Shown: piece by piece, positions 1 through 64,000 of the stretch
Layout: every line of letters starts with the position of its first letter
Position numbering within the stretch: the stretch's first letter is position 1
DNA from: Lysobacteraceae bacterium
Lineage (GTDB): Bacteria > Pseudomonadota > Gammaproteobacteria > Xanthomonadales > Xanthomonadaceae
Direction of reading: 5' to 3'
Assembly (NCBI GenBank): GCA_026005075.1
Contig: BPKJ01000009.1
Location: 3,435 to 67,434, forward strand
DNA length: 64,000 bases
Translations under genes and position numbers: made by a program
Notes under the pieces: model-generated
The model's database searches: none
Told to the model about the DNA's origin: nothing
Seen by the model: only the letters and a program-made list of their open reading frames with translations

Positions 1-1
1 C

Positions 2-508
2 GGGGTGCGGCTGCTCGCCACCGACCCGTGTCCGAGCGAGGCGGTGCGCGCGCTTGGCGTGGAATACCTCGAACTCGACGCCCTGCTCGCCGCCAGCGAC
101 GTCGTTTCCCTGCACTGTCCGCTTACCCCGCAGACCCACCACCTGATCGACGCCGGCGCCCTGGCCCGCATGAAACCGGGCGCCTTCCTCCTCAATACCA
201 GCCGCGGTGCGGTGGTCGATACCCGCGCGCTGATCGCTGCGCTGAAGTCGGGCCGGCTCGGCGCGCTCGGTCTCGACGTGTACGAGGAGGAGGCGCATCT
301 GTTCTTCCGGGATCTTTCCGAGCAGGTGCTGCAGGACGACGTCTTCGCCCGTCTGCTGACCTTTCCCAACGTGCTCATCACCGGCCATCAGGGTTTCTTC
401 ACCCGCGAGGCGCTGCGCGCCATCGCTGCCACCACGGTGGACAACCTGCGTTGCTTCCTCGCCACGGGCGCTCCGCGGCATCCGGTGTCGGTGGAGCGGA
501 TCGCCTAG
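2..508 (+). CDS. ldhA: D-lactate / D-2-hydroxyacid dehydrogenase, C-terminal part (5' truncated by window)
   Basis: SLHCPLT, MKPGAFLLNTSRGAVVD, LDVYEEE and LITGHQGFFT motifs of the D-2-hydroxyacid dehydrogenase NAD-binding domain. Confidence 0.88.
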   Translation, partial: GVRLLATDPCPSEAVRALGVEYLELDALLAASDVVSLHCPLTPQTHHLIDAGALARMKPGAFLLNTSRGAVVDTRALIAALKSGRLGALGLDVYEEEAHLFFRDLSEQVLQDDVFARLLTFPNVLITGHQGFFTREALRAIAATTVDNLRCFLATGAPRHPVSVERIA

Positions 509-596
509 GACAGGCGCTGTCCCTTCGCCGCGAGCCCGCATGGGCGGGGGCATCACGCCAGCGAGGCATGGGCCCCGGATGCGGCCGACGGCAAGC

Positions 597-634
597 TTGC
601 ATCCGCTTTGCATCCTCGAACCCGGTGCTAGGCT
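597..634 (+). promoter_or_regulatory. Putative sigma70-type promoter with TTGCATCC direct repeat upstream of the orphan gene
   Basis: TTGCATCC at 597-604 and 608-615 (11-bp period); extended -10-like TGcTAGGCT at 626-634; RBS GGAGG at 656-660. Confidence 0.35.
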
Positions 635-665
635 GAGGACATGGGCAGCCACCACGGAGGAGACG

Positions 666-1148
666 ATGGACGCACCGTTCGACGTTATCGCGGGGGAAGG
701 AAAGCGCTCGGAACCCCGACTTCGTCCGGAGGACATGCGGGTCATCGAGGGCGGTGCCGCCGATGAGGCGGACCAGACCGTCGATGAGGCGGACAAGGGC
801 GTGCAGTACGAGGTCATTGCGGGGGAAGGAAACCGCTCGGAACCCCGACTTCGCCCGGAGGACATGCAGGTCATCGAAGGCGGTACCGGCGACCTCGAGC
901 ACAAGCGGGAGATCCTGTTCAAGCGGCCCTGGGAGCTCTCCTCTCTCACGGAGGTGCGATACCTCTGCGGAGTCTTCAAGCTGCCGCCGTTGGAGTGCAT
1001 CGCACTGATGCTGGTGTACGTGGACTACCACAGCCAGACCGACCACGAGAAGGCCGAATGCTATCGGGCATTGATCGAGGACATTGTGCCGCCTCATGTG
1101 ATACGGCGGCATCGCATGGTCATCGCGACCCGGGGCGAATATGGCTAG
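666..1148 (+). CDS. Hypothetical protein (160 aa) with an internal tandem duplication
   Basis: ATG at 666 after GGAGG RBS; open frame to TAG; two copies of (D/E)VIAGEG(K/N)RSEPRLRPEDM(R/Q)VIEGG; many A/T-ending codons. Confidence 0.7.
   Translation: MDAPFDVIAGEGKRSEPRLRPEDMRVIEGGAADEADQTVDEADKGVQYEVIAGEGNRSEPRLRPEDMQVIEGGTGDLEHKREILFKRPWELSSLTEVRYLCGVFKLPPLECIALMLVYVDYHSQTDHEKAECYRALIEDIVPPHVIRRHRMVIATRGEYG
681..884 (+). repeat. Imperfect 75-bp direct repeat (681-755 and 810-884, 129-bp period) inside the orphan CDS
   Basis: gacgttatcgcgggggaaggaaagcgctcggaaccccgacttcgtccggaggacatgcgggtcatcgagggcggt vs gaggtcattgcgggggaaggaaaccgctcggaaccccgacttcgcccggaggacatgcaggtcatcgaaggcggt. Confidence 0.92.
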
Positions 1149-1365
1149 CCCGTGGACGGACGGGCTGCCTTGTCCTGCCCAGCACGGGAACCGGGCGATC
1201 CGAGGCGCGTTCAGGAAAGGGGTCGAGGCGCAGCGCAGCGGGCAGTCCCTCGATGCCTGCCGGCATCGGGAGCGAGCAGAATGCACGCCTGAGCGGGTTG
1301 CGCTCACCGTCGCCCCACCATGGGGTGCCGGGCCCTTGCCCACAGCGGCCGAGCCTGGCCGAAGC

Positions 1366-3947
1366 TCAGCGTGCGATCGCCTCCCAGGCGAGCTGCCAGC
1401 GCTGCAGCAGGGCCTGGCGCTGGGCGGGATCGGCAAGCGGGCTGGCTTGCAGTTGCCGCAGCAGGCTGCGCAGGGCTTCGCCGGGCGGTGCCTCGGGCTC
1501 GCCCTCCAGCCGTCGGGCGAGGCGCTGCATCTGCAGCGTGCGGCGTAGCGCGGCGCTGCCAGAGGGCGAGTCGACGCCGGCCAGCAGTTCGGCCTCGACG
1601 ACGAGCCGCTCGGCCTGCTCGGGGTCGAGGGCGGAAACGGCGCCGGAGGCGAGGCGCGGCTCCAGCGCGGCGCGGTCTTCGGGGTGCAGCGGCAGCGTCT
1701 GCAGGCGGTCGCGGAGCGGCGCTCTTTCGGCATCCAGGGCCGCGTCGAGGGCGTCGAGCAGGGCGCCGGCTTCGAGCAGGGCGTGGATCGACGCCTTCTG
1801 CTGCTGCTGCAGGGCAAGCGCAAGCGCGGCCTCGGCGGCGTCGCGAGCCTTGCGGTAGCGCGACTCCAGCGGATGGGGACGGCGCGGACGGCCGCGGCGG
1901 TCGGACCGGGGCGCGGGGTCCGGGGTCGGCACGAGCGCCCTCCAGCGGGCCTCGAGTTGCTCGAGCTGGGCACGGGCCTGCAGCAGGCGTTCCGGTGGCG
2001 CCGCGGCCAGGGCCGAGAGCTCGTCGAGGATGGCAGTGGCCGCGGCCTCGGCTTCCGCCTGCCTTGCATCATGCTGCCGCCGCCGGGCCTGTTCGCCCGC
2101 GAACAGCGGATCGAGCAGCTGGGCAAGCTCGGTGCGCAGTTCCTGCTCGGTGGCACGGTCGGCGCGCGGGAGGGTCTGCCATTCCGCCTGCGCCTTGCGG
2201 GCGAGGGCGAGGCGGAGCTCCGGGGCGCTGGCACCCAGTTCGCGGCGCAGGCGTGCCAGACGCCGTCGCTTGGCCAGGGCGGCCGCTTCCTGCGCGGCGC
2301 GGATGGCCTGCTCGACCGCGTCCAGACGCTCGCGCAGGGCTTGCCCGAAGCGGCGGCGCTGCCCGGGCGGGAGACGATGGAGCTCGCGCAGCGCGGCGAC
2401 GAGTTCACCGCGCAAGGTGCGCAATGCGCCGGCCTCCTCCGGAAGCTCGGCGCTGCGTTCGACGAGCGCCTCCACCTCGGCAGCGTGCTGCTGGCGCAGG
2501 GCGTCGCGTTTCTCGAAATAGGGCCGCGCAGGGGCCAGCGCGCGGGCGCAATGCGCACGGAAGCGACGCTCAAGGCCGGGGGCGGCCTTGCCGTCGACGG
2601 CATCGAGCTGCTCCCATGCTTCCTGCAGCTCGCGGATGCGGGTCGCCAGCGCGTCGGGGTGCAGGCCCGATCCGTGCAGCGCGGCGGCCTGCTCGCACAG
2701 GCGCGCACGGGCCTGCCGGTCGGCCCAGTGCTGCCAGCGCTCGAGCTCGGCAAGGCGGGCGCGCCAGGCGTTCAGCGCGCGCTGCCGCGCTTCGTCGCCG
2801 GCCAGTTCGGCGCAGCGCTGCAAGGCCTCGCGGGCCGGGCCCGGGTGGCCGGCTTCCAGTGCCGCCAGCAGCCGCTCGCGTGCCTCGGTCCAGGCCTGGT
2901 CGAGGGTCTTCGCGCGGTGCCTTGCGACCCGCGCGGCGTGATCCGCAAGACGCCTGCGTAGCCGCCTGCGCTCGGCTTCGGGCAGCGCATCGGCCTGCGC
3001 TTCGAGGCGGTTCGACAGGGCAGCGAGGACCGCTTCGGCGTCGGCCTGCTCCGGGGCGGGCAGGTCGGCCAGCAGGTCGCGCGCGAAGGCCTCGGCCTCG
3101 GCGGCAGCGGGCTCGGGCGCCGGCTGCGGCGGCGGGGGCGGGGCCGCGGCGGGCTCCGCTCGACCCGCGTCGTCGGCGGCGGCCAGCGCCACCTCGGCCA
3201 TGGCGCGGGCGCCATCGACCCGGCGTTGCAGGTCGGCATCGACCCTCGGCCGCAATGCCGTTCCCAGGCCTCGCGCAGGGCATCGAGCCGCGTGTTCCGG
3301 TCCGCGGGCAGCTGCCTTGCCAGCAGGCCAAGCTCCTCGGCGATGGCCAGCGCGCGCCGGCGCAGGGCCTCGGGGTCCCCGGCGGCGAGCGCCATGGCCT
3401 CGATGCGTTCGCGGGCGGCGCGGGCCAGGCGCTTGTCGCGGCGGCGCGCGCCCTCGGCGATGCGCTGCAGGCTTGCGGCCTCATCCACCCGCTCCAGCGC
3501 CCACAGGCGCAGCGCGGGGTCGGGATCGTGCAGGCAGCGTTCGGCCCACAGCGCGGCGCGGTCCAGGCGCTCCAGCGCGGCGCGGCGCAGTTCGGCCCGC
3601 GCGGCGCTGCGGGCGAGCTCGATCAGCAGCGGCTCGTCCAGCAGCTGGCGGATGCAGGACTCGGCCCCGGCCGCGGGCTGCGGACCGGCGAGCAGGCTGC
3701 GCAGGCGATCGCGCGCGGCGGCGGCCACCGCCTCGTCGCGCTCACCGCGCAGCCGCCGCTCCAGCAGCACGAGATCATCCAGACGGCGCAGGGCGGCGAT
3801 GCGAACTGCGGGGTCCGGGTCGGCCTGGGCGAGCTCGGGGAGGCGTGCGCGCAGGGCAGGGTCGTCGGAGCCTGCGGCGGCCGCGGCGCGGCGCGCGGGG
3901 TCGGGGTGCTCCCAGTCGGGCTTGAACAGGCCGAGTAATCGCTTCAT
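1366..3947 (-). CDS. DUF349-family coiled-coil protein with N-terminal HEAT-like repeats; frameshifted at ~3256-3260
   Basis: N-part MKRLLGLFKPDWEHPDPARR (ATG 3947) joins the 1366..3255 frame if one base is added near 3258; DUF349-like repeats (WQHWADRQARARLCEQA, LQEAWEQL, ARKAQAEWQTL). Confidence 0.7.
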
Positions 3948-4177
3948 GGCTTGGCGGGTCGGGATGGGGTGGCGGTCGGGTCGGGCCGCGGCAGGCGGCC
4001 GCGTGCACGCAGGCGCTCGGCCGCACGCCGCAGGATGGCATGCCGGGTGGCGGGGTCGGCCGCGTGCCAGCCGAGGATCTCCGTGAGATGGCGGCCGCAG
4101 CCGACGCAGACCTCCTCGTCGTCGAGGCAGCAGCGGCGCACGCACGGGGAGCGCGGCAGGTCCGGGTCAGGGCTCAC
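3944..4177 (-). CDS. DUF1289 family Cys-rich (putative Fe-S) small protein
   Basis: SPCVRRCCLDDEEVCVGCGRHLTEILGW matches the DUF1289 SPC..C.LD...C.GC.R...EI..W pattern; start and stop overlap neighbouring genes. Confidence 0.85.
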   Translation of the reverse strand: MSPDPDLPRSPCVRRCCLDDEEVCVGCGRHLTEILGWHAADPATRHAILRRAAERLRARGRLPRPDPTATPSRPAKP

Positions 4178-7100
4178 CGAGCAGCTCCAGAAGCTCTTCC
4201 GCGCTCACCGGCGCTGCGCCCTCGCCGGCGCCGATCAGCCGATCGGCGAGCTCGCGCTTGCTGCCGTGCAGGTCGAGGATGCGTTCCTCGATGCTGCCGG
4301 CCAGGACCAGCTTGTAGACCGTGACCGGACGGGTCTGGCCGATGCGGTGGGCGCGGTCCGAGGCCTGCTGCTCGACCGCCGGGTTCCACCAGGGATCGAG
4401 GTGGATCACGTAGTCGGCCGCGGTCAGGTTCAGGCCCAGTCCACCGGCCTTGAGGCTGAGCAGGAACACGTCCCCGCTGCCCTGCTGGAAGGCGCGGACG
4501 GCGGCATCGCGGGCGCGCTGCGGGGTGCTGCCGTCGAGGTACTGGTAGGCGATGCCCTCGCGGTCGAGGCGTTCCCGCACCAGCGCGAGGTAGTCGGTGA
4601 ACTGGCTGAACACCAGTGCCCGATGCTGGTTGTCCAGCAGCTCGCCGAGCAGCTCGACCAGCTGTTCGAGCTTGCTGCTGGGCAGGTCGAGCTCGGGCGC
4701 GACCAGGCGCGGGTGGCAGGCGGCGCGGCGCAGCCGGGTCAGCTCGGCGAGGATGTGGATGCGGCGCTGCTCCGGCGGCGCGGAGGCGCCGTGCAGGCGC
4801 TCCAGCGCCTGCCGGCGCAGCGCGGCCATGAACCGCGCCTCCTCGGGGCCGGGCTCGACCTCCAGCACGACCTCGGTGCGTGGCGGCAGCTCGGCCAGCA
4901 CCTCGGCCTTGGTCCGGCGCAGCAGGAACGGCGCGATGAGGCGGCGCAGCACTTCACGCTCGGGCCCGCGGGGGTCGCGCTCGAGGGGCGCGACGAAGCG
5001 GCGGCGGAACTGCTCCTCGCTGCCGAGCAGGCCGGGATTGAGGATGCGGAACAGGCTCCACAGCTCGCCGAGGTGGTTCTCGAGAGGCGTTCCGGTCGCG
5101 GCCATGCGGAAGCGCGCACGCAGGCGCCGCGCCGCGCGGGCGCGCGCGGTGGCGGGGTTCTTGATGGCCTGCGCCTCGTCCAGCACCAGGGTGGCGAACT
5201 CGACTTCGGCGAGGGCCTCGGCGTGGCCCGCGAGCAGGCCGTAGCTGGCCAGCAGCACGTCGCCCGGGCCGAGACCGGCCAGGGTCTCGGCACGGTCGCC
5301 CTCGCCGAAGCGGTGCACCGCGAGATCGGGCGCGAAACGGGTCGCCTCGCGTTGCCAGTTGCCGATCAGGCTGGTCGGCACGACCACCAGGGCCGGGCCC
5401 TCGGCCGCGCGCGCGAGCAGCACGGCGAGGGCCTGCACGGTCTTGCCAAGGCCCATGTCGTCGGCGAGGCAGGCGCCGAGCCCGGCGGCGGCAAGCCGCA
5501 TCAGGAACCGGTAGCCCTCGCGCTGGTAGTCGCGCAGCTCGGCGAGCAGGCCGCGGGGCAGCGGCGGGTCGAGTGCGCGGGCCCTGCGCAGGCGCTCGAT
5601 CTGTTCGAGGAAGTCCGCGCTGCGCTCGCTGTCCTCGTCGAGGGCGGCGTCGAGGGCGAAGGCGGCGGCGCGCGCGACACGCACCTCGCCCTTTTCGTCG
5701 GCAAGAGCCGTGCAGCAGCTGCAGGCGGCGGCGCAGCGCGCTGCCAAGCGCAAGCACGCGGCCCTCGTCGAGCCGGAGGTAGCGGCCCTGCGCCGAGGGC
5801 AGGGCGCGCAACAGCTCGCTGAGCGCGACCACGCTGCCGTCGTCGAGCTGCAGTCCGCCGGTGGTGGCGAACCAGCCGTTGCGGCTCTCCACCACGAGGC
5901 GCAGCGCGGCCTCGCCGCTGGCTCGGGCGATCCGGAGTCCGCGCCCGGCGCGCCACTCGAGAGCGAGGCGCGGGGCAAGCGGCTGCAGCGCTTCCAGCAG
6001 TTCGAGCGCCGCGACCGGATCCTCGACCTCCAGCCTCGCCTCGTCGTCCAGCCCCTGCAGGGCTTCGCAGTCGCGGACCAGGGTCGCGAGCGCCTCGCGT
6101 TCGCGGCGCAGGTCGCGGCGGGTGCGCTGCAAGGGCCCGCCACCATGGCTGAGCACCACCGCAGGCCCGCGGCCGGGCGCGAACACGCCCCCTTGCGGTC
6201 CCAGCGGGCGCACCACCACCCGCAGGGCAAGCCCGTCCCGGAAGGGTTCGAGCTGGGCGATCAGCTGCTCGTCCGCAGGCAGGTCCTGCACGCCGAGCTG
6301 ACTGAGGTCGGCCTGCAGGCGCAGCTTGCCGGCGAGGTCGGGCAGCAGGGCGCGCAGGTCCTCGGCGGCCTCCGCCGGCAACTCGAGTCCCTCGCCGAGG
6401 ATCTCCGCCAGTCGCCGCAGTCCCGAATCCGGACGGTACAGGTGGAGGACCCCGTCCTCGAGCCGGGCCGCCCCTTCGCCTTCCAGGGCCTCGGTGGGAG
6501 CGAGGCCCAGCCGCAGGCTGCCGTCGGCCCGCCGTTCGGTGAGCAGGGTGAGCTCGCCGGCGACCACCGCGATGGGCGTCTCGCGGCCGCGTTCGAACAC
6601 GCGCGGGTGGCCGACCAGGGCGGCTGCGGTGCGGGAGGCGACCGGCACGCCGCGGCGGGGGTCGAGCCCCGGCTCGGCCAGCAGCGCCTGGAGCAGACGG
6701 CGGTCTGGGCCGTCGCCAGGCGGAATGCGGTCCAGCGCCGCCTGCAGCGCGGTGCCGTGCAGCACCCGGCCGGCGCTGAAGCCGCCGGCGCGCGGGCGCT
6801 GTTCGAGGACCTCGAACACGAGCTGTTCGGCGAACCCGCGCGGCGGGCGCAGCCGGATCCGCAACTGCGAGGCGCCGCTGCGCTCGGGCGAGCGTGCGCG
6901 TGCCTCCGCGGCCAGCGCCTGCGCCAGTGCATCGAGCCTGATCTTCCAGGCGGGTGCCGGCTGCAGCCAGTCGCGCAGGGTCGGCGGCCGGGTCGGGTCG
7001 GCGTCCTCGTCGGGCCGCAGCAGGGCGCCGCACTGGGCGGCGAGCCAGTGCCAGCCCACGTCCGCGGCACGCCGCTCCAGCGCCTGCAGACCCTCGCGCA

Positions 7101-8292
7101 GCGCGCTCGGCCAGGGCGTGCCGGCCCAGTGCAGGAGCAGCGCCAGCCACCACAGGTCATCGGGCCGGCCCTCCTCGATGGGGTCCGGGCAGGCGAAGCG
7201 GCGTCCGGCCAGGCGCGCCGCCATGAAGGCCTGCCAATGGGCCACCCCGACCCCGCCCTCGGCCTCGCCCGGCAGCTCCCGCAGCCGTGCCAGCAGCTCG
7301 CGACGCCGGGCCAGCGCAGGGTCGGGCGCGGCGGTGAGCACCGCGAGCAGCAGCTTGCCGGGAAGCCCTGGGGGCAGGGCGCGCCGCCCGTGCTCGCTGC
7401 GCCATGCGCGCAGGAGCTGATCGAAGGCGGCGCCGAGCGCCTGCGGGGGCTCGCCCGCGCGCAGCCGGGCGAGCAGGGCGTCGCATTGCCCCAGTGCCAG
7501 CATCCCCTCGCGGGTGGGCAGGGCCGGCATGGGCTCGCCGCGCAGGGCGGCGAGGTCGAGCAACGGGCGCGCGAGGCGGTCCGCCGCCTCCGGTCGCCGG
7601 GCGAGGAGGGCATGTGCGCGGGTGATCAAACCGTCCTGTCCGCCGCCCGGCTGAGCCAGCTCGCGCCATAGCAGCGTTTCGAGCACGGGGAGCTGGAAGG
7701 CCGGATCGAGGCGGTCGATCAGCGCCGTGTCGGTGGCCCTTAGGTGGCTCTGGATGCGTTCGAGGGCATCGAGGACCGGATCGTGCTGGCTCGCGCGGTG
7801 GGTGCCGAGGCGCAGCGCCTCGGGTCCGAGCCCGGCAAGGATGCCGGCGATGCGCAGGCGCAGGCGCAGGCCACTGCGGTACTCCGGTTCCAGCCGCTCG
7901 AGTGCGGTCGCCTGCGGCCCGGCAAGGGCCTCGGCGATGCGCGCCGCACGGCCGCTCTCGAGCAGATCGAGCTGGGCGCGACGCTGCAGCAGCAGGCCAC
8001 CCTGGGCGCGCAGTTCGGCGCCGCCCGGGTCGATCAGGAACTCCTGCACCCGCAGCAGCCTGCGCACCAGGTCCGCCTGACCCTGCTCGCGCCAGTCCGG
8101 GTCGAGACCGGCCAGGCGCAGGAGGCCGACCAGCGCGTCCACGCGCAGCGGCAGGTCGGCCATCGCCACCAGTTCGACGAGCATCCGCTCGCCCTCGCCC
8201 AGCGTGGCCAGCCGCTCGATCAGCAGCTCGGCGTGGGCTTGGCGGATCTGCTGGCGAGGATCGGTGGGATCGTGCCGCGCGGAAAAGGGCAT
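4167..8292 (-). CDS. Large SNF2-family (SWI2/SNF2) helicase/ATPase; frameshifted at ~5708
   Basis: C-part has LRDYQREG, LADDMGLGKT (Walker A), VLDEAQAIKN, TGTPLEN, VFSQF, SLKAGGLGLNLT, DPWWNP, DRAHRIGQ; the ~860-aa N-part (ATG 8292) joins it if one G is removed at 5708-5709. Confidence 0.85.
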
Positions 8293-8368
8293 GGCTGCTC
8301 GGGTCCGGGCCAACCGCCGAGTCTAGCAAGCCCCCTGCCGCCGGCGCAGCCGGCATCCAACGGCAGGA

Positions 8369-9550
8369 TCAGGGCCCGAGCGTGCCGGCCGGCACCCTGA
8401 CCCAGCCCTCCATCAGCACGCGCGCGCTGCGGCTCATGCGGGCACGCCGCACCACCCAGCGGCCAGCGAGCTCCTCGACCTCGGCGCCGACCCGCATGGT
8501 TCCGGACGGATGGCCGAAGCGCAGGTCGCTCCGCGGCCCGCCGGCGGCTTCGCTGACCACGGTGCCGGGGATGGAGGCCGCGGTGGCCAGCGCGACCGCG
8601 GCGGTACCCATCATGGCGTGGTGCAGCTTGCCCATCGACAGTGCGCGGGCGAGCAGGTCGATGTCGTCGGCACGCACCGCCCTGCCGCTGGAGGCGGTGT
8701 AGTCGGCCGGCGCTGCGACGAAGGCGACCTTGGGGGTGTGCTGGCGCCGGGCCGCCTCGGCCTCGTCGCGGATCAGCCCCATGCGCAGGGCCCCGGCGGT
8801 GCGCAGCGCCTCGAAGCGTGCCAGCCGCGCGGGATCGCCGTTGATCTCTTCCTGCAACTCGGTGCCCCGGCAGCCGACGTCGGCGGCGCGCACGAACACG
8901 GTCGGGATGCCGGCGTTGATCAGGGTGGCCTCGACGCGGCCCAGGCCCGGCACGTCCAGAACGTCGACGAGCCGGCCGGTCGGAAACATGGCCCCGCCCT
9001 CGCCCTCGTCGTCGGCCGGATCGAGGAACTCGAGCGCGATCTCGGCGGAGGGGAAGGCCACGCCGTCGAGCATGAAGTCCCCTTCCTCGACCACCTCGCC
9101 CGCCTTGACCGGCACGTGGGCGAGGATGGTCTTGCCGATGTTGGCCTGCCAGATCCGCACCGTGGCGGTGCCCTCGGCGGGCAGCCGCTGAGGATCGATC
9201 AGGCCCTGGGCGATGGCGAACGGGCCGACCGCGGCGCTGAGGTTGCCGCAGTTGCCGCTCCAGTCCACGAAGGGGCGGTCGATGGAGACCTGGCCGTAGA
9301 GGTAGTCGACGTCGTGGCCGGGCCGGGTGCTGGGGGCGACGATCACGCACTTGCTGGTGCTGGAGGTCGCCCCGCCCATGCCGTCCGTGTGCTTGCCGTA
9401 GGGATCGGGGCTGCCGATGACCCGCAGCAGCAGGGCATCGCGGGCCGGCCCCGGCTGGCGGGCCGGAGCTGGCAGGTCGGCAAGGCGGAAGAACACGCCC
9501 TTGCTGGTGCCGCCACGCATGTAGACGGCGGGAATGCGAAGCGCGGACAT
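8369..9550 (-). CDS. prpF: 2-methylaconitate cis-trans isomerase PrpF
   Basis: YMRGGTSKGVFF, GSPDPYGKHTDGMGGATSSTSK, WSGNCGNL, SMGKLHHAMMGT motifs. Confidence 0.95.
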   Translation of the reverse strand: MSALRIPAVYMRGGTSKGVFFRLADLPAPARQPGPARDALLLRVIGSPDPYGKHTDGMGGATSSTSKCVIVAPSTRPGHDVDYLYGQVSIDRPFVDWSGNCGNLSAAVGPFAIAQGLIDPQRLPAEGTATVRIWQANIGKTILAHVPVKAGEVVEEGDFMLDGVAFPSAEIALEFLDPADDEGEGGAMFPTGRLVDVLDVPGLGRVEATLINAGIPTVFVRAADVGCRGTELQEEINGDPARLARFEALRTAGALRMGLIRDEAEAARRQHTPKVAFVAAPADYTASSGRAVRADDIDLLARALSMGKLHHAMMGTAAVALATAASIPGTVVSEAAGGPRSDLRFGHPSGTMRVGAEVEELAGRWVVRRARMSRSARVLMEGWVRVPAGTLGP

Positions 9551-9678
9551 GGGCTTCATGGTGGAAATCCGGTTGGGCGGGGCACAGGATTATCCCTCGG
9601 CCGGCACCGGTGCCGCAGGACGGCCGGTCGGATCGGGTACCTTGGAGGATCCCTGGCATGCGCAACGGAGGCGTGCCG

Positions 9679-11724
9679 ATGTACCGCTGGTTGGGCAGCG
9701 GCTTGCTGGTCTTGGCGGCACTGGCCGGTGCCAGCGAGAAGTCCGCGGAACAGGCCGTCGAGCAGTACCGGCAGATCGCGCAGCTGGCGCGGGAGGACCC
9801 CGACGCCGCGCGCGCGGAGCTGGGGCGCTGGCAGCAGCGCCTGGAAGGCGCGGGCGATCCCGATGCGCGCGCGGCGTGGCACCGGGCGCGGGCGCTGCTC
9901 TACCGCCGCGAAGGGCGCCACGACCTCGCCGCCACGGAGCTTGTGCAGGCCCTGGCCTTGCTGGAGGCGGTGCCGGACTCGGTGCAGCGGCCCATGGCGC
10001 AGGTCGAGCTGGCGGTGAGTCACGCTCTGTCCGGCCTCCATGCCGACGCGTTGCCGTTGTTCCGGGAGGCCGCCGAGCGCTTCGCCCGCCTCGGCGACTG
10101 GCAGCGGGCCTCGGCGGCGCTGGCCAACCTCGGCAACAGCCTCGACGCCGGCGGAGACCGTGCCGCGGCGCGCAAGGTCTACGCCGAGGCGCTGGCGATG
10201 AAGCGCGAGCATGGCATCGCCCGCGGCCAGTCCAGCCTGCTCAACAACCTCGCCGACCTCGACGAATCCGAGGGCCTGCTGCCGGCAGCCGCCGCCCGTC
10301 TGCAGGAAGCGGTCGAGCTGGCCCGGCAGGACGAGGACGAGGACAGCCAGGCGCTGGCGCTGGCCAACCTCGTGCGGGTGCTGGCGCGCCAGGAACGGTT
10401 CCAGGAGGCCGAGGCGATGCTGGCCGAGCTCGACCGGCTCGCCGCCAGCCGGCAGCCGCGGCGGCTGGCGGCGCGGCACGAGTCGGCCGCGCTGCTCCAT
10501 CGCGCGCGTGCCGAGGCGGCCACCGACCCGCACGAGCGCGAGCGGCAGTGGCAGGCGGCCCTGGCCATGGTCGAGCGTGCCCTCGCGGTGGCCGAACACT
10601 TCGACGAGCCGGAGCGCAAGGCGCGCCTGCTGCACCTGGCCGGCGAGCTGGAAGCGGCGCTCGGTCGACCGCAGAAAGCCGTGCAGCGCCTCCTCGCCGC
10701 CGAGGCGGTGCAGGCTGCGCTGGAACGGCGCCGGCAGGGCGAGCGTCTGGCGCAGCTGGCCGCGCGCGATCAGGCCTTGCAGCGTTCCCGCGAACTGGCC
10801 GCGGCGCAGCGCCTCGCGCAGCAGCAGCGGTGGATGCTGGCCGGCGCGTTGCTGGCGCTGGGGCTGGCGGTGGCGGTCGGCTTCGGGCTCTGGCGATGGG
10901 GGCGCCAGCGGCGGCTGCGCGCGGCGGAGCTGGCGGCGCTCACCGGCGCGCTGGGAAAGGCGCTCGACCACGCCGAAGCCGAGCGCCAGCGGGCGGAGGC
11001 GCTCGCGGCGCAGCAGGGGCAGCTGCTGCAGCAGGTCGGCCTCGAGCTGCGGGATCCCTTGCTGCGCATCCGCGGCAGTGCGGAGCGGCTGATGGTGCAG
11101 GCCGCCGTCGATGCCGGATTGCGGCTCGAACTGGGGCGGATCGCGCAGGATGCGGCCCGGCTGGTCCATGCCGCCGAGCAGATGGCGGAGAGCGCCGCAA
11201 GGCAGGCGCTCGCGGCACGCCCGGCAGCGGTCGAGGCCGGCGCACTGGTCCGCGCTGTGCTCGCCGAGCTGGAGCGCTGCCGTCCGGCCCCTGCGGGCGG
11301 CTGCACGCTTGAATCGCCCGCCACCCCGGTGCTGGCCGCCGTGGACGGCGAACGTCTGCAGCTGGTCCTGCTGGAGCTGTTGCAGTACCCGACCGCGGCC
11401 GGACCGGGCCGACCCCGCCGCATCCGCGTCGAGGGCACGGCCGACGGCGCCCGCGTCTGGCTGGAGGACCCCGGCGGGAAGCTCTGGGCCATGCTCGACC
11501 CGCAGCAAGCCCCCGCCACGGCGGCGCCGGGCGGACGCTTAGGCCCGTTCTGGATCCGTCGCACGCTCGAGGCGCTCGGTGTCCGCCTCGGCCGTAGCGC
11601 CGCCGGTGCCGCCCTGCACCCGGCCCTGGTCCTGGAGTTGCCGGCCGGAGCGGTCGGGGATGGCGCTGGCGATCCACCAGGCCAGGCCGAGCAGGGCAGC
11701 GCTGGCGAGGAAGGGAAGCCCTGA
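9679..11724 (+). CDS. TPR-repeat membrane sensor with degenerate histidine-kinase domain (pseudokinase)
   Basis: Signal-like N-terminus, TPR repeats (ALANLGN, LLNNLA, ALANLVR), TM WMLAGALLALGLAVAVGFGLW; H-box reads GLELRDPL, with N and G boxes degenerate; RBS GGAGG at 9667. Confidence 0.75.
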   Translation: MYRWLGSGLLVLAALAGASEKSAEQAVEQYRQIAQLAREDPDAARAELGRWQQRLEGAGDPDARAAWHRARALLYRREGRHDLAATELVQALALLEAVPDSVQRPMAQVELAVSHALSGLHADALPLFREAAERFARLGDWQRASAALANLGNSLDAGGDRAAARKVYAEALAMKREHGIARGQSSLLNNLADLDESEGLLPAAAARLQEAVELARQDEDEDSQALALANLVRVLARQERFQEAEAMLAELDRLAASRQPRRLAARHESAALLHRARAEAATDPHERERQWQAALAMVERALAVAEHFDEPERKARLLHLAGELEAALGRPQKAVQRLLAAEAVQAALERRRQGERLAQLAARDQALQRSRELAAAQRLAQQQRWMLAGALLALGLAVAVGFGLWRWGRQRRLRAAELAALTGALGKALDHAEAERQRAEALAAQQGQLLQQVGLELRDPLLRIRGSAERLMVQAAVDAGLRLELGRIAQDAARLVHAAEQMAESAARQALAARPAAVEAGALVRAVLAELERCRPAPAGGCTLESPATPVLAAVDGERLQLVLLELLQYPTAAGPGRPRRIRVEGTADGARVWLEDPGGKLWAMLDPQQAPATAAPGGRLGPFWIRRTLEALGVRLGRSAAGAALHPALVLELPAGAVGDGAGDPPGQAEQGSAGEEGKP

Positions 11725-12882
11725 CCAGGGGCCGCCACCGAGGCCGCGCAGTGCGGCGGCGAAGACCTGGGTGAACAGGGTCGGCGCGAACACGCCGGTC
11801 AGCGCGACGAGACCGGTGACCGCACCCTGCAGCTTGCCCTGGTCGCCCGCGTCCACCTCGCGCGTCATCAGGCTCTGCGCGCAGGGGCCGACCAGCCCCC
11901 AAAGCGCCATCAGCGGAATCGAGGCGAGGAAGGTGGCCCCATCCGGGGCCAGGCCCTGCCAGGCGAAACCCAGCCCGCCGCAGGCCAGCCCCAGCAGCAG
12001 CCCACGGCGCTCGCCGATCCGGGGTACCCAGCGGCGCACGCCCACGGCCTGGACCAGCACGTTGCAGATCCCGACCAGCGCCAGCACCCCGCCGACCCGA
12101 GTCTCCCCCCAGCCGTAGCGATGGGCGGCGTAGAGCACGAACACGCTGGGCAGGGCGTAGTGCGCGAACTGCGAGAGCACCAGGACCGTGGCGAGCCGGC
12201 CGACCCGGGGACGGCCGCGGAGCATCCGTACCGAGGCCAGCGGATGCGCGCGCCGCCAGCGGAACGGTGTGCGCCGGGAGCGGGGCAGGGACTCGGGGAG
12301 GATCAGCAGCCCGTAGAGGAAGTTGGCCAGCGACAGGCCGGCCGCGACCTGGAACGGCAGCCGCAGCTCGATGCCGCCCAGCAGCCCGCCCAGCGCCGGC
12401 CCGACCACGAAGCCGAGGCCGAAGGCCGCACCCAGCAGGCCGTAGCTGGCGGCGCGGCGCTCGGGCGGGACGATGTCGGCGATGTAGGCGTGGGCGGTGC
12501 TGACACTGGCCGAGGTCAGGCCGGCGAGGACCCGGCCGAGGAACAGCACCGGCAGGCTTCCGGCCAGCGCCATCAGCAGGAAATCGAAGCCCAGCCCGAG
12601 GTTGGACAGGAGGATGACCGGCCGGCGGCCGAAACGGTCGCCGAGCGCGCCCTGCACCGGCGAGGCGAGGAACTGCGCCAGCGCGAACGCGCTGCCGAAG
12701 GCCCCCACCCAGAGCGCGGCCTGCGCCACGCCGCCGGCGAGCCGTTCGATCAGGTGGGGCAGCACCGGGATGACGATCCCGATCGCGAGGATGTCCAGCA
12801 CCACGGTGACGAACAGGAACAGCAGCGTGGCGCGGCGCAGGGGGCCGCGGCGCCGGCGCAGATCCGGATCGAGCCCGCTCAC
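11539..12882 (-). CDS. MFS transporter, TCR/Tet (DHA1) family
   Basis: [16 protein letters not shown], motif [41 protein letters not shown]; GTG start overlaps folE stop. Confidence 0.88.
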
Positions 12883-13463
12883 GCTCCGGAGCGGGTCAGG
12901 CGGAGGAACTCGTCGCGGGTGCGTGCATCCTCGCGGAAGCTGCCCAGCAGCGTGCTGGTGACCATGCTCACGCCGCGCTTGTGGATGCCCCGTGTGGTCA
13001 TGCACTGGTGCTCGGCCTCGATCACCACGCCGACCCCGCGCGGCCGGAGCACGCGGTCGATGCACTCGGCGATTTCCGCGGTCAGCTTCTCCTGCACCTG
13101 CAGCCGGCGCGCGAAGCCTTCCACCACCCGCGCCAGCTTGGAGATGCCGACCACCTTGCCGTCCGGCAGATAGCCGACGTGGGCGCGGCCGACGATCGGC
13201 GCCAGATGGTGCTCGCAGTGGCTCTCGAAGGGAATGTCACGCAGCACGATCAGCTCGTCGTAGCCGGCGACCTCCTCGAAGGTGCGCAACAGGTAGGCCT
13301 CGGGGTCCTCGCGGTACCCGGAGAACCAGTCCTCGAAGGCGCGCACGACCCGGGCCGGGGTGTCGCGCAGCCCCTCCCGCTCGGGGTCGTCGCCGGCCCA
13401 GCGCAGGAGGGTACGGACGGCCTCCTCGGCGCTGGCGCGGTCGGGACGTGGGTGCGCACTCAC
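12879..13463 (-). CDS. folE: GTP cyclohydrolase I FolE
   Basis: [50 protein letters not shown] motifs. Confidence 0.95.
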
Positions 13464-13539
13464 GATGGCAGGCTCCTTGCGGTGGGGTGGGCATCGGGGA
13501 CGCGGACGGCGTGCATGCGGGCTCCCGGGTCCTGGCGGA

Positions 13540-14352
13540 TCAGCGCCGGAACTCGTCCTGCAGCGCCTCGAAGTCGGGCACCTCGAACTCGTAGTCCGGG
13601 AGCAGGTAGTCGGGCAGCTCTTCCGAGCAGTCGACGATCTGGCAGCGCCGGTTCTGCAGGTAGACGTCGCGGACCAGCACGTATTCGTCCGCGGCCTCCT
13701 CGAGCAGGGTCTCCGCCGGCAGTGCCCGGGCACGGGCGCTGACGCCGTAGAGGATCGAGTATTCGGGCCCATGCTCGCGCGAGAGCCAGTCGATCGGACT
13801 GACCCGCGCGTTGACCGCCTTGCCCAGTCCGTCGCGCAGGGTCGCCGGGCCGAAGATCGGCAGCATCACGTAGCGTGAGCGCTGCCAGCCCCAGCGGCCC
13901 AGGGTCTGCCCGAAATCGGCGCGGTGGCTGGGCAGCCGTGCATGGGTGGCGGGATCGAGCACGCCACCCAGGCCCAGCGTGGTGTTCATCAGGAACCGGG
14001 CCAGCGATTGCAGCGCGTGGCGCGGCCGCCCCTGCAGGAGCAGGTTCACGCTGACCACCGGCTCGAGCAGGTTGTCGAAGAAGTGGCCGACGCCCTGCTT
14101 GACGAGGCTCGGTGTGACGCGGTCGTAGACGCGCGCCACCGGGCGGAAGATCAGCTTGTCCAGCCCGCGGTTGAAGCGGTACATCGGGCGGTTGAAGCCC
14201 TCCCAGGGATCGAGTTCGCTGGAGGAGCTGAGCGCCGCCCCGGTCGAGCGCTCGGGGTCGGGCGCGGCGGCGCGGGCCGTCGCGAGGAGCGACAGCGCTG
14301 CCAGCAGGGCGGCCAGCGCGACCGTGGGCCAGCGGGTCGAGGGATCAGCCAT
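13540..14352 (-). CDS. mlaA: MlaA/VacJ outer-membrane lipid asymmetry protein
   Basis: [55 protein letters not shown]; lies at the end of the mla operon. Confidence 0.92.
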
Positions 14353-14605
14353 CGTCGTCTCCGAGCGGAGCGAGGCGGTGCGCCTCCAGCAACTGGCGGT
14401 AGTCTGCCGGAACGTGCAGCAGGCGGGTACTTCCGCCGGCGGCCCGGCTGCGGCGCTGCAACTGACGGATCAGCGCGACGCCCGCCGAGTCGAGCCGGGT
14501 GACGGCGGACAGGTCGATGGCCTCCACCGCCCCCGCGGCACGGTGACGGGCCCACAGCTCCGGCACCCTGCCCGCGTCCACCGCGCCACCGAGCTCGATC
14601 CGCAT
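14345..14605 (-). CDS. mlaB: STAS-domain protein MlaB
   Basis: IDLSAVTRLDSAGVALI STAS motif; position between mlaC and mlaA. Confidence 0.85.
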   Translation of the reverse strand: MRIELGGAVDAGRVPELWARHRAAGAVEAIDLSAVTRLDSAGVALIRQLQRRSRAAGGSTRLLHVPADYRQLLEAHRLAPLGDDDG

Positions 14606-14609
14606 TGGC

Positions 14610-15221
14610 TCAGCCCTCCCCGGGGCGGATCTCGCCGCGGGCGAGCTTGGCGGTGAGGCTGTCCAGCGATTCGCTGCGCAGGAGCTGGTCGAACTGGCTG
14701 CGGTAGGTCTGCACGTAGCTCACGCCCTCGACGATCACGTCGAAGGCCCGCCAGCCCGCGGCGGTCTGATGGAACAGGTAGTCGACCGGCACCGGCGGGC
14801 CGGAACGGCGCTGGATCTCGGTGGCGACGCGCACGATGCGGCCGCCGCGCAGCGGCGTCTCGGCCTTGACGCGCACCTCGAGGCCGGGGTCGACCTCAAG
14901 CAGCGCATCGCCGTAGCGGCGCAGCAGGTTGCGGGTGAGGGCGTCGGCGAAGGCCTCGAGCTTCTCGGCATCCACGTCGCGGCCGTTGCGTCCCAGAACG
15001 AGACGGGCCGAGTAGTCACGGTCGAACACCGAGTCCAGCTGCTCGCGCACGAAGGCGTGCAGGGCCTCGGGGTCCTTGCGGAAGGCCTCGCGGCGTTCGG
15101 CCAGGGCCGCCAGCACGGCGCGCGAGCGCTCCGCGACGAGTTGGCCGGGGCTGGCTTCCGGCCCCGCCTTCGCGGGCAGGCCGGCGGCAAGCAGCAGGAA
15201 GGCAAGAAAAAGGGTGCGCAT
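14610..15221 (-). CDS. mlaC: Phospholipid-binding periplasmic protein MlaC
   Basis: Signal peptide; ARLVLGR and WRAFDVIVEGVSYVQTYRSQF motifs. Confidence 0.9.
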   Translation of the reverse strand: MRTLFLAFLLLAAGLPAKAGPEASPGQLVAERSRAVLAALAERREAFRKDPEALHAFVREQLDSVFDRDYSARLVLGRNGRDVDAEKLEAFADALTRNLLRRYGDALLEVDPGLEVRVKAETPLRGGRIVRVATEIQRRSGPPVPVDYLFHQTAAGWRAFDVIVEGVSYVQTYRSQFDQLLRSESLDSLTAKLARGEIRPGEG

Positions 15222-15259
15222 GACGGACTCCGGAAACAGGATGGAAACCAGGGCAGGCT

Positions 15260-15733
15260 CTACTCGCTGGCCGGTCGGGCGCCGCCGTCGCCGCTGCCGA
15301 ACATGTACTTGCCGATCAGCTGCTCCAGCACGACCGCGGACTGGGTGAGGACGATCTCGTCGCCCGGCCGCAGCGGCTCGGGGTCCCCGCCCGGGGTGAT
15401 GCCAATGTAGCGCTCACCCAGCAGGCCGCTCGTGAAGATGCCCGCCGAGCTGTCGGCCGGCAGCTCGCCGGCGGCCGGGGTCAGGTACATCGTCACCACC
15501 GCTTCAAAGCTGCGCGGATCGAGCTCGACCCGGGTCACCTCGCCGACCTTCACGCCGGCGATCTTGACCGGCGCCCTCGGCTTGAGCTCGCCGAGGTTGG
15601 AGAACCTCGCGGTGAGCTCGTAGCCCTCGCCGCCGAGACGGTCGCGGGAGTTGGTCGAGGCAAAGGCGAGCACGAGGGCGCAGGCCAGCCCCATCAGGAT
15701 GAATACGCCAACGCTCCATTCCAGTCGTTGCAT
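15260..15733 (-). CDS. mlaD: MCE-domain protein MlaD
   Basis: LTARFSNLGELKPRAPVKIAGVKVGEV, TSGLLGERYIGITPG. Confidence 0.93.
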   Translation of the reverse strand: MQRLEWSVGVFILMGLACALVLAFASTNSRDRLGGEGYELTARFSNLGELKPRAPVKIAGVKVGEVTRVELDPRSFEAVVTMYLTPAAGELPADSSAGIFTSGLLGERYIGITPGGDPEPLRPGDEIVLTQSAVVLEQLIGKYMFGSGDGGARPASE

Positions 15734-15763
15734 CTTGGCTCTCTCCGCACGCATCCAACGGCT

Positions 15764-16507
15764 TCAGTAAAGGGTCGCACCGAGCACGAAATCGAGGAAC
15801 AGCACCAGCAGGGAGCCGAGGACGACGGACCGCGTGGTGGCGACCGAGGTCCCCTCGATGGTGGCCTCGGCCGCGTAGCCGACGTGCACCGCGATCAGGC
15901 TGCAGGCGAAGCCGAAGGCGGTCGCCTTGGTGAAGCACTGGCCGAAGTCCTTGGCAAGGTCGACCGAGTCCTGCAGCGCGCTCCAGAAGAAGCCGCTGTC
16001 GATGCCGAGCACCCATACCGCCTGCAGGTAGGCGCCGAGGATGGCGAAGGCGCAGAACACCGCAGTGAGCAGGGGCAGGGCGATGAAGCCGGCCACGAAG
16101 CGCGGCGCCACCACCTTGCCGATCGGGTCGATGGCCATCATCGACAAGGCCATGATCTGATCGGTGGCGCGCATCAGTCCGAGCTCCGCGGCCATCGACG
16201 AGCCGGCGCGGCCGCAGAACAGGATCGCCGCCAGCACCGGTCCAAGCTCGCGGTAGAGCGGAATGCCGATGGCCGTGCCGAGGGCGCTGCTGGCCCCGAT
16301 CACCTCCAGCGCCCGGTAGCCCTGCAGCGAGATCACCAGCCCGACGAACAGCCCCCCGACCGCGATGATCGGCAGCGAGCGCGCGCCGACCGTGTAGCAC
16401 TGGACCACGATGTCGTGGAGCTGGCCGCGGCGGAAGTGCAGCGATCCGAGGATGCGCGCGAACAGGATGCCGAGCCGCCCCAGTTCGCCGATCAGGCCGG
16501 AGCTCAT
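15764..16507 (-). CDS. mlaE: ABC permease MlaE
   Basis: RELGPVLAAILFCGRAGSSMAAELGLMRATDQI, ATTRSVV. Confidence 0.93.
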   Translation of the reverse strand: MSSGLIGELGRLGILFARILGSLHFRRGQLHDIVVQCYTVGARSLPIIAVGGLFVGLVISLQGYRALEVIGASSALGTAIGIPLYRELGPVLAAILFCGRAGSSMAAELGLMRATDQIMALSMMAIDPIGKVVAPRFVAGFIALPLLTAVFCAFAILGAYLQAVWVLGIDSGFFWSALQDSVDLAKDFGQCFTKATAFGFACSLIAVHVGYAAEATIEGTSVATTRSVVLGSLLVLFLDFVLGATLY

Positions 16508-17286
16508 GCGCGGTGCCCCCTGTAGTCGAAACCGATGGGCCCGTCCGGCTGGCCGTCGAGAAACTGCCGGAGCAGGGGGTCCTCGGTGCGGACGAGTGCT
16601 TCCGGGCTGCCGTCGAACACCACGCGGGCGTTGGCCACGACGAGGACGTGATCGGCGATCTCGAGCGTCTCGCGGACGTGGTGGGTGATCACCACCGAGG
16701 TCATGCCCAGATGGTCGTTGAGGCGGCGGACGAGCGCGAGGATGACCCCGCAGGCGATCGGATCGAGCCCGGTCAGCGGCTCGTCGTAGAGCATCAGCGG
16801 CGGGTCGAGCACCAGCGCCCGGGCCAGCGCGACCCGTCGCGCCATGCCGCCCGAGAGCTGCTGCGGCATCAGTTCGCCGGCCTCGGCCAGGCCCACCGCC
16901 GAGAGCTTCATCCGCACCAGCTCGGCCAGCACCTCCTCGGGCAGGTCGGTGTGCATGCGCAGGGGCAGGGCGACGTTCTCGAACACCGAGAGGTCGGTGA
17001 GCAGGCCGTTGCCCTGCAGCAGCACGCCCATGCCGCGACGGAGCGCGAACAGCTCGCGCTGGCTGGGCCGCGGCAGCGGCTGCCCCAGGACCTCGATCCG
17101 GCCCGCGCTGGGAGCCAGCTCTCCGGTGATGGCCCAGAGCAGGGTGGACTTGCCGGCGCCACTCGGTCCCAGCACCGCGGTCACCGCCCCCTTGCGCAGG
17201 GCGAAGCTGGCATCGCCGACGATCAACCGCGAACCGCGGCGGAGGTCGACCTTGTCGAAGCGGATGGCAGGTTCGGCGGGCGTCAT
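16504..17286 (-). CDS. mlaF: ABC ATPase MlaF (alternative start 17328)
   Basis: Walker A GPSGAGKS, signature LSGGM, YDEPLTGLDP. Confidence 0.92.
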   Translation of the reverse strand: MTPAEPAIRFDKVDLRRGSRLIVGDASFALRKGAVTAVLGPSGAGKSTLLWAITGELAPSAGRIEVLGQPLPRPSQRELFALRRGMGVLLQGNGLLTDLSVFENVALPLRMHTDLPEEVLAELVRMKLSAVGLAEAGELMPQQLSGGMARRVALARALVLDPPLMLYDEPLTGLDPIACGVILALVRRLNDHLGMTSVVITHHVRETLEIADHVLVVANARVVFDGSPEALVRTEDPLLRQFLDGQPDGPIGFDYRGHRA

Positions 17287-17366
17287 CGGCGGGGCAGGCG
17301 GGGGGCGGCCGCGGGGGCCGCTCACCATGTCCGCAGCAGCATGAAGGGATTCTGAAGGGGACGCCA

Positions 17367-18116
17367 TCATGACCTCTGGCCTGCGGCGGTGCCAGCGTCG
17401 CGCTCCGGGAGAGCCGGGGACGCCGTCTCCAGCCGCCAGCCGAACAGGTCCAGGGCACGCTGGAACCCGGCGTCCAGCGGGGCCTCGACCTCCACCCGCC
17501 GGCCCTGCCCGTCGGTCCAGCCAAGACGCCAGGCGTGCAGCAGCATGCGGTGGACGCCGCGGGCCCGGAACATGCGGTTGCGCTGGCCGTCGCCATGGCT
17601 GGTATCGCCCACCAGCGGGTGGCGGATGTGCTTGAGGTGACGGCGGATCTGGCGGAAGCGCCCGCTCAGCGGCCGACACCGCAGCAGGGCGAAGCGCGCG
17701 GTGGGAAATCCGGCCGCCGCTTCCGGCAGCTCGCCTCGGGCCAGCACCTCGAAGGCCGTGCGTGCCGGCTTGCGCGTCGGCTTGCCGGGGCCGCCATCGA
17801 GCGGATGGTCGATCAGCCCGGTGTCCTCCGGCCAGCCGCGGCAGACGGCGAGGTAGTCCTTGTCCACCTCGCGCGCCATCAGCCGCCTGCCCATGGCGGT
17901 GGCGGTGTCGCGGTCGAGCGCCAGCATCAGGCAACCGCTGGTCGCCCGGTCGAGGCGGTGGACGAGGAACACCGGCCCGCCGAACTGCCGGCGCAGACGG
18001 TCGATGGCGAACTCGGACTCGCCGCGGGCCAGCGCCGAGTCGTGGACCATCAGCCCGGCCGGCTTGTCCACCACGACCAGGGCATCGTGCTGGTAGAGGA
18101 CGGTCAGTGCGGACAC
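17367..18116 (-). CDS. truC: tRNA pseudouridine synthase (RluA family, TruC-like)
   Basis: VVDKPAG, catalytic HRLDRATSG, GRFRQIRRHL, GDTSHGD, MLLHAWRL. Confidence 0.85.
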   Translation of the reverse strand: MSALTVLYQHDALVVVDKPAGLMVHDSALARGESEFAIDRLRRQFGGPVFLVHRLDRATSGCLMLALDRDTATAMGRRLMAREVDKDYLAVCRGWPEDTGLIDHPLDGGPGKPTRKPARTAFEVLARGELPEAAAGFPTARFALLRCRPLSGRFRQIRRHLKHIRHPLVGDTSHGDGQRNRMFRARGVHRMLLHAWRLGWTDGQGRRVEVEAPLDAGFQRALDLFGWRLETASPALPERDAGTAAGQRS

Positions 18117-18126
18117 CGTGACCCCG

Positions 18127-19782
18127 CTAGCGGCGCCGCGGCCACGCGGCATGGAAGGCGCCGAGCGCGCCGAGGGCGGCGATCCACACCGCGGCCGCCA
18201 CGCCGAAAAAGCGAGGCCCGCCGGCCTCGAGCGAGTAGAGCACCGCCGCGGTCACCATCAGGCCGGTGCCGAGGATGGCGTAGACGGTCTTGCGCTGGCC
18301 CTCGCGGCTGGCCTCCACCAGCGCGCGCAGCTCCTCGGAATGCATGACGAGATGGTGCTGGCCGTTGGTCTGCTGGCGCAGCCACTCGCGGACCAGGCGG
18401 GGCATGTCGGGCGCATGGGTGACCAGTTCGGGGATGCGCTTGACCAGCTCCCGCCTGAGCTGCGTGGCGCTGTAGCGCTCGCGGAGGATCCTTTCCAGCA
18501 CCGGGTGGGCGACGCCGAAGATGTCCAGCTCGGGGTCGAGCAGCCGCCCAAGCCCCTCGATGTTGAGCAGGGTCTTCTGCAGCAGGATCAACTGCGGCTG
18601 CAGGGTCAGCTCGTACTGCCTCGCGGTGCGGAACAGCTTGGCCACCACCTCGCCGAGGGCGATCTGCGCCAGCGGGCGGGTGAAGTAGGGTTCGCAGACG
18701 GCGCGGGTGGCGGCCTCGAGTTCGTCGATGCGCACCGTCGCCGGCATCCAGCCGGCCTCCACGTGCAGTTCCGCGATGCGCCGGTAGTCGCGCTGGAACA
18801 TGGCCATGAAGTTCTCGGCCAGGAAGTACTGGTCGCGGCTGGTGAGCTGGCCCATGATCCCGAAGTCGAGCGCGATGAAACGCGGGTCCGCCGGCCGGGT
18901 CGGGTCGACCCAGATGTTTCCGGCGTGGGCGTCGGCGTGGAAGAAGTTGTCGCGGAAGACCTGGGTGTAGAACAGGCGCACACCCTTGGCGGCGAGCAGC
19001 CGGCGGTCGATCCCGGCGGCGTCGAGGGCGGCGATGTCGTCGCTGGGTATGCCGCGCACGCGCTCCAGGGTGAGCACCCGCCGGTGACTGTGGCTCCAGT
19101 ACACGGCGGGGATGTACAGATCCGGCGAATCGAGCCAGTTGCGCCGCAGTACCGAGGCGTTGGCACCCTCGCGCTGGAGGTCGAGCTCGCCCTTGAGCGT
19201 GGCCTCGATCTCGGCAATGACGTCGAGCGGCCGAATCTTGTCGGCCCGCGGGTGATGCCGCGCGGCGATTTCGGCCAGCGCCCGAAGGAGGGCGAGGTCG
19301 GCCTCGATCCTCGCCTCGATGCCGGGACGCAGCACCTTGACCACGACCTCCGTGCCATCGGCCAGCCTCGCGGCATGGACCTGGGCGATCGACGCCGAGG
19401 CCAGCGGGGTCCGCTCGAACTCGACGAACAGCGCGTCGATGGGCTTGCCCAGTTCCTGCTCCACGATCCGTTGCGCCTCGCCGCCGTCGAACGGCGCCAC
19501 CCGGTCCTGGAGCAGGGCCAGTTCCTCGGCGATGTCCTCGGGCAGCAGGTCGCGCCGGGTCGACAGCACCTGTCCGGCCTTGACGAAGATCGGGCCCAGT
19601 TCCTGCAGGGCCAGGCGCAGGCGTGCCCCCCGGGACAGGCCTGCGACCTCGCCGCGGGCCTTGGGCACCAGCGGCCGCAGCACGCGCAGGAGGGGCTCGG
19701 CGCCGCCGCCCTCGAGCAGCGAGTCGAGCCGGTAGCGCACCAGCACCCGCAGGATGCGGGCGGCGCGGAGCAGGCTTCTCAT
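18127..19782 (-). CDS. ubiB: Ubiquinone biosynthesis protein kinase-like UbiB
   Basis: [51 protein letters not shown]. Confidence 0.95.
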
Positions 19783-20423
19783 CGCGTGGCCTCGCGGCGG
19801 GGCGCGAGGCGGTCGAGCCTTGCCTCCAGCCGCTCCACCGCTTCGCGCAGCGCATCCACCTCGTCGAAGAAGGCTTCCTGCTCGGCCCGCGAGACGAGGT
19901 CGCGACGCTCCTCGACGAGATGCTCGACGCCGCCGCGGAGCAGGCCGCGGCCCAGCTCCCGGCCCTGCCGCAGGGCCTCGCGCAGGGCCTGCGCGATCTG
20001 CACGCCGAGGACCTCGCCGAACACGCCCGCAAAGGCGTCTTCGAGATCGGGGTCGAAGTCCGCAGCCAGCCGTTGCAGCTGGCGGGCGAGCTCGACGTCG
20101 CCCTCGATGCGGAGCTGCCCGGGTGCGGCCGCCGGCGTGCCCGGAAGCAGCCGGCTCAGCACCGCACCCAGGCCGGCCTTCAGGCGCAGGTCGGGCTCGG
20201 GGTCGGAGGCGGCCGGGCCGACGCGGATGCGCCCGGCCTCCACGCGGAGTTCCATGCCCAGCGGAGGCGCGGCGAGGTGGAGCTGGATGCGGCGGCCCTC
20301 GAGCTCCGCCAGCCGCTCGCGCGCCTCGGGGTCGAGGGCAAGAGCGCGGCCGAGGGCGGCCTCGAGCAGGGCGCCGGCCGCCGGCAGGGCGGCCCGCAGA
20401 GGGTTGGGAGCAGGCGGATTCAT
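19779..20423 (-). CDS. ubiJ: Ubiquinone biosynthesis accessory factor UbiJ (SCP2 domain)
   Basis: [35 protein letters not shown]; stop overlaps ubiB start. Confidence 0.9.
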
Positions 20424-20586
20424 GCGGCCATTGTAGGCCGGATGCAGGTGCGGACGGGTCGGCGCTGCGGCGCCGGCAACCGGAAGCCGGACCCAGGTGG
20501 CGAGCGGCCGCTGCGGTCTGCCCGGGGTCCGGCACGTCCTCGCCAACGGCCGCACGCCGACCCGCACGCTGCGGGTGTTTCCCCTC

Positions 20587-20614
20587 TTGGCAGCGGCCGG
20601 GGAAGCGCTATGCT
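20587..20614 (+). promoter_or_regulatory. Putative sigma70 promoter of the ECF/anti-sigma operon
   Basis: TTGGCA-N16-TATGCT, followed by GGAGG at 20628-20632 before ATG 20642. Confidence 0.4.
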
Positions 20615-20641
20615 GGCCCTGCGGCATGGAGGTGCGGGCGG

Positions 20642-21289
20642 ATGGCTGGCGGGTGCGGCACCAACTCGGCAGCGGAACGGGCGCGACCCGCGTTGCGGGT
20701 CGTCGGCGGCCGTGCGCGCGGGGCGCTCGACTACGCCGAGCTGCTCCAGCGCGTGGCCGCGGGCGATGCGCTGGCCGAAACGGAGCTGCTGCGCGCGCTC
20801 TCGGAGCCGCTGGCGCTGGTGCTCCGCCGGCGCCTGGGCCGCGACGAGCGCTGCGCCGACCTGCAGCAGGACACACTGCTTGCCGTGCTCGAGGCGGCAC
20901 GGGCAGGGCGCATCCGCGAGCCGCAGGCGCTGGTCGAGTTCACGCTGTCCACGGCACGCCAGCTCGCGCTCAATCTCGAGCGCAAGCGGCGTCGGCGGCG
21001 TACCGATCCGGACAGCGAGGCGCTGGAGCGGATGGCCGACCCGAACCAGGCCGGCATGGCCGAGGCGCTGGCCCTCGAGGAGCGGCGGCACTGCGTGCGG
21101 GCGGTGCTGGCTTCGATGCCCAACCCGCGTGACCGCCAGATCCTGTTCAGCTACTACCTCGACCAGCAGCCGACCCGGCAGGTGCAGGCCCGCTTCGCGC
21201 TCGACAGCGTGCAGCTGGGCCGGGTCCTGCACCGGGCCCGCCAGCGTTTCGCGGCGCTGTGGCGGGCGCTGCGCCTCGACCCGACCTGA
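20642..21289 (+). CDS. ECF RNA polymerase sigma factor
   Basis: Region 2 (AAGDALAE..DLQQDTLLAVL..ARQLALN) and region 4 HTH (RDRQILFSYY..GRVLHRARQRF). Confidence 0.88.
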   Translation: MAGGCGTNSAAERARPALRVVGGRARGALDYAELLQRVAAGDALAETELLRALSEPLALVLRRRLGRDERCADLQQDTLLAVLEAARAGRIREPQALVEFTLSTARQLALNLERKRRRRRTDPDSEALERMADPNQAGMAEALALEERRHCVRAVLASMPNPRDRQILFSYYLDQQPTRQVQARFALDSVQLGRVLHRARQRFAALWRALRLDPT

Positions 21290-21318
21290 GCTGCCGTCTT
21301 TCGTGGAGGAGCCCCGAG

Positions 21319-21951
21319 ATGCCGATGCCGCCGCCGAAGCTTTCCGACGAGGACAATCGCCTGCTGCGGGCCTGGCGCAGGGGCGATCTGGACGAGGAGG
21401 CCAGCCTCGCCTTCGAGACCCGGCTTTTTCTGGAACCGGGCCTGCTGCGCGCGGCCCAGATCGACGAGGCCATGGCGGGCGGGCTGGGCGACGAGGCGCA
21501 AGGTCGGCAGCCGGGCAGGGAGCCTGCGTGGCCGTGGAAGCTGGTGGCCGGACTGGCGCTGGCGGCCGGGATGGCCGGGGCCGTGCTCTGGCCGTTGCGC
21601 CAGGATACCCGCACCCTGCTGGCCGCCGGCAAGGTCGAGTGGGTCAGCCTCGATGTGCGCAGGGGTGGCGGGGAGCCGATGATGGTCGCTCCCGGGCCCG
21701 ACACGCGCCTGCTCGCGCTGGAAGTGCCGGTGCCGGGAGGTGACGATGGCCTCTACGACCTGAGCGTGATCCCGGCGACCGGGGGGCAGGCTCCGATCCA
21801 GGTCAGCCGGCTGAGCGCCGAGCAGGGCATGCTCAACCTTGCCTTCGAGCGGGAGGCCCTGCCGCCGGGCGTGTACTTCGTTGAGATCCGTGCCCACGGC
21901 GAGCAGGAAGGCCAGCCCCTGCAGAAGCTGGCCTTCCGCTATCGGCGCTGA
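21319..21951 (+). CDS. Putative single-pass anti-sigma factor
   Basis: Directly downstream of the ECF gene with GGAGGA RBS; N-terminal anti-sigma-like helices (WRRGDLDEEASLAFETRL), TM WKLVAGLALAAGMAGAVLW, beta-rich C-terminal domain. Confidence 0.72.
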   Translation: MPMPPPKLSDEDNRLLRAWRRGDLDEEASLAFETRLFLEPGLLRAAQIDEAMAGGLGDEAQGRQPGREPAWPWKLVAGLALAAGMAGAVLWPLRQDTRTLLAAGKVEWVSLDVRRGGGEPMMVAPGPDTRLLALEVPVPGGDDGLYDLSVIPATGGQAPIQVSRLSAEQGMLNLAFEREALPPGVYFVEIRAHGEQEGQPLQKLAFRYRR

Positions 21952-21962
21952 GCCTTGAGCAA

Positions 21963-22346
21963 TCAATAGTTGGGATCGCCCTCGTCGGGGTCGATGTCGT
22001 GCTCGCTGCCCTGCGTTGCGGCGGCTCCGTCCTCGCTGGAGTCGGCCCCGAGCAGTTCCTTGAGCCAATCCAGCCAGCCGGCCTCCGCCTCGTCGCCGAG
22101 GCTCGGCGTATCGGCCGGCGCGAGCGGCTCCGCGGCGACGCCGCCCATGGCGCCCAGACCCAGCAGCAGGGCCAGCAGCAGGGCCGGGCGCAGCGGCCAT
22201 GGGTGGTTGCGGCGTGCCTTCTCGCGTGCACGCGGGTCGAGAAAGACCTGCCGCTCCCAGGCGGCGTGGTCGTGGTGGCGGTCCGGGCTCGCGGTGCGGT
22301 CGGCGCGGTTGCGGCGCGGGGTATGGCCCTTGGTGTGTGCATGCAT
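21963..22346 (-). CDS. Small secreted acidic protein / peptide precursor (127 aa)
   Basis: GGAGG RBS before ATG; hydrophobic ALLLALLLGLGAMGGVAA with AxA cleavage site; acidic mature region ending GSEHDIDPDEGDPNY. Confidence 0.65.
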   Translation of the reverse strand: MHAHTKGHTPRRNRADRTASPDRHHDHAAWERQVFLDPRAREKARRNHPWPLRPALLLALLLGLGAMGGVAAEPLAPADTPSLGDEAEAGWLDWLKELLGADSSEDGAAATQGSEHDIDPDEGDPNY

Positions 22347-22447
22347 GATCCAGTCCTCCGTGGTCGTGGACCGCCGACATGGCGGCCCGCCTCGGAGGTG
22401 TCCCGAGCACGCGCGATCTCCCACCCCCGCGGGATGGCGGGTTGCGG

Positions 22448-25400
22448 TCAGCCTGCGCTGGGGGCGCGGCGGAGGACGAACCAGCCTGCCCAATGCGTCG
22501 GGTGGCGCAGTGCGGGTTGCCGCAGCAGCTCGGCCCTGGCCTCGGCGAGCGCGCGCTCGGGGGCGTCGGGCTGGCGGGCGAGGGCGCGGTGGAAGGCCAC
22601 CGAGAAGGCCATCGCCGCGCGATCCCCGACCGCCCAGCGCGAGCCGACCACGGCGTCCGCGCCGGCTTCGGCCAGCGCCTCGGCGACGCCGCCGACCCCA
22701 AGGCCGAAGAGGCCGCCGCCACGGCCGGTCTCGCAGGCCGAGAGGACCACCAGCCCGGCGTTGACCGCGAGACCGCGAAGGCGTTGCGCGCTCAGGAAAT
22801 CGGGGCGGTCACCGGTTCCGGCCAGCCACAGGCCGGAGGCCTCGAAGCGGTGGGTCGAGGCACGGGCGTGGGTGGCGAGATGGATCAGGGCACCGGGGGC
22901 GGCCAGTGCCTCCAAAAGGTCGGTGCGGCGGGCTCGGCTGTGGACGCTGACCGGCGCCGACGCCGCCCAGGTGTCCGCGACCGCGGTCAGCTCGGCCTGC
23001 ACGGCATGGAGCGGGGGCAGCCCGGCGCCCGGGCTGCCCGCCACGCCCAGTACGCGCACGGTGCGGGGCTGGGGCGTGGCGCGTGGATCGGGGCCCAGCA
23101 CCCAGCCGATCGCGGGGTGCAGGCCCTCGGGCAGCGCAAGGCTGAGCGGCGTGGTCGCCAGCGCCTGCTGCGCCCCGATCCACAAGGTGTGCACGCCAGG
23201 GCGCAGCCATCGTTCCCAGCCCAGCGCGGCACGCAGCGCGGCCGCCCGGCGCCCGATCTCGGCGCTGTCGCCATGACCCTCGGCGAGCAGCGTCAGCAAG
23301 GCGCTGCGGGCATCCAGAAAGGCCTCCCGGTCGATGGGCCACCAGGACCAGCGCCGGCCGTCGAGGATCAGCCAACCCATGTCCTCCTCCGAGACCAGGG
23401 GCAGGGCCAGCATCACGCCGGCGCCAAGCCGGGGAGGATCCGGGGCGAGGTGGGCGGGGGCGGCGGGCGGTCTGGGATCGGGCGCGGCGCCGGGCAGGGC
23501 AAGGCGCAAGGCCGGGCCCGCAGGGGCGGGGGCATCGGTCTCGGCCAGCCACTCGGCGGCGAGCGCGCGCTCCAGGGCGAGCAGACGGTCGTCGGCGGTC
23601 GGTGCCAGCGCGGCCATCTGGGTCTGGGCCAGCCGCGCCGCCCAGTGATGGACGCGGGCACCCAGCGCCGGATCGACCGCGCCGGGCGCCTGGGTGGCGA
23701 GGACGCTGGCCCCGAGTCGGTGCAGGCTGGCGAGCAGCGCCTGCCGCAGCGCCGGCGTGCGCAACGTGGATGCGATCGGCAGGAACCGGTCGAGGAGTCG
23801 CTCGGCGAGGTCGAGCGCGTCGGTTCCGCCCTCCCGTCCGCGCTGGCGGATGCAATGCTCGCCAAGCTCCAGCGCCAGCAGCAGCGGTCCTTCCTCGAGA
23901 ACCTGCCGCAGGCTGGCTTCGCAGTCGATGGCGGGCGTTGCGGTCAGGCCGAGCGCGGCGCCGAGCAGACGGGCGCGCAGCGCCAGCCTGGGCTCGCGCG
24001 GCACGCCCACCTGGCTCAGCGCCGCGCGCGCCGCGGCCGGGTTGCCGGCGCGGCGGTGGATCTCGCCGAGGGTCAGCAAGGCGCGTTCGCCGAGACCGAC
24101 CTCGCCGAGCCGGGTCAGTTCGGCCATGGCCCGATCGGCCTGCTCGCGGGCGGCCTCGGTCTCGCCAAGGTCCAACTGCGCCTGCGCCAGCGCGAGCCGG
24201 ATCCGTGCGCGCTGGCGTGACGGCGAGGTGCCCTGCAGCCGCTGCACGGCGCTTTCGAAGAACACCACCGCGCGGCCGGCCTCGCCGGCCAGGCGGTAGG
24301 TGCTGCCCAGCAGGTAGTCGATGCGGGCTGCGCCGGCGGTGTCTTGGGGGTCGGTGCGGGCCGCGACCTCGCCGAGCAGGGCCAGCGCCTCGTCGAAGCG
24401 GCCTGCCCAGGTCAGCTGCTGGGCCCGCTGCCGGCGCAGGCTGGCATGGGCCTCGGGCTGGCTGGCGAGGACCGGCATGCGTGCGGCCCGGTCGAGTTCC
24501 TCGCCCGCCTCGCGGTAGCGCCCCGCCAGGCTCAGCGCGGTGGCGAGGTTGAGGCGGGTGTAGAGCGCGGCGGCCGCCTCACCCAGCGCGAGCTGGCGCG
24601 CCACCACCCTCCGGTAGCAGGCGATGGCGGGTTCGAGCGCACCGAGCAGGCGCTGCTGCAGGCAGACGCCGTGCTCCGCCACGGTGGCGGGGTAGGCCAT
24701 GCCCAGTTCGAGGAAGCGTTGGCGGGCTTCCTCCAGCCGCGCCAGCGCACGCTGGCCGTCACGCTCGCGCAGGGCCCGGCCCTCGGCGAGCAGGGCGTGC
24801 GCCAGCAGGCGTGGCGGTCCGCGCGTGCGCGCACGCTGCACCAGCACCGCTGCCCAGCCGGCGGCCTCGGCGTCGAGGTGGCTATCCTCGGCCAGTCGCC
24901 ACAGCTGGCCGAGCACCCAGTCCTGCTCGGCTGCGCCCAGCCCTGGCGCGGCGCGCAGCAGGAACAGGCGGGCGGCGAGCAGGGCGGCCGCGAGCGGATC
25001 CGGGCCGCTGCGCAGGCGGGCATGCGCCACCGCCAGCTCGGCGAGTCGGGCCGCGTTGCGCGCGGCGGGATCCTGCTCGGCGACGCAGCTCAGCGCGACG
25101 GCGGGCAGGGGTCGGTCGGGGCCTTCCGCGTGCCGTATCGCCCTCGACCAGACGGGGTCGGCGGCGGCGCTGAGGTGCACCGGCACCGCACCCTCGCGCG
25201 GCGGCCAGGTCGGCAGGGCCCGGTCCGCGTCGAGCACCTCCCATTCGGCGCCGCGGTTGCGGATCCAGCCGATCACGGCCCAGCCGGGTTCGGGGCGCTC
25301 CACCCGTACCTGGTGCGCGTCCACCTCCGCCACCGGAGGATCCGGGCAGGCCGCGTGCACGGGGTCGAAGCGGGGCAGCACGGCCAGCGCCAGCACCAGC

Positions 25401-25483
25401 CAGCACGGCACGACCCGCCGCCGCGGCCGCTGCAGGATCCCTCGCGGTCGCGTCCTGCCGGCACTGGGGTGGCGGTCGGGCAT
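22448..25483 (-). CDS. TPR + CHAT (caspase-like C50/separase-related) domain protein with N-terminal signal-like segment
   Basis: TPR helices; CHAT motifs IHLATH (His at 22868-22870), LVVLSACETG (Cys at 22733-22735), AVVGSRWAVGD, HPTHWAGW. Confidence 0.88.
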   Translation of the reverse strand: MPDRHPSAGRTRPRGILQRPRRRVVPCWLVLALAVLPRFDPVHAACPDPPVAEVDAHQVRVERPEPGWAVIGWIRNRGAEWEVLDADRALPTWPPREGAVPVHLSAAADPVWSRAIRHAEGPDRPLPAVALSCVAEQDPAARNAARLAELAVAHARLRSGPDPLAAALLAARLFLLRAAPGLGAAEQDWVLGQLWRLAEDSHLDAEAAGWAAVLVQRARTRGPPRLLAHALLAEGRALRERDGQRALARLEEARQRFLELGMAYPATVAEHGVCLQQRLLGALEPAIACYRRVVARQLALGEAAAALYTRLNLATALSLAGRYREAGEELDRAARMPVLASQPEAHASLRRQRAQQLTWAGRFDEALALLGEVAARTDPQDTAGAARIDYLLGSTYRLAGEAGRAVVFFESAVQRLQGTSPSRQRARIRLALAQAQLDLGETEAAREQADRAMAELTRLGEVGLGERALLTLGEIHRRAGNPAAARAALSQVGVPREPRLALRARLLGAALGLTATPAIDCEASLRQVLEEGPLLLALELGEHCIRQRGREGGTDALDLAERLLDRFLPIASTLRTPALRQALLASLHRLGASVLATQAPGAVDPALGARVHHWAARLAQTQMAALAPTADDRLLALERALAAEWLAETDAPAPAGPALRLALPGAAPDPRPPAAPAHLAPDPPRLGAGVMLALPLVSEEDMGWLILDGRRWSWWPIDREAFLDARSALLTLLAEGHGDSAEIGRRAAALRAALGWERWLRPGVHTLWIGAQQALATTPLSLALPEGLHPAIGWVLGPDPRATPQPRTVRVLGVAGSPGAGLPPLHAVQAELTAVADTWAASAPVSVHSRARRTDLLEALAAPGALIHLATHARASTHRFEASGLWLAGTGDRPDFLSAQRLRGLAVNAGLVVLSACETGRGGGLFGLGVGGVAEALAEAGADAVVGSRWAVGDRAAMAFSVAFHRALARQPDAPERALAEARAELLRQPALRHPTHWAGWFVLRRAPSAG

Positions 25484-25510
25484 CGGCCTGCCGGGCGGGA
25501 AGCCGACCGG

Positions 25511-28120
25511 TCAGCGCGCCGCGGCGGCGAGGAAGTCCTCCGCAAAGCGCTGCAGCACCCCGCCGGCCTCGTAGATCGCGACCTCCTCGGCGGTGTCGAG
25601 CCGGCAGCGCACCGGCACCGTCTCGCTGCGCCCGTCACGGCGATGGATGGCCAGTTCCAGCGTCGCGCCCGGACTGCGCTGGCCGCGCACGTCGTAGGTC
25701 TCGGTGCCGTCGAGGCCGAGCGTCCGCCGGGTGGTGCCCGGGAGGAATTCCAGCGGCAGCACGCCCATGCCGATCAGGTTGGTGCGATGGATGCGCTCGA
25801 AACCCTCGGCCACGATGGCCTCGACCCCCGCAAGACGCACGCCCTTGGCGGCCCAGTCGCGGGAGCTGCCCTGGCCGTAGTCCTTGCCGGCGAGGATGAT
25901 CAGCGGCTGGGCGCGTTGCATGTAGGTCTCGATCACCTCCCACATCCGCATCACCTTGCCCTCGGGCTCGAGGCGGGCCAGCGAGCCTTGCCGGACCTTG
26001 CCCTGGTCATCGCGCACCATCTCGTTGAACAGCTTGGGGTTGGCGAAGGTGGCACGCTGCGCGGTGAGGTGGTCGCCGCGGTGGGTGGCGTAGGAGTTGA
26101 AGTCCTCTTGCGGCACGCCCATGCTCGCGAGGTACTCGCCGGCGGCGCTGTCCGGAAGGATGGCGTTGCTGGGCGAGATGTGGTCGGTGGTGATGTTGTC
26201 GCCGAGGATCGCCAGCGGGCGCATCCCGGACAGGGTGCGCGGCCTGGCCAGCGCGCCTTCCCAGTACGGCGGGCGGCGAATGTAGGTGCTGCGTGGCCGC
26301 CACGCGTAGAGCGGCTCGACCTGCGCGCTGGCCTCCACGGCGGGCCGGAACATGGGTTCGTACACCTGCCGGTAGTGCTCGGGCTTGACCGCGCGGGCCA
26401 CGACGGCGTCGATCTCCTCGTCGCTGGGCCAGAGGTCACGCAAGGTGATCGGCGTGCCGTCGGCACGCTGGCCGAGCGGGTCGCGCTCGATGTCGAAGCG
26501 GATGCTGCCGGCGATGGCGTAGGCCACGACCAGCGCCGGCGAGGCCAGAAAGGCCTGTTTGGCGTGCGGATGGATGCGGCCGTCGAAGTTGCGGTTGCCG
26601 GAGAGCACGGCGACCGTGTACAGGTCGCGTTCCACGATCTCCCGCTCGATCGCCGGGTCGAGCGCGCCCGACATGCCGTTGCAGGTCGTGCAGGCAAAGC
26701 CGACCACGCCGAAGCCGAGGCGTTCCAGCTCGCGGTCCAGCCCGGCCTCCCTGAGGTACAGCGCCACCGCGCGCGATCCGGGGGCCAGCGAGCTCTTCAC
26801 CCACGGCTTGCGTGCAAGGCCGAGCGCGTTGGCCTTGCGTGCCAGCAGCCCTGCGGCGATCACGTTGCGCGGGTTCGAGGTGTTGGTGCAGGAGGTGATG
26901 GCGGCGATGATCACCGCGCCATCGGGCATGCGGCCCGCGGCTGCGTCGGCACGGACACGCTCCTGGTCGCGGGCGATGCCGCGCGCGGCCAGTTCGCGGG
27001 TGGGCAGGCGGGCATGCGGATGGGACGGTCCGGCGAGCGTACGCTCGACGGTGGAAAGGTCGAAACGCAGGTGCCGGTCGTAGCGGGCTTGCCTCAGCCC
27101 GTCCGCCCACAGACCCGCGGCCTTGGCGTAGGTCTCGACCAGCGCGACCTGCTGCGGGTCGCGGCCGGTCAGCCGCAGGTAATCGAGGGTGTTGGCGTCG
27201 ATGTGGAACAGGGCCGCGGTGGCCCCGTACTCGGGGGCCATGTTGGAGATCGTCGCCCGATCGCCGATGCCCAGCGTCGCCGCGCCCTCGCCGTGGAACT
27301 CGAGGTAGGCGCCGACCACGCGCTCGCGGCGCAGGAACTCGGTCAGGGTCAGGACGATGTCGGTGGCGGTCACGCCCGCCTGCGGACGGCCGGTGAGCTC
27401 GACGCCGACCATCTCCGGAAGCCGCATCCACGATGCCCGGCCGAGCATCACGCTCTCCGCCTCGAGGCCGCCAACGCCGACCGCGATCACGCCGAGCGCA
27501 TCGACGTGCGGCGTATGGCTGTCGGTGCCCACGCAGGTGTCGGGGAAGGCGACCCCATCCACGACCTGGACCACGGGCGACATCTTCTCGAGGTTGATCT
27601 GATGCATGATCCCGTTGCCCGGCGGAATCACCTGCACGTTGCGGAAGGCGCGCCGGCACCACTCGATGAAGTGGAAGCGGTCCTCGTTGCGGCGCTCCTC
27701 GATCGCGCGGTTCTTCGCGAAGGCCTCGGGGTCGTCGCCGCCATGCTCGACCGCCAGCGAGTGGTCCACGATCAACTGCACCGGCACGACCGGATTGACG
27801 CAGGACGGATCGCCCCCTTGCGCGGCGATCGCGTCACGCAGGCCCGCGAGGTCCACGAGCGCGGTCTGGCCGAGGATGTCGTGGCAGACCACGCGGGCCG
27901 GGAACCATGGGAAATCGCGGTCGCGCCTGCGCTCGACGATCTGGCTCAGGCATTCGTCGAGGATCTCGGGGTCGCAGCAACGCACGAGGTTCTCGGCGTG
28001 GACGCGGGCGGTGTAGGGCAGGCCCTCCCAGGCGCCGGGGCGGATCGCCTCGACCGCCTCGCGGGCATCGAACCAGTCGAAGGGGGTGCCGGGAAGGGGC
28101 TTGCGGTGGCGGCGGTTCAT
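25511..28120 (-). CDS. acnD: Fe/S-dependent 2-methylisocitrate dehydratase AcnD
   Basis: ARVVCHDILGQTALVDLAGLRD, GTDSHT, AITSCTNTSNP, FACTTCNGMSG, TTDHISP. Confidence 0.95.
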   Translation of the reverse strand: MNRRHRKPLPGTPFDWFDAREAVEAIRPGAWEGLPYTARVHAENLVRCCDPEILDECLSQIVERRRDRDFPWFPARVVCHDILGQTALVDLAGLRDAIAAQGGDPSCVNPVVPVQLIVDHSLAVEHGGDDPEAFAKNRAIEERRNEDRFHFIEWCRRAFRNVQVIPPGNGIMHQINLEKMSPVVQVVDGVAFPDTCVGTDSHTPHVDALGVIAVGVGGLEAESVMLGRASWMRLPEMVGVELTGRPQAGVTATDIVLTLTEFLRRERVVGAYLEFHGEGAATLGIGDRATISNMAPEYGATAALFHIDANTLDYLRLTGRDPQQVALVETYAKAAGLWADGLRQARYDRHLRFDLSTVERTLAGPSHPHARLPTRELAARGIARDQERVRADAAAGRMPDGAVIIAAITSCTNTSNPRNVIAAGLLARKANALGLARKPWVKSSLAPGSRAVALYLREAGLDRELERLGFGVVGFACTTCNGMSGALDPAIEREIVERDLYTVAVLSGNRNFDGRIHPHAKQAFLASPALVVAYAIAGSIRFDIERDPLGQRADGTPITLRDLWPSDEEIDAVVARAVKPEHYRQVYEPMFRPAVEASAQVEPLYAWRPRSTYIRRPPYWEGALARPRTLSGMRPLAILGDNITTDHISPSNAILPDSAAGEYLASMGVPQEDFNSYATHRGDHLTAQRATFANPKLFNEMVRDDQGKVRQGSLARLEPEGKVMRMWEVIETYMQRAQPLIILAGKDYGQGSSRDWAAKGVRLAGVEAIVAEGFERIHRTNLIGMGVLPLEFLPGTTRRTLGLDGTETYDVRGQRSPGATLELAIHRRDGRSETVPVRCRLDTAEEVAIYEAGGVLQRFAEDFLAAAAR

Positions 28121-28260
28121 GGTCGTGTCCTGGACGGGAAGCGCATCATTATCGGGCGGCGGCGGAGGGCGGTCACGCGAAGCGGGCGCGACGAGGGCGG
28201 ATCCGGGCGGTGCGGGCGGCAGGGCACCGCCGCGCTGCGCGATGCGCGATCATCTGCGCC

Positions 28261-28722
28261 ATGCACGTGATCCTCTACCAGCCCGAGATTCCGCCCAACA
28301 CCGGCAACGTCATCCGCCTGTGCGCCAACACGGGCGCCCGCCTGCACCTGATCCGCCCGCTCGGCTTCGAGCTGGACGACAGCCGGCTGCGCCGGGCCGG
28401 GCTGGACTACCACGAGTACGCCGAGCTGGAGGTCCACGACCGTCTCGAGGACTGCCTCGGCAGGATCCGGCCACCACGGCTGTGGGCGCTTTCGACGCGG
28501 GGCACCACGCGCTACGACCGTGCGGATTTCGCGTCCGGCGACGCCCTGCTGTTCGGGCCCGAGACCCGCGGGCTGCCTCAGGATGTGCTCGATGCCGTGC
28601 CGGCGCCGCAACGCCTGCGTCTGCCGATGCGGCCGGGCAACCGCAGCCTCAACCTGTCCAACGCGGTGGCGGTGGTCGTGTTCGAGGCGTGGCGCCAGCT
28701 CGGCTTTGCCGGCGGCGCGTGA
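28261..28722 (+). CDS. trmL: tRNA (cytidine/uridine-2'-O)-methyltransferase TrmL
   Basis: YQPEIPPNTGNVIRLCAN, RAGLDYHE, FGPETRGL, SLNLSNA. Confidence 0.93.
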   Translation: MHVILYQPEIPPNTGNVIRLCANTGARLHLIRPLGFELDDSRLRRAGLDYHEYAELEVHDRLEDCLGRIRPPRLWALSTRGTTRYDRADFASGDALLFGPETRGLPQDVLDAVPAPQRLRLPMRPGNRSLNLSNAVAVVVFEAWRQLGFAGGA

Positions 28723-28730
28723 GCCGCGCC

Positions 28731-29753
28731 TCAGCCGCAGAACAGGCCCTGCGGATACTCGGGCTTCTGTTCGCGGGAGAGCAGGAGCTTGAGGCCTTCC
28801 TGGGGGGTGATCTCGCCATGCAGGACGCGCGCGACCAGCGTGCAGATCGGCAGGTCGAGCCGGTGGCGCCGGGCCAGCCGCAGAACCTCGTCCGCGGTCT
28901 GTATCGCCTCCACCACCTGGCCGATCTCGCGCAGCGCCGCGGCAAGGTCCTCGCCCCGTCCGAGCGCGAGGCCGAGACGGCGGTTGCGGGACAGGTCGCC
29001 GGTGCAGGTGAGGACGAGGTCGCCGAGACCGGCAAGTCCCATCAGGGTCTCGGCGCGCCCGCCGAGGGCGAGGTTGAGCCGCAGCATCTCGTTGAGCCCG
29101 CGGGTGATCAGCCCGGCGCGGGCGTTGAGGCCGAGCTGCATGCCGTCGGCAATCCCGGTGGCGACGGCGAGGACGTTCTTCATCGCACCGCCCAGCTCGG
29201 CACCGAGCATGTCGGAGCCGGTGTAGACGCGGAAGGTCGGGCCGTGCAGGGCATCGGCGACCTGCTGCGCGAACCCGGCATCGTCCGAGTGCACGGTCAC
29301 CGCGGTCGGCAGTCCGGCGGTCACCTCGCGCGCGAAGGACGGACCGGTGACCACCGCCTTGGCCGTTGCCGTGCCGAGCAGTTCCTCGGCGACCTCGTGC
29401 AGGAAGCGGCCCGAACCGGGCTCGAAGCCCTTGGTGGCCCAGGCAAGGCCGGCTTCGGGGCGGCGCAGGGGCGCGAGCGCGGAGAGCACGCCCGGGAAGG
29501 CATGGCTGGGGACGACGACCAGCAGCAGGTCCGAATCCGCGGCGACCGCCGCCATGTCGGCACTGAAGGAAAGCCCGGCGGGCAGATCGAGGTCAGGCAG
29601 GTAGCGCAGGTTGCGTCGCCGCTCGCGCATGGCTGCCACCTGCTCCGGGTCGCGGCCCCAGAGCACGGTGGCATGGCCGTTGCGCGCGGCCTGGGCGGCC
29701 AGCGCCGTGCCCCAGGAGCCGGCGCCGAACACGCCTACCCGAAGGGGCGCCAT
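28731..29753 (-). CDS. gpsA: NAD(P)H-dependent glycerol-3-phosphate dehydrogenase
   Basis: [46 protein letters not shown]. Confidence 0.95.
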
Positions 29754-29761
29754 GGCCTGGC

Positions 29762-30280
29762 TCAGGCGCCCTCGGCGGACGCTCCGGCGGCCGGCGCGCC
29801 CTCGGCCTGCTGGGCGGCCCGGCGGCGCAGCTGCTCGGCGTAGATCTGCTCGAAGTTGACCGGCTGCAGCAGGAACGGGGCGAAGCCGCCGCCCTGGATC
29901 AGGTCGGAGATCGTCTGCCGGGCGTAGGGGAACAGCACGTTCGGGCAGTAGGTGGCGAGGACGGCCTCGAGGTTGCGGGCATCGAAGCCGGCGATGCCGA
30001 AGATGCCGGCCTGCTGGACCTCCGCGAGGTAGGCGGTCTTCTCGCCGAGGGTGCAGGTCAGGGTCACCGTCAGCACCACCTCGTACACGTTCTCGGCCAG
30101 CGTGGTCACGCGCTGCGACAGGTTCAGCTGGAGGTTGGTCTGACCCTCCTCCTGGAAGATCTGCGGCGCGGCCGGGGCCTCGAAGGAGACGTCCTTGGTG
30201 TAGATCTTCTGCAGGACGATCTGGGCCTGCGGCTGCTGGGCTTGCGGCTGGGCGGCGCCGTTGGCGGCGGAATCGGTCAT
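29762..30280 (-). CDS. secB: Protein-export chaperone SecB
   Basis: [41 protein letters not shown]. Confidence 0.96.
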
Positions 30281-30379
30281 GGGGTTCTCCATTGGGGGTG
30301 AGGGCCCGGGCAGGCCGGGCCGAAACGGGCAAGACCGCCGATTATCCCACGGGCGGCGCCATCGTGCAGGGCGCTGCGC

Positions 30380-30817
30380 TCATTCCCTGCCCCGGGTGAG
30401 CGGCAGCTCGGCCTGCTGCCAGGCGGCGATCCCGCCCTCGAGCACGAACACCTTCGAGCGCCCCGCCTTGACCAGCCGGCTGGCCGCCTGGCCGGCGGTC
30501 ACCCCGCTCCGGCACACCAGCACCACCGGCACGTCGCCGGCCTTGGCAAACAGCCTGTGGGACGGGTCGAACTGGCTCATCGGCAGATGCCGGGAGCCGG
30601 CGATGTGGCCCTTCTCGAAGTCGGCGATCGGGCTCACGTCGACCACCAGCGCGTTCTCGCGGTTCACGAGGCGGGTGAGCTCCGCCGGCGTGATGCCCTT
30701 GTAGCCGCGGGTGAAGCGCGACAGCTCGTTGGCGAGCAGGGCAAGGCCGATGCCGACGAAGGCCAGCACCAGGATCGGGTGGTTGCCGATGAACTCGGCC
30801 AGCTGGGAGGAAGACAC
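30380..30817 (-). CDS. Rhodanese-like domain protein (YibN type)
   Basis: N-terminal TM, FEKGHIAGS, LVCRSG, LEGGIAAW; conserved position upstream of secB. Confidence 0.88.
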   Translation of the reverse strand: MSSSQLAEFIGNHPILVLAFVGIGLALLANELSRFTRGYKGITPAELTRLVNRENALVVDVSPIADFEKGHIAGSRHLPMSQFDPSHRLFAKAGDVPVVLVCRSGVTAGQAASRLVKAGRSKVFVLEGGIAAWQQAELPLTRGRE

Positions 30818-30872
30818 GGACGCGGACCTCGTGGAAGTCGGAAGGGGCGGGCCGGAGCCCGGCGGGAGGCGG

Positions 30873-31727
30873 CTACTCGCCGAGCGCCTCGCGCATGAAC
30901 TCCGGCAGGACCAGGGCGGCCTTGTGGACGTCCGCGCTGTAGTAGCGGGTCGGGAAGCTCTTGCTGTGCGCGCCGCGCTCGCGGAAGCCCGACAGGTCGG
31001 CACCCTTGCGGGCCATGGTGCAGCTCCACCAGCCGGTCGGGTAGGCCGGCTGCGGGAACGGCAGCGTGCGTACCGCGGCGAAGCCCACCTGGCGCATCAG
31101 CTGGCGCATGGTCTTGATCAGCGCCAGCTGGGTCAGCGGTGGCTCGCTCTGCTGGACGAGGATGCCGCCGGGGCGCAGGGCCTTGAAGCAGCTCTGGTAG
31201 AACGACTCGTTGAACAGGCCTTCCGCCGGGCCGACCGGATCGGTGGAATCGACGATCACCACGTCCACGCTTTCGGCCGCCGCCGCGGCCATGTAGGCGA
31301 TGCCGTCCTCGAACAGGAGCTGCGCCCGCGGGTCGGCGTTGGCCTCGCACAGTTCCGGGAAGTACTGCTCCGCAAGGCGGGTGACGCGCTCGTCGATCTC
31401 GACCTGCACCGCCTGTTCGACCTCGCGGTGGCGCAGCACCTCGCGCAGGGTGCCGCAGTCGCCGCCGCCGATGATCACCACCCGCTTGGGATTGCTGTGC
31501 GAGAACAGCGCCGGGTGGGCCATCATTTCGTGGTAGAGGAAGTTGTCGCGCGTGGTCAGCATGATGCAGCCGTCCAGCGCCATCAGGTTGCCCCAGTCGG
31601 TGGTCTCGTAGATCTCGATCTTCTGGAACGGCGTCTGCTCCTCGTGCAGCTTGCGCTTGACCCGAAAGCCGATCGCCGAGCCGGAGTGGTCGACCTCTTC
31701 GATGAACCAGGATGGGGGAGTGCTCAT
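30873..31727 (-). CDS. speE: Polyamine aminopropyltransferase (spermidine synthase)
   Basis: TPFQKIEI, LDGCIMLT, IIGGGDCGTLREV, IVDSTDPVGPA. Confidence 0.94.
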   Translation of the reverse strand: MSTPPSWFIEEVDHSGSAIGFRVKRKLHEEQTPFQKIEIYETTDWGNLMALDGCIMLTTRDNFLYHEMMAHPALFSHSNPKRVVIIGGGDCGTLREVLRHREVEQAVQVEIDERVTRLAEQYFPELCEANADPRAQLLFEDGIAYMAAAAAESVDVVIVDSTDPVGPAEGLFNESFYQSCFKALRPGGILVQQSEPPLTQLALIKTMRQLMRQVGFAAVRTLPFPQPAYPTGWWSCTMARKGADLSGFRERGAHSKSFPTRYYSADVHKAALVLPEFMREALGE

Positions 31728-31979
31728 GCAGGGGACCGGGGTAACCCAAACGGGCCGGGATTGTACCCGATGGCGGACCTGCCGACGGTCAGGCTCGATC
31801 GGTCGGCGAGGAACCGGCGGGTCGGGGACCACGATGGCGCATCGCTCCGAGCGGCAGTTACGTCTTCCACGCCGGCACCGGGCGCGACGACGCGCGTCCA
31901 GCCGGGGCTGCCGTCCGCCAGGACCATGCGGGCGGTCCGGGCTGGGTACACTACGCGCCCCTGCCGCTGGAGTCCTTCC

Positions 31980-33863
31980 GTGAGCGATTGGAGCGTGGAC
32001 CGCGCCCGCCAGACCTACTCGGTCCCCTACTGGAGCGAGGGCTACTTCGACATCGACACCCGGGGCCGCGTGGTGGCGCAGCCGCGCGGGCCGGGCGGGC
32101 CCGTGATCGTGCTGGACGAGGTGGTCGCCGCGGCCCGCGCGCAGGGCCTGCGCCTGCCGCTCCTGCTGCGCTTCTCCGACATCCTGCGCGACCGCCTGGC
32201 CCGGCTGCAGGCCGCGTTCGCGCGCGCGATGCAGGACTGCGGCTACGCCGGCGGCTACACCGCGGTCTACCCCATCAAGGTCAACCAGCACCACGGGGTG
32301 ACCGGCGAGCTGGTGGCGGCGGGGCAGGACGGGCAGTTCGGCCTGGAGGCCGGTTCCAAGCCCGAGCTGATGGCCGTGCTGGCACTGTCCCGCCCGGGCG
32401 GGATCGTGGTCTGCAACGGCTACAAGGATCGCGAGTACATCCGCCTTGCCCTGATCGGCCGCAAGCTCGGGCTGGAGACCTTCATCGTGGTGGAGAAGCC
32501 TTCCGAGCTGGAGGCGGTCATCGAGGAGTCGCGGGCGCTGGGTGTCCGCCCCGGGCTCGGGGTGCGCATGCGGCTGGCCACGCTGGGCAGCGGCAAGTGG
32601 CAGAACAGCGGTGGGGAGAAGGCCAAGTTCGGCCTCTCGCCGCGGCAACTGCTCGACCTCGTGCAGCGCCTCGGTGAAGCCGGGCTGCGCGATGCCCTGC
32701 AGCTGCTGCACTTCCACATGGGCTCGCAGATCAGCAACGTGCGCGACATCGCCGCGGGGATGCGCGAGGCCACCCGCTACCTGGTCGAGGTCCGGGCGCT
32801 GGGTTGCCCGATCCGCTTCATGGACGTGGGCGGCGGGCTCGGCGTCGACTACGAGGGCACCCGTTCGCGCGGGGCCTGCTCGATCAACTACGGGCTCGAC
32901 CAGTACGCCCACACCATCGTCCAGCCGCTCGCCGATGCCTGCGCCGAACACGGGCTGCCGCCGCCGCGCATCCTCACCGAGTCGGGACGGGCCCTCACCG
33001 CCCACCACGCGGTGCTCATCGCCAATGTCAGCGAGGTCGAGCCCGCCCCGGCCGGGGCCCTGCCGCCGGTGGAGGGCGAGGAGTCGCTGGCGCTGCGCCA
33101 CCTGCGCGAACTCCACGCCCGGCTCGACCAGCGCTCGGCGGTGGAGGTCTTCCACGATGCCCAGCATTACCTGGCCGAGGGGCAGGCCGCCTACGTGCTC
33201 GGCCAGATCGGGCTGGCCGAGCGGGCGCGGCTGGACGACGTCTTCCATGCCATCGCCCATGGCGTGCGTGCGCGCCTGAGGGCCGAGGAGAAGAGCCACC
33301 GGCCGCTGATCGATGAGCTCGACGCGCGTCTGGTCGACAAGTACTTCGTCAACTTCTCGGTGTTCGAATCGGTGCCGGACGTCTGGGCCATCGACCAGGT
33401 CTTCCCGATCCTGCCGATCCACCGCCTCGACGAGGCGCCGACCCGCCGCGGCGTCATCGCCGACCTGACCTGCGACTCGGACGGGCAGATCGACCTCTAC
33501 GTCGACGACGGCGAGCTCGACAGCGCTCTGCCCCTGCACTGGCCCGGTCCGGGCGGCTACCGCATCGGCATCTTCATGGTCGGTGCCTACCAGGACACCC
33601 TGGGCGACATCCACAACCTGTTCGGCGACACCTCCGCGGTCAACGTAAGCCTCACTCAGGAGGGCTACGCGCTGACCTGCTCGCGGCGTGGCGACACCGC
33701 CGACGTGATGCTCGACTACGTCGGCTACGACCTCGAGGGGCTGCGTGCGGCCTTTCGGGACAAGGTCGCGGCCGCGGGCCTGGATGCGCAGGAGGGGGCG
33801 GCCCTGCTCGCGGCGCTGGAAGCGGGTCTGACCGGCTACACCTACCTCGACGACGGCGACTGA
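31980..33863 (+). CDS. speA: Biosynthetic arginine decarboxylase
   Basis: YPIKVNQ (PLP Lys), GLEAGSKPEL, HFHMGSQI, DVGGGLGVDY, TCDSDG, GAYQDTLG; GTG start at 31980. Confidence 0.94.
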   Translation: MSDWSVDRARQTYSVPYWSEGYFDIDTRGRVVAQPRGPGGPVIVLDEVVAAARAQGLRLPLLLRFSDILRDRLARLQAAFARAMQDCGYAGGYTAVYPIKVNQHHGVTGELVAAGQDGQFGLEAGSKPELMAVLALSRPGGIVVCNGYKDREYIRLALIGRKLGLETFIVVEKPSELEAVIEESRALGVRPGLGVRMRLATLGSGKWQNSGGEKAKFGLSPRQLLDLVQRLGEAGLRDALQLLHFHMGSQISNVRDIAAGMREATRYLVEVRALGCPIRFMDVGGGLGVDYEGTRSRGACSINYGLDQYAHTIVQPLADACAEHGLPPPRILTESGRALTAHHAVLIANVSEVEPAPAGALPPVEGEESLALRHLRELHARLDQRSAVEVFHDAQHYLAEGQAAYVLGQIGLAERARLDDVFHAIAHGVRARLRAEEKSHRPLIDELDARLVDKYFVNFSVFESVPDVWAIDQVFPILPIHRLDEAPTRRGVIADLTCDSDGQIDLYVDDGELDSALPLHWPGPGGYRIGIFMVGAYQDTLGDIHNLFGDTSAVNVSLTQEGYALTCSRRGDTADVMLDYVGYDLEGLRAAFRDKVAAAGLDAQEGAALLAALEAGLTGYTYLDDGD

Positions 33864-33976
33864 AGCAGGGCGCTGGCCGGGCGCGGCCGCCTTGCCACCT
33901 GAACGGCGTCCCCCGCCCCGCCCGGGCGGAGGGCGCGGCGGGCGTATAGTGGCGGCAACGCATCCTGGAGTCCGCC

Positions 33977-36542
33977 ATGCGCGGTCCGGACAAGCCGAGC
34001 GTGTCGCAAGGGCGTCTGGGCCCTGCCGTGGCGGCGATGGGGCTCGCCGCGGCCCTGCTGCTCGGGTGGCTTCATGCCCAGACCCTGCGGGATCGGGCCG
34101 ACCAGGCCCTGCAGCATCGCGCGGACCTCTACCGCGGCGCACTGCTGGAGCGGCTGCGTGCCGAGGCCGGGCTGGCCGAGGCGGTGCAGCGCATCGTGGC
34201 CAGCGAGCCGGGCCTGGGGGAGGCGGCCTTCCTGGCCCGTGTCGACGCGCTGCGGGCGGCCGGTGCCGCGACCGGGCTGCGCCGGATCTCGTGGGCTTCG
34301 CCCGCCAGGGACGGGACGGACGGCGCGGGGCAGGTGCTGGTGTATCCGGGCGCGCCCCCGGCCACGGCGGTGCAGGCGGCGCCGGCTCCTGAGGCCATGC
34401 CCCTTGCGGTTCTCGATCCGGCGGTCGCCCAGGGGCCGGCGGTCCTGCTGCTGCAGCTCCCGGCGCCGACGGGCGCCGCGTCCGGCCGCATCGAGCTCGC
34501 CTTCGACCTGCTCCCGCTGATCGACGCCGCGCTGCCGCCCAATGGGCGCGGCCGGGACTACCGCCTCGAGGTGGTCGCGCTGGGCTCGGGTGCGCCACGG
34601 CTGCTCTACCCGCAGGGCGCGCAGGCCACCCCGCTCGTCGACGCAGCGGCGGTTCCGGCGCGCAGCGATCTCGAGTTCCTCGGCCAGCTCTGGCAGGTGC
34701 GGCTGTTTCCGCAGCCGGGCTGGTATGCCGAGGGCCTGCGCGAGGCGACCGCGCTCGCCGTGCTCGGCGCGCTGCTCGCCCTGCTGCTGGGCGCGTGGAT
34801 CGCGGCCCTGCTGCGCACCCGCGAGCGCGCGCGGCGCCTGGCGCGCAGCCTCGCGGACAGGGTCCGCCAGACCGAGCAGCGCTTCCGCCGCCTGACCGAG
34901 CTGCTGCCGAGCCCGGTGCTGGTGGTCGGCGCACGAGGCGGCCGCATCCACTACGCGAACCGCGCCGCCCGGGCGCTGCTGGAGCTCGATCCCGCCGCCG
35001 ATCCTGGGCACGATCCAGCGATTTCGGCCTCGTTGCCCGAGGATCTCGCGGACAGCGGGGGCCTCGAGGAGGAACAACGCAGCGGATCGCTGCGCGCCAG
35101 GAGCGGACGTCGTTTCGATGCGGCGTGGCGCTGCGTGGCGCTGGACGAGGCCTCGGCGGAGGCCGGTTCGGAGGAGCGCTGGCTGCTGCTGCTGGAGGAC
35201 ATCAGCGAGCGCCGCCAGCTCACCGCCCAGCTTCGCTACCAGGCCAGCCACGATGCCCTGACCGGGCTGCTCAACCGGCGTGCGTTCGATGCCCTGCTGC
35301 ACCGGGCCTGCCAGAACGAGCTGCCAGGGTTCGAGCGCGCCTGGCTGCTCTACCTCGACGTCGACCAGTTCAAGCTGATCAACGACACCTGCGGTCACGC
35401 GGCGGGCGACCAGTTGCTGGCCGAGGTCGCACGGGTGCTGGGCAGCGAGGCCGGACCGGCGGCGCGGATCGCCCGTCTGGGCGGCGACGAGTTCGGCCTG
35501 CTGCTGCCGGGCGCGGATCCCGGCGGATGCCGTGCATGGGCCGAGGGCGTCGCGGCCAGGCTCGCCGGCCACCCGTTCGACTGGGAGGGGCGGCGGTTCC
35601 GCCTGACGGTGAGCATCGGCGCCGTCGCCTTCGATGCGTCGGGCCGGCCCGATCCGGCCGACCTGCTCGCCACCGCCGACACCGCCTGCTACCTCGCCAA
35701 GGAGGGCGGACGCAACCGCGTCGTCGTGCACAACGAGAACGAGCAGGCATCGCGGCAGCGGCGCAGCGAGATGGACTGGGTCCGCAAGCTGCGCGAGGCG
35801 CTGGCCGAGGACCGGCTGCTGCTGTTCCACCAGGAGCTGCGGGCCCTGCACGGGACGCCGCCTGAGGGTCCGCATTTCGAGCTGCTGCTGCGCTTGCGGC
35901 GGCGTGACGGCACGCTGGCTGCGCCGGGCGATTTCCTTCCCGCCGCCGAGCGCTACGGCGTCATGCCCGAGGTCGACCGCTGGGTGGTGCGTTGCGCCCT
36001 CGCCCACTTCGACGCCCTGCACCCGGCCGGAGCGCGGGCGGCGCTGTGCGGCATCAACCTCTCCGGCGCCACCCTCGGTGATCGCGGCTTCCCGGACTTC
36101 CTGCTCGACCGGCTGGAGCGCTCCGCGGTGGATCCCGGCCGGCTCTGCTTCGAGATCACCGAGACTGCGGCGGTGGCGGACCTGGAGCGGGCCAGGGCGC
36201 TGATCCTTCGCCTGCGTGCGCTGGGCTGCAAGGTCGCGCTCGACGACTTTCGGCGCCGGCATGTCCTCGTTCGGCTACCTCAAGAACCTGCCGATCGACC
36301 TCATCAAGATCGACGGCAGCTTCATCCGCGACATCGAGTGCGACCGCCTTTGCCAGGCGATCGTCGCCGCGATCACCCAGGTCGGCCACCAGGTCGGGGT
36401 CGAGGTGGTCGCCGAGTTCGTCGAGACGCAGGCGCAGATCGGGATCCTGCGCGGTCTGGGCGTGGATTACGCCCAGGGCTACGCGGTCCACGTGCCGGCG
36501 GTGGTGCCGGCCCACGCCGGGCGGGTGCCGGTGGCCGGCTGA
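33977..36542 (+). CDS. Membrane CHASE-like/PAS/GGDEF/EAL c-di-GMP enzyme; frameshifted at ~36249 in the EAL domain
   Basis: HDALTGLLNRR, ARLGGDEF, ELLLRL; DDFGAG loop split by an extra T; the next frame gives SSFGYLKNLPIDLIKIDGSF, VAEFVET, YAQGY. Confidence 0.85.
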
Positions 36543-36611
36543 GCCGGCCCACTGGCGCGCGCCACGGCAGCCGGGGAGAATGCGCCGGGACGCGTTCTCG
36601 GGAGCCATGGC

Positions 36612-37484
36612 ATGCAGGAGGCCGACGCCGGATTCATCGGGCTGGGCGCAATGGGCGGACCGATGGCCCGCCATCTCGCGGCGGCGGGGCGGCTTGCCTG
36701 GGTGGGCAACCGCAGCCCCGAGAAGGCGGTCGCGCTGGCGAGCGAAGTCGGCGTCTCGGCCGCGCGCGAGGTGGCGGATTTCGCGCCCTGCCGCGTGGTG
36801 CTGCTGTGCGTGGGCGAGGACCGCGACGTGCTGGAGCAGGTCGAAGCGCTGGCCGGCGTGCTGCAGCCAGGCGCGATCGTCATCGACCACAGCACGGTCT
36901 CGGTCGACACCGCGCGCGCCGCCGGCAGCCGGCTTGCCGCGGCCGGCATCGGCTTTCTCGACGCGCCGGTCAGCGGTGGCGTCGAGGGTGCGCGCAACGG
37001 CCGGCTGTCGATCATGGTGGGCGGCAGCGCGGAAGTGCTGCAGCGGGCCCGGCCCTATCTCGCCTGCTACGCGGCCCGCATCGCCCACCTCGGGGCGCAG
37101 GGCAGCGGGCAGGCGGCCAAGGCGGTCAACCAGGTGATGGTGGCCGGCATCAACGAGGCGGTGTGCGAGGCGCTCGCGCTGGCCGAAGGACTCGGGCTGG
37201 ATCCCGACACCCTGCTGCCGACGCTGATGGCCGGCGCGGCCGGCAACTGGTTTCTCGAGAAGCGCGGTGCCAGCATGCTCCGCAACGACTTCCGGCCCGG
37301 CTTCAAGTGTGCGCACATGGCCAAGGACCTGCGCATCGCCGAGACCATGGCAAGCGGGCTGGGCGTTCGCCATCCGGCCCTGCAGCAGGCCCGTCGCGAC
37401 TACGAAGCACTTGCCGCCTGCGGGCGCGGCGAGGCCGACACCTCGGCACTGATCGAGCTCAAGCGCCCCGGCGGGAGGTCCTGA
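36612..37484 (+). CDS. NAD(P)-dependent beta-hydroxyacid dehydrogenase (3-hydroxyisobutyrate DH / GarR family)
   Basis: GFIGLGAMGGPMA, DAPVSGG, AAKAVNQ, KDL. Confidence 0.9.
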   Translation: MQEADAGFIGLGAMGGPMARHLAAAGRLAWVGNRSPEKAVALASEVGVSAAREVADFAPCRVVLLCVGEDRDVLEQVEALAGVLQPGAIVIDHSTVSVDTARAAGSRLAAAGIGFLDAPVSGGVEGARNGRLSIMVGGSAEVLQRARPYLACYAARIAHLGAQGSGQAAKAVNQVMVAGINEAVCEALALAEGLGLDPDTLLPTLMAGAAGNWFLEKRGASMLRNDFRPGFKCAHMAKDLRIAETMASGLGVRHPALQQARRDYEALAACGRGEADTSALIELKRPGGRS

Positions 37485-37586
37485 AGGTCCGCGGCCGGCA
37501 GGCGCGGCGCAGGCACGGCCCGCGGCAGGTGCGATCCGCGGCAGCGGGGTGTAGGCTGCGGGAGCCACTTCGACGATGCTTCCGCC

Positions 37587-38879
37587 ATGCCCCGAGCCGC
37601 GTGGATCCTGCCCGTCCTGCTGCTGCCCCTCGCGGCGCTCGCCCAGTCGCCGGGGCTTCCGTCGGACCTTGGCTTTCAGCCCGTGGTGTCCGGACTGGAC
37701 CGGCCGCTGGGCGTGCGCCATGCCGGCGACACCCGGCTGTTCGTGATCCAGCAGGGCGGCCAGATCCGTATCGTCGACGCCGGCGTGCTGCGGCCGACAC
37801 CGTTCCTCGACCTCGGCAGCACGCCGCCGCCGCTGGGCTTCACCAGCGGCGGCGAGCGCGGCCTGCTGGGGCTGGCCTTCGACCCGGACTACGCACGCAA
37901 CGGTCGCTTCTACGTCTATTACACCGACGGCAACGGCGACAGCGTGGTCGCCCGCTACCTGCGCTCCGGCAGCGATCCGCAGCGGGCCGATCCGGGCAGC
38001 GCGCAGGTGGTGCTGCGGGTCGACCAGGACTTTGCCAACCACAACGGCGGCGACCTGCATTTCGGGCTGGACGGGATGCTCTACATCGGCCTCGGCGATG
38101 GCGGCAGCGCCAACGACCCCTGCAACCGCGCCCAGACCCTGGACCCCGCGGAGCTGGACGGCAGCAGCGGTTGCGAGGCCGATGCCAGCTTCACGGGCAG
38201 CGGCGGGGATCCCGACTCCCGGGCCCTGCTTGGCAAGCTCCTGCGCATCGATGTGTCCCTGGGCGGCAGCGGCGGCGAGCGCTGCGGGGCAGGTGGCTCC
38301 GAGACCGGCTACGGCATCCCCCAGGACAACCCCTACGCGGGCAGCGACGGCATCTGCGACGAGATCTTCGCCAGCGGCCTGCGCAACCCGTATCGCTTCA
38401 GCGTCGACCGTCGCCACGGCGACCTCTGGATCGGCGACGTGGGGCAGAACACGCGCGAGGAGATCGATCGCCTGCCGGCCGCCGCGGGCGGCCTCAACTT
38501 CGGCTGGCGCTGCCGCGAGGGCTTCCTGGCGACACCGGGGGTGAGCTGCCCGGCACCTGCAGCCTTCACCGACCCAGTGGCGGACCATCCGCGCAGCGAG
38601 GCCAGGTCGATCACCGGCGGCTTCCGCTACCGCGGGCCGATCGCCGAGCTCTCGGGTCTCGTCTTCTACGGCGATTTCGTCACCGGCCGGCAGTTCGTGC
38701 TCAGCCGGCGCAGCGGTGCCTGGGTGGCCACCACGTGGCGCGACCAAGGCGGCAATCCCTCCGGCTACGGCGAAGGTGCCGACGGCCACCTGTACATGGC
38801 GGACTACGGCGGCACGTTGTACCGCCTCGTGGCGAGCAGCCCAACCCTGTTCTTCTCCGGAATGGAGGCCGACGAGTAG
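37587..38879 (+). CDS. PQQ-dependent aldose/glucose-sorbosone dehydrogenase (YliI/GdhB family), secreted
   Basis: Signal peptide; GERGLLGLAFDP, HNGGDLHFG, GLRNPYRFS, DVGQNTREEI. Confidence 0.88.
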   Translation: MPRAAWILPVLLLPLAALAQSPGLPSDLGFQPVVSGLDRPLGVRHAGDTRLFVIQQGGQIRIVDAGVLRPTPFLDLGSTPPPLGFTSGGERGLLGLAFDPDYARNGRFYVYYTDGNGDSVVARYLRSGSDPQRADPGSAQVVLRVDQDFANHNGGDLHFGLDGMLYIGLGDGGSANDPCNRAQTLDPAELDGSSGCEADASFTGSGGDPDSRALLGKLLRIDVSLGGSGGERCGAGGSETGYGIPQDNPYAGSDGICDEIFASGLRNPYRFSVDRRHGDLWIGDVGQNTREEIDRLPAAAGGLNFGWRCREGFLATPGVSCPAPAAFTDPVADHPRSEARSITGGFRYRGPIAELSGLVFYGDFVTGRQFVLSRRSGAWVATTWRDQGGNPSGYGEGADGHLYMADYGGTLYRLVASSPTLFFSGMEADE

Positions 38880-38889
38880 GGCGGCGGCC

Positions 38890-39465
38890 TCAGCGCGCCG
38901 GCTCGCGGATCGCGATGGCCTGCACGCCGTTGGCGGCCAGGGTGGACTTGGCCTGGTCCAGCTCGCGCAGCGAGGCGAACGGGCCCAGCATCACGCGGTG
39001 CACGGTCTGCCCGCTGGCGGCGGTGGTCGGCTCGACCCGCGCCACCAGCCCAGTGAAGGCGATCGCCGCCTTGATTTCCTCCGCCCGTCGCGGGTCGCTG
39101 AAGGCGCCGGCCTGCAGGAACAGCCGCCCCGAGGGGGCCTCGGCCGGAGGTTCGCTGCGCGCGCGCGCCTTGATCTCGGCGTCGGGGATGACCACCTCGC
39201 GGCCGGGCAGGACGGTGTAGAAGTCGTACTTGGGGCGGCGGGTGTCCGGCTGGCCCTTCTGCGCCACCGGCGGCTCCGGCTCGGCCGGGCGGGGCGCGAC
39301 CGGGTTGGGCCGCGGCAGCAGCCGGGCCGGGTCGATGCCGTCGCGAACCAGCACCACCACCGCAAGGCCGAGGCCCAGCACGAGGCCGGCCAGAAGCCAG
39401 ACCCAGCCCGGGATCCGCCGCTCGCCGTGACGCCGGGCCTGGGCCTTGGGACGCCGCGCCGCCAT
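38890..39465 (-). CDS. SPOR-domain cell division protein (FtsN-like)
   Basis: TM segment, KYDFYTVLP motif, C-terminal SPOR (LQAGAF..HRVMLGPF); TGATG overlap with argS. Confidence 0.85.
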   Translation of the reverse strand: MAARRPKAQARRHGERRIPGWVWLLAGLVLGLGLAVVVLVRDGIDPARLLPRPNPVAPRPAEPEPPVAQKGQPDTRRPKYDFYTVLPGREVVIPDAEIKARARSEPPAEAPSGRLFLQAGAFSDPRRAEEIKAAIAFTGLVARVEPTTAASGQTVHRVMLGPFASLRELDQAKSTLAANGVQAIAIREPAR

Positions 39466-41225
39466 CACATGCTCTCCGGCGCCGACACGCCGAGCAGGCC
39501 AAGGCCGTTCACCAGGACCTGGCGCACGCCCGCACACAGGCCGAGCCGGGCGTTACGAAGCTCCTCGTCGTCGACCAGGATCGGCAAGGCGTTGTAGTAG
39601 GAGTGGAAGGCCGAGGCCAGTTCGCGCAGGTAGTTGGCCACGATCTGCGGGCCGCGCTGCTCGGCGGCCGCCTCGACCACCTCCGGAAAGCGCATCAGGG
39701 CATCGAGCAGGGCGGTCTCGTGCGCTTCGACCAGCCGCCCGCGCGCCGCATCGGCCGCGGTGCGGTTGTAGCTGCCATGCTTCTCGGCGAGCTGGCGGAA
39801 CAGCGCGCAGATCCGCGCATGCGCGTACTGGATGTAGTAGACGGGATTGTCGTTCGACTGGCTCTTGGCCAGTTCGAGGTCGAAGTCCAGGTGCTGGTCG
39901 TTGCTGCGCATCACGTAGAAGAAACGCGCAGCGTCGGTCCCCACCTCCTCGCGCAGCTGGCGCAGGGTGACGAAACTGCCGGCGCGCGTCGACATCTGCA
40001 CCCGCTCGCTGCCGCGGAACAGGATCGCGAACTGGACGAGGCGGATCTCGATCTTCGCCGGATCCAGCCCCAGGCCCTGGGCGGCGGCCTTGAGGCGGGC
40101 GATGTAGCCGTGGTGGTCGGCGCCGAAGATGTAGATGGCGCGGTCGAAGCCACGCTCGAACTTGGACAGCAGGTAGCCGAGGTCCGAGGCGAAGTAGGTG
40201 GTGATGCCGTTCTCGCGCCGCACCACGCGGTCCTTGTCGTCGCCGAAGTCGGTGGCGCGGAACCACAGGGCGCCGTCCTTCTCGTACAGGTGGCCCTTGG
40301 CGTCGAGGGTCTCGATGGCGCGCTGGACGTAGCCCTCGGTCAGCAGGGAGCGCTCGGAGAAGAAGTTGTCGTGCTGGACGCCGAAGGCGGCGAGGTCCTC
40401 GCGGATGTCGGCAAGGCACCATTGCAGGCCGGCCTCGAACACCTTGCGGTAGCCATCCTCGCCCAGGAGCTTGCGCGCGCGCGCGATCAGGGCGTCGATG
40501 TGGGCCTCCTTGTCGCCGCCCTCGGACTCGTCCGGCGGCAGGCCCTCGGTGATCTCGAAGGCACTCCGGCGCAGGTCGTCGCCCTCGGCCGCGCGCAGCG
40601 TGCGCGCGATCTCGATCACGTAGTCGCCCTTGTAGCCGTTGTCGGGGAAGCGCACGTTGATTCCGCCCAGCTCGTGGTAGCGCAACCAGATGCTCACCGC
40701 GAGGATGTCCATCTGCCGGCCGGCATCGTTGACGTAGTACTCGCGCTGGACCCGGTGGCCGATGGCCTGGAGCAGCGCCGCGACCGAGGCGCCGTAGGCC
40801 GCGCCGCGCCCGTGGCCTACGTGCAGCGGGCCGTTGGGATTGGCGGAGACGAACTCGACGGTCACCGACTCGCGACTGTCCGGCTCGCCGAAGCCGTAGC
40901 GGTCGCCGAGTTCGGCGATCTGCCTGAGCACGGCGAGCTTGCAGCGGCTGGCCAGACGGAAGTTGATGAAGCCGGGGCCGGCGATCTCGACCTTCTCCAC
41001 ATGCTGCGACTGCGGCAGCGTGGCGACGATCATCTCGGCCAGCTCGCGCGGCTTGTGCCCGGTGGGGCGGGCCAGCAGCAGGGCGACGTTGCAGGCGTAG
41101 TCGCCATGCTCCGGCGCGCGCGCGCGCTCGATCTGGAAATCGGGTTCGGCATCGAAGGCAAGGCGCTCGGCGCGGCGCAGGTCGAGCAGCGCCTGCAGCA
41201 CCAGTTCACGCAGATGGTCTTTCAC
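39465..41225 (-). CDS. argS: Arginyl-tRNA synthetase
   Basis: VEFVSANPNGPLHVGHGR (HIGH), YYVNDAG, GADHHGY, MSTRAG, YYIQYAHAR. Confidence 0.97.
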   Translation of the reverse strand: MKDHLRELVLQALLDLRRAERLAFDAEPDFQIERARAPEHGDYACNVALLLARPTGHKPRELAEMIVATLPQSQHVEKVEIAGPGFINFRLASRCKLAVLRQIAELGDRYGFGEPDSRESVTVEFVSANPNGPLHVGHGRGAAYGASVAALLQAIGHRVQREYYVNDAGRQMDILAVSIWLRYHELGGINVRFPDNGYKGDYVIEIARTLRAAEGDDLRRSAFEITEGLPPDESEGGDKEAHIDALIARARKLLGEDGYRKVFEAGLQWCLADIREDLAAFGVQHDNFFSERSLLTEGYVQRAIETLDAKGHLYEKDGALWFRATDFGDDKDRVVRRENGITTYFASDLGYLLSKFERGFDRAIYIFGADHHGYIARLKAAAQGLGLDPAKIEIRLVQFAILFRGSERVQMSTRAGSFVTLRQLREEVGTDAARFFYVMRSNDQHLDFDLELAKSQSNDNPVYYIQYAHARICALFRQLAEKHGSYNRTAADAARGRLVEAHETALLDALMRFPEVVEAAAEQRGPQIVANYLRELASAFHSYYNALPILVDDEELRNARLGLCAGVRQVLVNGLGLLGVSAPESM

Positions 41226-41300
41226 GGGGGCGGGTTTCCAGGGCAGAGCCGCCCATTGTAACGCCGCGACGATGGGAGCCGCCGGTCGCGCCGGTTACCG

Positions 41301-41334
41301 CTGTCACCGGACCGCAAGAATCGCGGCCTACCCT
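41301..41334 (+). promoter_or_regulatory. Pho-box-like site plus -10 upstream of the TonB/ExbBD operon
   Basis: CTGTCAC-CGGA-CCGCAAG followed 10 bp later by TACCCT; near-identical copy at 49495. Confidence 0.55.
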
Positions 41335-41382
41335 CTCGGGCTTCCGGATCCGGCAGCCGGGTCCGTGTTCGAGGACGTCACC

Positions 41383-42159
41383 ATGGGTCGCAGCGAAGGG
41401 ACGAGGAGGCCGCGCCTCCAGCCCGCAATCCTTCTTCTGGTCCTGCTCTCGACGGCCGCGGCCGCCCAGCCGGAGCTGGGCGAGCGGCTGGTCGCCCTGC
41501 GCGGCGAGGTCGAGCGGCTCGACAGCGAGCTGGTGCTGCTGCGCGAGGAGCAGCGCACCCTGCTGGCCGGGCTCAACGCCCAGCGCGCCGAACTCGAGGC
41601 CAGCCTCGACCGCCAGCGGCGGCTGACCCGGGACCTGGCCGCCCGCCGTGCCGCCGCCGAGGACGCGGCCGCCCAGCGCGAGCAGGCCGGGCAGGCGCTG
41701 CGGCCGGTGCTCGAGGCCGCCATCGACCGTGAGGCCGCGCGGATCCGCGGCGGGTTGCCGTTCAAGGTCGAGGAGCGCGTGGCGGCCCTGGAGGAGATCC
41801 GGCGGCAGATGGCGGACGGCACGCTGAGCCCCGGCCGGGCGGCCAGCCGTCTCTGGGCCTTCTTCGAGGACGAGCTCCGCGGCGCGCGCGAGGTCGCCCT
41901 GCACAGCCAGACCGTGGTGCTGGGCGGGGAGCGGGTGCTGGCCGATGTGGTCAAGGTCGGCAGCATGGCGCTGTACTTCCGTACCCCGGACGGGCGCTTC
42001 GGCCAGGCCGTGCGCGGCAGGGACGGGTGGGACTACCGGCTGGCCGAGGATGCATCGTTCCGCGCCCCGGTCGCGGCCCTGTTCGACGCGCTGCGCAAGC
42101 AGATCCGCCGCGGCTGGTTCCAGCTTCCCCAGCTCGCGGCGGCGGAGGGGCAGCCATGA
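41383..42159 (+). CDS. DUF3450-family periplasmic coiled-coil protein (TtpB-like)
   Basis: Signal peptide, coiled coil, LPFKVEER, ALYFRTPDG; first gene of an exbB/exbD/tonB cluster. Confidence 0.78.
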   Translation: MGRSEGTRRPRLQPAILLLVLLSTAAAAQPELGERLVALRGEVERLDSELVLLREEQRTLLAGLNAQRAELEASLDRQRRLTRDLAARRAAAEDAAAQREQAGQALRPVLEAAIDREAARIRGGLPFKVEERVAALEEIRRQMADGTLSPGRAASRLWAFFEDELRGAREVALHSQTVVLGGERVLADVVKVGSMALYFRTPDGRFGQAVRGRDGWDYRLAEDASFRAPVAALFDALRKQIRRGWFQLPQLAAAEGQP

Positions 42160-43544
42160 GCGCACGCCTTGCCCTGCTTCTGGCCCTGTTCCTTGCCCGG
42201 CTGCCCATGCCGCTGGCCGCGGAAACGGGGGCCGCGGACGAGGACGCCGGGGCGGGTGCGCCCCGGGTGCGGGTCGAGGATGCCTTCCGCCGCGAGTTCG
42301 CCCTGCTCGAAACCCAGAAGCGCGAGCTCACGCAGCAGATCGAGCAGACCCGCGCGGCGATGGCGGCCGAGCGGCGCAGGCTGGAGGCCGAGATCGGCCG
42401 CCTCGAGGCCGGGCTGCTCGCCGCGCAGTCGGAAGCGGCCAGCGCACAGGAGGCCCTGACCCGTGCCGAGCAGCAGGCCGTCGCGGGCGCCGACGCCGGC
42501 GACCTCATCGGCGCCACGCTCGAGCAGGCGGCCTCGACCCTGCGCGGACTCGGTCTTGCCCTGCCGTCCGTGGAAGCCATCGACGAGGAGGCCGTGCCGG
42601 CCCGGCTGCAAGCGATTCTGGTCAGGGCCGGGGACCTGCTGGCCGCGCTCGCCACGGTGCAGCAGGAGCCGGGCCGCTACTACCTCGCCGACGGCACCGA
42701 GGTCGAGGGCACGCTGATCCGCTACGGCGACGTCGCCCGTTTCGCCGTGGGACAGGCCGGCAGCGGCGCGCTGGCGCCCGCGGGGGGCGGTCGCTTCCGT
42801 CTGCTCGCCGAGCCGGACGCGGCGGCGAGCGCGCAGGCGCTGGCCGGCGGCACGGTCCCGCCGGTCCTGAAGGCCTTCCTCTTCGACAACCCGAACGTGG
42901 CGGTGGAGGAGCCTGCCGCGCGTTCGCTGCTCGACGAGCTGCGCAAGGGCGGGCTGATCGGCTACGTGATCCTGCTGCTGGGCGCGGTGGCGGCGGTGCT
43001 GGTGGTGCTGCGCGCGGTGTTCCTGCACAGCGCAGGCTCTTCCGTCGCGGCCATCCTCGAGGCGATCACCCCGGCCATCCGCCAGCGCCGTACCGACGAG
43101 GCCATCGCGCAGGCCAAGCGCTTCAAGGGCTCGGCCGCGCGCGTGGTGACCGCGGCCCTGCGCAACGCCGACCGTGACCGCGAGCACCTCGAGGACATCG
43201 TCGCCGAATCGATCCTGCACGAGTCGGGCCGCCTCAACCGGTTCGGCAGCCTGATCACGGTGATCGCCGCGGTGGCGCCCCTGCTCGGTCTGCTGGGTAC
43301 GGTGACCGGGATGATCCAGACCTTCGAGGTCATCACCGAGTTCGGCACCTCCGATCCGAAGCTGCTCTCCGGCGGCATCGCCACCGCGCTGGTCACCACC
43401 GAGCTGGGCCTGATCGTGGCCATCCCCTGCCTGTTGCTCGGCAGCCTGCTGGCCGGCTGGGCGGAGCGGATCAAGGACGACATGGAGAAGGCAGCCCTGC
43501 GCGCCATCAACCTGCACATGGCCAGCCGGACCCAGGGGGCCTGA
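42156..43544 (+). CDS. MotA/TolQ/ExbB family protein with long periplasmic N-terminal extension (TtpC-like)
   Basis: Signal peptide + coiled coil, then APLLGLLGTVTGMIQTF, SGGIATALVTTELGL. Confidence 0.88.
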   Translation: MSARLALLLALFLARLPMPLAAETGAADEDAGAGAPRVRVEDAFRREFALLETQKRELTQQIEQTRAAMAAERRRLEAEIGRLEAGLLAAQSEAASAQEALTRAEQQAVAGADAGDLIGATLEQAASTLRGLGLALPSVEAIDEEAVPARLQAILVRAGDLLAALATVQQEPGRYYLADGTEVEGTLIRYGDVARFAVGQAGSGALAPAGGGRFRLLAEPDAAASAQALAGGTVPPVLKAFLFDNPNVAVEEPAARSLLDELRKGGLIGYVILLLGAVAAVLVVLRAVFLHSAGSSVAAILEAITPAIRQRRTDEAIAQAKRFKGSAARVVTAALRNADRDREHLEDIVAESILHESGRLNRFGSLITVIAAVAPLLGLLGTVTGMIQTFEVITEFGTSDPKLLSGGIATALVTTELGLIVAIPCLLLGSLLAGWAERIKDDMEKAALRAINLHMASRTQGA

Positions 43545-43570
43545 GGCGCATGGGCTGGGACAGGCGTGGC

Positions 43571-44198
43571 ATGAACGCGTTCACCGAGCCCGGCGCCGGC
43601 CTGCTCGACCAGCTTGGCGCCTACCTCGCCAGCGGCGGCTACGTGACCGTGCCGCTGCTGCTGGTCGCCACGGCGCTCTGGTATGCGCTCGGCGTGCGCT
43701 GGGCCCTGCTCCAGCGCGGCAGCAAGAAGAATGTCCGCGTGCTCCTGCGCCGCCATGTCGAAGGCCGCGCCGGCAAGGTTCGCGGCGTCACCGGGCGCGC
43801 GATCGAGCTCGGGCTGGCGCTGCGCGCGCGCGGGGTGAGCCCGCTGCGGCGGCACCTCGACGATGCCTTCGCCGAGTTCGAGCAGGACCTCGGCCGCCAC
43901 GCCCGCACCGTCACCGCCCTGGTCGCGGTGGCGCCGCTGCTGGGCTTGCTCGGCACCGTGGCCGGGATGATCGAGACCTTCGCGTCGCTGGGCGAGATGA
44001 GCCTGTTCTCGCAGACCGGCGGCATCGCCGGTGGCATCGCCACCGCCCTGTTCACGACCCAGCTTGGACTGGTGGTCGCGGTGCCTGGCTACGTCTGCAA
44101 GGCCCTGCTCGACCGCCGCCAGCAAGCAGATCGCGATGGACCTCGCAAGGATCAAGGACCTCCTGGTCAGCGAGCCGCCCCCCGAATCGGAGTCCTGA
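43571..44198 (+). CDS. exbB: ExbB proton channel protein; +1 frameshift at ~44123 near the C-terminus
   Basis: APLLGLLGTVAGMIETF, GGIATALFTTQLGL; removing C44123 gives KQIAMDLARIKDLL..TGA 44196-44198, just before exbD. Confidence 0.85.
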
Positions 44199-44202
44199 GC
44201 CC

Positions 44203-44616
44203 ATGCTGCGCCGTCGTCCGCAAGCCTCCGCCGAGACCGGTGTCGATCTCACCCCGATGATCGACATGACCTTCATCCTGCTGATCTTCTTCATGGTCTC
44301 GACCACCTTCGTCAAGGACCTCGAAGTCGACCTCGAGCGTCCGGGCGCGCAGAGCGCCACCAAGGCTTCGGGGCAGGCGATCCGGGTCTACATCGACCGC
44401 AAGGGCGAGACCTATCTCGACGGCCAGCCGGTACGCAGCTGGGTGATCCAGAGTCGCCTGCGTGATCTGCTCGGGACCTCGACCCGCAAGGCGGTGCTGG
44501 TGGTCGCCGACGCCGCGGTGCCCGCCCAGCAGTTGATCGACGTGGTCGATGCCGCGCGCCTTGCCGGGGCCGAGGACGTCGGCGTGGCCACCGTGGCCGA
44601 GGCGGGGGAGGGCTGA
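44203..44616 (+). CDS. exbD: ExbD/TolR family biopolymer transport protein
   Basis: DLTPMIDMTFILLIFFMVSTTF, VVADAAVP..LIDVVD. Confidence 0.93.
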   Translation: MLRRRPQASAETGVDLTPMIDMTFILLIFFMVSTTFVKDLEVDLERPGAQSATKASGQAIRVYIDRKGETYLDGQPVRSWVIQSRLRDLLGTSTRKAVLVVADAAVPAQQLIDVVDAARLAGAEDVGVATVAEAGEG

Positions 44617-44619
44617 GCC

Positions 44620-45249
44620 ATGACGCCCTTGCGCAGGGCTCGCCGGGCAGGCGTGGTCAGCGCCGTGCTCGGTCTTGCGCTGGTGCTGGGCCTGGTGCTG
44701 GCCATGAACGTCGGTCTCAAGCGGCCCGCGGCGGACGCCGGCAAGCCGGCAAGCCGCATCGAGGTGGTGCGCAAGCCGCCGCCGCCGAGCGGGCCGGTGC
44801 GTCCGCCTGCGCCGCCGCCGCGGCCGGTGCCGCGTCTTGCACCGCCGCCGATGGTGGGGCTCGGGGGCGGCCTGCCCGGCCTCGATTTCGGCGGCGCGCC
44901 CACCGGGCTCGGCGAGCTCGATCTCGACCAGGGCCAGTCGGACCCGGACGCCGACCTGGTCATGACCGAGGACGTGGTCGATGTGCCACCGCGCGCCGTG
45001 GTCCGACCGCCCATGCCCTACCCGTCGCGGGCGCGGGCGCAGGGCATCACCGGGCACGTCGTGCTTGGGGTGCTGGTCGGCGCCGATGGCAAGGTGGAGA
45101 AGGTGCGGGTGCTGGAATCGCAACCCAGCGGCGTGTTCGACGAGGTCGCCAGCGCCGGCGTGCAGGCCTGGAAGTTCGAGCCGGCGCAGTACCGGGGCCG
45201 GAACGTGCGCGTCTGGGTCCGGCAGAAGGTGAGGTTCGACCTGTCATGA
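44620..45249 (+). CDS. tonB: Energy transducer TonB
   Basis: N-terminal TM, Pro-rich linker, YPSRARAQGITGHV, WKFEPA. Confidence 0.9.
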   Translation: MTPLRRARRAGVVSAVLGLALVLGLVLAMNVGLKRPAADAGKPASRIEVVRKPPPPSGPVRPPAPPPRPVPRLAPPPMVGLGGGLPGLDFGGAPTGLGELDLDQGQSDPDADLVMTEDVVDVPPRAVVRPPMPYPSRARAQGITGHVVLGVLVGADGKVEKVRVLESQPSGVFDEVASAGVQAWKFEPAQYRGRNVRVWVRQKVRFDLS

Positions 45250-46406
45250 GGCCTACCCGTGCGATGCCCCTGCTCGCGGGCCTGGTCCTGGCGCTGCTGC
45301 TCCTCGCGCCGGTCCTCGCCGCCACGGATGCGGTCGAACTCGACCACCTCGCCCTCGCCGCGCGCCTCGTCGCCGATGGCGAGTACGCGCGCGCGGAGCG
45401 GGTGCTGGGCCAGGTCGACCCGCAGGAGGAGGGGCTGGATCTTGCGAGCTACCACACCCTGCGCGCCCGGGTGGCGCAGGAGCGCGGTCGGCAGGACGAG
45501 GCGGCCCAGGCCTATGAGGCGGCCTTGGCGCACGGTGCGGGCGGCTCGGTGCGGCTGCGTCTTGCGCAGGTGCTGATCGAGCTCGGGCGCCATCGGCAGG
45601 CGCTGGATGTCCTCGGCAAGGCCGGGCCCGACCTCGACGAGGCGGTGGCCACCTGGCTGTTGCGCGCCCATGCACAGTGGAAGCTCGGGCGGATGCAGGC
45701 GGCGATGGACACCCTGGACGAGGCCGCCGCCCGGTTTCCGCAGGAGCCTGGGTTCCGGCGTCGCCAGGTGCTGTACCTGATCGAGGTCGGGCTGTACCGG
45801 GAGGCCGCCGAGCGTGGACGGCAGCTGCTGCAAGGGTCCGGCGCGCGCGCCGCCGACTACGCGGCCCTGGGTACCGCGCTGCGTCGCGCCGGTGCGGTGC
45901 GCGAAGCGTTGGCCCTGCTCGAGGCCGGGCGTCTTGCGCATCCGCAGGATGCCGCGATCGTCAAGGCGCTGGCGCAGGCCTGGCTCGATCACGGTGCTCC
46001 GCTCGCCGCCGCCAGCCTGCTGGCCGGGCAGGCCAGCCTCCATCCCGAGCTGTATGCCGAGGCCGCCGAGCTGTTCCGCCGGGCCGGCCATCCACGGCGG
46101 GCGCTGATCCTCAACGCCAGGGTGCCGGATCCCGTGCGCAAGCTTCGCCAGCGGGTCGGCCTCCTGCTCGCGCTCGGGCACTACGACGCGCTGGTCGGCC
46201 TCGAGCGCGCGCTGCACCGTGCCGGGCTGCTCGAGGATCAGGAAATCCGCTACGCCCTTGCCTACGCCCAGTACCGCGCCGGGGCCTTCGCCGAAGCCGA
46301 GCGCCACCTGGTGCCGATCTCCCGCCCCGACCTGTTCCGCAAGGCCACCGAACTGCGCCGCCTGATGCAGGAATGCGCCGATCGGCGCTGGGCCTGCAGC
46401 GGATGA
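45246..46406 (+). CDS. Periplasmic TPR protein (TtpD-like)
   Basis: Signal peptide then tandem TPR-like helices; overlaps tonB stop and TBDR start. Confidence 0.8.
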   Translation: MRPTRAMPLLAGLVLALLLLAPVLAATDAVELDHLALAARLVADGEYARAERVLGQVDPQEEGLDLASYHTLRARVAQERGRQDEAAQAYEAALAHGAGGSVRLRLAQVLIELGRHRQALDVLGKAGPDLDEAVATWLLRAHAQWKLGRMQAAMDTLDEAAARFPQEPGFRRRQVLYLIEVGLYREAAERGRQLLQGSGARAADYAALGTALRRAGAVREALALLEAGRLAHPQDAAIVKALAQAWLDHGAPLAAASLLAGQASLHPELYAEAAELFRRAGHPRRALILNARVPDPVRKLRQRVGLLLALGHYDALVGLERALHRAGLLEDQEIRYALAYAQYRAGAFAEAERHLVPISRPDLFRKATELRRLMQECADRRWACSG

Positions 46407-49400
46407 AACGAGACCGACCCGCCATGCGCAACCTGTTGTCGCTGCTTTTTTTGCTGCTGCCCGTGGGGGCGGTGCTTGCCGCCGACCCCGCGCGGCTGGC
46501 CGTGTACGTCTTCGACGGCGATCGCCCGGTCGAGGGCGTGGCGCTGCGCGCCAGTGGCACCGAGCTGGGCAGGACCAGTACGGACGGCGCCCTGCACCGC
46601 ACGATCGCCCCCGGTGAGCACCGGATCCAGCTCCTGCGCGGGGAAGATGAGCTGGCGACCCTGCCCTTGTCCCTGCAGGAAGGCGAGGACGCCCAGCTCA
46701 TCGTCGTGCTGCGTGCCGGCGCGGCACCGCGGCTCCTGCTGGAGAGCTCCCACCGCGCCCCGCGCACGCTGGAGGCGGCGGCGCCGGCCGGTCCGCCAGG
46801 CCGGCTCGCGGGGCGGATCGTCAGTGCCGAGGACGGCCGTGCGGTGGCGGGGGCGCGCGTCTACGTCGCCGGCACCCCGCTCGACCTGCGCACCGACGCC
46901 GAGGGGCGTTTCGAGGTCGAGCTCGCCGCCGGGAGCCATGCGATCTCGATCCTCGCGCCGGGCTTTTCCAGCCAGACCATCGAGGCGGTCGAGGTGCCTG
47001 CCGGCGAGGAAAAGCGGATCGCCATCGAGCTCACCCCCGCGGGCGTCGAGATGCCGGAGTTCGTGGTCATCCAGCCCTTCGTCGAGGGCTCGCTGGCCGC
47101 CTTCGCCGAGGAGCGCCGCACCAGCTCCGCGGTCGCCGACCTGCTCGGCGCCGAGCAGATCTCGCGCGCGGGGGACTCCGATGCCGCCGGTGCGCTCAAG
47201 CGGGTCACCGGTCTGACCCTGGTCGACGGGCGTTTCGTCTACGTGCGCGGCCTGGGGGAGCGCTATGCCTCGGTGCTGCTCAACGGTGCCCAGGTGCCGA
47301 GCCCCGACCCGACCCGCCGGGTGGTGCCGCTCGACCTCTTCCCGGCCGACATCCTGCAGGGCATCGTCGTGCAGAAGACCTTCAGCGCCGACCTGCCCGG
47401 CGAGTTCGGCGGCGGCACCATCCAGCTGCGCACCCGCGGCATCCCGGAGGGCTTCGTGCTCAAGGCCGGGCTGGGTCTGGGCCACGCCGCCGGAACCACC
47501 GGCGAGCAGGGTCTGGGCTATGCCGGCGGGAACCGCGACTGGACCGGCTTCGACGATGGCAGCCGGGCCGCGCCTCCGGGTCTGCTCGGCCCGGCCCTGC
47601 CCAGCGATCCGGCGGCCCTGGAGGCGCTGGGCGAGGAACTGGCCGGCCGCGGCTTCGGGGTCCGTCGGCGCACGCTTGGCCCCGGATCCAGCGGCTCGTT
47701 CGCGCTGGGCGACGTGTTCGAGGCCGAGGCGGGCTGGAGCCTTGGCTACCTTGCCAGCCTGCGCCACAGCCAGAGCTGGGACCACCGCACCGAGCAGCGC
47801 GCCGCCTTCAGCGTGCTCGGCAACGGCCAGCTCATCCCGCTGACCCGCTTCGAGCGGCAACGTACCGAACGTTCCATCGATGCCGGGGCCTTCCTGGCCA
47901 CCGGCCTGAAGCTGGGCGAGGACCACGAGATCAGCGCAACCGCCTTCGAGGTCAGGCAGACGGTCGACGAGACCCGCATCGACGAGGGCGTGCTCGGCTC
48001 CGGCAACCTCGAACGGCAGTTTCTGCTGCAGTGGACCGAGAACGAGCTGTTCGCGACCCAGCTCGGCGGACACCATGCCCTCCGCGGCGAGGACGGACCG
48101 CGCATCGCCTGGCAAATCACCGACTCGCGGGCGCGCCGGCAGGCGCCTTTCGCGCGCGAGTACGGCTTTTCCTACGACGAGGGCTTCGACGCGTTCTTCT
48201 ACAACGGCCAGAACCTGATCCGTTACGAAAACCTGGTCGACGATGCGCGCCAGTGGCGGCTCGACCTCGAGTGGCCATGGCGGATGGGCGAGACCGCGAC
48301 GCTGACGCTGCAAGCCGGGCTCGACCGTCTCGACCGGTCGCGCCGATCGAGCATCGACCGTTTCGCCTACCGCGGCGGTCGCGTCCGCGATGCGACCTCG
48401 ATCGACGAGGTGCTGCAGCCCGGGCTGATCGGGCCCGATCCGCGTCAGCTGCGGCTGCAGCGATCCACGCAGCCGACCGATGCCTACACGGCAGGGCAGC
48501 GCCTCGACGCGCGCTACCTTGGCGCCGACCTCAGGCTCGACCGCTGGCGCTTCGTGCTCGGCCTGCGCGAGGAGCACAACGACCAGGAGGTGCGCACCCG
48601 GCCCCTGTTCGCCGGCCCGGAGGTCGCGCCCGTGGTCGGTCGCGTGCAGGCCACCGACCGCCTGCCCTCGGCCGCCATCACCCGCAGCCTGGGCGAGAAC
48701 GCGCAGCTCCGGCTTGGTCTGGCAAGAACGGTGTCGAGGCCGGACTTCCGCGAACTCTCCGAGGCGCCCTTCATCGACCCCCAGCTCGACATCCGCGTGC
48801 AGGGCAACCCCGAGCTGCTGCCGGCCGCGATCCGTCACCTCGACCTGCGCTGGGAGTACTACTTCAGCGCCACCGAAAGCCTTTCCCTGGCGTGGTTTCG
48901 CAAGGATTTCGACCACCCCATCGAGCTGGTCCGGGTGCCTGCCTCCGGCGAGCTCCTGGGCATTCGCAATGCCGAGGCCGCCCGCAACCGGGGCATCGAG
49001 ATCGATCTCTATGCCTCGATGGGCAAGCTCGGGAAGCTGCCCTGGCTGCCCCGCTGGATGCAGGGCCTGCCGTGGGACCAGTTCTGGCTTGGCGGCAACT
49101 ACGCGCGCATCGACTCCGAAATCGATCTCGGCAGCAGCCGCGGCACCCAGACCAGCGCCCGGCGACCCTTGCAGGGCCAGTCTCCGTATGTCGGCAACCT
49201 CAGCCTGTCGTGGCTGCATCCGCAGGGCGACTTCGAGGCCACGCTGCTCTACAACGTGTTCGGTCCGCGCATCGCCCAGGTCGGCGACAGCGGCGTGCCG
49301 GATGTCTACGAGCAGCCGTTCGGGCAGCTCGACTTCACCTTCACGCGGCGGCTCGCGCCGGGCTGGAGCATGAAGCTGCGTCTGCGCAACCTGCTCGACC

Positions 49401-49489
49401 CCGAGCAGCGCTACCAGGTGGGCGACGCGATCACGCGGCGCTTCCACAAGGGCCGCGAGGTCCAGCTCGCCCTCGAGTGGCGGCGCTGA
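46403..49489 (+). CDS. TonB-dependent receptor with N-terminal carboxypeptidase-regulatory-like domains
   Basis: Signal peptide (alt start 46424), GRLAGRIV..RVYVAG, plug (ALKRVTG, VRGLGERY, FPADILQGIVVQKTF), NLLDP and C-terminal aromatic residue. Confidence 0.9.
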   Translation: MKRDRPAMRNLLSLLFLLLPVGAVLAADPARLAVYVFDGDRPVEGVALRASGTELGRTSTDGALHRTIAPGEHRIQLLRGEDELATLPLSLQEGEDAQLIVVLRAGAAPRLLLESSHRAPRTLEAAAPAGPPGRLAGRIVSAEDGRAVAGARVYVAGTPLDLRTDAEGRFEVELAAGSHAISILAPGFSSQTIEAVEVPAGEEKRIAIELTPAGVEMPEFVVIQPFVEGSLAAFAEERRTSSAVADLLGAEQISRAGDSDAAGALKRVTGLTLVDGRFVYVRGLGERYASVLLNGAQVPSPDPTRRVVPLDLFPADILQGIVVQKTFSADLPGEFGGGTIQLRTRGIPEGFVLKAGLGLGHAAGTTGEQGLGYAGGNRDWTGFDDGSRAAPPGLLGPALPSDPAALEALGEELAGRGFGVRRRTLGPGSSGSFALGDVFEAEAGWSLGYLASLRHSQSWDHRTEQRAAFSVLGNGQLIPLTRFERQRTERSIDAGAFLATGLKLGEDHEISATAFEVRQTVDETRIDEGVLGSGNLERQFLLQWTENELFATQLGGHHALRGEDGPRIAWQITDSRARRQAPFAREYGFSYDEGFDAFFYNGQNLIRYENLVDDARQWRLDLEWPWRMGETATLTLQAGLDRLDRSRRSSIDRFAYRGGRVRDATSIDEVLQPGLIGPDPRQLRLQRSTQPTDAYTAGQRLDARYLGADLRLDRWRFVLGLREEHNDQEVRTRPLFAGPEVAPVVGRVQATDRLPSAAITRSLGENAQLRLGLARTVSRPDFRELSEAPFIDPQLDIRVQGNPELLPAAIRHLDLRWEYYFSATESLSLAWFRKDFDHPIELVRVPASGELLGIRNAEAARNRGIEIDLYASMGKLGKLPWLPRWMQGLPWDQFWLGGNYARIDSEIDLGSSRGTQTSARRPLQGQSPYVGNLSLSWLHPQGDFEATLLYNVFGPRIAQVGDSGVPDVYEQPFGQLDFTFTRRLAPGWSMKLRLRNLLDPEQRYQVGDAITRRFHKGREVQLALEWRR

Positions 49490-49494
49490 GCCGC

Positions 49495-49529
49495 CTGTCA
49501 CCGAACCGCAATCCCGCTGCCTTCAACCT
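49495..49529 (+). promoter_or_regulatory. Second Pho-box-like site plus -10 upstream of the secreted beta-helix gene
   Basis: CTGTCAC-CGAA-CCGCAAT then CAACCT 11 bp later; 16/17 identity with 41301-41317. Confidence 0.55.
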
Positions 49530-49605
49530 GCAAGACCCGACCACTAGCTTGGTCGCGTGCCGGGGCTTGCACCGGCGCGATTCCTTCCACGTGCAGAGGT
49601 ATCCC

Positions 49606-51303
49606 ATGTCCATGCTTCGCAAGTCGCTGCTGGCGGCTTCCTGTGCCCTTGGCCTCGCCGGCCCGGCGGCCGCCATCCATGTCAACGAGTCCTTCGACGG
49701 CGCCTGGGTCGACCCCTCCGCGGCCGGCAACCAGAAGGGCCTGATGGTGGACTACATCCCGTCGGCGAACACCTTCTTCTTCGCCTTCTTCACCTACGAC
49801 GCGGCGGGCGAGCAGCTGTGGACGGTGGGGTCCTTCCAGCCCGAGGACGGTCTGCGCGAATACACGGTGCCGGTGAGCGTGGTCACCGGCGGTCGCTTCA
49901 GCGAGGAGGGCACACCTTCCGAGGCTCCGATCGGCACCGCCCTCGTCCGCCTCGGCTGCGACGCCATCGACCTCGATTTCACGCCCGGCGAGGGCGTCCC
50001 GCTGACCGCGGCCAGCTACCGGTTCCAGCCCAGTCTCGGCCTCGATCGCCTCACCGCGGGCGAGTGCAGCAGCCCCGCCGACCAGTGCCCCGCCGGCACC
50101 ACGCCCGAGGGCGAGCGGTGCGCCCTGCCGTCCAGCATCCCTGGCAACCTGGTCCTGACCGCGGGCAAGGACTATGTCGTCAATGGCCGGGTCACGGTCG
50201 AGGCCGGAGGCAAGCTGAGCATCGCTCCGGGGGTGACGGTGATCGGTGGCGGTTCGGCGACCGCACCCAACTTCATCGTGGTCAAGGCGGGCGGCCAGAT
50301 CTACGCCAACGGCACCCGCGAGCAGCCTATCACCTTCACCGGGCCCGAGCCGGTACCCGGATCCTGGGCCGGGCTGGTGATCGCCGGGCGCTCCATCTGC
50401 AACGACGCCACCCCGACCCAGCCCTGCCAGTTCGAGGCGGTGCCCGACATCACCTACGGCTCGGCCACCGATCCGGTGCTGGAGGATAGCTCCGGCGTGC
50501 TGCGCTACGTGCGCATCCTCTGGGCCGGCCAGCAGATCGCACCGGACGAGGAGCTCAATGGGCTCACCCTGCTGGCGGTGGGCAGCGGCACGGTGCTCGA
50601 GCACGTGCAGGTCGACGGTGGCCTGGACGACGGGTTCGAGCTGTTCGGCGGCACCGTCAACGGCCGCTATCTGGTCTGCTCGAACATGGGCGACGACTGT
50701 TTCGACTTCGACCAGGGCTATCGCGGCAAGCTCCAGTTCGGTCTTGGCTGGCAGGGCAGCAATCCGGACCAGACCTCGGATTCGAACGGTTTCGAGACCG
50801 ACAACGACAGCAACAACAACGACAAGCAGCCGCGCACCGAACCGATGGTGGCCAACTTCACCATGGTCGGCCGCCCCTCCGGGACCCGCGACGGCATGCG
50901 CATCCGCCGCGGCGCCGGCGGGCATTACGTCAACATGGTGGTGACCGGCTACACCCGGCGCTGCCTCAACCTCGACGATGCCGGCACCTTCGCGCTGGGG
51001 ACCGGCACACAGCAGGGCGAGCGGCTGACCATGACCCACAGCTTCATGGGCAGCTGCACGGGCGGCACCTTCGACGACGCCGCGGGCGACCCGTACCCGG
51101 TGTCCGCCTGGTACGCGGCCGGTGCCGGCAACCAGAGCGGTGATCCGGTGCTGGACGGCTTCCTTCCGGCCGCAGGCTCGCCGGTGCTCGAGGGCGGTGG
51201 CGTGCTGGCCGACGGGTTCTTCCAGCCCACCACCTACCGGGGTGCCTTCGGGCCGGGCGAGAACTGGACCAAGGACTGGACGGTCAACCTGCCGGGACAG
51301 TAG
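49606..51303 (+). CDS. Secreted protein: N-terminal beta-rich domain + Cys linker + right-handed beta-helix-like domain
   Basis: Signal peptide MSMLRK..GPAAA; ITFTG, SGVLRYVRILWAG, ELNGLTLLAVGSGT, DDGFELFGG, GDDCFDFDQG, YRGAF..NWTKDW motifs typical of TBDR-associated beta-helix proteins. Confidence 0.8.
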   Translation: MSMLRKSLLAASCALGLAGPAAAIHVNESFDGAWVDPSAAGNQKGLMVDYIPSANTFFFAFFTYDAAGEQLWTVGSFQPEDGLREYTVPVSVVTGGRFSEEGTPSEAPIGTALVRLGCDAIDLDFTPGEGVPLTAASYRFQPSLGLDRLTAGECSSPADQCPAGTTPEGERCALPSSIPGNLVLTAGKDYVVNGRVTVEAGGKLSIAPGVTVIGGGSATAPNFIVVKAGGQIYANGTREQPITFTGPEPVPGSWAGLVIAGRSICNDATPTQPCQFEAVPDITYGSATDPVLEDSSGVLRYVRILWAGQQIAPDEELNGLTLLAVGSGTVLEHVQVDGGLDDGFELFGGTVNGRYLVCSNMGDDCFDFDQGYRGKLQFGLGWQGSNPDQTSDSNGFETDNDSNNNDKQPRTEPMVANFTMVGRPSGTRDGMRIRRGAGGHYVNMVVTGYTRRCLNLDDAGTFALGTGTQQGERLTMTHSFMGSCTGGTFDDAAGDPYPVSAWYAAGAGNQSGDPVLDGFLPAAGSPVLEGGGVLADGFFQPTTYRGAFGPGENWTKDWTVNLPGQ

Positions 51304-51314
51304 GCCGGCACAGG

Positions 51315-51342
51315 GGCCCGGCCGCACGGACGCGGCCGGGCC
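51315..51342. terminator. GC hairpin between convergent genes (possible bidirectional terminator)
   Basis: GGCCCGGCCGC-ACGGAC-GCGGCCGGGCC, a perfect 11-bp stem; no U-tract. Confidence 0.4.
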
Positions 51343-51364
51343 GCGCCGCGCTCCGCGGGCTCGT

Positions 51365-52417
51365 TCAATGCGCCAGGGAGAGGGCCGAGAACGCCTCGAC
51401 CACGGTCTGGCCGCTCGCGGGCCCCTGCTCCCGGAACCGCTCGCGCAGCCCGCGAGTTACCTGCCGCAGGCGTTCGGCGTTCTCGGCCTTGCTCGCGGCG
51501 AAGGTGGTCCGGCCGGGTTCCGAGCAGAACCGGTGGAGCTCGAAGAAATAGAACTCCTGCCCGTGGGTCAGGAATTCGAGGCAGGGCTGGGCCGACTGCG
51601 CGGCGTCCAGCGAACGCCCCGAGCGCATCTCGCGCTCCTGGCACAGCCGGCTGGCGCTCTCGGCGAGCCAGAAGAAAGCCTCGCCGACGTTGGCGGTGTC
51701 GAGGTCGGAAGCCAACTGCGCCAGCGCGACGCCATGGACCGCGTCGGCATCCTCCCGCCAGCCTGGAACCTCGCGATCCAGCACCTGCGGCAGATGGGGC
51801 GCCAGCGCACCGGCGGTGGCGGCCAGCTCCGCTGTGTTGTACTCGGACGGAGGCGGGGCGGGTCTCGGGTCGAAGGTCGAGCCGGCGATCATCAGGTCCA
51901 GCACCGTGAACAGGCGCCGGTCGCGGTGGCGGTCGAAGCCGGAGAGGGCGAGGATCCTGCGGGTCTCGCAGATGCTCGCCGCCTCGTTGTTGCCGATCGG
52001 ATGGGAAAAGTCCACCGCCTCCCGCTGGCGCAGGTCATGGCAGGTGGCAAACAGCGAAAGCGCAAGCCAGTCGAACAGCGGCAGGCTTTCCAGGCCGCAG
52101 CGTTCCATCATCCGGCCGAGCCGGCCGTCGAGGATCTCCAGCGCGTGGTTCTCGTTGTGGTAGTGGTGGAAGTCATCGCCCCAGCTGCCATGGCGCATGC
52201 CCATGCGGGCGAGGCTGATCATCAGCGCCGTCTCGGTGCGCTCGAGCAGGTCCTGCTCGGCCTCCGCAAAACCCGACAGGAAGATCCGCCTGCGCTCGCC
52301 GAGCAGCTCCAGGAAATCCGGGCGGCAGTCACGCAGCAGGCGCTCTGCAGTCGGGCGGTCGGCCACGGCCCGTTCCACGCCGTCGGCGGCAAACTGCTTG
52401 TGCAGTGGCAGGAACAT
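51365..52417 (-). CDS. Uncharacterised HD-superfamily metal-dependent phosphohydrolase
   Basis: YHNENH, CHD and SDLDTAN motifs in the order expected for HD-domain metal ligands. Confidence 0.65.
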   Translation of the reverse strand: MFLPLHKQFAADGVERAVADRPTAERLLRDCRPDFLELLGERRRIFLSGFAEAEQDLLERTETALMISLARMGMRHGSWGDDFHHYHNENHALEILDGRLGRMMERCGLESLPLFDWLALSLFATCHDLRQREAVDFSHPIGNNEAASICETRRILALSGFDRHRDRRLFTVLDLMIAGSTFDPRPAPPPSEYNTAELAATAGALAPHLPQVLDREVPGWREDADAVHGVALAQLASDLDTANVGEAFFWLAESASRLCQEREMRSGRSLDAAQSAQPCLEFLTHGQEFYFFELHRFCSEPGRTTFAASKAENAERLRQVTRGLRERFREQGPASGQTVVEAFSALSLAH

Positions 52418-52499
52418 CCCCCGCGAGACTCCGTGGGTCCGGGCACCGCCCGGCTTCTCCCGGAGTATACGTGCAAGCCAGCGGCCGCCGTGCCCAAGG

Positions 52500-53177
52500 T
52501 CACAGCCAGCCGCGCGCGGCCATCGACACCGGTGCGCCGTGGCCGACGACGAGGTGGTCGAGGAGGCGAACGTCGATCAGCGCCAGCGCCTCGCGCAGAC
52601 GCAGGGTGAGGTTGCGGTCGGCCGCGCTCGGTTCGGCGACCCCGCTGGGATGGTTGTGCCCGACCAGAACCGCGGCGGCGTTGCGTTCGAGGCAGCGTTG
52701 CACGACCACCCGCGGATGGACCTCGGCACCGTCGATGGTGCCGTGAAAAAGGATCTCGAAGGCCAGCAGGTGGTGGCGGGCATCGAGGAAGGCGACCGCG
52801 AAGGCTTCCTGCCGCAGACCGCCGAGGCGCGATGCGAACAGCTGGCCGGCGCTGTGCGGGTCGGACAGCACCGGTCCGCGGGAAAGGGCCTGCTGCAGGC
52901 AGCGGCTGCCCAGTTCGCTGGCCGCGAGCAGGCGGCAGGCGGCCACGGTGCCGAGGCCCTCCAGGCGCCGCAGAGGCGGGCCCTGCAGCGCCATCACCAG
53001 CGCCCGCAGCGAGCCGTGGCGGGCGAGCAGCCGACGGGCGCGGCTCACCGCATCCTCGCCGCGCACACCGGAGCCGAGGAAGACCGCCAGCAGTTCGGCA
53101 TCGGACAGGGCCTGCGCGCCAAGTGCCGCCAGCTTCTCGCGGGGACGTTCCATGCTCGGCCAGTCGCGGATGCTCAT
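52500..53177 (-). CDS. radC: RadC/YicR JAB-domain protein
   Basis: WPSMERPREKL, LSDAELLA, EVHPRVV, HNHPSG, LLDHLVVG. Confidence 0.94.
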   Translation of the reverse strand: MSIRDWPSMERPREKLAALGAQALSDAELLAVFLGSGVRGEDAVSRARRLLARHGSLRALVMALQGPPLRRLEGLGTVAACRLLAASELGSRCLQQALSRGPVLSDPHSAGQLFASRLGGLRQEAFAVAFLDARHHLLAFEILFHGTIDGAEVHPRVVVQRCLERNAAAVLVGHNHPSGVAEPSAADRNLTLRLREALALIDVRLLDHLVVGHGAPVSMAARGWL

Positions 53178-53297
53178 GCTGCGGCTCGGAATGGGGCAGA
53201 GGCCGGATCAGGATCGGCGGCGGCGGGCTCGTGGCCCAGCCGGCGCGGTCCGGGCTTCGGGTAAGATGCCGCGGCAGGATCGGGCAGGAGATTTCCG

Positions 53298-54506
53298 ATG
53301 GCCTCCATGGCGGCCGCAGAGCGCATCGTGCTGGGGGTGTCCGGCGGCATCGCCGCCTACAAGTCGGCCGAGCTGGTGCGTCGTCTGCGCGAGCGCGGGC
53401 ACGAGGTCCAGGTCGTCATGACCGAGGCCGCGACGCGGTTCGTCACGCCGCTCACGTTCCAGGCCCTTTCCGGGCGGCCGGTGCGCTGCAGCCTCTGGGA
53501 CGATGCGGCAGAGGCGGCCATGGGCCACATCGAGCTGGCCCGCTGGGCGCAGCGGGTGGTGGTCGCGCCGGCCAGCGCCGACCTGATCGCACGCATGGCC
53601 CAGGGGCGGGCCGACGACCTGCTGACCACGCTCCTGCTCGCCACCGCGGCTCCGGTGCTGCTGGCACCGGCGATGAACCGGCAGATGTGGGCGCATCCGG
53701 CGGTGCAGGCCAATCTCGAGGTCCTGCGGTCGCGGGGGATCGAGTTCGTGGGGCCGGGCCGCGGCGGCCAGGCCTGCGGCGAGTTCGGCGAGGGCCGGAT
53801 GAGCGAGCCGGCGGAAATCCTCGCCCGCCTCGCGGCCCCGCCCGCCGCCGAGGGGAGGCTGCGCGGTCGGCGCGTGCTCATTACCGCAGGTCCGACCTTC
53901 GAGGACATCGACCCGGTGCGCTTCATCGGCAACCGCAGTTCGGGCCGGATGGGCTTTGCGGTGGCGGAAGCCGCATGCGCCGAGGGCGCCGAGGTGACCC
54001 TGGTGGCCGGACCGGTGAGTTTGCCCACGCCTGCCGGCGTGCGGCGGATCGACGTGCGCTCCGCCTGCCAGATGCGTGATGCGGTGATGCAGACCCTCGA
54101 CGGCCAGGACGTGTTCATCGCCGCCGCCGCGGTGGCCGACTACCGGCCGCGCGAGGTGCTGGACAGCAAGCGCAAGAAGTCCGGGCAGACGTGGAACCTC
54201 GAGCTGGTGCTCAACCCGGACATCCTCGCCGAGGTCGCCGCGCGCACGCCCCGGCCGTTCGTGGTCGGCTTTGCCGCCGAGACCGAGGAGGTCGAACGCC
54301 ATGCCCGCGACAAGCTGGCGCGCAAGCGGCTGGACATGATCGCCGCCAACCGTGTGGGCCAGCCGGGTTGCGGCTTCGAGGCGGGCGAGAACGCGCTGTC
54401 GGTCTACTGGCACGGCGGCGGCGCGGAGATTCCGCTGGCCGACAAGTCCGAGGTGGCCGCGCGGCTGGTGGCGCTGATCGCCGAGCGCATGGGACAGGCC
54501 GGATGA
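53298..54506 (+). CDS. coaBC: Bifunctional phosphopantothenoylcysteine decarboxylase/synthase
   Basis: [45 protein letters not shown]. Confidence 0.95.
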
Positions 54507-54967
54507 GTGCGCCGCAGCCGGTCGCCCTGCGGATCCTCGATCCGCGCCTTGGCCGCGATTACCCGCTGCCCGCCTACGCCACCGAGCACAGCGCGGGCAT
54601 GGACCTCAGGGCGATGGTGGAGGCCCCGCTCGTGCTTGAGCCGGGGCAGGCGGAACTGGTGCCTTCCGGCATCGCCATCCACATCGGCGACCCCGGACTC
54701 TGCGCGGTGGTGCTGCCGCGCAGCGGGCTCGGCCACCGCCAGGGCCTGGTGCTCGGCAACCTCACCGGGCTGATCGACGCCGACTACCAGGGGCCGCTGA
54801 TGATCAGTCTGTGGAACCGGGGCAGGGCCGCCGTTACCATCGCCCCGGGGGATCGCGTCGCGCAGCTGGTGTTCCTGCCGGTGGTTCGCGCGGCGCTGCA
54901 GGTCTGCGACGCGTTCGTCCGTTCCGGGCGCGGGGAGGGTGGCTTCGGCCATACCGGTCTGCGCTGA
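54503..54967 (+). CDS. dut: dUTP diphosphatase
   Basis: [37 protein letters not shown]. Confidence 0.96.
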
Positions 54968-54991
54968 AGAGAGGCTCGACAGAGAGGGGGC

Positions 54992-57349
54992 ATGAGCAAG
55001 TCGGATTCGAAACCACGGTCCGCGCGCAGGCAGGATGCGGGAGGTGCCGACCCCGCGCTCCGCGCTGCCGTATTGCGGATCGCACTGCTCGTGCTGGCCG
55101 GTGCGCTGGCGATCTCGGGCCTCGGGCTGGTGGCCATCGGCATGCACGGGCTGCGTGCCGAGCCGGTCGGCGTGGACCTGGTCGCGCAGCGTGACGAGCT
55201 GGCGAGGAAGCTCGCCGCGGAACTGGGTCAGCTCGGGCAGGAGCTCGAGCGGCGCATCCAGGATCCCTACTTCCGCGCCGACGTCGAGGCGGGTGCACTG
55301 GAGGCGGCGGCCGAGCGGCTGGGAAGGAACTGGCCGGGCATCGCCGCCGCCAGTGTCCATCCGCCCCAGGTCGAGCGGCAGCTGGAGGAGGGCGCCGGTG
55401 CCGACTACGGCAGGCTGGCGCTGCAGGCGCGGGCCAAGGTCGAGGACGGTGTGGCGGTGGCGCCGGTGGGCTCGCGCAGCGAGCCGCGCATCGGCCTTGC
55501 ACGGCGGGTCGACGACGGGGACGGGACGACGATCGCCGTGGCCATGGTCGAGGTGCCGATGGCGCTGATCACCGACCCGATCCGCAGTACGGCCATCGGC
55601 GCCGCCCTGCTCGAGCTGCGTGCGGGTGGCGAGCACCTCTACGCCTACGGCGACGAGAGCCTGCGTGCGGTCGCGGTGCCGGTGAGGATCGAGGGCACCC
55701 CGTTCCAGCTCGCCCTGGGCCGGCGGGCGCAGATGTTCGGAGACAGCCCGCTGCTGCCCCTGGGGCTCGGAGCGCTGCTTGCGGTGCTCGCCGTCGGCGC
55801 CTTCGGTCTGGCCCGGCGCGTGGGTGCCAGTGCCCCGGCCTTTGCCGAACCGACCTTCGCCGAGGCCCTCGCCGCCGAGCAGGCCGAGGCCGCGCTCAAG
55901 GCGGTCGATGCGCAAGAGGCCGCACCGGCTGAGGTCGAGGCGGCCAGGCCGCCGGCGCCGCCGAAGGCGCCCCTGCGCATGGATCGCAGCATCTTCCGTG
56001 CCTACGACATCCGCGGCGTGGTCGGCGAGACGCTGGATGCGGACGTCGCCCGGCTGATCGGGCAGGCCATCGGTTCCAGCCTGCGCGAGCAGGGCTTGCG
56101 GGAGATCGTGGTCGGCCGCGACGGGCGTCGGTCCGGCCCCGAGCTGGCCCGCGCGCTGATCGAGGGCCTGCGCAGCACCGGCTGCGACGTCACCGACCTC
56201 GGCATGGTGCCCACCCCGGTGGTCTACTTCGCCAGCCACCAGCTTGGCGGAGGCAGCGGAGTGGCGGTGACCGGCAGCCACAACCCGCCGCAGTACAATG
56301 GCTTCAAGATCATGATCGGGGGCAGGACGCTGTCCGGCGAGGACATCGTCGGCCTCTACGAACGGATCGCCGAGGACCGCCTGCAGCGCGATGAGCCCGG
56401 CGGGCTGCAGGAGCTCGACATCCGCCGCGACTACATCGATCGCATCGCCGGGGACGTTGCTCTGGAGCGGCCGCTGCAGGTCGTGGTCGATTGCGGCAAC
56501 GGGGTCGCGGGCGAGATCGCGCCGGCCGTCCTGGAGGCGGTCGGCGCCAGCGTCGAAGGGCTGTTCTGCGAGGTCGACGGCAGCTTTCCCAACCACCACC
56601 CGGACCCGAGCGACCCTGACAACCTGTCCGATCTGATCACCGTGGTGAAGCAGACCGGCGCCGACCTGGGGCTGGCCTTCGACGGCGACGGCGATCGCCT
56701 GGGCGTGGTCACCCGCAGCGGGCGGATCATCCACCCGGACCGGGTGCTGATGCTGTTCGCCCAGGACGTGCTCAGCCGCAATCCGGGCGCTGCGGTCATC
56801 TACGACGTCAAGTGCAGCGGCCATCTCGCCGCGCACATCCTGCGCCACGGCGGCAGCCCGATCATGTGGAAGACCGGGCACTCGCTCATCAAGGCCAAGA
56901 TGGCGGAGAGCGGGGCCGAGCTCGCCGGCGAGATGAGCGGACACTTCTTCTTCGGCGAGCGCTGGTACGGATTCGACGACGGGATCTACGCCGCTGCGCG
57001 GCTGCTGGAGATCCTCGCCGCCGACGAGCGCGACCCGGAGGAGGTGTTCGCCGAGCTCCCGGACAGCGTCAGCACGCCCGAGATCAAGGTGCCGATGGAG
57101 GAGTCCCGCCTGCACGGGTTCATGGAGCGGTTCCGCGAAAAGGCCCAGTTCGAGGGCGCGAAGATCGTCACCATCGACGGCGTGCGGGCCGACTGGCCGG
57201 ACGGCTGGGGGCTGGTGCGGCGCTCCAACACCACCCCCTGTCTGGTGCTGCGCTTCGACGCCGACGATGCGCAGGCGTTGGCGCGCATCCAGGAGACCTT
57301 CCGCGCCCAGCTTCTCGCTCTGGAGCCGGGGCTGAACCTGCCCTTCTGA
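54992..57349 (+). CDS. algC: Phosphomannomutase/phosphoglucomutase, long form with N-terminal membrane/periplasmic extension
   Basis: IFRAYDIRG, TGSHNP (phospho-Ser), FDGDGDR, GEMSGH; two TM segments in the first ~280 aa. Confidence 0.88.
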   Translation: MSKSDSKPRSARRQDAGGADPALRAAVLRIALLVLAGALAISGLGLVAIGMHGLRAEPVGVDLVAQRDELARKLAAELGQLGQELERRIQDPYFRADVEAGALEAAAERLGRNWPGIAAASVHPPQVERQLEEGAGADYGRLALQARAKVEDGVAVAPVGSRSEPRIGLARRVDDGDGTTIAVAMVEVPMALITDPIRSTAIGAALLELRAGGEHLYAYGDESLRAVAVPVRIEGTPFQLALGRRAQMFGDSPLLPLGLGALLAVLAVGAFGLARRVGASAPAFAEPTFAEALAAEQAEAALKAVDAQEAAPAEVEAARPPAPPKAPLRMDRSIFRAYDIRGVVGETLDADVARLIGQAIGSSLREQGLREIVVGRDGRRSGPELARALIEGLRSTGCDVTDLGMVPTPVVYFASHQLGGGSGVAVTGSHNPPQYNGFKIMIGGRTLSGEDIVGLYERIAEDRLQRDEPGGLQELDIRRDYIDRIAGDVALERPLQVVVDCGNGVAGEIAPAVLEAVGASVEGLFCEVDGSFPNHHPDPSDPDNLSDLITVVKQTGADLGLAFDGDGDRLGVVTRSGRIIHPDRVLMLFAQDVLSRNPGAAVIYDVKCSGHLAAHILRHGGSPIMWKTGHSLIKAKMAESGAELAGEMSGHFFFGERWYGFDDGIYAAARLLEILAADERDPEEVFAELPDSVSTPEIKVPMEESRLHGFMERFREKAQFEGAKIVTIDGVRADWPDGWGLVRRSNTTPCLVLRFDADDAQALARIQETFRAQLLALEPGLNLPF

Positions 57350-57374
57350 GCGCCCGCTCCGGGCGCGCCGCCGC

Positions 57375-58019
57375 TCAGCGCCCGCCGGCGCGGGCGGCCT
57401 CCTCCGCGGCGCGCAGGGCGAGGTAATGCTCGCGGACGCGTCGGTACTCGGCCTCGATGGCTGCCTTCTCGGCCTCCCGGGTGGCGAGGTACTCGCGCTG
57501 CTGCGCGACCTGGCGCCGTGCCAGCTCGATCGAACCGGTCAGGCTCTGCGGCACCGGCTTGTTCTGCCGCTGCAGTCCGGCGGCATGGGCGAGCAGGTCG
57601 GCGAGGCTCTTCTCCTGGCTCTGCAATCCCACCCGCGCCGATTCGAGGGCCTGTTCCACGAGGTCGAAGCGCTCGCGGTAGGCGCGGTCGAGCTCCTGCA
57701 CCGTGCCGTAGGAGCTGAGCAGCGCCTGATCGGCCTTGGCCTGCTCCTCGCGCGCCTTGCGCTGCCGGGCCTCGGCCTCGGCGGCGGCGCGTTGCGCGGC
57801 CCGCTCCTCGGCGGTCAGCGCACGCTCGACCTTGCCCACCTCCAGGCCGTGCTCGTTGAGCTCGCTGCGGGCGTTCTCGATCGCCTCCGGCGGCACGTGG
57901 TCGCTGTAGTGGACCTTGCCGTCCTTGTCGGTCCAGCGGTAGAGCTTCTTCTGCTGGGCCTCGGCACCGCCCGCGGCGAGGAGCAGCCCGGCGCAGAACA
58001 GGAAAACGGTCCGTCTCAT
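57375..58019 (-). CDS. DUF4124-domain secreted protein
   Basis: Signal peptide then LYRWTDKDGKVHYSDHVPP, coiled-coil tail with DQALLSSY. Confidence 0.85.
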   Translation of the reverse strand: MRRTVFLFCAGLLLAAGGAEAQQKKLYRWTDKDGKVHYSDHVPPEAIENARSELNEHGLEVGKVERALTAEERAAQRAAAEAEARQRKAREEQAKADQALLSSYGTVQELDRAYRERFDLVEQALESARVGLQSQEKSLADLLAHAAGLQRQNKPVPQSLTGSIELARRQVAQQREYLATREAEKAAIEAEYRRVREHYLALRAAEEAARAGGR

Positions 58020-58681
58020 GCGGCACTCCCGGAAGGTCCTGCCGAGCAACCGTACTCGGCGCGGTAGCGCTGCAGCGGCAGGTGATGCTCCGCCCAGCGC
58101 GGATCGCTCCCAGTATAGGCCAGCAGGTCGTCGAGGCTGGCGATGGCCAGCACGGGGATGCCCTCCGATTCAGCCAGCTCCTCGGCCGCGGAGCGGGGGC
58201 CGAGGCCGCGTTCCTTGCGGTCGAGGGCGATCAGCACGCCGCAGGGCTCGGCCCCGGCGGCCCGGATCCGGGCCAGGGATTCCCGGACCGCAGTACCGGC
58301 GGTGATGACGTCATCCACCACCAGCACGCGCCCGGCGAGCTCCGCACCCATCAGGTCACCGCCCTCGCCGTGGGTCTTGGCTTCCTTGCGGTTGAACGCC
58401 ACCGGCACGCTGCGCCCCTGCCGCGCGAGGGCGATGGCGAGGGCGGTGGCCAGGGGGATGCCCTTGTAGGCCGGGCCGAACAGCATGTCGAACGCGATTT
58501 CGGCATCGAGCAGGGTCTTGGCGTAGCATTCGCCGAGTTCGGCGAGGGCAGCGCCGGTCGTGAAGCGCCCGGCATTGAAGAAGTAGGGCGAGACACGGCC
58601 CGACTTCAGGGTGAAGCGGCCGAAGCGGAGCGCTTCGCAGCGGGCAGCGAGGTCGAGGAAGCGACGCCGATGGTCGTGCAT
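58016..58681 (-). CDS. pyrE: Orotate phosphoribosyltransferase
   Basis: FTLKSGRVSPYFFNAG, FGPAYKGIP, RKEAKTHGEGG, VVDDVITAG. Confidence 0.96.
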   Translation of the reverse strand: MHDHRRRFLDLAARCEALRFGRFTLKSGRVSPYFFNAGRFTTGAALAELGECYAKTLLDAEIAFDMLFGPAYKGIPLATALAIALARQGRSVPVAFNRKEAKTHGEGGDLMGAELAGRVLVVDDVITAGTAVRESLARIRAAGAEPCGVLIALDRKERGLGPRSAAEELAESEGIPVLAIASLDDLLAYTGSDPRWAEHHLPLQRYRAEYGCSAGPSGSAA

Positions 58682-58832
58682 GGTCGGATCCGGTGGAGGG
58701 CCGCGCGCAGCTTAGGCCGCGCGTGCCGAACTGCCAACCGGGCGGCAGGCGCCAAAGATCCGGCCTCGCGAACGCTGAGCTGGACCGGCGGCGCAAGGAA
58801 CGCCGGGTCCGCGGGTTTCCATGGAGGGTCAC

Positions 58833-59615
58833 GTGCGCATCATCACCTTCAACGCCAACGGCCTGCGCTCGGCCGCGAAAAAGGGCTTCTTCGTGTGGTT
58901 CGAGGCGCAGCAGGCCGACCTGCTCTGCGTGCAGGAGACCAAGGCGCGGGAAGCGCAACTCGACGATCCCGTTCTCCGTCCGCCCGGGTGGCATCGCTGT
59001 TTCCACGATGCCCGCTGCCGCCCCGGGTACAGCGGCGTGGCCATCTACTCCCGGCAGCAGCCCGATGCCGTGATCCGTGAACTCGGCTGGGAGCCCTTCG
59101 ACGGCGAGGGGCGCTACATCGAGGCACGCTTCGGCAGCCTGAGCGTAGTCTCGCTCTACCTGCCCTCAGGCTCCTCCGGCGAGGCGCGCCAGCAGTACAA
59201 GTTCGAGGTCATGGCCTGGCTGGAGCCGATCCTTGCCGGCTGGATCGCCAGCGGGCGCGAGTACGTGCTGTGCGGGGACTGGAACATCGTTCGCGGCCCG
59301 CAGGACATCCGCAACTGGACGTCGAACCAGAAGAACTCGGGCTGCCTGCCGGAGGAGCGGGCCTGGCTCAACGGTCTCGTCGAGCGTCAGGGCTGGGTCG
59401 ATGCCTACCGCCACCTGCGCCCGGATGGGCAGGACTACACCTGGTGGTCGCAACGCGGCGCCGCGCGGGACCGGGACGTGGGCTGGCGGATCGACTACCA
59501 ACTGGTGAGTCCCGGTCTGGCCGCCCGCTTGCGTGACTGTGCGGTGTGCCCGCGCGAGCTCAGGTTCTCCGACCACGCCCCCTTCACCGTGGACTTCGCC
59601 GATGCGGCCGGCTAG
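58833..59615 (+). CDS. xth: Exodeoxyribonuclease III
   Basis: TFNANGLR, VQETK, YSGVAIY, GDWN, WRIDY, SDHAP. Confidence 0.93.
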   Translation: MRIITFNANGLRSAAKKGFFVWFEAQQADLLCVQETKAREAQLDDPVLRPPGWHRCFHDARCRPGYSGVAIYSRQQPDAVIRELGWEPFDGEGRYIEARFGSLSVVSLYLPSGSSGEARQQYKFEVMAWLEPILAGWIASGREYVLCGDWNIVRGPQDIRNWTSNQKNSGCLPEERAWLNGLVERQGWVDAYRHLRPDGQDYTWWSQRGAARDRDVGWRIDYQLVSPGLAARLRDCAVCPRELRFSDHAPFTVDFADAAG

Positions 59616-60930
59616 GCCGGGCTGGCGGGAGGTGGTCGCTGCGCTCGGGCGGCCCAAGGTGGTGATCATGGCCGCGCTCGGGCTGGCCTCGGGCCTGCCC
59701 TTCATGCTGGTCGGCAACACCCTTGGCTACTGGCTTCGCGAGGCCGGCGCGGACCTGGCGACGATCGGTTTTCTGTCCTGGGTGGGGCTCGCCTATTCGG
59801 CCAAGCTGCTCTGGGCTCCGGTCGTCGATCGGGTCGATGCGCCGTGGCTGGGGCGTGCGCTGGGAAGGCGACGGGGCTGGATCGTGCTGGCTCAGCTCGT
59901 CGTCGCCGTGGCGCTTTCCGGCATGGCCTGGCTGGGACCCGAAGCCGGGTTGACCGCGTTCGCGGCGCTGGCTCTGCTCGCGGCGTTCGCTTCCGCGACC
60001 CAGGACATCGTCGTCGACGCGTGGCGGATCGAGAGTGCCGACGGCGGGGAGGAGCTCGCGCTGCTCAGCGCCGCCTACCAGCTCGGTTACCGGTTCGCCC
60101 TGCTGCTCACCGACGCCTTGATCCTGATCCTCGCGGCAAGGCTGGGCTGGTCGGTCTCCTACGCCGCGATGGCGGCGCTGATGCTGGTGGGGCTGGCCGC
60201 GGCCATGGCCGCTGCGGAGCCGGCGCGGCCTGCGCTGGCGCAGGGCCCGGTGCGCTGGGACGCACGCGGCCTGGGCGCGGCCATCCTCGGGCCGTTCGTG
60301 GATTTCTTCCGTCGCCATCGGCGCTGGGCGGTGCTGATGCTGGTGACCATCAGCCTGTACCGCCTTGCCGATTTCGTGATGGGCCCGATGGCCAATCCGA
60401 TGTACGCCGACCTTGGCCTGGACAAGGAACTGGTCGGATCGGTCCGGGCCACCGTGGGCCTTGGTGCGACCCTGCTCGGGACGGCTGCCGCAGGCCTGTT
60501 CGCGCTGAGACTGGGCCTGCTGCCGACCCTGCTCGCGGGCGCGGTGCTCGGGCCAGCTTCCAATCTCGGCTATGCCTGGCTCGCGCTCAGCGGCCCGTCG
60601 GTGCCGGTGTTCGTGGCCGCCATGCTGATCGACAACTTCTCTGCGGGCTTTGCCGGAATCGCGCTGATCGCCTACATGTCGAGCCTGACCAGCGTCGGCT
60701 ACACCGCCACCCAGTACGCCCTGCTGAGTTCCTTCTATGCGCTGGTCGGCAAGCTGGGCAAGGGCTTCTCGGGCTGGATGGTGGAGGCGCTGGCCCACGG
60801 GCGCAGCCTTGGCGAGGCGTACGCGCTGTTCTTCGTCGCCACGGCCCTGATCGGTCTGCCCGCGGTGCTGGCCTGCCTTGCCCTGATCCTTTGGCGTCCC
60901 CCGGCTGGAGAGGATCAGGACGACGGGTAG
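59602..60930 (+). CDS. ampG: AmpG-family muropeptide MFS transporter
   Basis: [41 protein letters not shown]; adjacent to anmK. Confidence 0.88.
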
Positions 60931-62033
60931 ATGCCGCCCAGCACCCTCGGACCGCGGGCGCCGGTCACCTCCGGCAGGTTGCCCGCCTCGCCACGCAGGG
61001 TGGCACGGGCCAGCCAGGCAAAGCCCATCGCCTCGACCAGGTCCGGATCGACGCCGAGGGTGGCGGTGGACTGCACCCGGACACCCGGGAGCCGCGATTC
61101 GAGTGCGGCCAGCATGGCGCGGTTGTGCACGCCGCCGCCGCATACCAGAACGCGGTGCGGGCGCGCCGCGGCCTCCTCCAGCCCGCGGATCACGCTCTCC
61201 ACGGTGAGTGCCAGCAAGGTCGCCTGGACGCGATCCGGGGCCAGCGCCGCAAGCCGCTCCCCGGCGGTCTTCCGCAGCCAGTCGAGATTGAAATGCTCGC
61301 GCCCGGTGCTGCGCGGGCCGCGCGTGGCAAACCAGGGATCGGCGAGGAGACGTGCGAGCAGGTGCGGATCCGGGGAGGCGCTCGCAGCGAAGGCGCCTTC
61401 CGCGTCGTAGCGGCCGCCGCGGTGGAGCGCGTGCCAGGCGTCGAGCAGGCAGTTGGCCGGGCCGGTGTCGAAGCCGCGGACCGGGCCGCCTCGCGGCAGC
61501 AGGGTGAGGTTGGCGATTCCGCCAAGGTTGAGGACCGCGCGGTCCTCGTCCTCGGCGGCCAGCAGGGCCGCATGCAGGGCCGGAAGCAGGGGCGCGCCCT
61601 GACCCCCGGCGGCGAGGTCGCGACGGCGAAAGTCCGCCACCACCGTGCAGCCGGTGCGCTCGGCTATCAGCGAGGGATCGCCGATCTGCCAGGTGAACGG
61701 ATGCGGGCCCTGCGGACGGTGCCGCAGGGTCTGACCGTGGCTGCCGATCGCGGCGACCTCGGCGGGGCGGACCCCCGCCTTGGCGATGAGCGCGAGCGCG
61801 GCCTCGGCCAGCAAGGTGCCGACCTGATGGTCCAGCTCGCCCAACCGGTCGAGCGCAGCGGCGGCCTCGCCTTGGCTCAGCTCGAGGATGCAGTCCCGGA
61901 CCGGCTCGGGATAGGGCAGGGTCAGACCGGCCAGAAGTGCGGGCCGCGGTTCGAAGGTGCAGAGCGCGGCATCGATCCCATCCGCGCTGGTGCCGGAGAT
62001 CAGGCCGAGGTACAGGGGTCCTGAGGGACTCAC
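60915..62033 (-). CDS. anmK: Anhydro-N-acetylmuramic acid kinase
   Basis: [56 protein letters not shown]. Confidence 0.95.
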
Positions 62034-63469
62034 GGACGCAGGGCGAGCCTGGCGTTGTCCTCGTGCAGCTTCAGCTGCGCGAGCAGGGGCTCCTGCTGCA
62101 GCCGGAAGCGTGCCATCTCCGTGGGCGGCAACGGTTGCGGCTTGGGCAGCGTCACCTTGAGCGGATCCCGGTGCACGCCTGCGATGCGGAACTCGTAGTG
62201 CAGATGCGGGCCACTGGCGAGGCCCGAGGCGCCGACGTAGCCGATCACGTCGCCCTGGCGGACCCGCGCACCGACCCGCTTGCCACCCAGTTTCGACATG
62301 TGCGCATAGAGGGTGGTGATGCGGTTGCCGTGGTCGATGATCACCGTGCGGCCGTAACCGTTCTTCCAGCCGGCGAAGACGATCCTGCCGTCGCCCGCCG
62401 CCATGATCGGGGTCCCGGTGCGGGCGGCGTAGTCCACGCCCCGGTGTGCCCTGGTGATCCCCAGCACCGGGTGCTTGCGCGCCGTGCTGAAGCGCGAACT
62501 GATCCGGGCAAAGTCGATCGGCATGCGCAGGAAGCTCTTCTTCATCGGCCTGCCCTCGGCGTCGTAGTACTCGCGCCGGCCGTCCGCGAACACGTAGCGG
62601 AACACCTGGTAGCGGCGTCCCTGGTTGATGAACGTGGCCGCGAGGATGTCACCCGCCCGGAGCCGGTCGCCGTCCCGCCAGATCTCCTCGTACATCACGT
62701 GGAACGTGTCGCCGACCCGAAGGTCCTGCGCGAAGTCGATGTCGTAGCCGAAGGCCTTGGCCAGCTCCAGCGTGGTCGCAGCACTCATGCCCGCGGCCTG
62801 CGCAGCGCCGAACAGCGAATCGGTGATCCGGCCCGATGCCACCAAGATCCGGTGCTGCAGCGGTCGATCCTCGATCTCGGTGCGGATCCCCTCGCCGTCG
62901 ATCGTCAGCACGACCCGGGTGGATTCATCGCGCTCCAGGCGCAAGGCGCGCAGTTCGCCGTCGTCGTCGAGATCGAAGTCGATGGCCTGGCCGGGGCGAA
63001 TGCGGGTCAGCGCCTCGCGCATGCCTTCCACCTGGAGCAGCCGGTGCAGCAATGCGGCCGAAAGGCCCTGCTGGGCGAACAGATCGGCCATGTTCTGCCC
63101 GGACTGGACGATCACCCGGGTCCAGGCCCGCTGCGGGCCACGTGGCTCGGCGCGCACCGTGGCGACCGGGTCCGGCAGCTCGAGCGGGATCTCGACCCAG
63201 TCCTGCGCCAGCGGGGCCGCCGGAGGCGTGGTCGAGAAGTCCGAGAAACCGGGCGCCATCGAGGTCACCAGCAGCAGCACGGCCCCGAGGCAGCCGGCGA
63301 GCACCCAGTGCTCGTGCTCCCCGACCGGTCCCGGCAGGCGCCGCCGCAGGCGGTCGACCGCGGCAGAAAGACGGGCTCGGAGGGCGGCCAGCAAGGAGGG
63401 TTCGCGCACGGAGGGATGCCGGAAAGGGAAGGCGCCGCTACGATAAGCAGCTTCCCCCGCGGCGGTCAA
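62030..63469 (-). CDS. M23-family peptidoglycan endopeptidase (OapA/MepM-like); start uncertain
   Basis: [29 protein letters not shown] zinc motifs; N-terminal TM. Confidence 0.9.
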
Positions 63470-63568
63470 ACCCTTGTTCCGTCTGGATTTTTCGGCCTGC
63501 CGCGTTTAACGTCGCATTAACTTCCAGGGCCCGGCCCGACACTTCGGCGGGCCGCATCGAGGATCCCC

Positions 63569-64000
63569 ATGTCCCACTCCAAGATCGAAGAATCCATCGC
63601 CCTGATCCAGCGCGGTGCCGATGAGGTCCTCAAGCTCGACGAGCTCGTCCGGCGCCTCGAACAGGGGCGTCCGTTGCGGGTCAAGGCAGGCTTCGACCCG
63701 ACCGCACCTGACCTGCACCTCGGCCACACGGTGCTGCTCAACAAGATGCGCCAGTTCCAGGATCTCGGCCACACGGTGATCTTCCTGATCGGCGATTTCA
63801 CCGGGATGATCGGCGACCCGACCGGCAAGAGCGTCACCCGCAAGCCGCTCAGCCGCGAGGAGGTCCAGCAGAACGCCCGCACCTATGCCGAACAGGTGTT
63901 CAAGGTCCTCGACCCCGAGCGCACCGAGATCTGCTTCAACAGCGAGTGGTTCGACCGGATGGGGGCCGCGGACATGATCCGGCTCGCGGCGCAGCACACG
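63569..64000 (+). CDS. tyrS: Tyrosyl-tRNA synthetase (3' truncated by window)
   Basis: [15 protein letters not shown] (HIGH), [14 protein letters not shown]. Confidence 0.96.

Follow-up and report, generated by a model that had tools for sequence, protein, structure and literature searches.

In canonical regulated intramembrane proteolysis (RIP), an anti-sigma factor receives a periplasmic site-1 cut and then a site-2 cut, as is the case for RseA with DegS and RseP, and for RsiW with PrsW and RasP. To our knowledge, the site-1 cut is made in known cases by serine or metallo enzymes whose genes lie outside of the sigma operon. Another arrangement is found in the DdvA/DdvS system of Myxococcus xanthus, where the transmembrane anti-sigma factor is fused to a periplasmic TPR-CHAT moiety (PMC11506125; PDB 8rot). 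Self-cleavage by the CHAT domain as the site-1 step, followed by the action of RseP, has been proposed for DdvA, and truncated DdvA was shown to be lost in an RseP-dependent manner; CHAT proteolysis itself was never observed, and dyad mutants behaved like the wild type (PMC11506125). Cleavage of a sigma inhibitor, Csx30, by Csx29 has been described (PMC10028731). Finally, CHAT, subtilase and carboxypeptidase neighbours were noted for the ECF54 group (PMC8999054).

We report on a group of four genes within the window, i.e. the whole stretch of 64,000 nucleotides that was analysed. An ECF sigma factor gene and a candidate anti-sigma gene converge there with a small gene and a gene for an exported TPR-CHAT protease. 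A previous sequence-only reading had proposed a protease-based signalling circuit for these genes, and knew of no characterised example. This last point is not quite right, as DdvA/DdvS, with its anti-sigma carrying a fused TPR-CHAT, is a partly characterised relative (PMC11506125). The features of the locus are as follows.

20587..20614, + strand: putative sigma-70-type promoter, TTGGCA-N16-TATGCT, before the ECF/anti-sigma operon
20642..21289, + strand: ECF-type sigma factor gene, 215 aa (TIGR02937, 2e-12 over residues 46-202; Sigma70_r2, 5e-5)
21319..21951, + strand: candidate single-pass anti-sigma gene, 210 aa (from position and architecture)
21646..21666, + strand: motif S110-L-D112-V-R114-R115-G116 at the start of the anti-sigma periplasmic domain, a speculative protease recognition site
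21963..22346, - strand: small protein gene, 127 aa (anti-sigma-like N-terminal motif, acidic C-terminal tail)
22448..25483, - strand: gene for an exported TPR-CHAT caspase-like protease, 1011 aa (PF12770, 2.9e-37, and TPR_12)
22733..22735, - strand: codon of the catalytic Cys917, in LSACETG
22868..22870, - strand: codon of the catalytic His872, in IHLATHA

The four open reading frames match exactly those of the sequence-only reading, which had also placed correctly the Cys codon, the gap of 11 nt between the convergent stops (21952-21962) and the housekeeping surroundings (ubiB and ubiJ at one end of the module and acnD at the opposite end). An independent gene caller, applied to a 99% identical Logan contig, gave the same four products of 215, 210, 127 and 1011 aa. 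Ribosome-binding sites of the GGAGG type precede the ECF gene (GGAGG, 9 nt 5′ of the ATG), the anti-sigma gene and the small gene (GGAGGA, 8 nt 5′ of the ATG). None of the RNA runs looked up for the module sequence contained it.

The TIGR02937 match identifies the first product as an ECF sigma factor (group IV sigma-70). Its Sigma70_r2 score, 23.5 bits, falls just below the cutoff of 24. The putative promoter is the sole promoter-like match in the interval 20300-25700 (1 found versus 0.1 expected), and most orthologous loci keep its −10 block, GCTATGCTGG, 5′ of the ECF gene. A conserved promoter of the sigma-70 type would suit a sensor pair that is made constitutively. An ECF-type promoter was looked for and not found, nor was one common to the CHAT upstream regions; −10-like CATCAT or CAAGAT boxes lie in the latter, near the start codon. 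Given this absence, the CHAT and small genes could be outputs of the system rather than inputs.

Co-occurrence in other genomes had been set beforehand as a test that might refute the proposal, and it was clearly passed. The four genes were found together in 13 of the 13 distinct Lysobacterales loci long enough to judge, always with the ECF and anti-sigma genes convergent with the small and CHAT genes, and a partial 14th locus also carries the module. ECF orthologues from the 12 other loci share 45-70% identity with the window protein. The flanks vary among loci (acnD/ubiJ, lipase chaperone/HK-RR, asnB, DUF1223), and because the arrangement recurs in all 13 despite this, it is more than chance. 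Pairwise divergences of three of the module proteins are correlated as well (Mantel r 0.74-0.85, with 0 of 2000 permutations as high). A second clade, much larger and comprising hundreds of ECF sequence clusters, has the order ECF, anti-sigma, signal-peptide TPR-CHAT, all colinear, in 4 loci out of 4. It carries a lipoprotein and a large secreted subtilase, the latter 3′ of CHAT, and no small paralogue. Its anti-sigma is homologous to that of the first clade (hhalign E-value 1.2e-5, 171 columns), and an ECF relative from this clade passes the Sigma70_r2 threshold (3.4e-10). A mere adjacency of unrelated genes, for which the housekeeping flanks of the single window were all that could be said, is refuted by these data and its probability is negligible; among 79 generic CHAT loci, a single one had an ECF gene of the module's family nearby, and that locus belongs to the second clade.

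The TPR-CHAT protein starts with a signal peptide (aa 1-45, with some 23 residues ahead of the hydrophobic segment), followed by a beta-sandwich (58-135), a TPR superhelix (139-645), a disordered linker (654-678) and the CHAT domain (690-1005), in an AF2 model of pLDDT 86 and pTM 0.84. The CHAT domain scores 129 bits against PF12770, for a cutoff of 24, with the dyad present. Best Foldseek matches were Csx29 (2.8e-12), separase (5.5e-12) and DdvA (8rot_A, 1.2e-11). Export, which had been anticipated, is borne out by the signal peptides of the window protein and of all seven orthologues read. The same holds for the His-Cys protease assignment: in a family of about 30 clusters of full-length relatives, the dyad H872/C917 is invariant, together with H868, in 26 members at 25-46% identity. 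Cysteines C133, C274 and C289 are likewise invariant in these 26 members, which fits an oxidising compartment. One departure of the window protein is a His-Ala pair where the family consensus is His-Gly. The TPR profile is nearest to the peptide-binding TPRs of LGN/Pins, with weak matches to the RRNPP receptors NprR and Rap.

In every locus, the next gene 3′ of the ECF gene either lies within 0-30 nt of it or overlaps it slightly, and from its position and architecture it probably encodes an anti-sigma factor. The AF2 model (pLDDT 81 overall, above 90 in both domains) predicts an N-terminal three-helix bundle at aa 10-60, one transmembrane segment at about aa 71-93 and a periplasmic beta-sandwich at aa 105-208, as would be expected for the membrane anti-sigma that had been supposed. 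Its family consists of 36 clusters, and those named by organism are all from Lysobacterales, as are 10 of the 10 species-representative genomes that have it. No Pfam family was matched by this protein or by the small protein, the NCBIfam search gave the former just a weak anti-sigma match, and comparison of its sequence with solved and curated anti-sigma domains detected no relationship. Cys and His are missing both from residues 1-60 of the window protein and from the invariant columns of the family. At the edge of the folded beta-sandwich, 28 sequences all have D112, R114 and R115, and nearly all of them S110. This S110-G116 segment aligns with LESVR(A/G)G and LDALRGG of the second clade, and is similar to (S/D/E)xExxR, a separase motif given in PMC11506125. 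Cleavage at this place is pure conjecture, and the conservation of a [DE]xxR motif in such a position could be structural instead.

The small gene is present in 13 loci out of 13, two of them recognised only through manual reading of the open reading frames, and always adjoins the CHAT gene. Its product begins with a basic region that bears the anti-sigma-like motif (about aa 19-47). A hydrophobic segment follows at about aa 52-72 and terminates in an AxA-like site. The C-terminal tail (aa 73-127) is acidic, and it includes an amphipathic W/L helix together with an invariant D-P..G. Over the 13 members, net charge ranges from 0 to +10 in the N-terminal part and from −5 to −15 in the tail. Compared to the anti-sigma family with hhalign, the N-terminus matches the putative sigma-binding region with 93.4% probability (E-value 2.5e-7); on this profile evidence the small protein is a paralogue of the anti-sigma N-terminus, of a kind previously undescribed. 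With about 12-17 residues, the hydrophobic segment is short; it often has a terminal Pro or Gly, and small-x-small residues resembling a signal-peptidase site follow it in nearly all 13 proteins. As 42-78 residues bearing the anti-sigma-like motif precede this segment, the earlier view of a small secreted peptide stands for the conserved small gene and fails for a peptide that is simply secreted. Two possibilities are a second membrane protein resembling the anti-sigma, and a pre-protein whose signal peptide would be unusually long. Its lack of a counterpart in the second clade means that it would be dispensable for the core mechanism.

The reading we favour, with a probability of roughly 0.45, is that of a conserved four-gene envelope signalling module representing the DdvA/DdvS system in split form. 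The ECF factor and its single-pass anti-sigma would be expressed from the sigma-70-type promoter, the anti-sigma holding the sigma factor through its cytoplasmic three-helix domain and exposing, beyond its one transmembrane segment, an Ig-like domain to the periplasm. The convergent operon would provide the Sec-exported cysteine protease of the separase/craspase type, then the small protein, whose basic N-terminus would mimic part of the sigma-binding region of the anti-sigma while its acidic tail would be periplasmic. TPR-CHAT would be kept inactive in the periplasm, where the acidic amphipathic tail may lie in either its active site or the peptide-binding groove of its TPRs, until an envelope signal switches it on. 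It would then make a site-1 cut on the periplasmic side of the anti-sigma or the small paralogue, with the invariant S-x-D-x-R-R loop of the anti-sigma as candidate cut site. RseP, as site-2 protease, and proteases of the cytoplasm would next clear the remaining stub and free the sigma factor. That CHAT is the site-1 protease of the anti-sigma is a reasonable inference. A fuller version is a periplasmic switch of transcription akin to separase and securin. The acidic tail of the small paralogue, as pseudo-substrate or tether, would restrain TPR-CHAT until an envelope signal leads to a cut after S-x-D-x-R-R ([DE]xxR), the caspase-family enzyme would be a dedicated, genetically linked ECF site-1 protease, and the core logic would be shared by the second clade with its subtilase. 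We consider this version doubtful.

Alternatively, the ECF/anti-sigma pair may sense by another route and the CHAT-small operon may be its conserved target regulon, for envelope remodelling, predation or defence, with the small protein as a partner or immunity-like factor and CHAT not acting on the anti-sigma. We find this unlikely, even if ECF sigmas commonly adjoin genes under their control, the convergent orientation keeps two transcription units apart, the ECF operon is preceded by a putative sigma-70-type promoter of its own, and the secreted subtilase of the second clade resembles an effector set. According to the authors of the ECF classification, neighbours of ECF genes can be regulators or targets, which also counts for this alternative (PMC7826278). 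It accounts poorly, however, for CHAT upstream regions with CATCAT or CAAGAT boxes in place of a common ECF-type promoter. The copy of the anti-sigma N-terminal motif in the small protein connects the CHAT operon with the very interaction between sigma and anti-sigma, and in the DdvA precedent TPR-CHAT is physically on the anti-sigma.

In the scheme of the sequence-only reading, signal peptidase would release the acidic C-terminal peptide of 45-60 residues, and TPR-CHAT would sense or process it as an autocrine or quorum signal gating anti-sigma cleavage. The signal-peptidase-like end of the short hydrophobic segment, the conserved amphipathic helix with its invariant D-P..G and the peptide-binding character of the TPR profile, NprR and Rap matches included, are in its favour. 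It is nevertheless rather improbable: the n-region of 42-78 residues far exceeds that of a normal cleaved signal peptide, its conserved anti-sigma-like motif argues for a cytoplasmic function of the N-terminal part, a periplasmic peptide of a Gram-negative cell is not obviously passed beyond the outer membrane, and the second clade does without the small gene. Its quorum signalling part found no support at all. Or else TPR-CHAT might be non-catalytic and serve in the periplasm as a scaffold or as the receptor of a ligand, like RseB or CnrX, binding the Ig-like domain of the anti-sigma while another protease makes the site-1 cut. The resting, incomplete CHAT site of DdvA, whose dyad mutants have no phenotype, and the His-Ala pair of the window protein go in this direction, but H872, C917 and their surrounding motifs, invariant in 26 sequences so divergent, are hard to explain without catalysis, and we hold this scheme to be very improbable.

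The link between ECF factors and CHAT is shown here to be broader than the fused form, as it extends to a Lysobacterales clade and to the large second clade. Since protease and anti-sigma are here two polypeptides, the question of a CHAT site-1 cut is reduced to a simple trans-cleavage experiment. At least one carrier of the module is presumably culturable: Pseudomarimonas salicorniae CAU 1642, a named strain for which a separate genome assembly exists.

Compared to DdvA/DdvS, the module shares an ECF sigma factor beside a single-pass anti-sigma with a cytoplasmic three-helix bundle (predicted here), a periplasmic TPR-CHAT of the separase/craspase type with a conserved His-Cys dyad, and the same proposed logic, in which RseP acts after a site-1 cut by CHAT. 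Of the top structural matches of the window TPR-CHAT, DdvA has the highest identity (17% over 973 columns). At the sequence level the two systems show no similarity. The protease is not fused here: it is a separate, convergently encoded polypeptide with its own signal peptide, and the anti-sigma bears an Ig-like periplasmic domain in its place. The anti-sigma also lacks the CHCC zinc site, the bundle itself being predicted, and the small anti-sigma-like protein is additional. The hosts are Lysobacterales rather than Myxococcota, and there is no adjacent CBASS/CRISPR defence island: PADLOC gave generic CHAT matches only, among housekeeping or varied flanks.

Type III-E Craspase (Cas7-11, Csx29, Csx30, CASP-sigma; PMC10028731) likewise links a TPR-CHAT protein to the release of an ECF-like sigma factor through cleavage of an inhibitor, and Csx29 is the best structural match of the window protein. 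Craspase, in contrast, is cytoplasmic, RNA-guided and CRISPR-associated, with Cas7-11/gRAMP, a CRISPR array and a cytoplasmic Csx29, whereas here the protease carries a signal peptide and the anti-sigma is in the membrane. In agreement with the absence of CRISPR supposed earlier, no cas genes were present in the Pfam-annotated gene lists of the first- and second-clade loci looked up. The ECF54 group resembles the second clade by its genomic link to CHAT and S8 proteases, but is actinobacterial and without anti-sigma, whereas the present module belongs to Lysobacterales and has an anti-sigma candidate in every locus.

The overall TPR/helical-CHAT fold is shared with separase, a eukaryotic nuclear enzyme. 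Two further analogies, to separase and securin, are speculative: a possible site of [DE]xxR type within the anti-sigma, and the tail of the small protein as a possible acidic pseudo-substrate. As in canonical RIP, the proposed scheme has an ECF sigma factor held by a single-pass anti-sigma that would be cut at site 1, then at site 2. It differs by its caspase-family cysteine protease, genetically linked to the sigma/anti-sigma pair, and if it is true, the dedicated triggers of RIP would include caspase-family proteases besides serine and metallo enzymes.

The region around the module has a G+C content of ~72-77%, so that long spurious open reading frames (ORFs) are abundant in it. Four genes nevertheless stand out from this background:

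20642-21289, + strand, ECF sigma factor (TIGR02937, 2e-12; Sigma70_r2 just under the cutoff)
21319-21951, + strand, anti-sigma candidate, 210 aa (ORF)
21963-22346, - strand, small protein, 127 aa (ORF)
22448-25483, - strand, TPR-CHAT protein, 1011 aa (CHAT 2.9e-37, plus TPR_12)

ORFs, domain matches and independent gene calls agree on these genes as the sequence-only reading had described them, down to the 11 nt between the convergent stops. GGAGG-type ribosome-binding sites precede the ECF, anti-sigma and small genes, and a gene caller applied to a Logan contig of 99% identity returned the same four products. On one side the module borders ubiB and ubiJ, on the other acnD. The aconitase encoded there (25511-28120, - strand) is of the AcnD type, an Fe/S-dependent 2-methylisocitrate dehydratase (TIGR02333, 1663 bits), and identifies the site as a methylcitrate-cycle locus; prpF is found nearby in P. 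salicorniae.

Conservation of the gene set was then asked across genomes, a check called for by the sequence-only reading. The anti-sigma family comprises 36 homologue clusters, with identities down to 37%, and the gene set was identical at each anti-sigma genomic context examined (ECF of ~215 aa, anti-sigma of ~210 aa, small gene on the opposite strand, TPR-CHAT of ~1000 aa). When 185,579 species, each represented by a single genome, were scanned with the anti-sigma alignment, ten loci came up, all from Lysobacterales (Pseudomarimonas, Lysobacter, Arenimonas and Pseudoxanthomonas MAGs). HMMs for all four proteins were run over all ORFs of the loci. ECF, anti-sigma and CHAT were present in 13 of the 13 distinct loci with enough sequence; the small protein was detected by HMM in 11, and a divergent version was recognised in the other two by reading the ORFs. 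Two more loci, which stop just past the anti-sigma gene, were left out of this count. The four genes thus go together in every locus that could be judged, within flanks that vary (acnD/ubiJ; lipase chaperone and histidine kinase; asparagine synthase; DUF1223). Pairwise divergences of ECF, anti-sigma and CHAT were correlated (Mantel r 0.74-0.85), which fits co-inheritance and also reflects species phylogeny.

Some loci carry additional genes. In those of P. arenosa type (L003, 9175-10662; L008, 9172-10674), a gene of 495-500 aa with a sub-threshold DUF4139 match lies between the anti-sigma and small genes, on the ECF strand, and L008 additionally encodes an exported protein of 167 aa. In one subclade (L004, 3630-6391; L005, 1983-4270), the ECF gene directly follows, on its own strand, genes for a hybrid histidine kinase and for a stand-alone response regulator, which may provide an extra regulatory input.

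In the reverse test, a metagenome scan with the CHAT alignment, 79 of 80 loci encoded generic CHAT proteins; next to the sole full-length family member, the anti-sigma gene was again convergent. Taking the 79 generic loci as background, an ECF of the module family was near only one, L053, and this locus led to a second clade. There, the genes follow each other on one strand, in the order ECF (202 aa), anti-sigma (226-242 aa), TPR-CHAT with a signal peptide (~1120 aa), small gene and subtilase (Peptidase_S8, ~1050 aa), an arrangement repeated in three further loci:

L053, 23-7084, second-clade locus
L099, L100 and L101, ~9001-17800, second-clade loci

The small gene encodes a lipoprotein in L101, and probably in L099 and L100 too. 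L100 has its CHAT gene in two pieces, TPR and CHAT, probably because of assembly frameshifts. dnaG-rpoD is always near. The anti-sigmas of both clades are homologous over 171 columns (hhalign E 1.2e-5). A search with the ECF profile returned 526 proteins at E <= 1e-10, and the 202-203-aa type made up most of the 120 matches listed; the second clade is much larger than the Lysobacterales one. Two clades with unlike gene orders have thus kept the triad of ECF, anti-sigma and exported CHAT, which is strong evidence for a functional link among the three. The N-terminal extension of the ECF (20642-20770, + strand, in the window), ~30-45 poorly conserved residues before a P-D-Y-A...G-D block, is variable yet present in all Lysobacterales orthologues; it measures ~13 residues in the second clade.

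The anti-sigma candidate belongs to no Pfam family, and its profile, compared with PDB sequences, matched no anti-sigma and had no detectable relation to solved anti-sigma domains, so that its putative role is read from position and architecture. In its predicted model (pLDDT 81), three helices form a bundle at the N-terminus, and a TM segment leads to a periplasmic beta-sandwich that is modelled with confidence. The fold matches of this sandwich are generic Ig-like, cupredoxin and macroglobulin domains only. Weak matches of the same domain to EhICP2, an inhibitor of cysteine proteases (E 3e-3 to 7e-3), were judged uninformative. In the periplasmic part, conservation is highest at S110-L-D112-V-R114-R115-G, which has LESVR(A/G)G and LDALRGG as aligned second-clade counterparts. 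This element resembles the separase site, (S/D/E)xExxR (PMC11506125), and is a candidate cleavage site.

For the TPR-CHAT protein, a word-index homologue search found a single close relative and proved too narrow; exhaustive HMMER was needed to see a family of ~30 clusters (50% identity) aligning full-length, beyond which only the CHAT domain is shared. The cysteine named in the sequence-only reading is C917, within LSACETG, and the histidine is H872, within IHLATHA. Both, as well as H868, are invariant among 26 members of 25-46% identity, and this dyad argues for real catalysis; C133, C274 and C289 are likewise invariant. In the window, the histidine is followed by alanine (THA, 22868-22873, - strand), where the family consensus and caspases have His-Gly (AHG). 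All seven orthologues read start with a signal peptide. A lipoprotein reading of the cysteine after it was discarded, as this residue lies deep in the mature protein in several orthologues. In the AlphaFold model (pLDDT 86, pTM 0.84), the signal peptide is followed by a beta-sandwich at residues 58-135 and by a long TPR superhelix (139-645), which a disordered linker connects to the CHAT domain. Among known structures, this model comes closest to Csx29 of Craspase (2.8e-12), to human separase (5.5e-12) and to DdvA (8rot_A, 1.2e-11; 17% identity over 973 columns). A PDB sequence search with the protein found nothing, and the family profile retrieved from PDB only TPR proteins and a weak separase match; only the fold, as seen in the model, reveals the relation to DdvA. 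By sequence profile, the TPR region is nearest to the peptide-binding TPRs of LGN/Pins.

The thirteen small proteins (102-144 aa) have an architecture in common, and little sequence. An N-terminal region of 42-78 residues (net charge 0 to +10) is followed by a short hydrophobic segment ending in small-x-small residues, then by a tail of 43-64 residues (net charge -5 to -15) with an amphipathic W/L helix and an invariant D-P..G. The N-terminal E-x-R-L-F-F-D-P-x-L-L matches the anti-sigma helix A-F-E-T-R-L-F-L-E-P-x-L-L (hhalign probability 93.4%, E 2.5e-7), which makes the small protein a paralogue of the cytoplasmic part of the anti-sigma. From its sequence, it would be a membrane protein held by a signal anchor, or else a pre-protein whose unusually long functional signal peptide frees an acidic periplasmic peptide.

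A single sigma-70-like promoter was found in the region, TTGGCA-N16-TATGCT (20587-20614). Its GCTATGCTGG block is kept upstream of ECF in most orthologous loci, and sigma-70-like boxes are common to the ECF operons. Just upstream of the corresponding ECF promoter, an inverted repeat GTTTGA-N(11-15)-TCAAAC occurs in four orthologous loci (L002, ~7150-7200; L003, L008, L009) and looks like an operator for a repressor or activator; it is absent from 20420-20640 of the window. As for CHAT, -10-like boxes (CATCAT, GATCAT, CAAGAT, TAAGGT) lie 6-9 nt before the start, with no Shine-Dalgarno, in L004, L005, L006, L011, L013, L017 and L018, which suggests leaderless or near-leaderless transcripts; a conserved CTCG(T/C)CA is found 18 nt further upstream in L011, L013, L017 and L018. 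In the window, CHAT starts 27 nt past the acnD stop, and may therefore be co-transcribed with it. When transcripts were looked for, the module sequence was met in DNA metagenome runs only (hot spring, wastewater, soil), and in no RNA run.

DdvA of M. xanthus is a single polypeptide in which a three-helix anti-sigma domain that binds zinc is joined, through a TM helix, to a TPR-CHAT in the periplasm (PMC11506125). The authors of that study propose that a signal-induced CHAT cut of the linker is the site-1 cleavage, followed by RseP; with truncated DdvA, RseP-dependent loss was shown, and CHAT proteolysis was not observed (PMC11506125). A split DdvA-like system is the best-supported reading of the present module, with a probability that we put at about 45%; all of it beyond anatomy and co-occurrence is what we infer. 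As the three DdvA functions reside on separate, always co-occurring genes, an action of CHAT in trans is proposed. The exported protease would cut the anti-sigma or its small paralogue on the periplasmic side, and the acidic tail of the small protein would be a likely ligand, tether or pseudo-substrate of TPR-CHAT.

The main rival, which takes the CHAT-small operon for an output of the sigma factor and not for its input, seems unlikely to us. No convincing ECF-type -35/-10 motif was shared upstream of the ECF or CHAT genes in either clade, and the small protein, as an anti-sigma paralogue, links the CHAT operon to the interaction between sigma and anti-sigma. Less likely still is the secreted peptide of the sequence-only reading: a freed peptide is conceivable as a variant of the split system, but the N-terminal region of its precursor is paralogous to the cytoplasmic part of the anti-sigma. 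Nothing was found in support of the quorum sensing suggested along with it.

Among known systems, the module is not a Craspase, because no cas genes are among those annotated at the loci examined and its CHAT protein is exported. CHAT and subtilase neighbours have been noted for ECF54 (PMC8999054), which is actinobacterial and lacks an anti-sigma, whereas the window module has a candidate for one. A literature search turned up neither the split module nor its small anti-sigma paralogue. Compared with DdvA, the window module has no anti-sigma/CHAT fusion, no zinc site and no neighbouring defence island, and PADLOC defence-system models gave no meaningful match at it. Since fusion and zinc site, two defining features, are missing and no defence island is adjacent, we do not count it as a DdvA family member; it probably works like DdvA. 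The module is of practical use in addition to its conceptual interest: protease and putative substrate lie on separate polypeptides, named and presumably culturable strains carry them, and the hypothesis of CHAT as a site-1 protease becomes directly testable.

Follow-up and report, generated by a model that had tools for sequence, protein, structure and literature searches.

Within the 64-kb stretch of DNA analyzed here, which we term the window, an ECF σ factor gene (positions 20642 to 21289, forward strand; TIGR02937 sigma70-ECF match at 1.6e-12) with orthologs in related loci is followed immediately by a gene for a putative single-pass anti-σ factor of 210 aa, which contains a TM segment (21319 to 21951, forward strand). 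Convergent with the σ factor gene lies a small ORF of 127 aa plus stop (21963 to 22346, reverse strand), the stop codon of which is 11 nt from that of the putative anti-σ gene. Directly upstream of the small ORF, on the same strand, is the gene for a TPR-CHAT protease (22448 to 25483; Pfam CHAT at 2.9e-37, plus TPR), the 1011-aa product of which begins with a signal sequence. The locus is set among housekeeping genes (aconitase, UbiB), not in a CBASS/CRISPR island. The small gene is downstream of the CHAT gene, convergent with the σ/anti-σ operon and equipped with its own promoter, an arrangement unlike the placement of class I anti-σ factor genes, which directly follow their σ genes and are co-transcribed with them.

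The Small ORF Is a Conserved Gene of an Unnamed Family

Translation of the small ORF gave the same 127-aa sequence as that reported in an earlier note on this DNA. At the 72.5% GC of the window, chance ORFs of this length are frequent (an 18-kb segment contains 92 that reach 60 aa or more), so ORF length alone is uninformative. GC at codon positions 1, 2, and 3 of the small ORF is 0.80, 0.53, and 0.87, respectively, which is of the coding type, and this pattern was not seen in the overlapping frames. Word-index protein searches gave 2 and then 9 related proteins, and an exhaustive profile search of 1.84 billion representative proteins was needed to reveal a family of 33 clusters, all matching over their full length and all 102 to 150 aa long. 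Family members share 17 to 46% identity and retain invariant residues; the conservation counts given below refer to an alignment of 37 members. An in-frame indel leaves the reading frame of the small ORF intact. Because coding-type codon-position GC is found together with homologs of the same architecture, the small ORF is a real gene, and it represents a conserved protein-coding family that is new and so far unnamed.

That the ORF arose by chance in GC-rich DNA, or that the region is a non-coding regulatory element or the 3′ UTR of the CHAT gene, might be argued from the abundance of long chance ORFs at this GC content and from the lack of a Pfam or NCBIfam match. This view is effectively refuted by the codon-position GC, by the preserved frame around the indel, by the 33 clusters of full-length homologs with residues that remain invariant at such low identity, and by the conserved ribosome-binding site and start codon, which are in register with a conserved promoter. 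The small protein matched nothing in Pfam, NCBIfam, or PADLOC, and the earlier remark that such genes are easily missed by annotation is supported. PDB sequence searches with the small-protein family, the putative anti-σ factor, and the CHAT protein returned nothing usable.

Wherever upstream sequence is available at an examined locus (the window and loci L002 to L007, L009, L010, L013, and L016 to L020), the small gene immediately follows a TPR-CHAT gene of the same orientation. The σ and anti-σ genes are nearby in nearly all loci, and the small gene is usually convergent on the ECF σ–anti-σ pair. A genome census with a narrow back-translated pattern of the window type matched Pseudomarimonas salicorniae only; strain CAU 1642 of this species carries the module in L010, in synteny with the window. 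A look for RNA-seq runs found none for the window, P. salicorniae, or the commonest relative. L009 and L010 contain a second regulon gene, of 250 aa, that the window lacks.

The Neighboring CHAT, σ, and Anti-σ Genes

The CHAT protein has a conserved His/Cys dyad, with the His in HLATHA and the Cys in LSACETG. Signal-peptide-like N termini are found on the CHAT proteins of the window and of L009, L010, L013, and L019, and we infer a periplasmic location for TPR-CHAT. PADLOC returned only weak matches to this protein (BovA and SAVED_CHAT), which were made via the shared CHAT domain.

The gene for the putative anti-σ factor is conserved together with the σ gene in all loci. Its product matched no Pfam family and no PDB chain, and its NCBIfam anti-σ match was weak; we infer its anti-σ role from gene context and from the motif described below. 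Upstream of the ECF σ gene is a σ70-like promoter, TTGGCA-N16-TATGCT (20587 to 20614, forward strand), within the conserved sequence GCTATGCTGG, which is found ahead of the σ genes in eight loci.

A Conserved Promoter Motif Precedes the Small Gene

Upstream of the small gene we identified a two-block promoter-like motif with ECF-type geometry, TGGGAG-N15-GACACCT (22396 to 22423, reverse strand). The pattern TGNGAN-N15-RACACYT matches once in the 64-kb window, compared to 0.02 matches expected, and TGnGAn-N15-GACACCT is present upstream of the small gene, at a constant distance, in 21 of 21 loci. The motif lacks the common AAC/CGT ECF signature, and no σ70-type promoter was found in the region upstream of the small gene. 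As judged from this conservation, the small gene has its own promoter, which is unlike σ70 promoters and unlike the promoter of the σ gene. Such a promoter fits the idea, put forward in the earlier note, that the small protein is an output of the module.

The predicted 5′ leader contains a GC-rich hairpin in single-sequence folds (GGGCCGCC-AUGUC-GGCGGUCC; 22368 to 22388, reverse strand). Each of the 16 distinct leaders has a hairpin at the equivalent place, although the stem sequences differ, and the folding energies were only modestly better than those of shuffled sequences (z of −0.5 to −2.4). RNAalifold gave no consensus structure for the leaders, owing to the alignment register, and Rfam contained no family that matched the leader. 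The ribosome-binding site, GGAGGA (22354 to 22359, reverse strand), is located 7 nt before the ATG at 22344 to 22346, and GGAG occurs at the equivalent spacing in all relatives, with site and start in register with the promoter. This agrees with the strong GGAGG site described previously; indeed, the ORF itself, its basic N terminus, the hydrophobic stretch ending in VAA|E, and the 55-residue tail were all confirmed.

The N-Terminal Region Resembles the Adjacent Putative Anti-σ Factor

Residues 1 to 53 of the small protein contain 11 Arg and 7 His residues and have a pI of 11.8. Within this region, residues 1 to 29 (22260 to 22346, reverse strand) form a variable, basic, low-complexity N terminus that cannot be aligned across the family. 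Together with codons 30 to 48, these residues make up a divergent-allele patch: in a comparison with one relative that is elsewhere about 99% identical, 44 of the 73 differences fall in 22203 to 22335. A diversity-generating retroelement or phase variation was considered for this patch and rejected, the substitutions not being adenine-specific and the other allele being present in one of four strains.

Residues 30 to 46, WERQVFLDPRAREKARR (22209 to 22259, reverse strand), form a conserved motif, E-x-R-L-F-F-D-P, that is predicted to be cytoplasmic and in which F35 is invariant and E31 nearly invariant among the 37 members. This motif is shared with the putative anti-σ factor, where it reads ETRLFLEPGLLRAAQ. 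Specifically, hhalign aligned the small-protein family with the anti-σ N terminus and TM segment over 59 columns with a probability of 96.5% (E 8.4e-10), hmmsearch with the family profile retrieved the anti-σ ORF of the window at E 3.2e-5, and a tblastn search showed 51% identity across 43 aa (E 4e-6). By these comparisons, the N-terminal region and hydrophobic segment of the small protein are homologous to the N-terminal domain and TM segment of the neighboring putative anti-σ factor.

The window subtype keeps only half of the anti-σ–like region (17 residues), and in family member P0008 the anti-σ–like motif is wholly absent, with the tail and CHAT linkage kept. AlphaFold2, with low overall confidence (pLDDT 66), placed helices at residues 23 to 36 and 38 to 47, that is, two short helices and not the three- or four-helix bundle of anti-σ domains. 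No His or Cys residues of an H-x3-C-x2-C zinc motif are found at the matching positions of the WERQVFLDPRAREKARR region.

A Sec-Type Segment Precedes an Acidic Tail

Residues 54 to 72, PALLLALLLGLGAMGGVAA (22131 to 22187, reverse strand), are uncharged and are followed by E73. They have the form of a Sec-type h- and c-region, with a predicted signal peptidase I (SPase I) site at V70-A71-A72|E73. The AXA character of this site is kept family-wide: position −1 is Ala in 37 of 37 members, position −3 is a permitted residue in all 37 (A in 21, V in 7, G in 5, S in 3, and L in 1), and position +1, for the most part E, D, N, or Q, is Pro in none of the 37. In 35 of 37 members, a P, G, or S residue is present at −3 to −8. 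The h-region of the window protein, ALLLALLLGL, is followed by GAMGGVAA, consistent with an h-region of ∼7 to 15 residues and a helix-breaking c-region; across the family the uncharged stretch spans 16 to 23 residues, with an h-core of ∼10 to 12. The n-region is positively charged but, at 28 to 77 aa and with a conserved motif, is not the short n-region of a typical Sec signal. Across the family, the net charge of the n-region ranges from 0 to +11.

A Tat signal peptide was ruled out, as a twin-arginine motif (S/T-R-R-x-F-L-K) is not consistent across the family, in which the residues preceding the h-region are KK, KR, SR, GK, AR, or RR. A lipoprotein was likewise ruled out, there being no Cys at +1, and the small protein did not match ESPR or other extended-signal families in Pfam.

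The predicted mature part, residues 73 to 127 (21966 to 22130, reverse strand), is a 55-aa tail that is predicted to be periplasmic and, by AlphaFold2, mostly disordered; the model contains no folded extracytoplasmic domain. Its 9 Asp and 7 Glu residues against a single Lys give a net charge of −15, matching the very acidic mature part reported earlier, and across the family the net charge of the tail ranges from −6 to −16. Simple electrostatic complementarity between the tail and CHAT was ruled out, because the CHAT orthologs, far from being basic, are net acidic as well.

Two elements of the tail are conserved. Residues 85 to 99, DEAEAGWLDWLKELL (22050 to 22094, reverse strand), are its only hydrophobic, Trp-containing patch, in which W94 is invariant or nearly so and lies at a constant distance from the AXA site within subtypes. 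AlphaFold2 predicts a helix at residues 85 to 98, 12 to 26 residues past the SPase site. Of the WLDWL amphipathic helix proposed earlier, the helix was thus predicted, but the amphipathicity has no statistical support in the window protein, since the hydrophobic moment of WLDWLKELL was equaled in 55 of 200 shuffles. The second element, a D-P-x-x-G motif, lies within the C-terminal residues 117 to 127, DIDPDEGDPNY (21966 to 21998, reverse strand). D119 and P120 are invariant and G123 is nearly so, and the motif is 7 to 8 residues from the C terminus in 29 of 37 members. An EF-hand or DxDxDG calcium loop was rejected for DIDPDEG, as the family consensus is merely x-D-P-x-E-G. The earlier note had stated that small proteins with W-x-W-L..G..IDP.G motifs recur beside CHAT genes in other lineages. 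The motif residues, W94, D119, P120, and G123, are indeed invariant or nearly so with CHAT upstream at all examined loci, and homologous IDP-motif peptides do exist next to CHAT/ECF genes elsewhere; other lineages, however, could be shown only in the form of Lysobacterales genomes and unclassified metagenome contigs.

These findings also modify the description of the gene product as a secreted peptide precursor with a basic leader. The Sec-type segment, SPase I site, and acidic tail are as described and the leader is basic and His/Arg-rich, but the N-terminal half is more than a leader. Given its conserved motif and its homology to the N-terminal domain and TM segment of the neighboring putative anti-σ factor, anti-σ–like bipartite preprotein is the better label.

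A Candidate Link between a Periplasmic CHAT Protease and an ECF σ Factor

The small protein probably couples the CHAT protease to gene regulation, since its front half resembles an anti-σ factor and its acidic back half is predicted to be exported. The reading that we favor, tentatively and at slightly less than even probability, is that it is a bipartite, Sec-dependent preprotein that serves as the dedicated partner of the exported TPR-CHAT in a four-gene ECF module, comprising σ, anti-σ, TPR-CHAT, and the small protein, and links CHAT to σ. The adjacent ECF σ factor would transcribe the small gene as the output of the module, and the product would be inserted N-in/C-out. SPase I would cut after A72, either constitutively or only when permitted, as with RsiV and RsiP, to yield a membrane-embedded, anti-σ–like fragment and a 5.7-kDa acidic periplasmic peptide; the former might later be removed by RseP or another site-2 protease. 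The Trp patch and C-terminal motif may dock the acidic tail to periplasmic TPR-CHAT as ligand, pseudosubstrate, or substrate, and the anti-σ–like N-terminal part may touch the σ factor. The net effect would be feedback between periplasmic protease activity and σ activity. In functional terms, the small protein would be equivalent to the first ∼140 residues of DdvA (anti-σ domain, TM segment, and flexible linker), made apart from TPR-CHAT. Several observations count against this reading: the neighboring anti-σ factor is itself putative, the anti-σ–like region is halved in the window subtype and missing from P0008, the AlphaFold2 model shows two short helices at low confidence, the tail and CHAT are not complementary in charge, the promoter motif lacks the AAC/CGT signature, and the Trp helix is no more amphipathic than shuffled sequences.

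A bolder version, which we consider improbable, is that signal peptidase makes two regulators in two compartments, a σ-binding "signal peptide" and a CHAT-directed acidic peptide. The long signal peptide would then be an anti-σ–derived, σ-binding element, released or destroyed by a site-2 protease, and the freed acidic peptide would be a ligand, pseudosubstrate, or inhibitor of periplasmic TPR-CHAT. Because the gene appears to be σ-dependent, one transcript could feed back on both ends of the pathway.

Two other explanations deserve weight. The earlier note's view, which we regard as rather unlikely, is that the small protein is a plain secreted or periplasmic peptide: the N-terminal part would serve export alone, perhaps by adjusting targeting in the manner of an extended signal peptide, and the 55-aa acidic peptide would be the sole product, acting as a ligand, substrate, securin-like pseudosubstrate inhibitor, or chaperone of TPR-CHAT with no direct σ contact. 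The perfectly conserved AXA site, typical c-region, acidic tail, and conserved tail motifs agree with this, as do the hypervariability of residues 1 to 29 and the persistence of the tail and CHAT linkage in P0008, which lacks the N-terminal motif. However, an n-region of 28 to 77 aa is far above the length of Sec n-regions and matches no ESPR or other extended-signal Pfam family. Moreover, a pure export signal is disfavored because an anti-σ–like motif, with an invariant Phe and a near-invariant Glu and homologous to the adjacent anti-σ N terminus, would not be expected to persist there.

Alternatively, and with somewhat lower probability, the hydrophobic segment could be a stable TM anchor and the small protein an uncleaved, signal-anchored mini anti-σ or co–anti-σ factor, much like DdvA split in two. 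Bulky TPR-CHAT, bound non-covalently by the tail, would keep the site-2 protease away from the small protein, and degradation of the latter would begin with CHAT cleavage or tail release and not with signal peptidase. The homology to an anti-σ domain plus TM segment, an uncharged stretch of 16 to 23 residues, and the intact CHAT dyad are consistent with an anchor, as is the DdvA model, in which cutting of the linker lifts a block that the TPR-CHAT domain imposes on RseP (PMC11506125). Yet an anchor leaves unexplained the invariant Ala at −1, the permitted residue at −3 in 37 of 37 members, and the Gly/Pro/Ser-rich c-region; the h-core is only ∼10 to 12 residues, and the locus already contains a canonical, if putative, anti-σ factor.

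Comparison with Known Systems

The bipartite preprotein that we favor can be likened to a split DdvA or to a mini RsiV. DdvA is an anti-σ factor fused to a periplasmic TPR-CHAT; the proposal for it is that CHAT cuts the linker and that RseP then acts (PMC11506125). In both systems, an ECF σ factor would be under a membrane protein with a cytoplasmic anti-σ domain, one TM segment, and a flexible periplasmic linker, next to a TPR-CHAT with a His/Cys dyad (periplasmic in DdvA and presumably here), with CHAT-dependent site-1 cleavage and then RseP as the proposed mechanism. DdvA is a single polypeptide, whereas here TPR-CHAT (22448 to 25483) is separate, with its own signal peptide, and the anti-σ domain–TM–linker part is a 127-aa protein with a gene of its own behind that for CHAT. 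This small protein lacks the CHCC zinc site and its TM segment carries an SPase site; an extra, conventional (putative) anti-σ factor is present; sequence searches detected no resemblance of the CHAT protein to any chain in the PDB, including DdvA; and the context is housekeeping, not a CBASS/CRISPR island.

RsiV and RsiP of Bacillus also combine an anti-σ domain and a TM segment with an SPase I site that serves as site 1 (PMC4183432, PMC6066255, PMC8844934). In these proteins, amphipathic helices just past the site control access, and extracellular ligand binding triggers signal peptidase cleavage at site 1 (PMC6066255, PMC8844934). In place of their folded ligand-binding domain, the small protein has a 55-aa acidic, disordered tail, its gene lies outside the σ operon, its hosts are Gram-negative, and no sequence relationship is evident. 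RseP, for its part, removes signal peptides (PMC8144685). Craspase (Cas7-11 plus the TPR-CHAT protein Csx29, which cleaves Csx30, a protein that holds an ECF σ factor) likewise links TPR-CHAT to an ECF σ factor through a small protein that is the presumed target of TPR-CHAT and regulates σ (PMC10028731). It is, however, cytoplasmic, RNA-guided, and found in a CRISPR context, whereas here there is no CRISPR, the proteins are predicted to be exported, and no similarity of the small protein to Csx30 was seen.

RseA/DegS/RseP shares with the present locus a periplasmic protease, a single-pass anti-σ factor, and a conserved C-terminal peptide motif as a possible recognition element, but the protease here is CHAT and not HtrA, and the motif is on a dedicated small protein and not on outer-membrane proteins. 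Separase–securin, a eukaryotic and cytoplasmic pair with no sequence relationship to the proteins described here, offers a functional analogy only, that of a TPR–caspase-fold protease with a small, acidic, disordered partner.

ECF σ factors are a major bacterial signaling device. To our knowledge, periplasmic CHAT input into them is known from one fused protein only, DdvA, for which the proposed CHAT-dependent proteolysis reportedly could not be tested, the signal not being known. We know of no earlier description of an ECF system in which a periplasmic CHAT protein acts in trans as the site-1 protease, nor of a signal peptide that has such a regulatory function of its own, of which the small protein is a possible case. 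Further gains from the locus are a small-protein family that had escaped annotation, with residues that are invariant, and a defined promoter motif for a hitherto uncharacterized ECF group. In the module as we read it, DdvA-like parts would be encoded by separate genes: an exported TPR-CHAT, a mini anti-σ domain–TM–linker protein, a conventional anti-σ factor, and σ. The module is also present in cultured Pseudomarimonas strains, among them P. salicorniae CAU 1642 and P. arenosa CAU 1598, and because the parts are separate and carriers are cultured, the protease–substrate and protein–σ interactions should be open to study in trans by means of short peptides and straightforward deletions.

A Small Coding Gene Follows the TPR-CHAT Gene

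The small ORF at 21963–22346 on the minus strand translates to 127 residues and is preceded by a GGAGGA ribosome-binding site 7 nt before its ATG. The N-terminal 53 residues, among them 11 Arg and 7 His, are strongly basic (pI 11.8), residues 54 to 72 (PALLLALLLGLGAMGGVAA) are uncharged, and the last 55 residues include 16 acidic residues versus one basic. Such ORFs are common by chance at the 72.5% GC content of the window (92 ORFs of ≥60 aa per 18 kb), and length is therefore no evidence for a gene. However, a chance ORF is exceedingly improbable here, as the GC contents at codon positions 1, 2, and 3 (0.80/0.53/0.87) match those of real genes of the window, whereas the overlapping frames differ. 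These data confirmed the ORF described in the earlier note, with its 127-aa sequence, GGAGG-type ribosome-binding site, basic leader, and acidic 55-aa part.

The small gene lies on the same strand as, and 101 nt downstream of, the gene for a 1,011-aa TPR-CHAT protein (22448–25483; Pfam CHAT, 2.9e-37), which has a signal-peptide–like N terminus (...RRRVVPCWLVLALAVLPRFDPVHA/AC) and in which the catalytic motifs, His and Cys, are conserved; an aconitase gene lies upstream of the CHAT gene. Convergent with the small gene are an ECF σ factor gene (20642–21289, plus strand; TIGR02937, 1.6e-12) and, 29 nt past it, a gene for a 210-aa single-pass membrane protein (21319–21951, plus strand). From its position, topology, and N-terminal motif, we infer that the latter is a putative anti-σ factor; it had no relatives in Pfam or the PDB and a weak anti-σ match in NCBIfam.

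A word-index protein search with the small protein returned only itself and one 84%-identical copy; therefore, loci were gathered through relatives of the CHAT protein and the anti-σ. These loci came from Lysobacterales MAGs, an uncultured Lysobacter, Pseudomarimonas salicorniae CAU 1642, and P. arenosa CAU 1598, with the P. salicorniae locus syntenic with the window, aconitase and UbiB included. Directly after CHAT, a 100- to 150-aa ORF of the same build was present in every locus having sequence downstream of CHAT. When 1.84 billion representative proteins were searched exhaustively with a profile, 33 clusters were identified (E ≤ 1e-3), all of 102 to 150 aa, and nearly all members align over most of their length. 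Contigs were looked up for five distant family members; the gene upstream of the small gene was CHAT, on the same strand, in L016 to L020, the distant loci where this was testable, the upstream fragment of L021 being too short. The σ/anti-σ pair is usually convergent and right behind the small gene, but lies about 2 kb off in locus L005 and is separated by one inserted gene in L013. DNA of the window was found in hot-spring and wastewater metagenomes, whereas searches for RNA sequencing runs of the window, P. salicorniae, and the commonest relative returned none. Named database copies of the small protein are all labelled "hypothetical protein," and no Pfam, NCBIfam, or PADLOC model matches the family. 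In the literature that could be searched, we found no description of the four-gene arrangement of σ, anti-σ, TPR-CHAT, and small protein, in which known parts (ECF σ, regulated proteolysis, CHAT, and signal peptidase) occur in a new arrangement.

Conserved Features of the Small Protein Family

An alignment of 37 family members revealed the anatomy of the protein. The N terminus is variable (residues 1 to 29 of the window protein are basic and of low complexity) and is followed by a conserved motif, (W/I/V)-E-x-x-(L/I/V)-F-(F/L)-(D/Q)-P-x-L, with an invariant F35 and a nearly invariant E31 (window numbering); member P0008 is without the N-terminal motif. AlphaFold2 predicted a helix-Pro-helix at this motif, with low confidence for the small protein (pLDDT 66). 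Next come basic residues and about 20 uncharged residues, the end of which is a predicted, textbook signal peptidase I site: all 37 members have Ala at −1 and one of A, V, G, S, or L at −3, −2 is unconstrained, and Pro never occurs at +1, where acidic residues predominate. The c-region is rich in Gly, Pro, or Ser in 35 of the 37.

The acidic, Ser/Thr-rich linker is conserved not in sequence but in length, at 20 to 23 residues in two subtypes (11 in one member) and 28 to 30 in the third. The only hydrophobic patch of the tail, a predicted helix, surrounds a nearly invariant Trp (WLDWLKELL in the window). The earlier description of this helix as amphipathic was not borne out, as its hydrophobic moment in the window protein was no higher than those of shuffled controls. 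A second acidic stretch leads to a C-terminal D-P-x-(E/D)-G with invariant D and P, located 7 to 8 residues from the C terminus in 29/37. The recurrence of W...DP.G-type small proteins beside CHAT genes, as described in the earlier note, was borne out in Lysobacterales genomes and unclassified metagenome contigs: the motif residues are conserved across the 37 members, and CHAT lies upstream wherever testable. Net charge ranges from 0 to +11 in the N-region versus −6 to −16 in the tail, an asymmetry that fits an N-in/C-out orientation. The CHAT proteins are not basic, leaving the acidic tail unexplained by simple charge complementarity.

The N-Terminal Region Resembles the Co-Encoded Anti-σ

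The co-encoded anti-σ has an N-terminal motif similar to that of the small protein (AFETRLFLEPGLLRAAQ and WERQVFLDPRAREKARR, respectively, in the window), and three tests support homology. Profile–profile comparison of the family with six anti-σ orthologues gave 96.5% probability (E 8.4e-10) over 59 columns spanning the cytoplasmic region and membrane segment, compared to 83.8% with only nine sequences. When the family profile was searched against the six-frame translation of the window, the anti-σ ORF was the only other match (E 3.2e-5). Finally, tblastn with an anti-σ N terminus matched the small gene of L018 with 51% identity over 43 residues. Thus, the small protein looks like a duplicate of the anti-σ N-terminal half with the periplasmic domain swapped for an acidic tail, the window subtype keeping only the second half of the anti-σ–like region. 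What had been called a basic leader is indeed basic in the window, but it is more than a leader, being homologous to the anti-σ N terminus and membrane segment. The anti-σ motif, LLRAWRRGELD...ETRLFFEPxLL, presumably aligns with the class I anti-σ consensus L.ayldGeL...e.HL..C..C, other residues taking the place of the zinc ligands.

A Candidate ECF Promoter Precedes the Small Gene

In every locus (21/21), TGnGAn-N15-(G/A)ACAC(C/T)T lies about 50 nt before the small-gene start codon. The window copy (22396–22423, minus strand) is the sole occurrence in 64 kb, versus 0.02 expected. The two-block geometry is that of a predicted promoter of the σ70-family type, especially ECF, and no σ70 consensus was found in the searched region upstream of the small gene. 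The σ genes instead carry a σ70-like promoter, TTGGCA-N16-TATGCT (20587–20614, plus strand), with the stretch "GCTATGCTGG" common to eight loci. Therefore, the σ/anti-σ operon is probably housekeeping-driven and, unusually for an ECF system, seems to lack autoregulation, which leaves the small gene as a candidate target of the ECF σ; we infer that the adjacent σ uses the two-block promoter.

A GC hairpin with a stem sequence that varies among loci lies downstream of the two-block motif; its energies are only modestly better than those of shuffles, and it matched no Rfam family. Some relatives carry second copies of promoter (TGnGAn-N15-GACACYT) and hairpin. In L006 (4120–4147) and L007 (4022–4049), the copy precedes a gene that lies upstream of CHAT and encodes the caspase-like motif ALCIG(I/V)D(A/S)Y, and in L009 (5206–5233, minus strand) and L010 (5042–5069, minus strand), a ∼250-aa gene (M[A/P]RNFDGRLPR...), oriented divergently to the σ gene and absent from the window. 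These genes are likely further regulon members.

In the window, no two-block copy precedes the CHAT gene. The CHAT start is only 27 nt past the aconitase stop codon (25484–25510), as in P. salicorniae (L010), and CHAT may be co-transcribed with this housekeeping gene. The convergent stop codons of the small gene and anti-σ are 11 nt apart (21949–21965), the gap in relatives ranging from a 4-nt overlap to ∼80 nt, and no terminator was detected between them. Small-gene transcripts should extend antisense into the anti-σ and σ genes, which could cause transcriptional interference or antisense control.

A Possible Split Signaling Device

DdvA, an anti-σ of Myxococcus xanthus, combines in one polypeptide a cytoplasmic domain, a TM, a flexible linker, and a periplasmic TPR-CHAT domain, which is proposed to cut the linker before RseP completes the process (PMC11506125). 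Signal peptidase performs the site-1 cleavage of the anti-σs RsiV and RsiP, gated by helices just past the site (PMC6066255, PMC8844934); RseP clears signal peptides and small membrane proteins (PMC8144685, PMC10470546); and in Craspase, a TPR-CHAT protein cleaves a small protein linked to an ECF σ (PMC10028731). Given these precedents, the most economical reading, at a little under even chances, is that the module forms a split device resembling DdvA and RsiV, with the small protein between the exported TPR-CHAT and σ. Whereas DdvA fuses both in one protein, TPR-CHAT and the anti-σ–like protein are encoded separately here. The small protein would insert N-in/C-out, its tail serving as a handle for recognition by TPR-CHAT, as ligand, pseudosubstrate, or substrate; signal peptidase would use the invariant AXA site, and the anti-σ–like N-terminal part would act on σ. 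As the small gene seems σ-dependent, it would provide feedback.

The simpler model of the earlier note, a secreted peptide only, is rather unlikely, as the N-terminal motif is conserved and homologous to the anti-σ N terminus. Somewhat less probable still is an uncleaved anchor that tethers CHAT, given the textbook signal peptidase I site and its unvarying Ala at −1. The split architecture makes the CHAT-to-σ link testable in cultured strains, which is of value to research on ECF signaling and bacterial caspase-like proteases.

Additional Observations on the Locus

Two database or ORF starts in the family look wrong given their register with the promoter, hairpin, and ribosome-binding site: P0009 (L008, ∼150–245) probably begins at an upstream GTG, which adds ∼30 residues, and the L013 protein (8730–9152, minus strand) probably at MRGNFLSW rather than MVCGAG. 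A terminator-like element within the small ORF (22250–22265, minus strand; 5-bp GC stem plus AGGTCTTTCT) coincides exactly with the codons for the conserved motif A-A-W-E-R-Q-V-F-L and probably arises incidentally where Phe/Leu codons occur in GC-rich DNA.

Compared with L001, a 2.5-kb wastewater contig otherwise about 99% identical to the window, 44 of 73 differences are concentrated in the 133 bp of codons 4 to 48 of the small ORF (22203–22335), among them a 9-nt in-frame insertion. Strains X2 and X3 have the window allele in this patch, yet share flanking SNPs with L001. Because synonymous sites also differ, relaxed constraint alone is insufficient; the apparent cause is either recombination that replaced the allele or slippage within a CGC/CAC/GAC-rich stretch.

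In the 802-aa ABC1/UbiB ORF (18127–20535, minus strand), the kinase domain (residues 342 to 591) begins only at residue 342, and thus the true start is probably about 240 codons further in. The region ∼19800–20640 may contain another small gene or merely a chance ORF extension.

Follow-up and report, generated by a model that had tools for sequence, protein, structure and literature searches.

The promoters of the Escherichia coli Pho regulon (pstS, phoA, phoB, ugpB) are built from direct repeats of 7 bp that resemble CTGTCAT and recur every 11 bp. An 18-bp box stands in place of the -35 element, with 10 nt between its end and the -10 element, and boxes can stand in tandem, as in pstS. Outer-membrane transport in Vibrio is energised in part by the TonB2 system (ttpB2-ttpC2-exbB2-exbD2-tonB2-ttpD2), which carries a Fur box and is switched on when iron is scarce; a receptor gene is also part of the Vibrio TonB3 operon (PMC6957404).

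Receptors encoded next to a beta-helix or secreted protein have been described elsewhere. In Flavobacterium johnsoniae, the TonB-dependent transporter Fjoh_0545 and the pectin-lyase-fold lipoprotein Fjoh_0546 belong to the phoBR operon region, with log2 fold changes of 8-10 on Pi depletion (PMC8115612). BT4055/BT4056 of Bacteroides thetaiotaomicron are a TonB-dependent transporter and a putative beta-helix 'lid' lipoprotein (bioRxiv 10.1101/2023.03.17.533168). ElpS (CC0170) of Caulobacter crescentus is a secreted protein of ~50 kDa that is induced by Pi starvation and encoded beside a TonB-dependent receptor (TBDR) (PMC2996285); it is homologous to BT4056 according to the preprint by Price and Arkin. 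PhoB also controls TonB-dependent receptors in Caulobacter (PMC11208175). Here we analyze a 64,000-nt stretch of DNA (the window) from a Lysobacteraceae bacterium in which predicted Pho boxes precede a TonB2-type operon and a neighboring beta-helix gene.

Gene content of the locus

The operon and the gene behind it lie on the forward strand. The first gene of the operon (41383-42159) has a ribosome-binding site, GAGGA, at 41371-41375 and encodes a TtpB-like DUF3450 protein of 258 aa with a signal peptide (Pfam PF11932, E = 9e-27). Its stop codon overlaps the start (ATGA) of the gene for a TtpC-like long MotA/TolQ/ExbB protein of 462 aa (42156-43544; PF01618, E = 4e-29), which is followed by genes for ExbB (43550-44260; PF01618, E = 1.5e-22), ExbD (44203-44616; PF02472, E = 1.8e-26), TonB (44620-45249; TonB_C, PF03544, E = 2e-20) and a TtpD-like TPR protein (45246-46406; TPR families, E down to 5.6e-13), the last again overlapping the preceding stop codon, that of tonB, through ATGA. 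This order (DUF3450, long MotA_ExbB, MotA_ExbB, ExbD, TonB_C, TPR) comprises the same six genes in the same sequence as Vibrio TonB2.

The receptor gene (46424-49489) begins 18 nt past the stop codon of the TPR gene and lacks a promoter of its own. It encodes a 1021-aa TBDR with an N-terminal extension and CarboxypepD_reg, Plug and barrel domains (PF13620, PF13715, PF07715, PF14905; the match to NCBIfam TIGR01782 is below cutoff), the same Pfam set (CarbopepD_reg, Plug, OMP_b-brl_3) as that of Fjoh_0545. Behind it, a gene at 49606-51303 encodes a secreted 565-aa protein, here called BH, with a signal peptide, a lipocalin-like barrel and a right-handed beta-helix. Unlike Vibrio TonB2, the window operon has these receptor and beta-helix genes appended and carries a predicted Pho box in place of a Fur box; within 41226-41382, even the closest approach to the 19-bp Fur consensus differs from it at 11/19 positions. 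The succession of receptor and pectin-lyase-fold protein is that of Fjoh_0545/0546 and BT4055/BT4056, whereas fusion of the pair to a dedicated TonB2-type energiser operon distinguishes the window from both. Genetically tractable relatives carrying the cluster include Aquimonas voraii, Chiayiivirga flava and Pseudoalteromonas.

Anatomy of the two motifs

An earlier note on this DNA had read two near-identical 17-mers as Pho-box-like operators that define a coordinated regulon. Their sequences and coordinates proved exact: CTGTCACCGGACCGCAA (41301-41317) and CTGTCACCGAACCGCAA (49495-49511) agree at 16/17 positions. The first lies in the divergent argS/DUF3450 intergenic region, 65 nt upstream of the ATG at 41383, and the second begins 6 nt past the TBDR stop codon (49487-49489), 94 nt upstream of the ATG at 49606. 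Allowing up to 3 mismatches, the 17-mer pattern occurs 3 times compared with 0.42 expected. Direct 17-mer pairs with no more than one mismatch are nevertheless numerous in the window (GC content 72.5%), where 263 distinct ones occur versus 119-159 in Markov-1 random sequences, and the two boxes of the closest relative (L024) match each other at only 11/18 positions. The near-identity is lineage-specific, and the 16/17 agreement is coincidental and without statistical meaning, giving no sign of a special shared operator. What does exceed the chance level is the position, orientation and conservation of the two sites.

At the operon promoter, the predicted Pho box (41301-41318) consists of CTGTCAC (half-site 1, 41301-41307), the spacer CGGA and CCGCAAG (half-site 2, 41312-41318). 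These half-sites match CTGTCAT at 6/7 and 3/7 positions, in agreement with the earlier description of the second as degenerate. The site before BH (49495-49534) comprises four in-phase half-sites, or two Pho boxes, namely CTGTCAC, CCGCAAT, CTGCCTT and CTGCAAG with the spacers cgaa, cccg and caac, and this array is unchanged in four metagenome variants. The second 17-mer of the note corresponds to its distal box (49495-49512), which is the strong one.

Promoter prediction found no sigma-70 -35/-10 pair at either promoter, and both have class-II spacing, in which the box is followed by 10 nt and TAnnnT without a -35 element. The hexamer previously proposed as the operon -10, TACCCT (41329-41334), is upheld: it lies 10 nt past the 18-bp box, T-A-n-n-n-T is invariant in 12/12 aligned orthologous promoters, and transcription is predicted to start near 41341. 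The corresponding proposal for the second promoter, CAACCT (49524-49529), is not borne out: this hexamer overlaps a spacer and the start of the fourth half-site and is not conserved; the near-identical wastewater strain X3 has CGGCCT at that place. The second promoter has the same spacing only if its -10 is TAGCTT (49545-49550), which lies 10 nt past the fourth half-site, has T61, A62 and T66 invariant in 13/13 promoters and predicts a start near 49557.

In repeat type and period, in the placement of the box instead of a -35 element and in the tandem arrangement at the second site, these promoters resemble those of the E. coli Pho regulon. They differ in their GC-rich rather than A/T-rich spacers (CGGA, CGAA), in a half-site 2 of the form (C/G)CGCAA(T/C) and in a -10 reduced to TAnnnT, and their target genes fall outside the classical members of the regulon.

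Conservation and scoring of the sites

The synteny argS / DUF3450-...-TBDR-BH is retained in ~15 Lysobacteraceae loci, and among 12-13 orthologous loci that were aligned both sites fall at conserved places in the promoter, with TGTCA invariant. The BH promoters (alignment A1, 13 sequences) align gap-free across 66 columns; besides TGTCA, the G/A of half-site 2, the G of half-site 3, the G.AA of half-site 4 and T-A-n-n-n-T do not vary. Among the DUF3450 promoters (alignment A2, 12 orthologues), TGTCA and the G.AA of half-site 2 are invariant. Orthologues retain CTGTCAT, AAAA and (C/G)CGCAA(T/C) followed by 10 nt and TAnnnT, and the degenerate form of half-site 2 is kept exactly or within one base in 11/12. 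Many orthologous sites are near-canonical (e.g., L007, CTGTCACTAAACTGTCAT, before BH). Half-sites in the orthologues are nearer the CTGTCAT consensus than the window's own, and half-site 2 often reads CTGTCAT or CGGTCAT.

The two 17-mers could resemble each other by chance, or be what is left of a short repeat or mobile element without regulatory function. The abundance of near-identical pairs in the window speaks for this, as do the flanks of the two copies, in which no shared similarity was found. Such an origin is, however, at odds with the recurrence of the same promoter position, orientation and TAnnnT spacing across the orthologous loci and in the Pseudoalteromonas cluster even though flanks have diverged, and no additional copies of the motif were found in the window. 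Conservation already contradicts this explanation, and we regard it as extremely improbable.

By a matrix trained on orthologue sites only, that is, on the same promoter families as those being judged, the window sites rank first and second (25.7 bits at 49495 and 18.6 bits at 41301; next 11.5). We also used a training-free score that adds up the CTGTCAT matches of four half-sites in phase. With 19/28, position 49495 outscores every other one of the ~128,000 window positions. A Pseudoalteromonas chromid also carries the cluster, and there the two highest-scoring of ~38,600 positions fall at the DUF3450 and beta-helix promoters. The DUF3450 box of the window is weak against the classical consensus: it matches at 9/14 positions, and by this crude count several other window positions score as well or better.

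Association of the motif with Pho genes

Only the phoBR, OlsF and stand-alone TBDR promoters and a scan of phoB loci (902 kb) taken from a range of Proteobacteria unrelated to the window are independent of the families used to train the matrix. In four sister genomes (L019, L020, L022, L029), phoB lies directly downstream of BH and is followed by phoR (TIGR02154, 347 bits vs. a cutoff of 296, tested on L019; TIGR02966, 387 bits vs. 334), so that here, as in F. johnsoniae, the receptor/beta-helix pair sits beside phoBR. These phoBR genes are preceded by CTGTCACACGACTGTCAT (TTGTCAC… in L020, …CGGTCAT in L022), an apparent autoregulation shared with E. coli. A box is also found upstream of the gene for OlsF, an ornithine-lipid synthase (741 bits), in L003, and stand-alone TBDR promoters bear the box followed by 10 nt and TATCGT. 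The 902-kb scan returned 47 matches above 20 bits. About 22 are immediately upstream of phoB, the enterobacterial phoB box included, and the remainder precede genes for PBP_like_2 (PstS-type; 7 confirmed), Porin_O_P, polyphosphate kinase (ppk) and a PstC/A-type permease. The expectation that a motif scan would recover Pho genes was borne out for phoB promoters of related and unrelated genomes and for pstS-type and phosphate-porin promoters of unrelated ones. The organism is present in DNA metagenome runs only and its own phoB and pstS promoters lie outside the window; the link between motif and PhoB rests on relatives.

Winged-helix regulators of the OmpR/PhoB family generally bind 10-11-bp direct repeats, and paralogues within the family are able to recognize similar ones. 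This speaks for a different family member binding CTGTCA-N5-CCGCAA-type direct repeats in response to iron, envelope stress or a specific substrate rather than phosphate, as does the conservation of CCGCAA in the DUF3450 promoters despite its deviation from CTGTCAT. TonB systems are, moreover, classically iron-regulated (PMC6957404). By contrast, the same motif model matches the phoB, pstS-type, porin O/P and ppk promoters of unrelated genomes, as well as the phoBR promoter directly beside BH in sister genera. The deviant half-site 2 is often consensus-like in the orthologues, the second half-site of a Pseudomonas phoB promoter is itself CTGCAAT, and the operon promoter region is without a Fur box. 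We consider another regulator very unlikely. Conservation among orthologues, class-II spacing, the presence of the same motif on Pho promoters, the absence of a Fur box and the reported Pi-depletion induction of such receptor/beta-helix pairs in Flavobacterium and Caulobacter (PMC8115612, PMC2996285) sustain the earlier view of both sites as Pho boxes, predicted sites at which the response regulator PhoB binds once phosphorylated, with a probability of roughly 0.85.

The second promoter and the beta-helix protein

The earlier note had treated the operon and the beta-helix gene as two units. A predicted Pho box does precede each, but the units are adjacent, and they are probably co-transcribed because no terminator was found in the gap that separates the receptor and beta-helix genes. 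Since the second array also begins so close to the receptor stop codon, it is probably an internal promoter, and it looks like a boosting element rather than a separate member of the regulon.

Both PhoB sites could be real and only the first a working promoter, with the second serving as a roadblock or low-affinity sink and BH expressed by read-through only. The lack of a terminator, the position of the box 6 nt past the stop codon and the low matrix score (<9 bits) of the second promoter's proximal box are compatible with this arrangement. However, the four-half-site array and TAnnnT are kept before BH where the receptor gene is not upstream (L002, L003, L007, L009, L011 and the L019-L022 group), so the array has to be capable of driving transcription on its own. 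A purely passive second site is in our judgment very unlikely.

The AlphaFold2 model of BH (pLDDT 88.3) has an 8-strand lipocalin-like barrel at residues ~30-142 and a beta-helix at ~165-480. Foldseek matched the protein to nitrophorins and, for the beta-helix, to NosD, AlgE4, tailspikes and Pel9A. Although weak (E ~4e-3 to 2e-2), the latter matches are consistent, and BH is predicted to have a pectin-lyase-like right-handed beta-helix fold. It is assigned to the precomputed family PF28492; the BH family has 15,327 representatives at 50% identity. It shares 33% identity (E = 2e-56) with a Parabacteroides protein encoded beside a TBDR, and a BH-type gene adjoins a TBDR in the window, in most of the loci L001-L029, in Pseudoalteromonas (L111) and in Parabacteroides (L110). 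Likened by fold, arrangement and the Parabacteroides homologue, BH is probably related to the phosphate-depletion-induced, receptor-adjacent proteins of the ElpS/Fjoh_0546 kind.

There are also differences. At the BH N-terminus, MSMLRKSLLAASCALGLAGPAAA/IHV, Cys13 is preceded by A-A-S, a non-canonical and very early lipobox, and this Cys varies across the alignment. An Ala-x-Ala signal-peptidase-I site appears to fit better than a lipobox. Unlike Fjoh_0546 and BT4056, BH would carry a standard signal peptide without a clear lipobox, in addition to its N-terminal lipocalin-like barrel. It has in common with ElpS, a phosphate-starvation secreted protein, the location beside a TonB-dependent receptor; ElpS, however, is a lipoprotein released via a neighboring type II secretion system, and no genes for such a system were found near the BH cluster.

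Discussion

Under the PhoB reading, low external phosphate would lead PhoR to phosphorylate PhoB, and PhoB~P dimers would bind head-to-tail to the 11-bp-periodic CTGTCAY-type repeats in place of the absent -35 element, recruiting sigma-70 RNA polymerase to the weak TAnnnT -10 located 10 nt downstream. Promoter 1 (41301-41318, TACCCT) would drive the seven-gene operon at 41383-49489, the six-gene energiser followed by the receptor. Promoter 2 (49495-49534, TAGCTT) would probably add to read-through and raise expression of the last gene, BH, and we infer that its weak proximal box is filled cooperatively. Together, the nine genes would provide a phosphate-starvation-inducible outer-membrane uptake system for a phosphorus-containing substrate, with BH partnering the receptor outside the cell or at its surface.

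To our knowledge, the TonB2 architecture is known only from iron uptake. We tentatively propose, at somewhat less than even odds, that the locus encodes a self-contained phosphate-starvation-inducible importer of a phosphorus compound with its own TonB2-type motor, receptor and lipocalin-plus-beta-helix capture protein. This nine-gene unit, conserved from Lysobacterales to Alteromonadales, may have as its core the same Pi-depletion-induced pairs as are known from Bacteroidota and Caulobacter, and its TonB2 system may have been rewired from Fur to PhoB.

The Pho box is textbook biology, and the regulatory element described here is ordinary. Our analysis would assign phosphate starvation as the signal to a widespread cluster that unites a TonB2-type energiser, a receptor and a beta-helix protein, placing the six-gene TonB2 architecture under predicted Pho, not Fur, control. 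It also ties ElpS of Caulobacter, Fjoh_0545/0546 of Flavobacterium and the Bacteroides 'lids' to a proteobacterial version with its own motor.

Organization of the receptor and beta-helix gene cluster

The cluster lies on the plus strand. Pfam matches identify a DUF3450 gene (41383-42159), a long MotA/ExbB gene (42156-43544), exbB (43550-44260), exbD (44203-44616), tonB (44620-45249), a TPR-protein gene (45246-46406) and a gene for a 1021-aa TonB-dependent receptor with CarboxypepD_reg, Plug and OMP_b-brl_3 domains (46424-49489); the gene that follows encodes a secreted 565-aa beta-helix protein (BH; 49606-51303). Since ATGA overlaps occur at two junctions and the receptor gene starts only 18 nt after the TPR gene stop, the first seven genes, from the DUF3450 gene to the receptor gene, are predicted to form a single operon. 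A terminator scan detected none between the receptor gene and BH and none after BH. In content and order, genes one to six match the Vibrio TonB2 system (ttpB-ttpC-exbB-exbD-tonB-ttpD) exactly. Whereas that system is under Fur and iron control (PMC6957404), the window cluster has no Fur box, the best match having 11 mismatches out of 19, and Fur control was rejected for that reason.

Apart from this cluster, no other Pho genes were found in the window (GC content, 72.5%), and the cluster is surrounded by housekeeping genes (SPOR protein, argS, radC, coaBC, pgm). The source organism is closest to Pseudomarimonas salicorniae and an uncultured 'Lysobacter' (81-82% protein identity); it is present in hot-spring and wastewater metagenomes, the runs being DNA metagenomes only. 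Three further genes in the window were recorded. A PAS-GGDEF-EAL gene (33977-36539, plus strand) switches reading frame inside the EAL domain near 36250, with EAL model positions 29-157 in the frame starting at 33977 and 153-233 in the frame of 36204-36539; either the gene is a pseudogene with a frameshift, or the assembly is in error here. A 350-aa cytoplasmic protein (51365-52417, minus strand) with an H…HD-like motif (HHYHNENHA…CHDLRQ) has no Pfam, NCBIfam or PDB match; its gene is a conserved convergent neighbor of BH in at least 10 loci and has no Pho box upstream. Finally, a 1020-aa protein with TPR and CHAT domains (22451-25510, minus strand) is encoded next to the aconitase gene.

Conserved promoters upstream of the DUF3450 and BH genes

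An earlier note had read two near-identical 17-mers as Pho-box-like operators, and its coordinates for both were exact. The genes argS (39465-41225, minus strand) and DUF3450 (ATG at 41383) are divergent, and the first 17-mer, CTGTCACCGGACCGCAA (41301-41317), lies between them. The second, CTGTCACCGAACCGCAA (49495-49511), begins 6 nt past the receptor stop codon, 94 nt ahead of the next gene (ATG at 49606). Their 16/17 identity is real but carries no weight as evidence, because the window contains 263 distinct 17-mer pairs with at most one mismatch, compared with 119-159 in random sequences of equal composition; we therefore dropped this argument. The sequences that flank the copies are unrelated to each other, and in the closest relative (L024) the two boxes match at just 11 of 18 positions.

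We instead compared 29 loci (L001-L029) carrying orthologues of BH, of which approximately 15 keep the full arrangement of argS, the DUF3450-to-receptor genes and BH. Thirteen BH promoters aligned without gaps through the first 66 columns, and the alignment extends the two half-sites first described to four. All 13 have TGTCA in half-site 1, G and A in half-site 2, G in half-site 3, and G and AA in half-site 4, together with a T-A-n-n-n-T element that corresponds to TAGCTT (49545-49550) in the window, exactly 10 nt past the fourth half-site. Near-canonical arrays are found in L007 (CTGTCACTAAACTGTCAT), in L002 and L015 (CTGTCACCAAACGGTCAT) and in L024 (CTGTCATGGGGCGGTCAT). The array is also present in loci where the receptor gene does not precede BH, which argues that it is an autonomous promoter, as predicted from these alignments. 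At the DUF3450 promoter, 12 sequences retain CTGTCAT-AAAA-(C/G)CGCAA(T/C) followed by 10 nt and TAnnnT, the hexamer in the window being TACCCT (41329-41334). The second half-site of this box, previously called degenerate, is so relative to the consensus, yet its retention among these promoters means that it is itself conserved.

The predicted -10 element of the second promoter is TAGCTT. Transcription would begin ~7 nt past each hexamer, near 41341 at the first promoter and near 49557 at the second. CAACCT (49524-49529), proposed before, is unconserved and covers the spacer and the beginning of the fourth half-site. A wastewater strain that is >99% identical has CGGCCT in its place, with all half-sites and TAGCTT unchanged; this natural AA>GG variant (49525-49526), from a same-species metagenome strain, changes the spacer that separates half-site 3 from half-site 4. 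Lack of conservation and this variant together ruled out CAACCT. In the runs that cover them (four at the first promoter, three across the whole second promoter), no half-site and neither -10 hexamer shows any change. A generic sigma-70 scan detected a -35/-10 pair at neither promoter. The predicted 5' end of the BH mRNA contains a GC-rich hairpin, GCGTGCCGG-loop-CCGGCGCG (49557-49585, plus strand); orthologues have a hairpin of different sequence in the same place of the leader, with weak covariation support.

Specificity of the motif and its probable link to PhoB

Using a position matrix trained on the orthologue sites only, with the window excluded, we obtained scores of 25.7 and 18.6 bits for the two window sites; the next best position reached 11.5 bits, and the matrix scan found no further strong box in the window. 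The same matrix gave 47 matches above 20 bits in phoB loci of unrelated Proteobacteria (902 kb in total). Approximately 22 of these stand immediately ahead of phoB, among them the enterobacterial phoB box, and nearly all others lie directly upstream of genes for PstS-type binding proteins, a phosphate porin, polyphosphate kinase or a PstC/A-type permease. The motif scan suggested earlier as a check, run here across other genomes, recovered phoB and PstS-type promoters.

The association also holds beside BH itself. In L019, L020, L022 and L029, BH is followed immediately by phoB (TIGR02154 equivalog, 347 bits against a cutoff of 296, as tested in L019) and then phoR (TIGR02966, 387 against a cutoff of 334). 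Ahead of these two genes stands CTGTCACACGACTGTCAT (one base differs in L020 and one in L022), a box predicted to be the classical autoregulated phoBR promoter. Receptor genes that are not preceded by TonB genes carry a box of their own, followed by 10 nt and TATCGT. OlsF is an ornithine-lipid synthase used for sparing phospholipid. In L003, a Lysobacteraceae MAG, BH is directly followed by a canonical box (CTGTCACATGACTGTCAC) and then by an operon with a small ORF and a bifunctional OlsF (11926-14341); this suggests Pho-controlled membrane-lipid remodeling in this clade.

Cultured relatives that carry the cluster include Aquimonas voraii DSM 16957, Chiayiivirga flava DSM 24163 and Pseudomarimonas salicorniae. 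In the Alteromonadales, the cluster is found complete on a chromid of Pseudoalteromonas sp. CF6-2 (NZ_CP091443, 2044-13031), where BH has two modules (933 aa) and sits ahead of the receptor gene, phased TTGTCAT/CTGTCAT arrays occupy both promoters, and a siderophore cluster adjoins. Because the matrix, with its small training set, is unsuited to this AT-rich DNA, we used a training-free score that sums CTGTCAT matches over four in-phase half-sites. The DUF3450 and BH promoters were the top two of ~38,600 positions on the chromid, and 49495 was the single best of ~128,000 positions in the window. The window DUF3450 box matches the E. coli consensus at only 9 of 14 positions; its assignment as a predicted operator is supported by conservation, not by consensus match.

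The BH protein and its relatives

Searches of local Pfam and NCBIfam gave no match to BH, and a sequence search of the PDB found no relative. In the AlphaFold2 model of BH (pLDDT 88.3), the signal peptide is followed by a lipocalin-like barrel of eight strands and a right-handed beta-helix; its Foldseek matches are weak. A profile search showed the family to be very large, with 15,327 representatives (E ≤ 1e-3). Many of them contain 2-6 beta-helix modules in tandem; the high-scoring, often multi-module relatives are without names. The gene of one Parabacteroides relative (33% identity, E = 2e-56) comes straight after that of a CarbopepD_reg-type TonB-dependent receptor.

Published receptor-linked proteins offer parallels. 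In Flavobacterium johnsoniae, the receptor Fjoh_0545, which has the same three Pfam domains as the window receptor, and the pectin-lyase-fold lipoprotein Fjoh_0546 map to the region of the phoBR operon, and Pi depletion induces both with a log2FC of 8-10 (PMC8115612). BT4055/BT4056, a receptor and putative 'lid' pair conserved in 621 genera, is homologous to ElpS according to Price and Arkin (bioRxiv 10.1101/2023.03.17.533168), and Caulobacter ElpS is a secreted, phosphate-starvation-induced protein whose gene adjoins a receptor gene (PMC2996285). BH probably belongs to this ElpS / BT4056 / Fjoh_0546 family.

Predicted regulation and function

Both promoters carry phased CTGTCAY-type repeats in a class-II position relative to a conserved TAnnnT, their architecture is conserved across two orders of Gammaproteobacteria, and the same motif is associated with phoBR and other Pho genes. 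The Pho-box observation is real and its interpretation essentially right, once corrected for the second -10 element, the number of half-sites and the weight given to near-identity. Both sites are fresh instances of a known regulatory element, predicted PhoB operators. At low phosphate, PhoB~P dimers would occupy the boxes and recruit RNA polymerase, with a single dimer at the first promoter and a pair, probably cooperative, at the second. The operon would provide a dedicated TonB2-type motor and its receptor, the internal promoter would boost the level of secreted BH, and the cluster genes may jointly import some phosphorus source. Of moderate interest is what the element controls: a TonB2-type system apparently rewired from iron to phosphate control and fused to a receptor/beta-helix pair.
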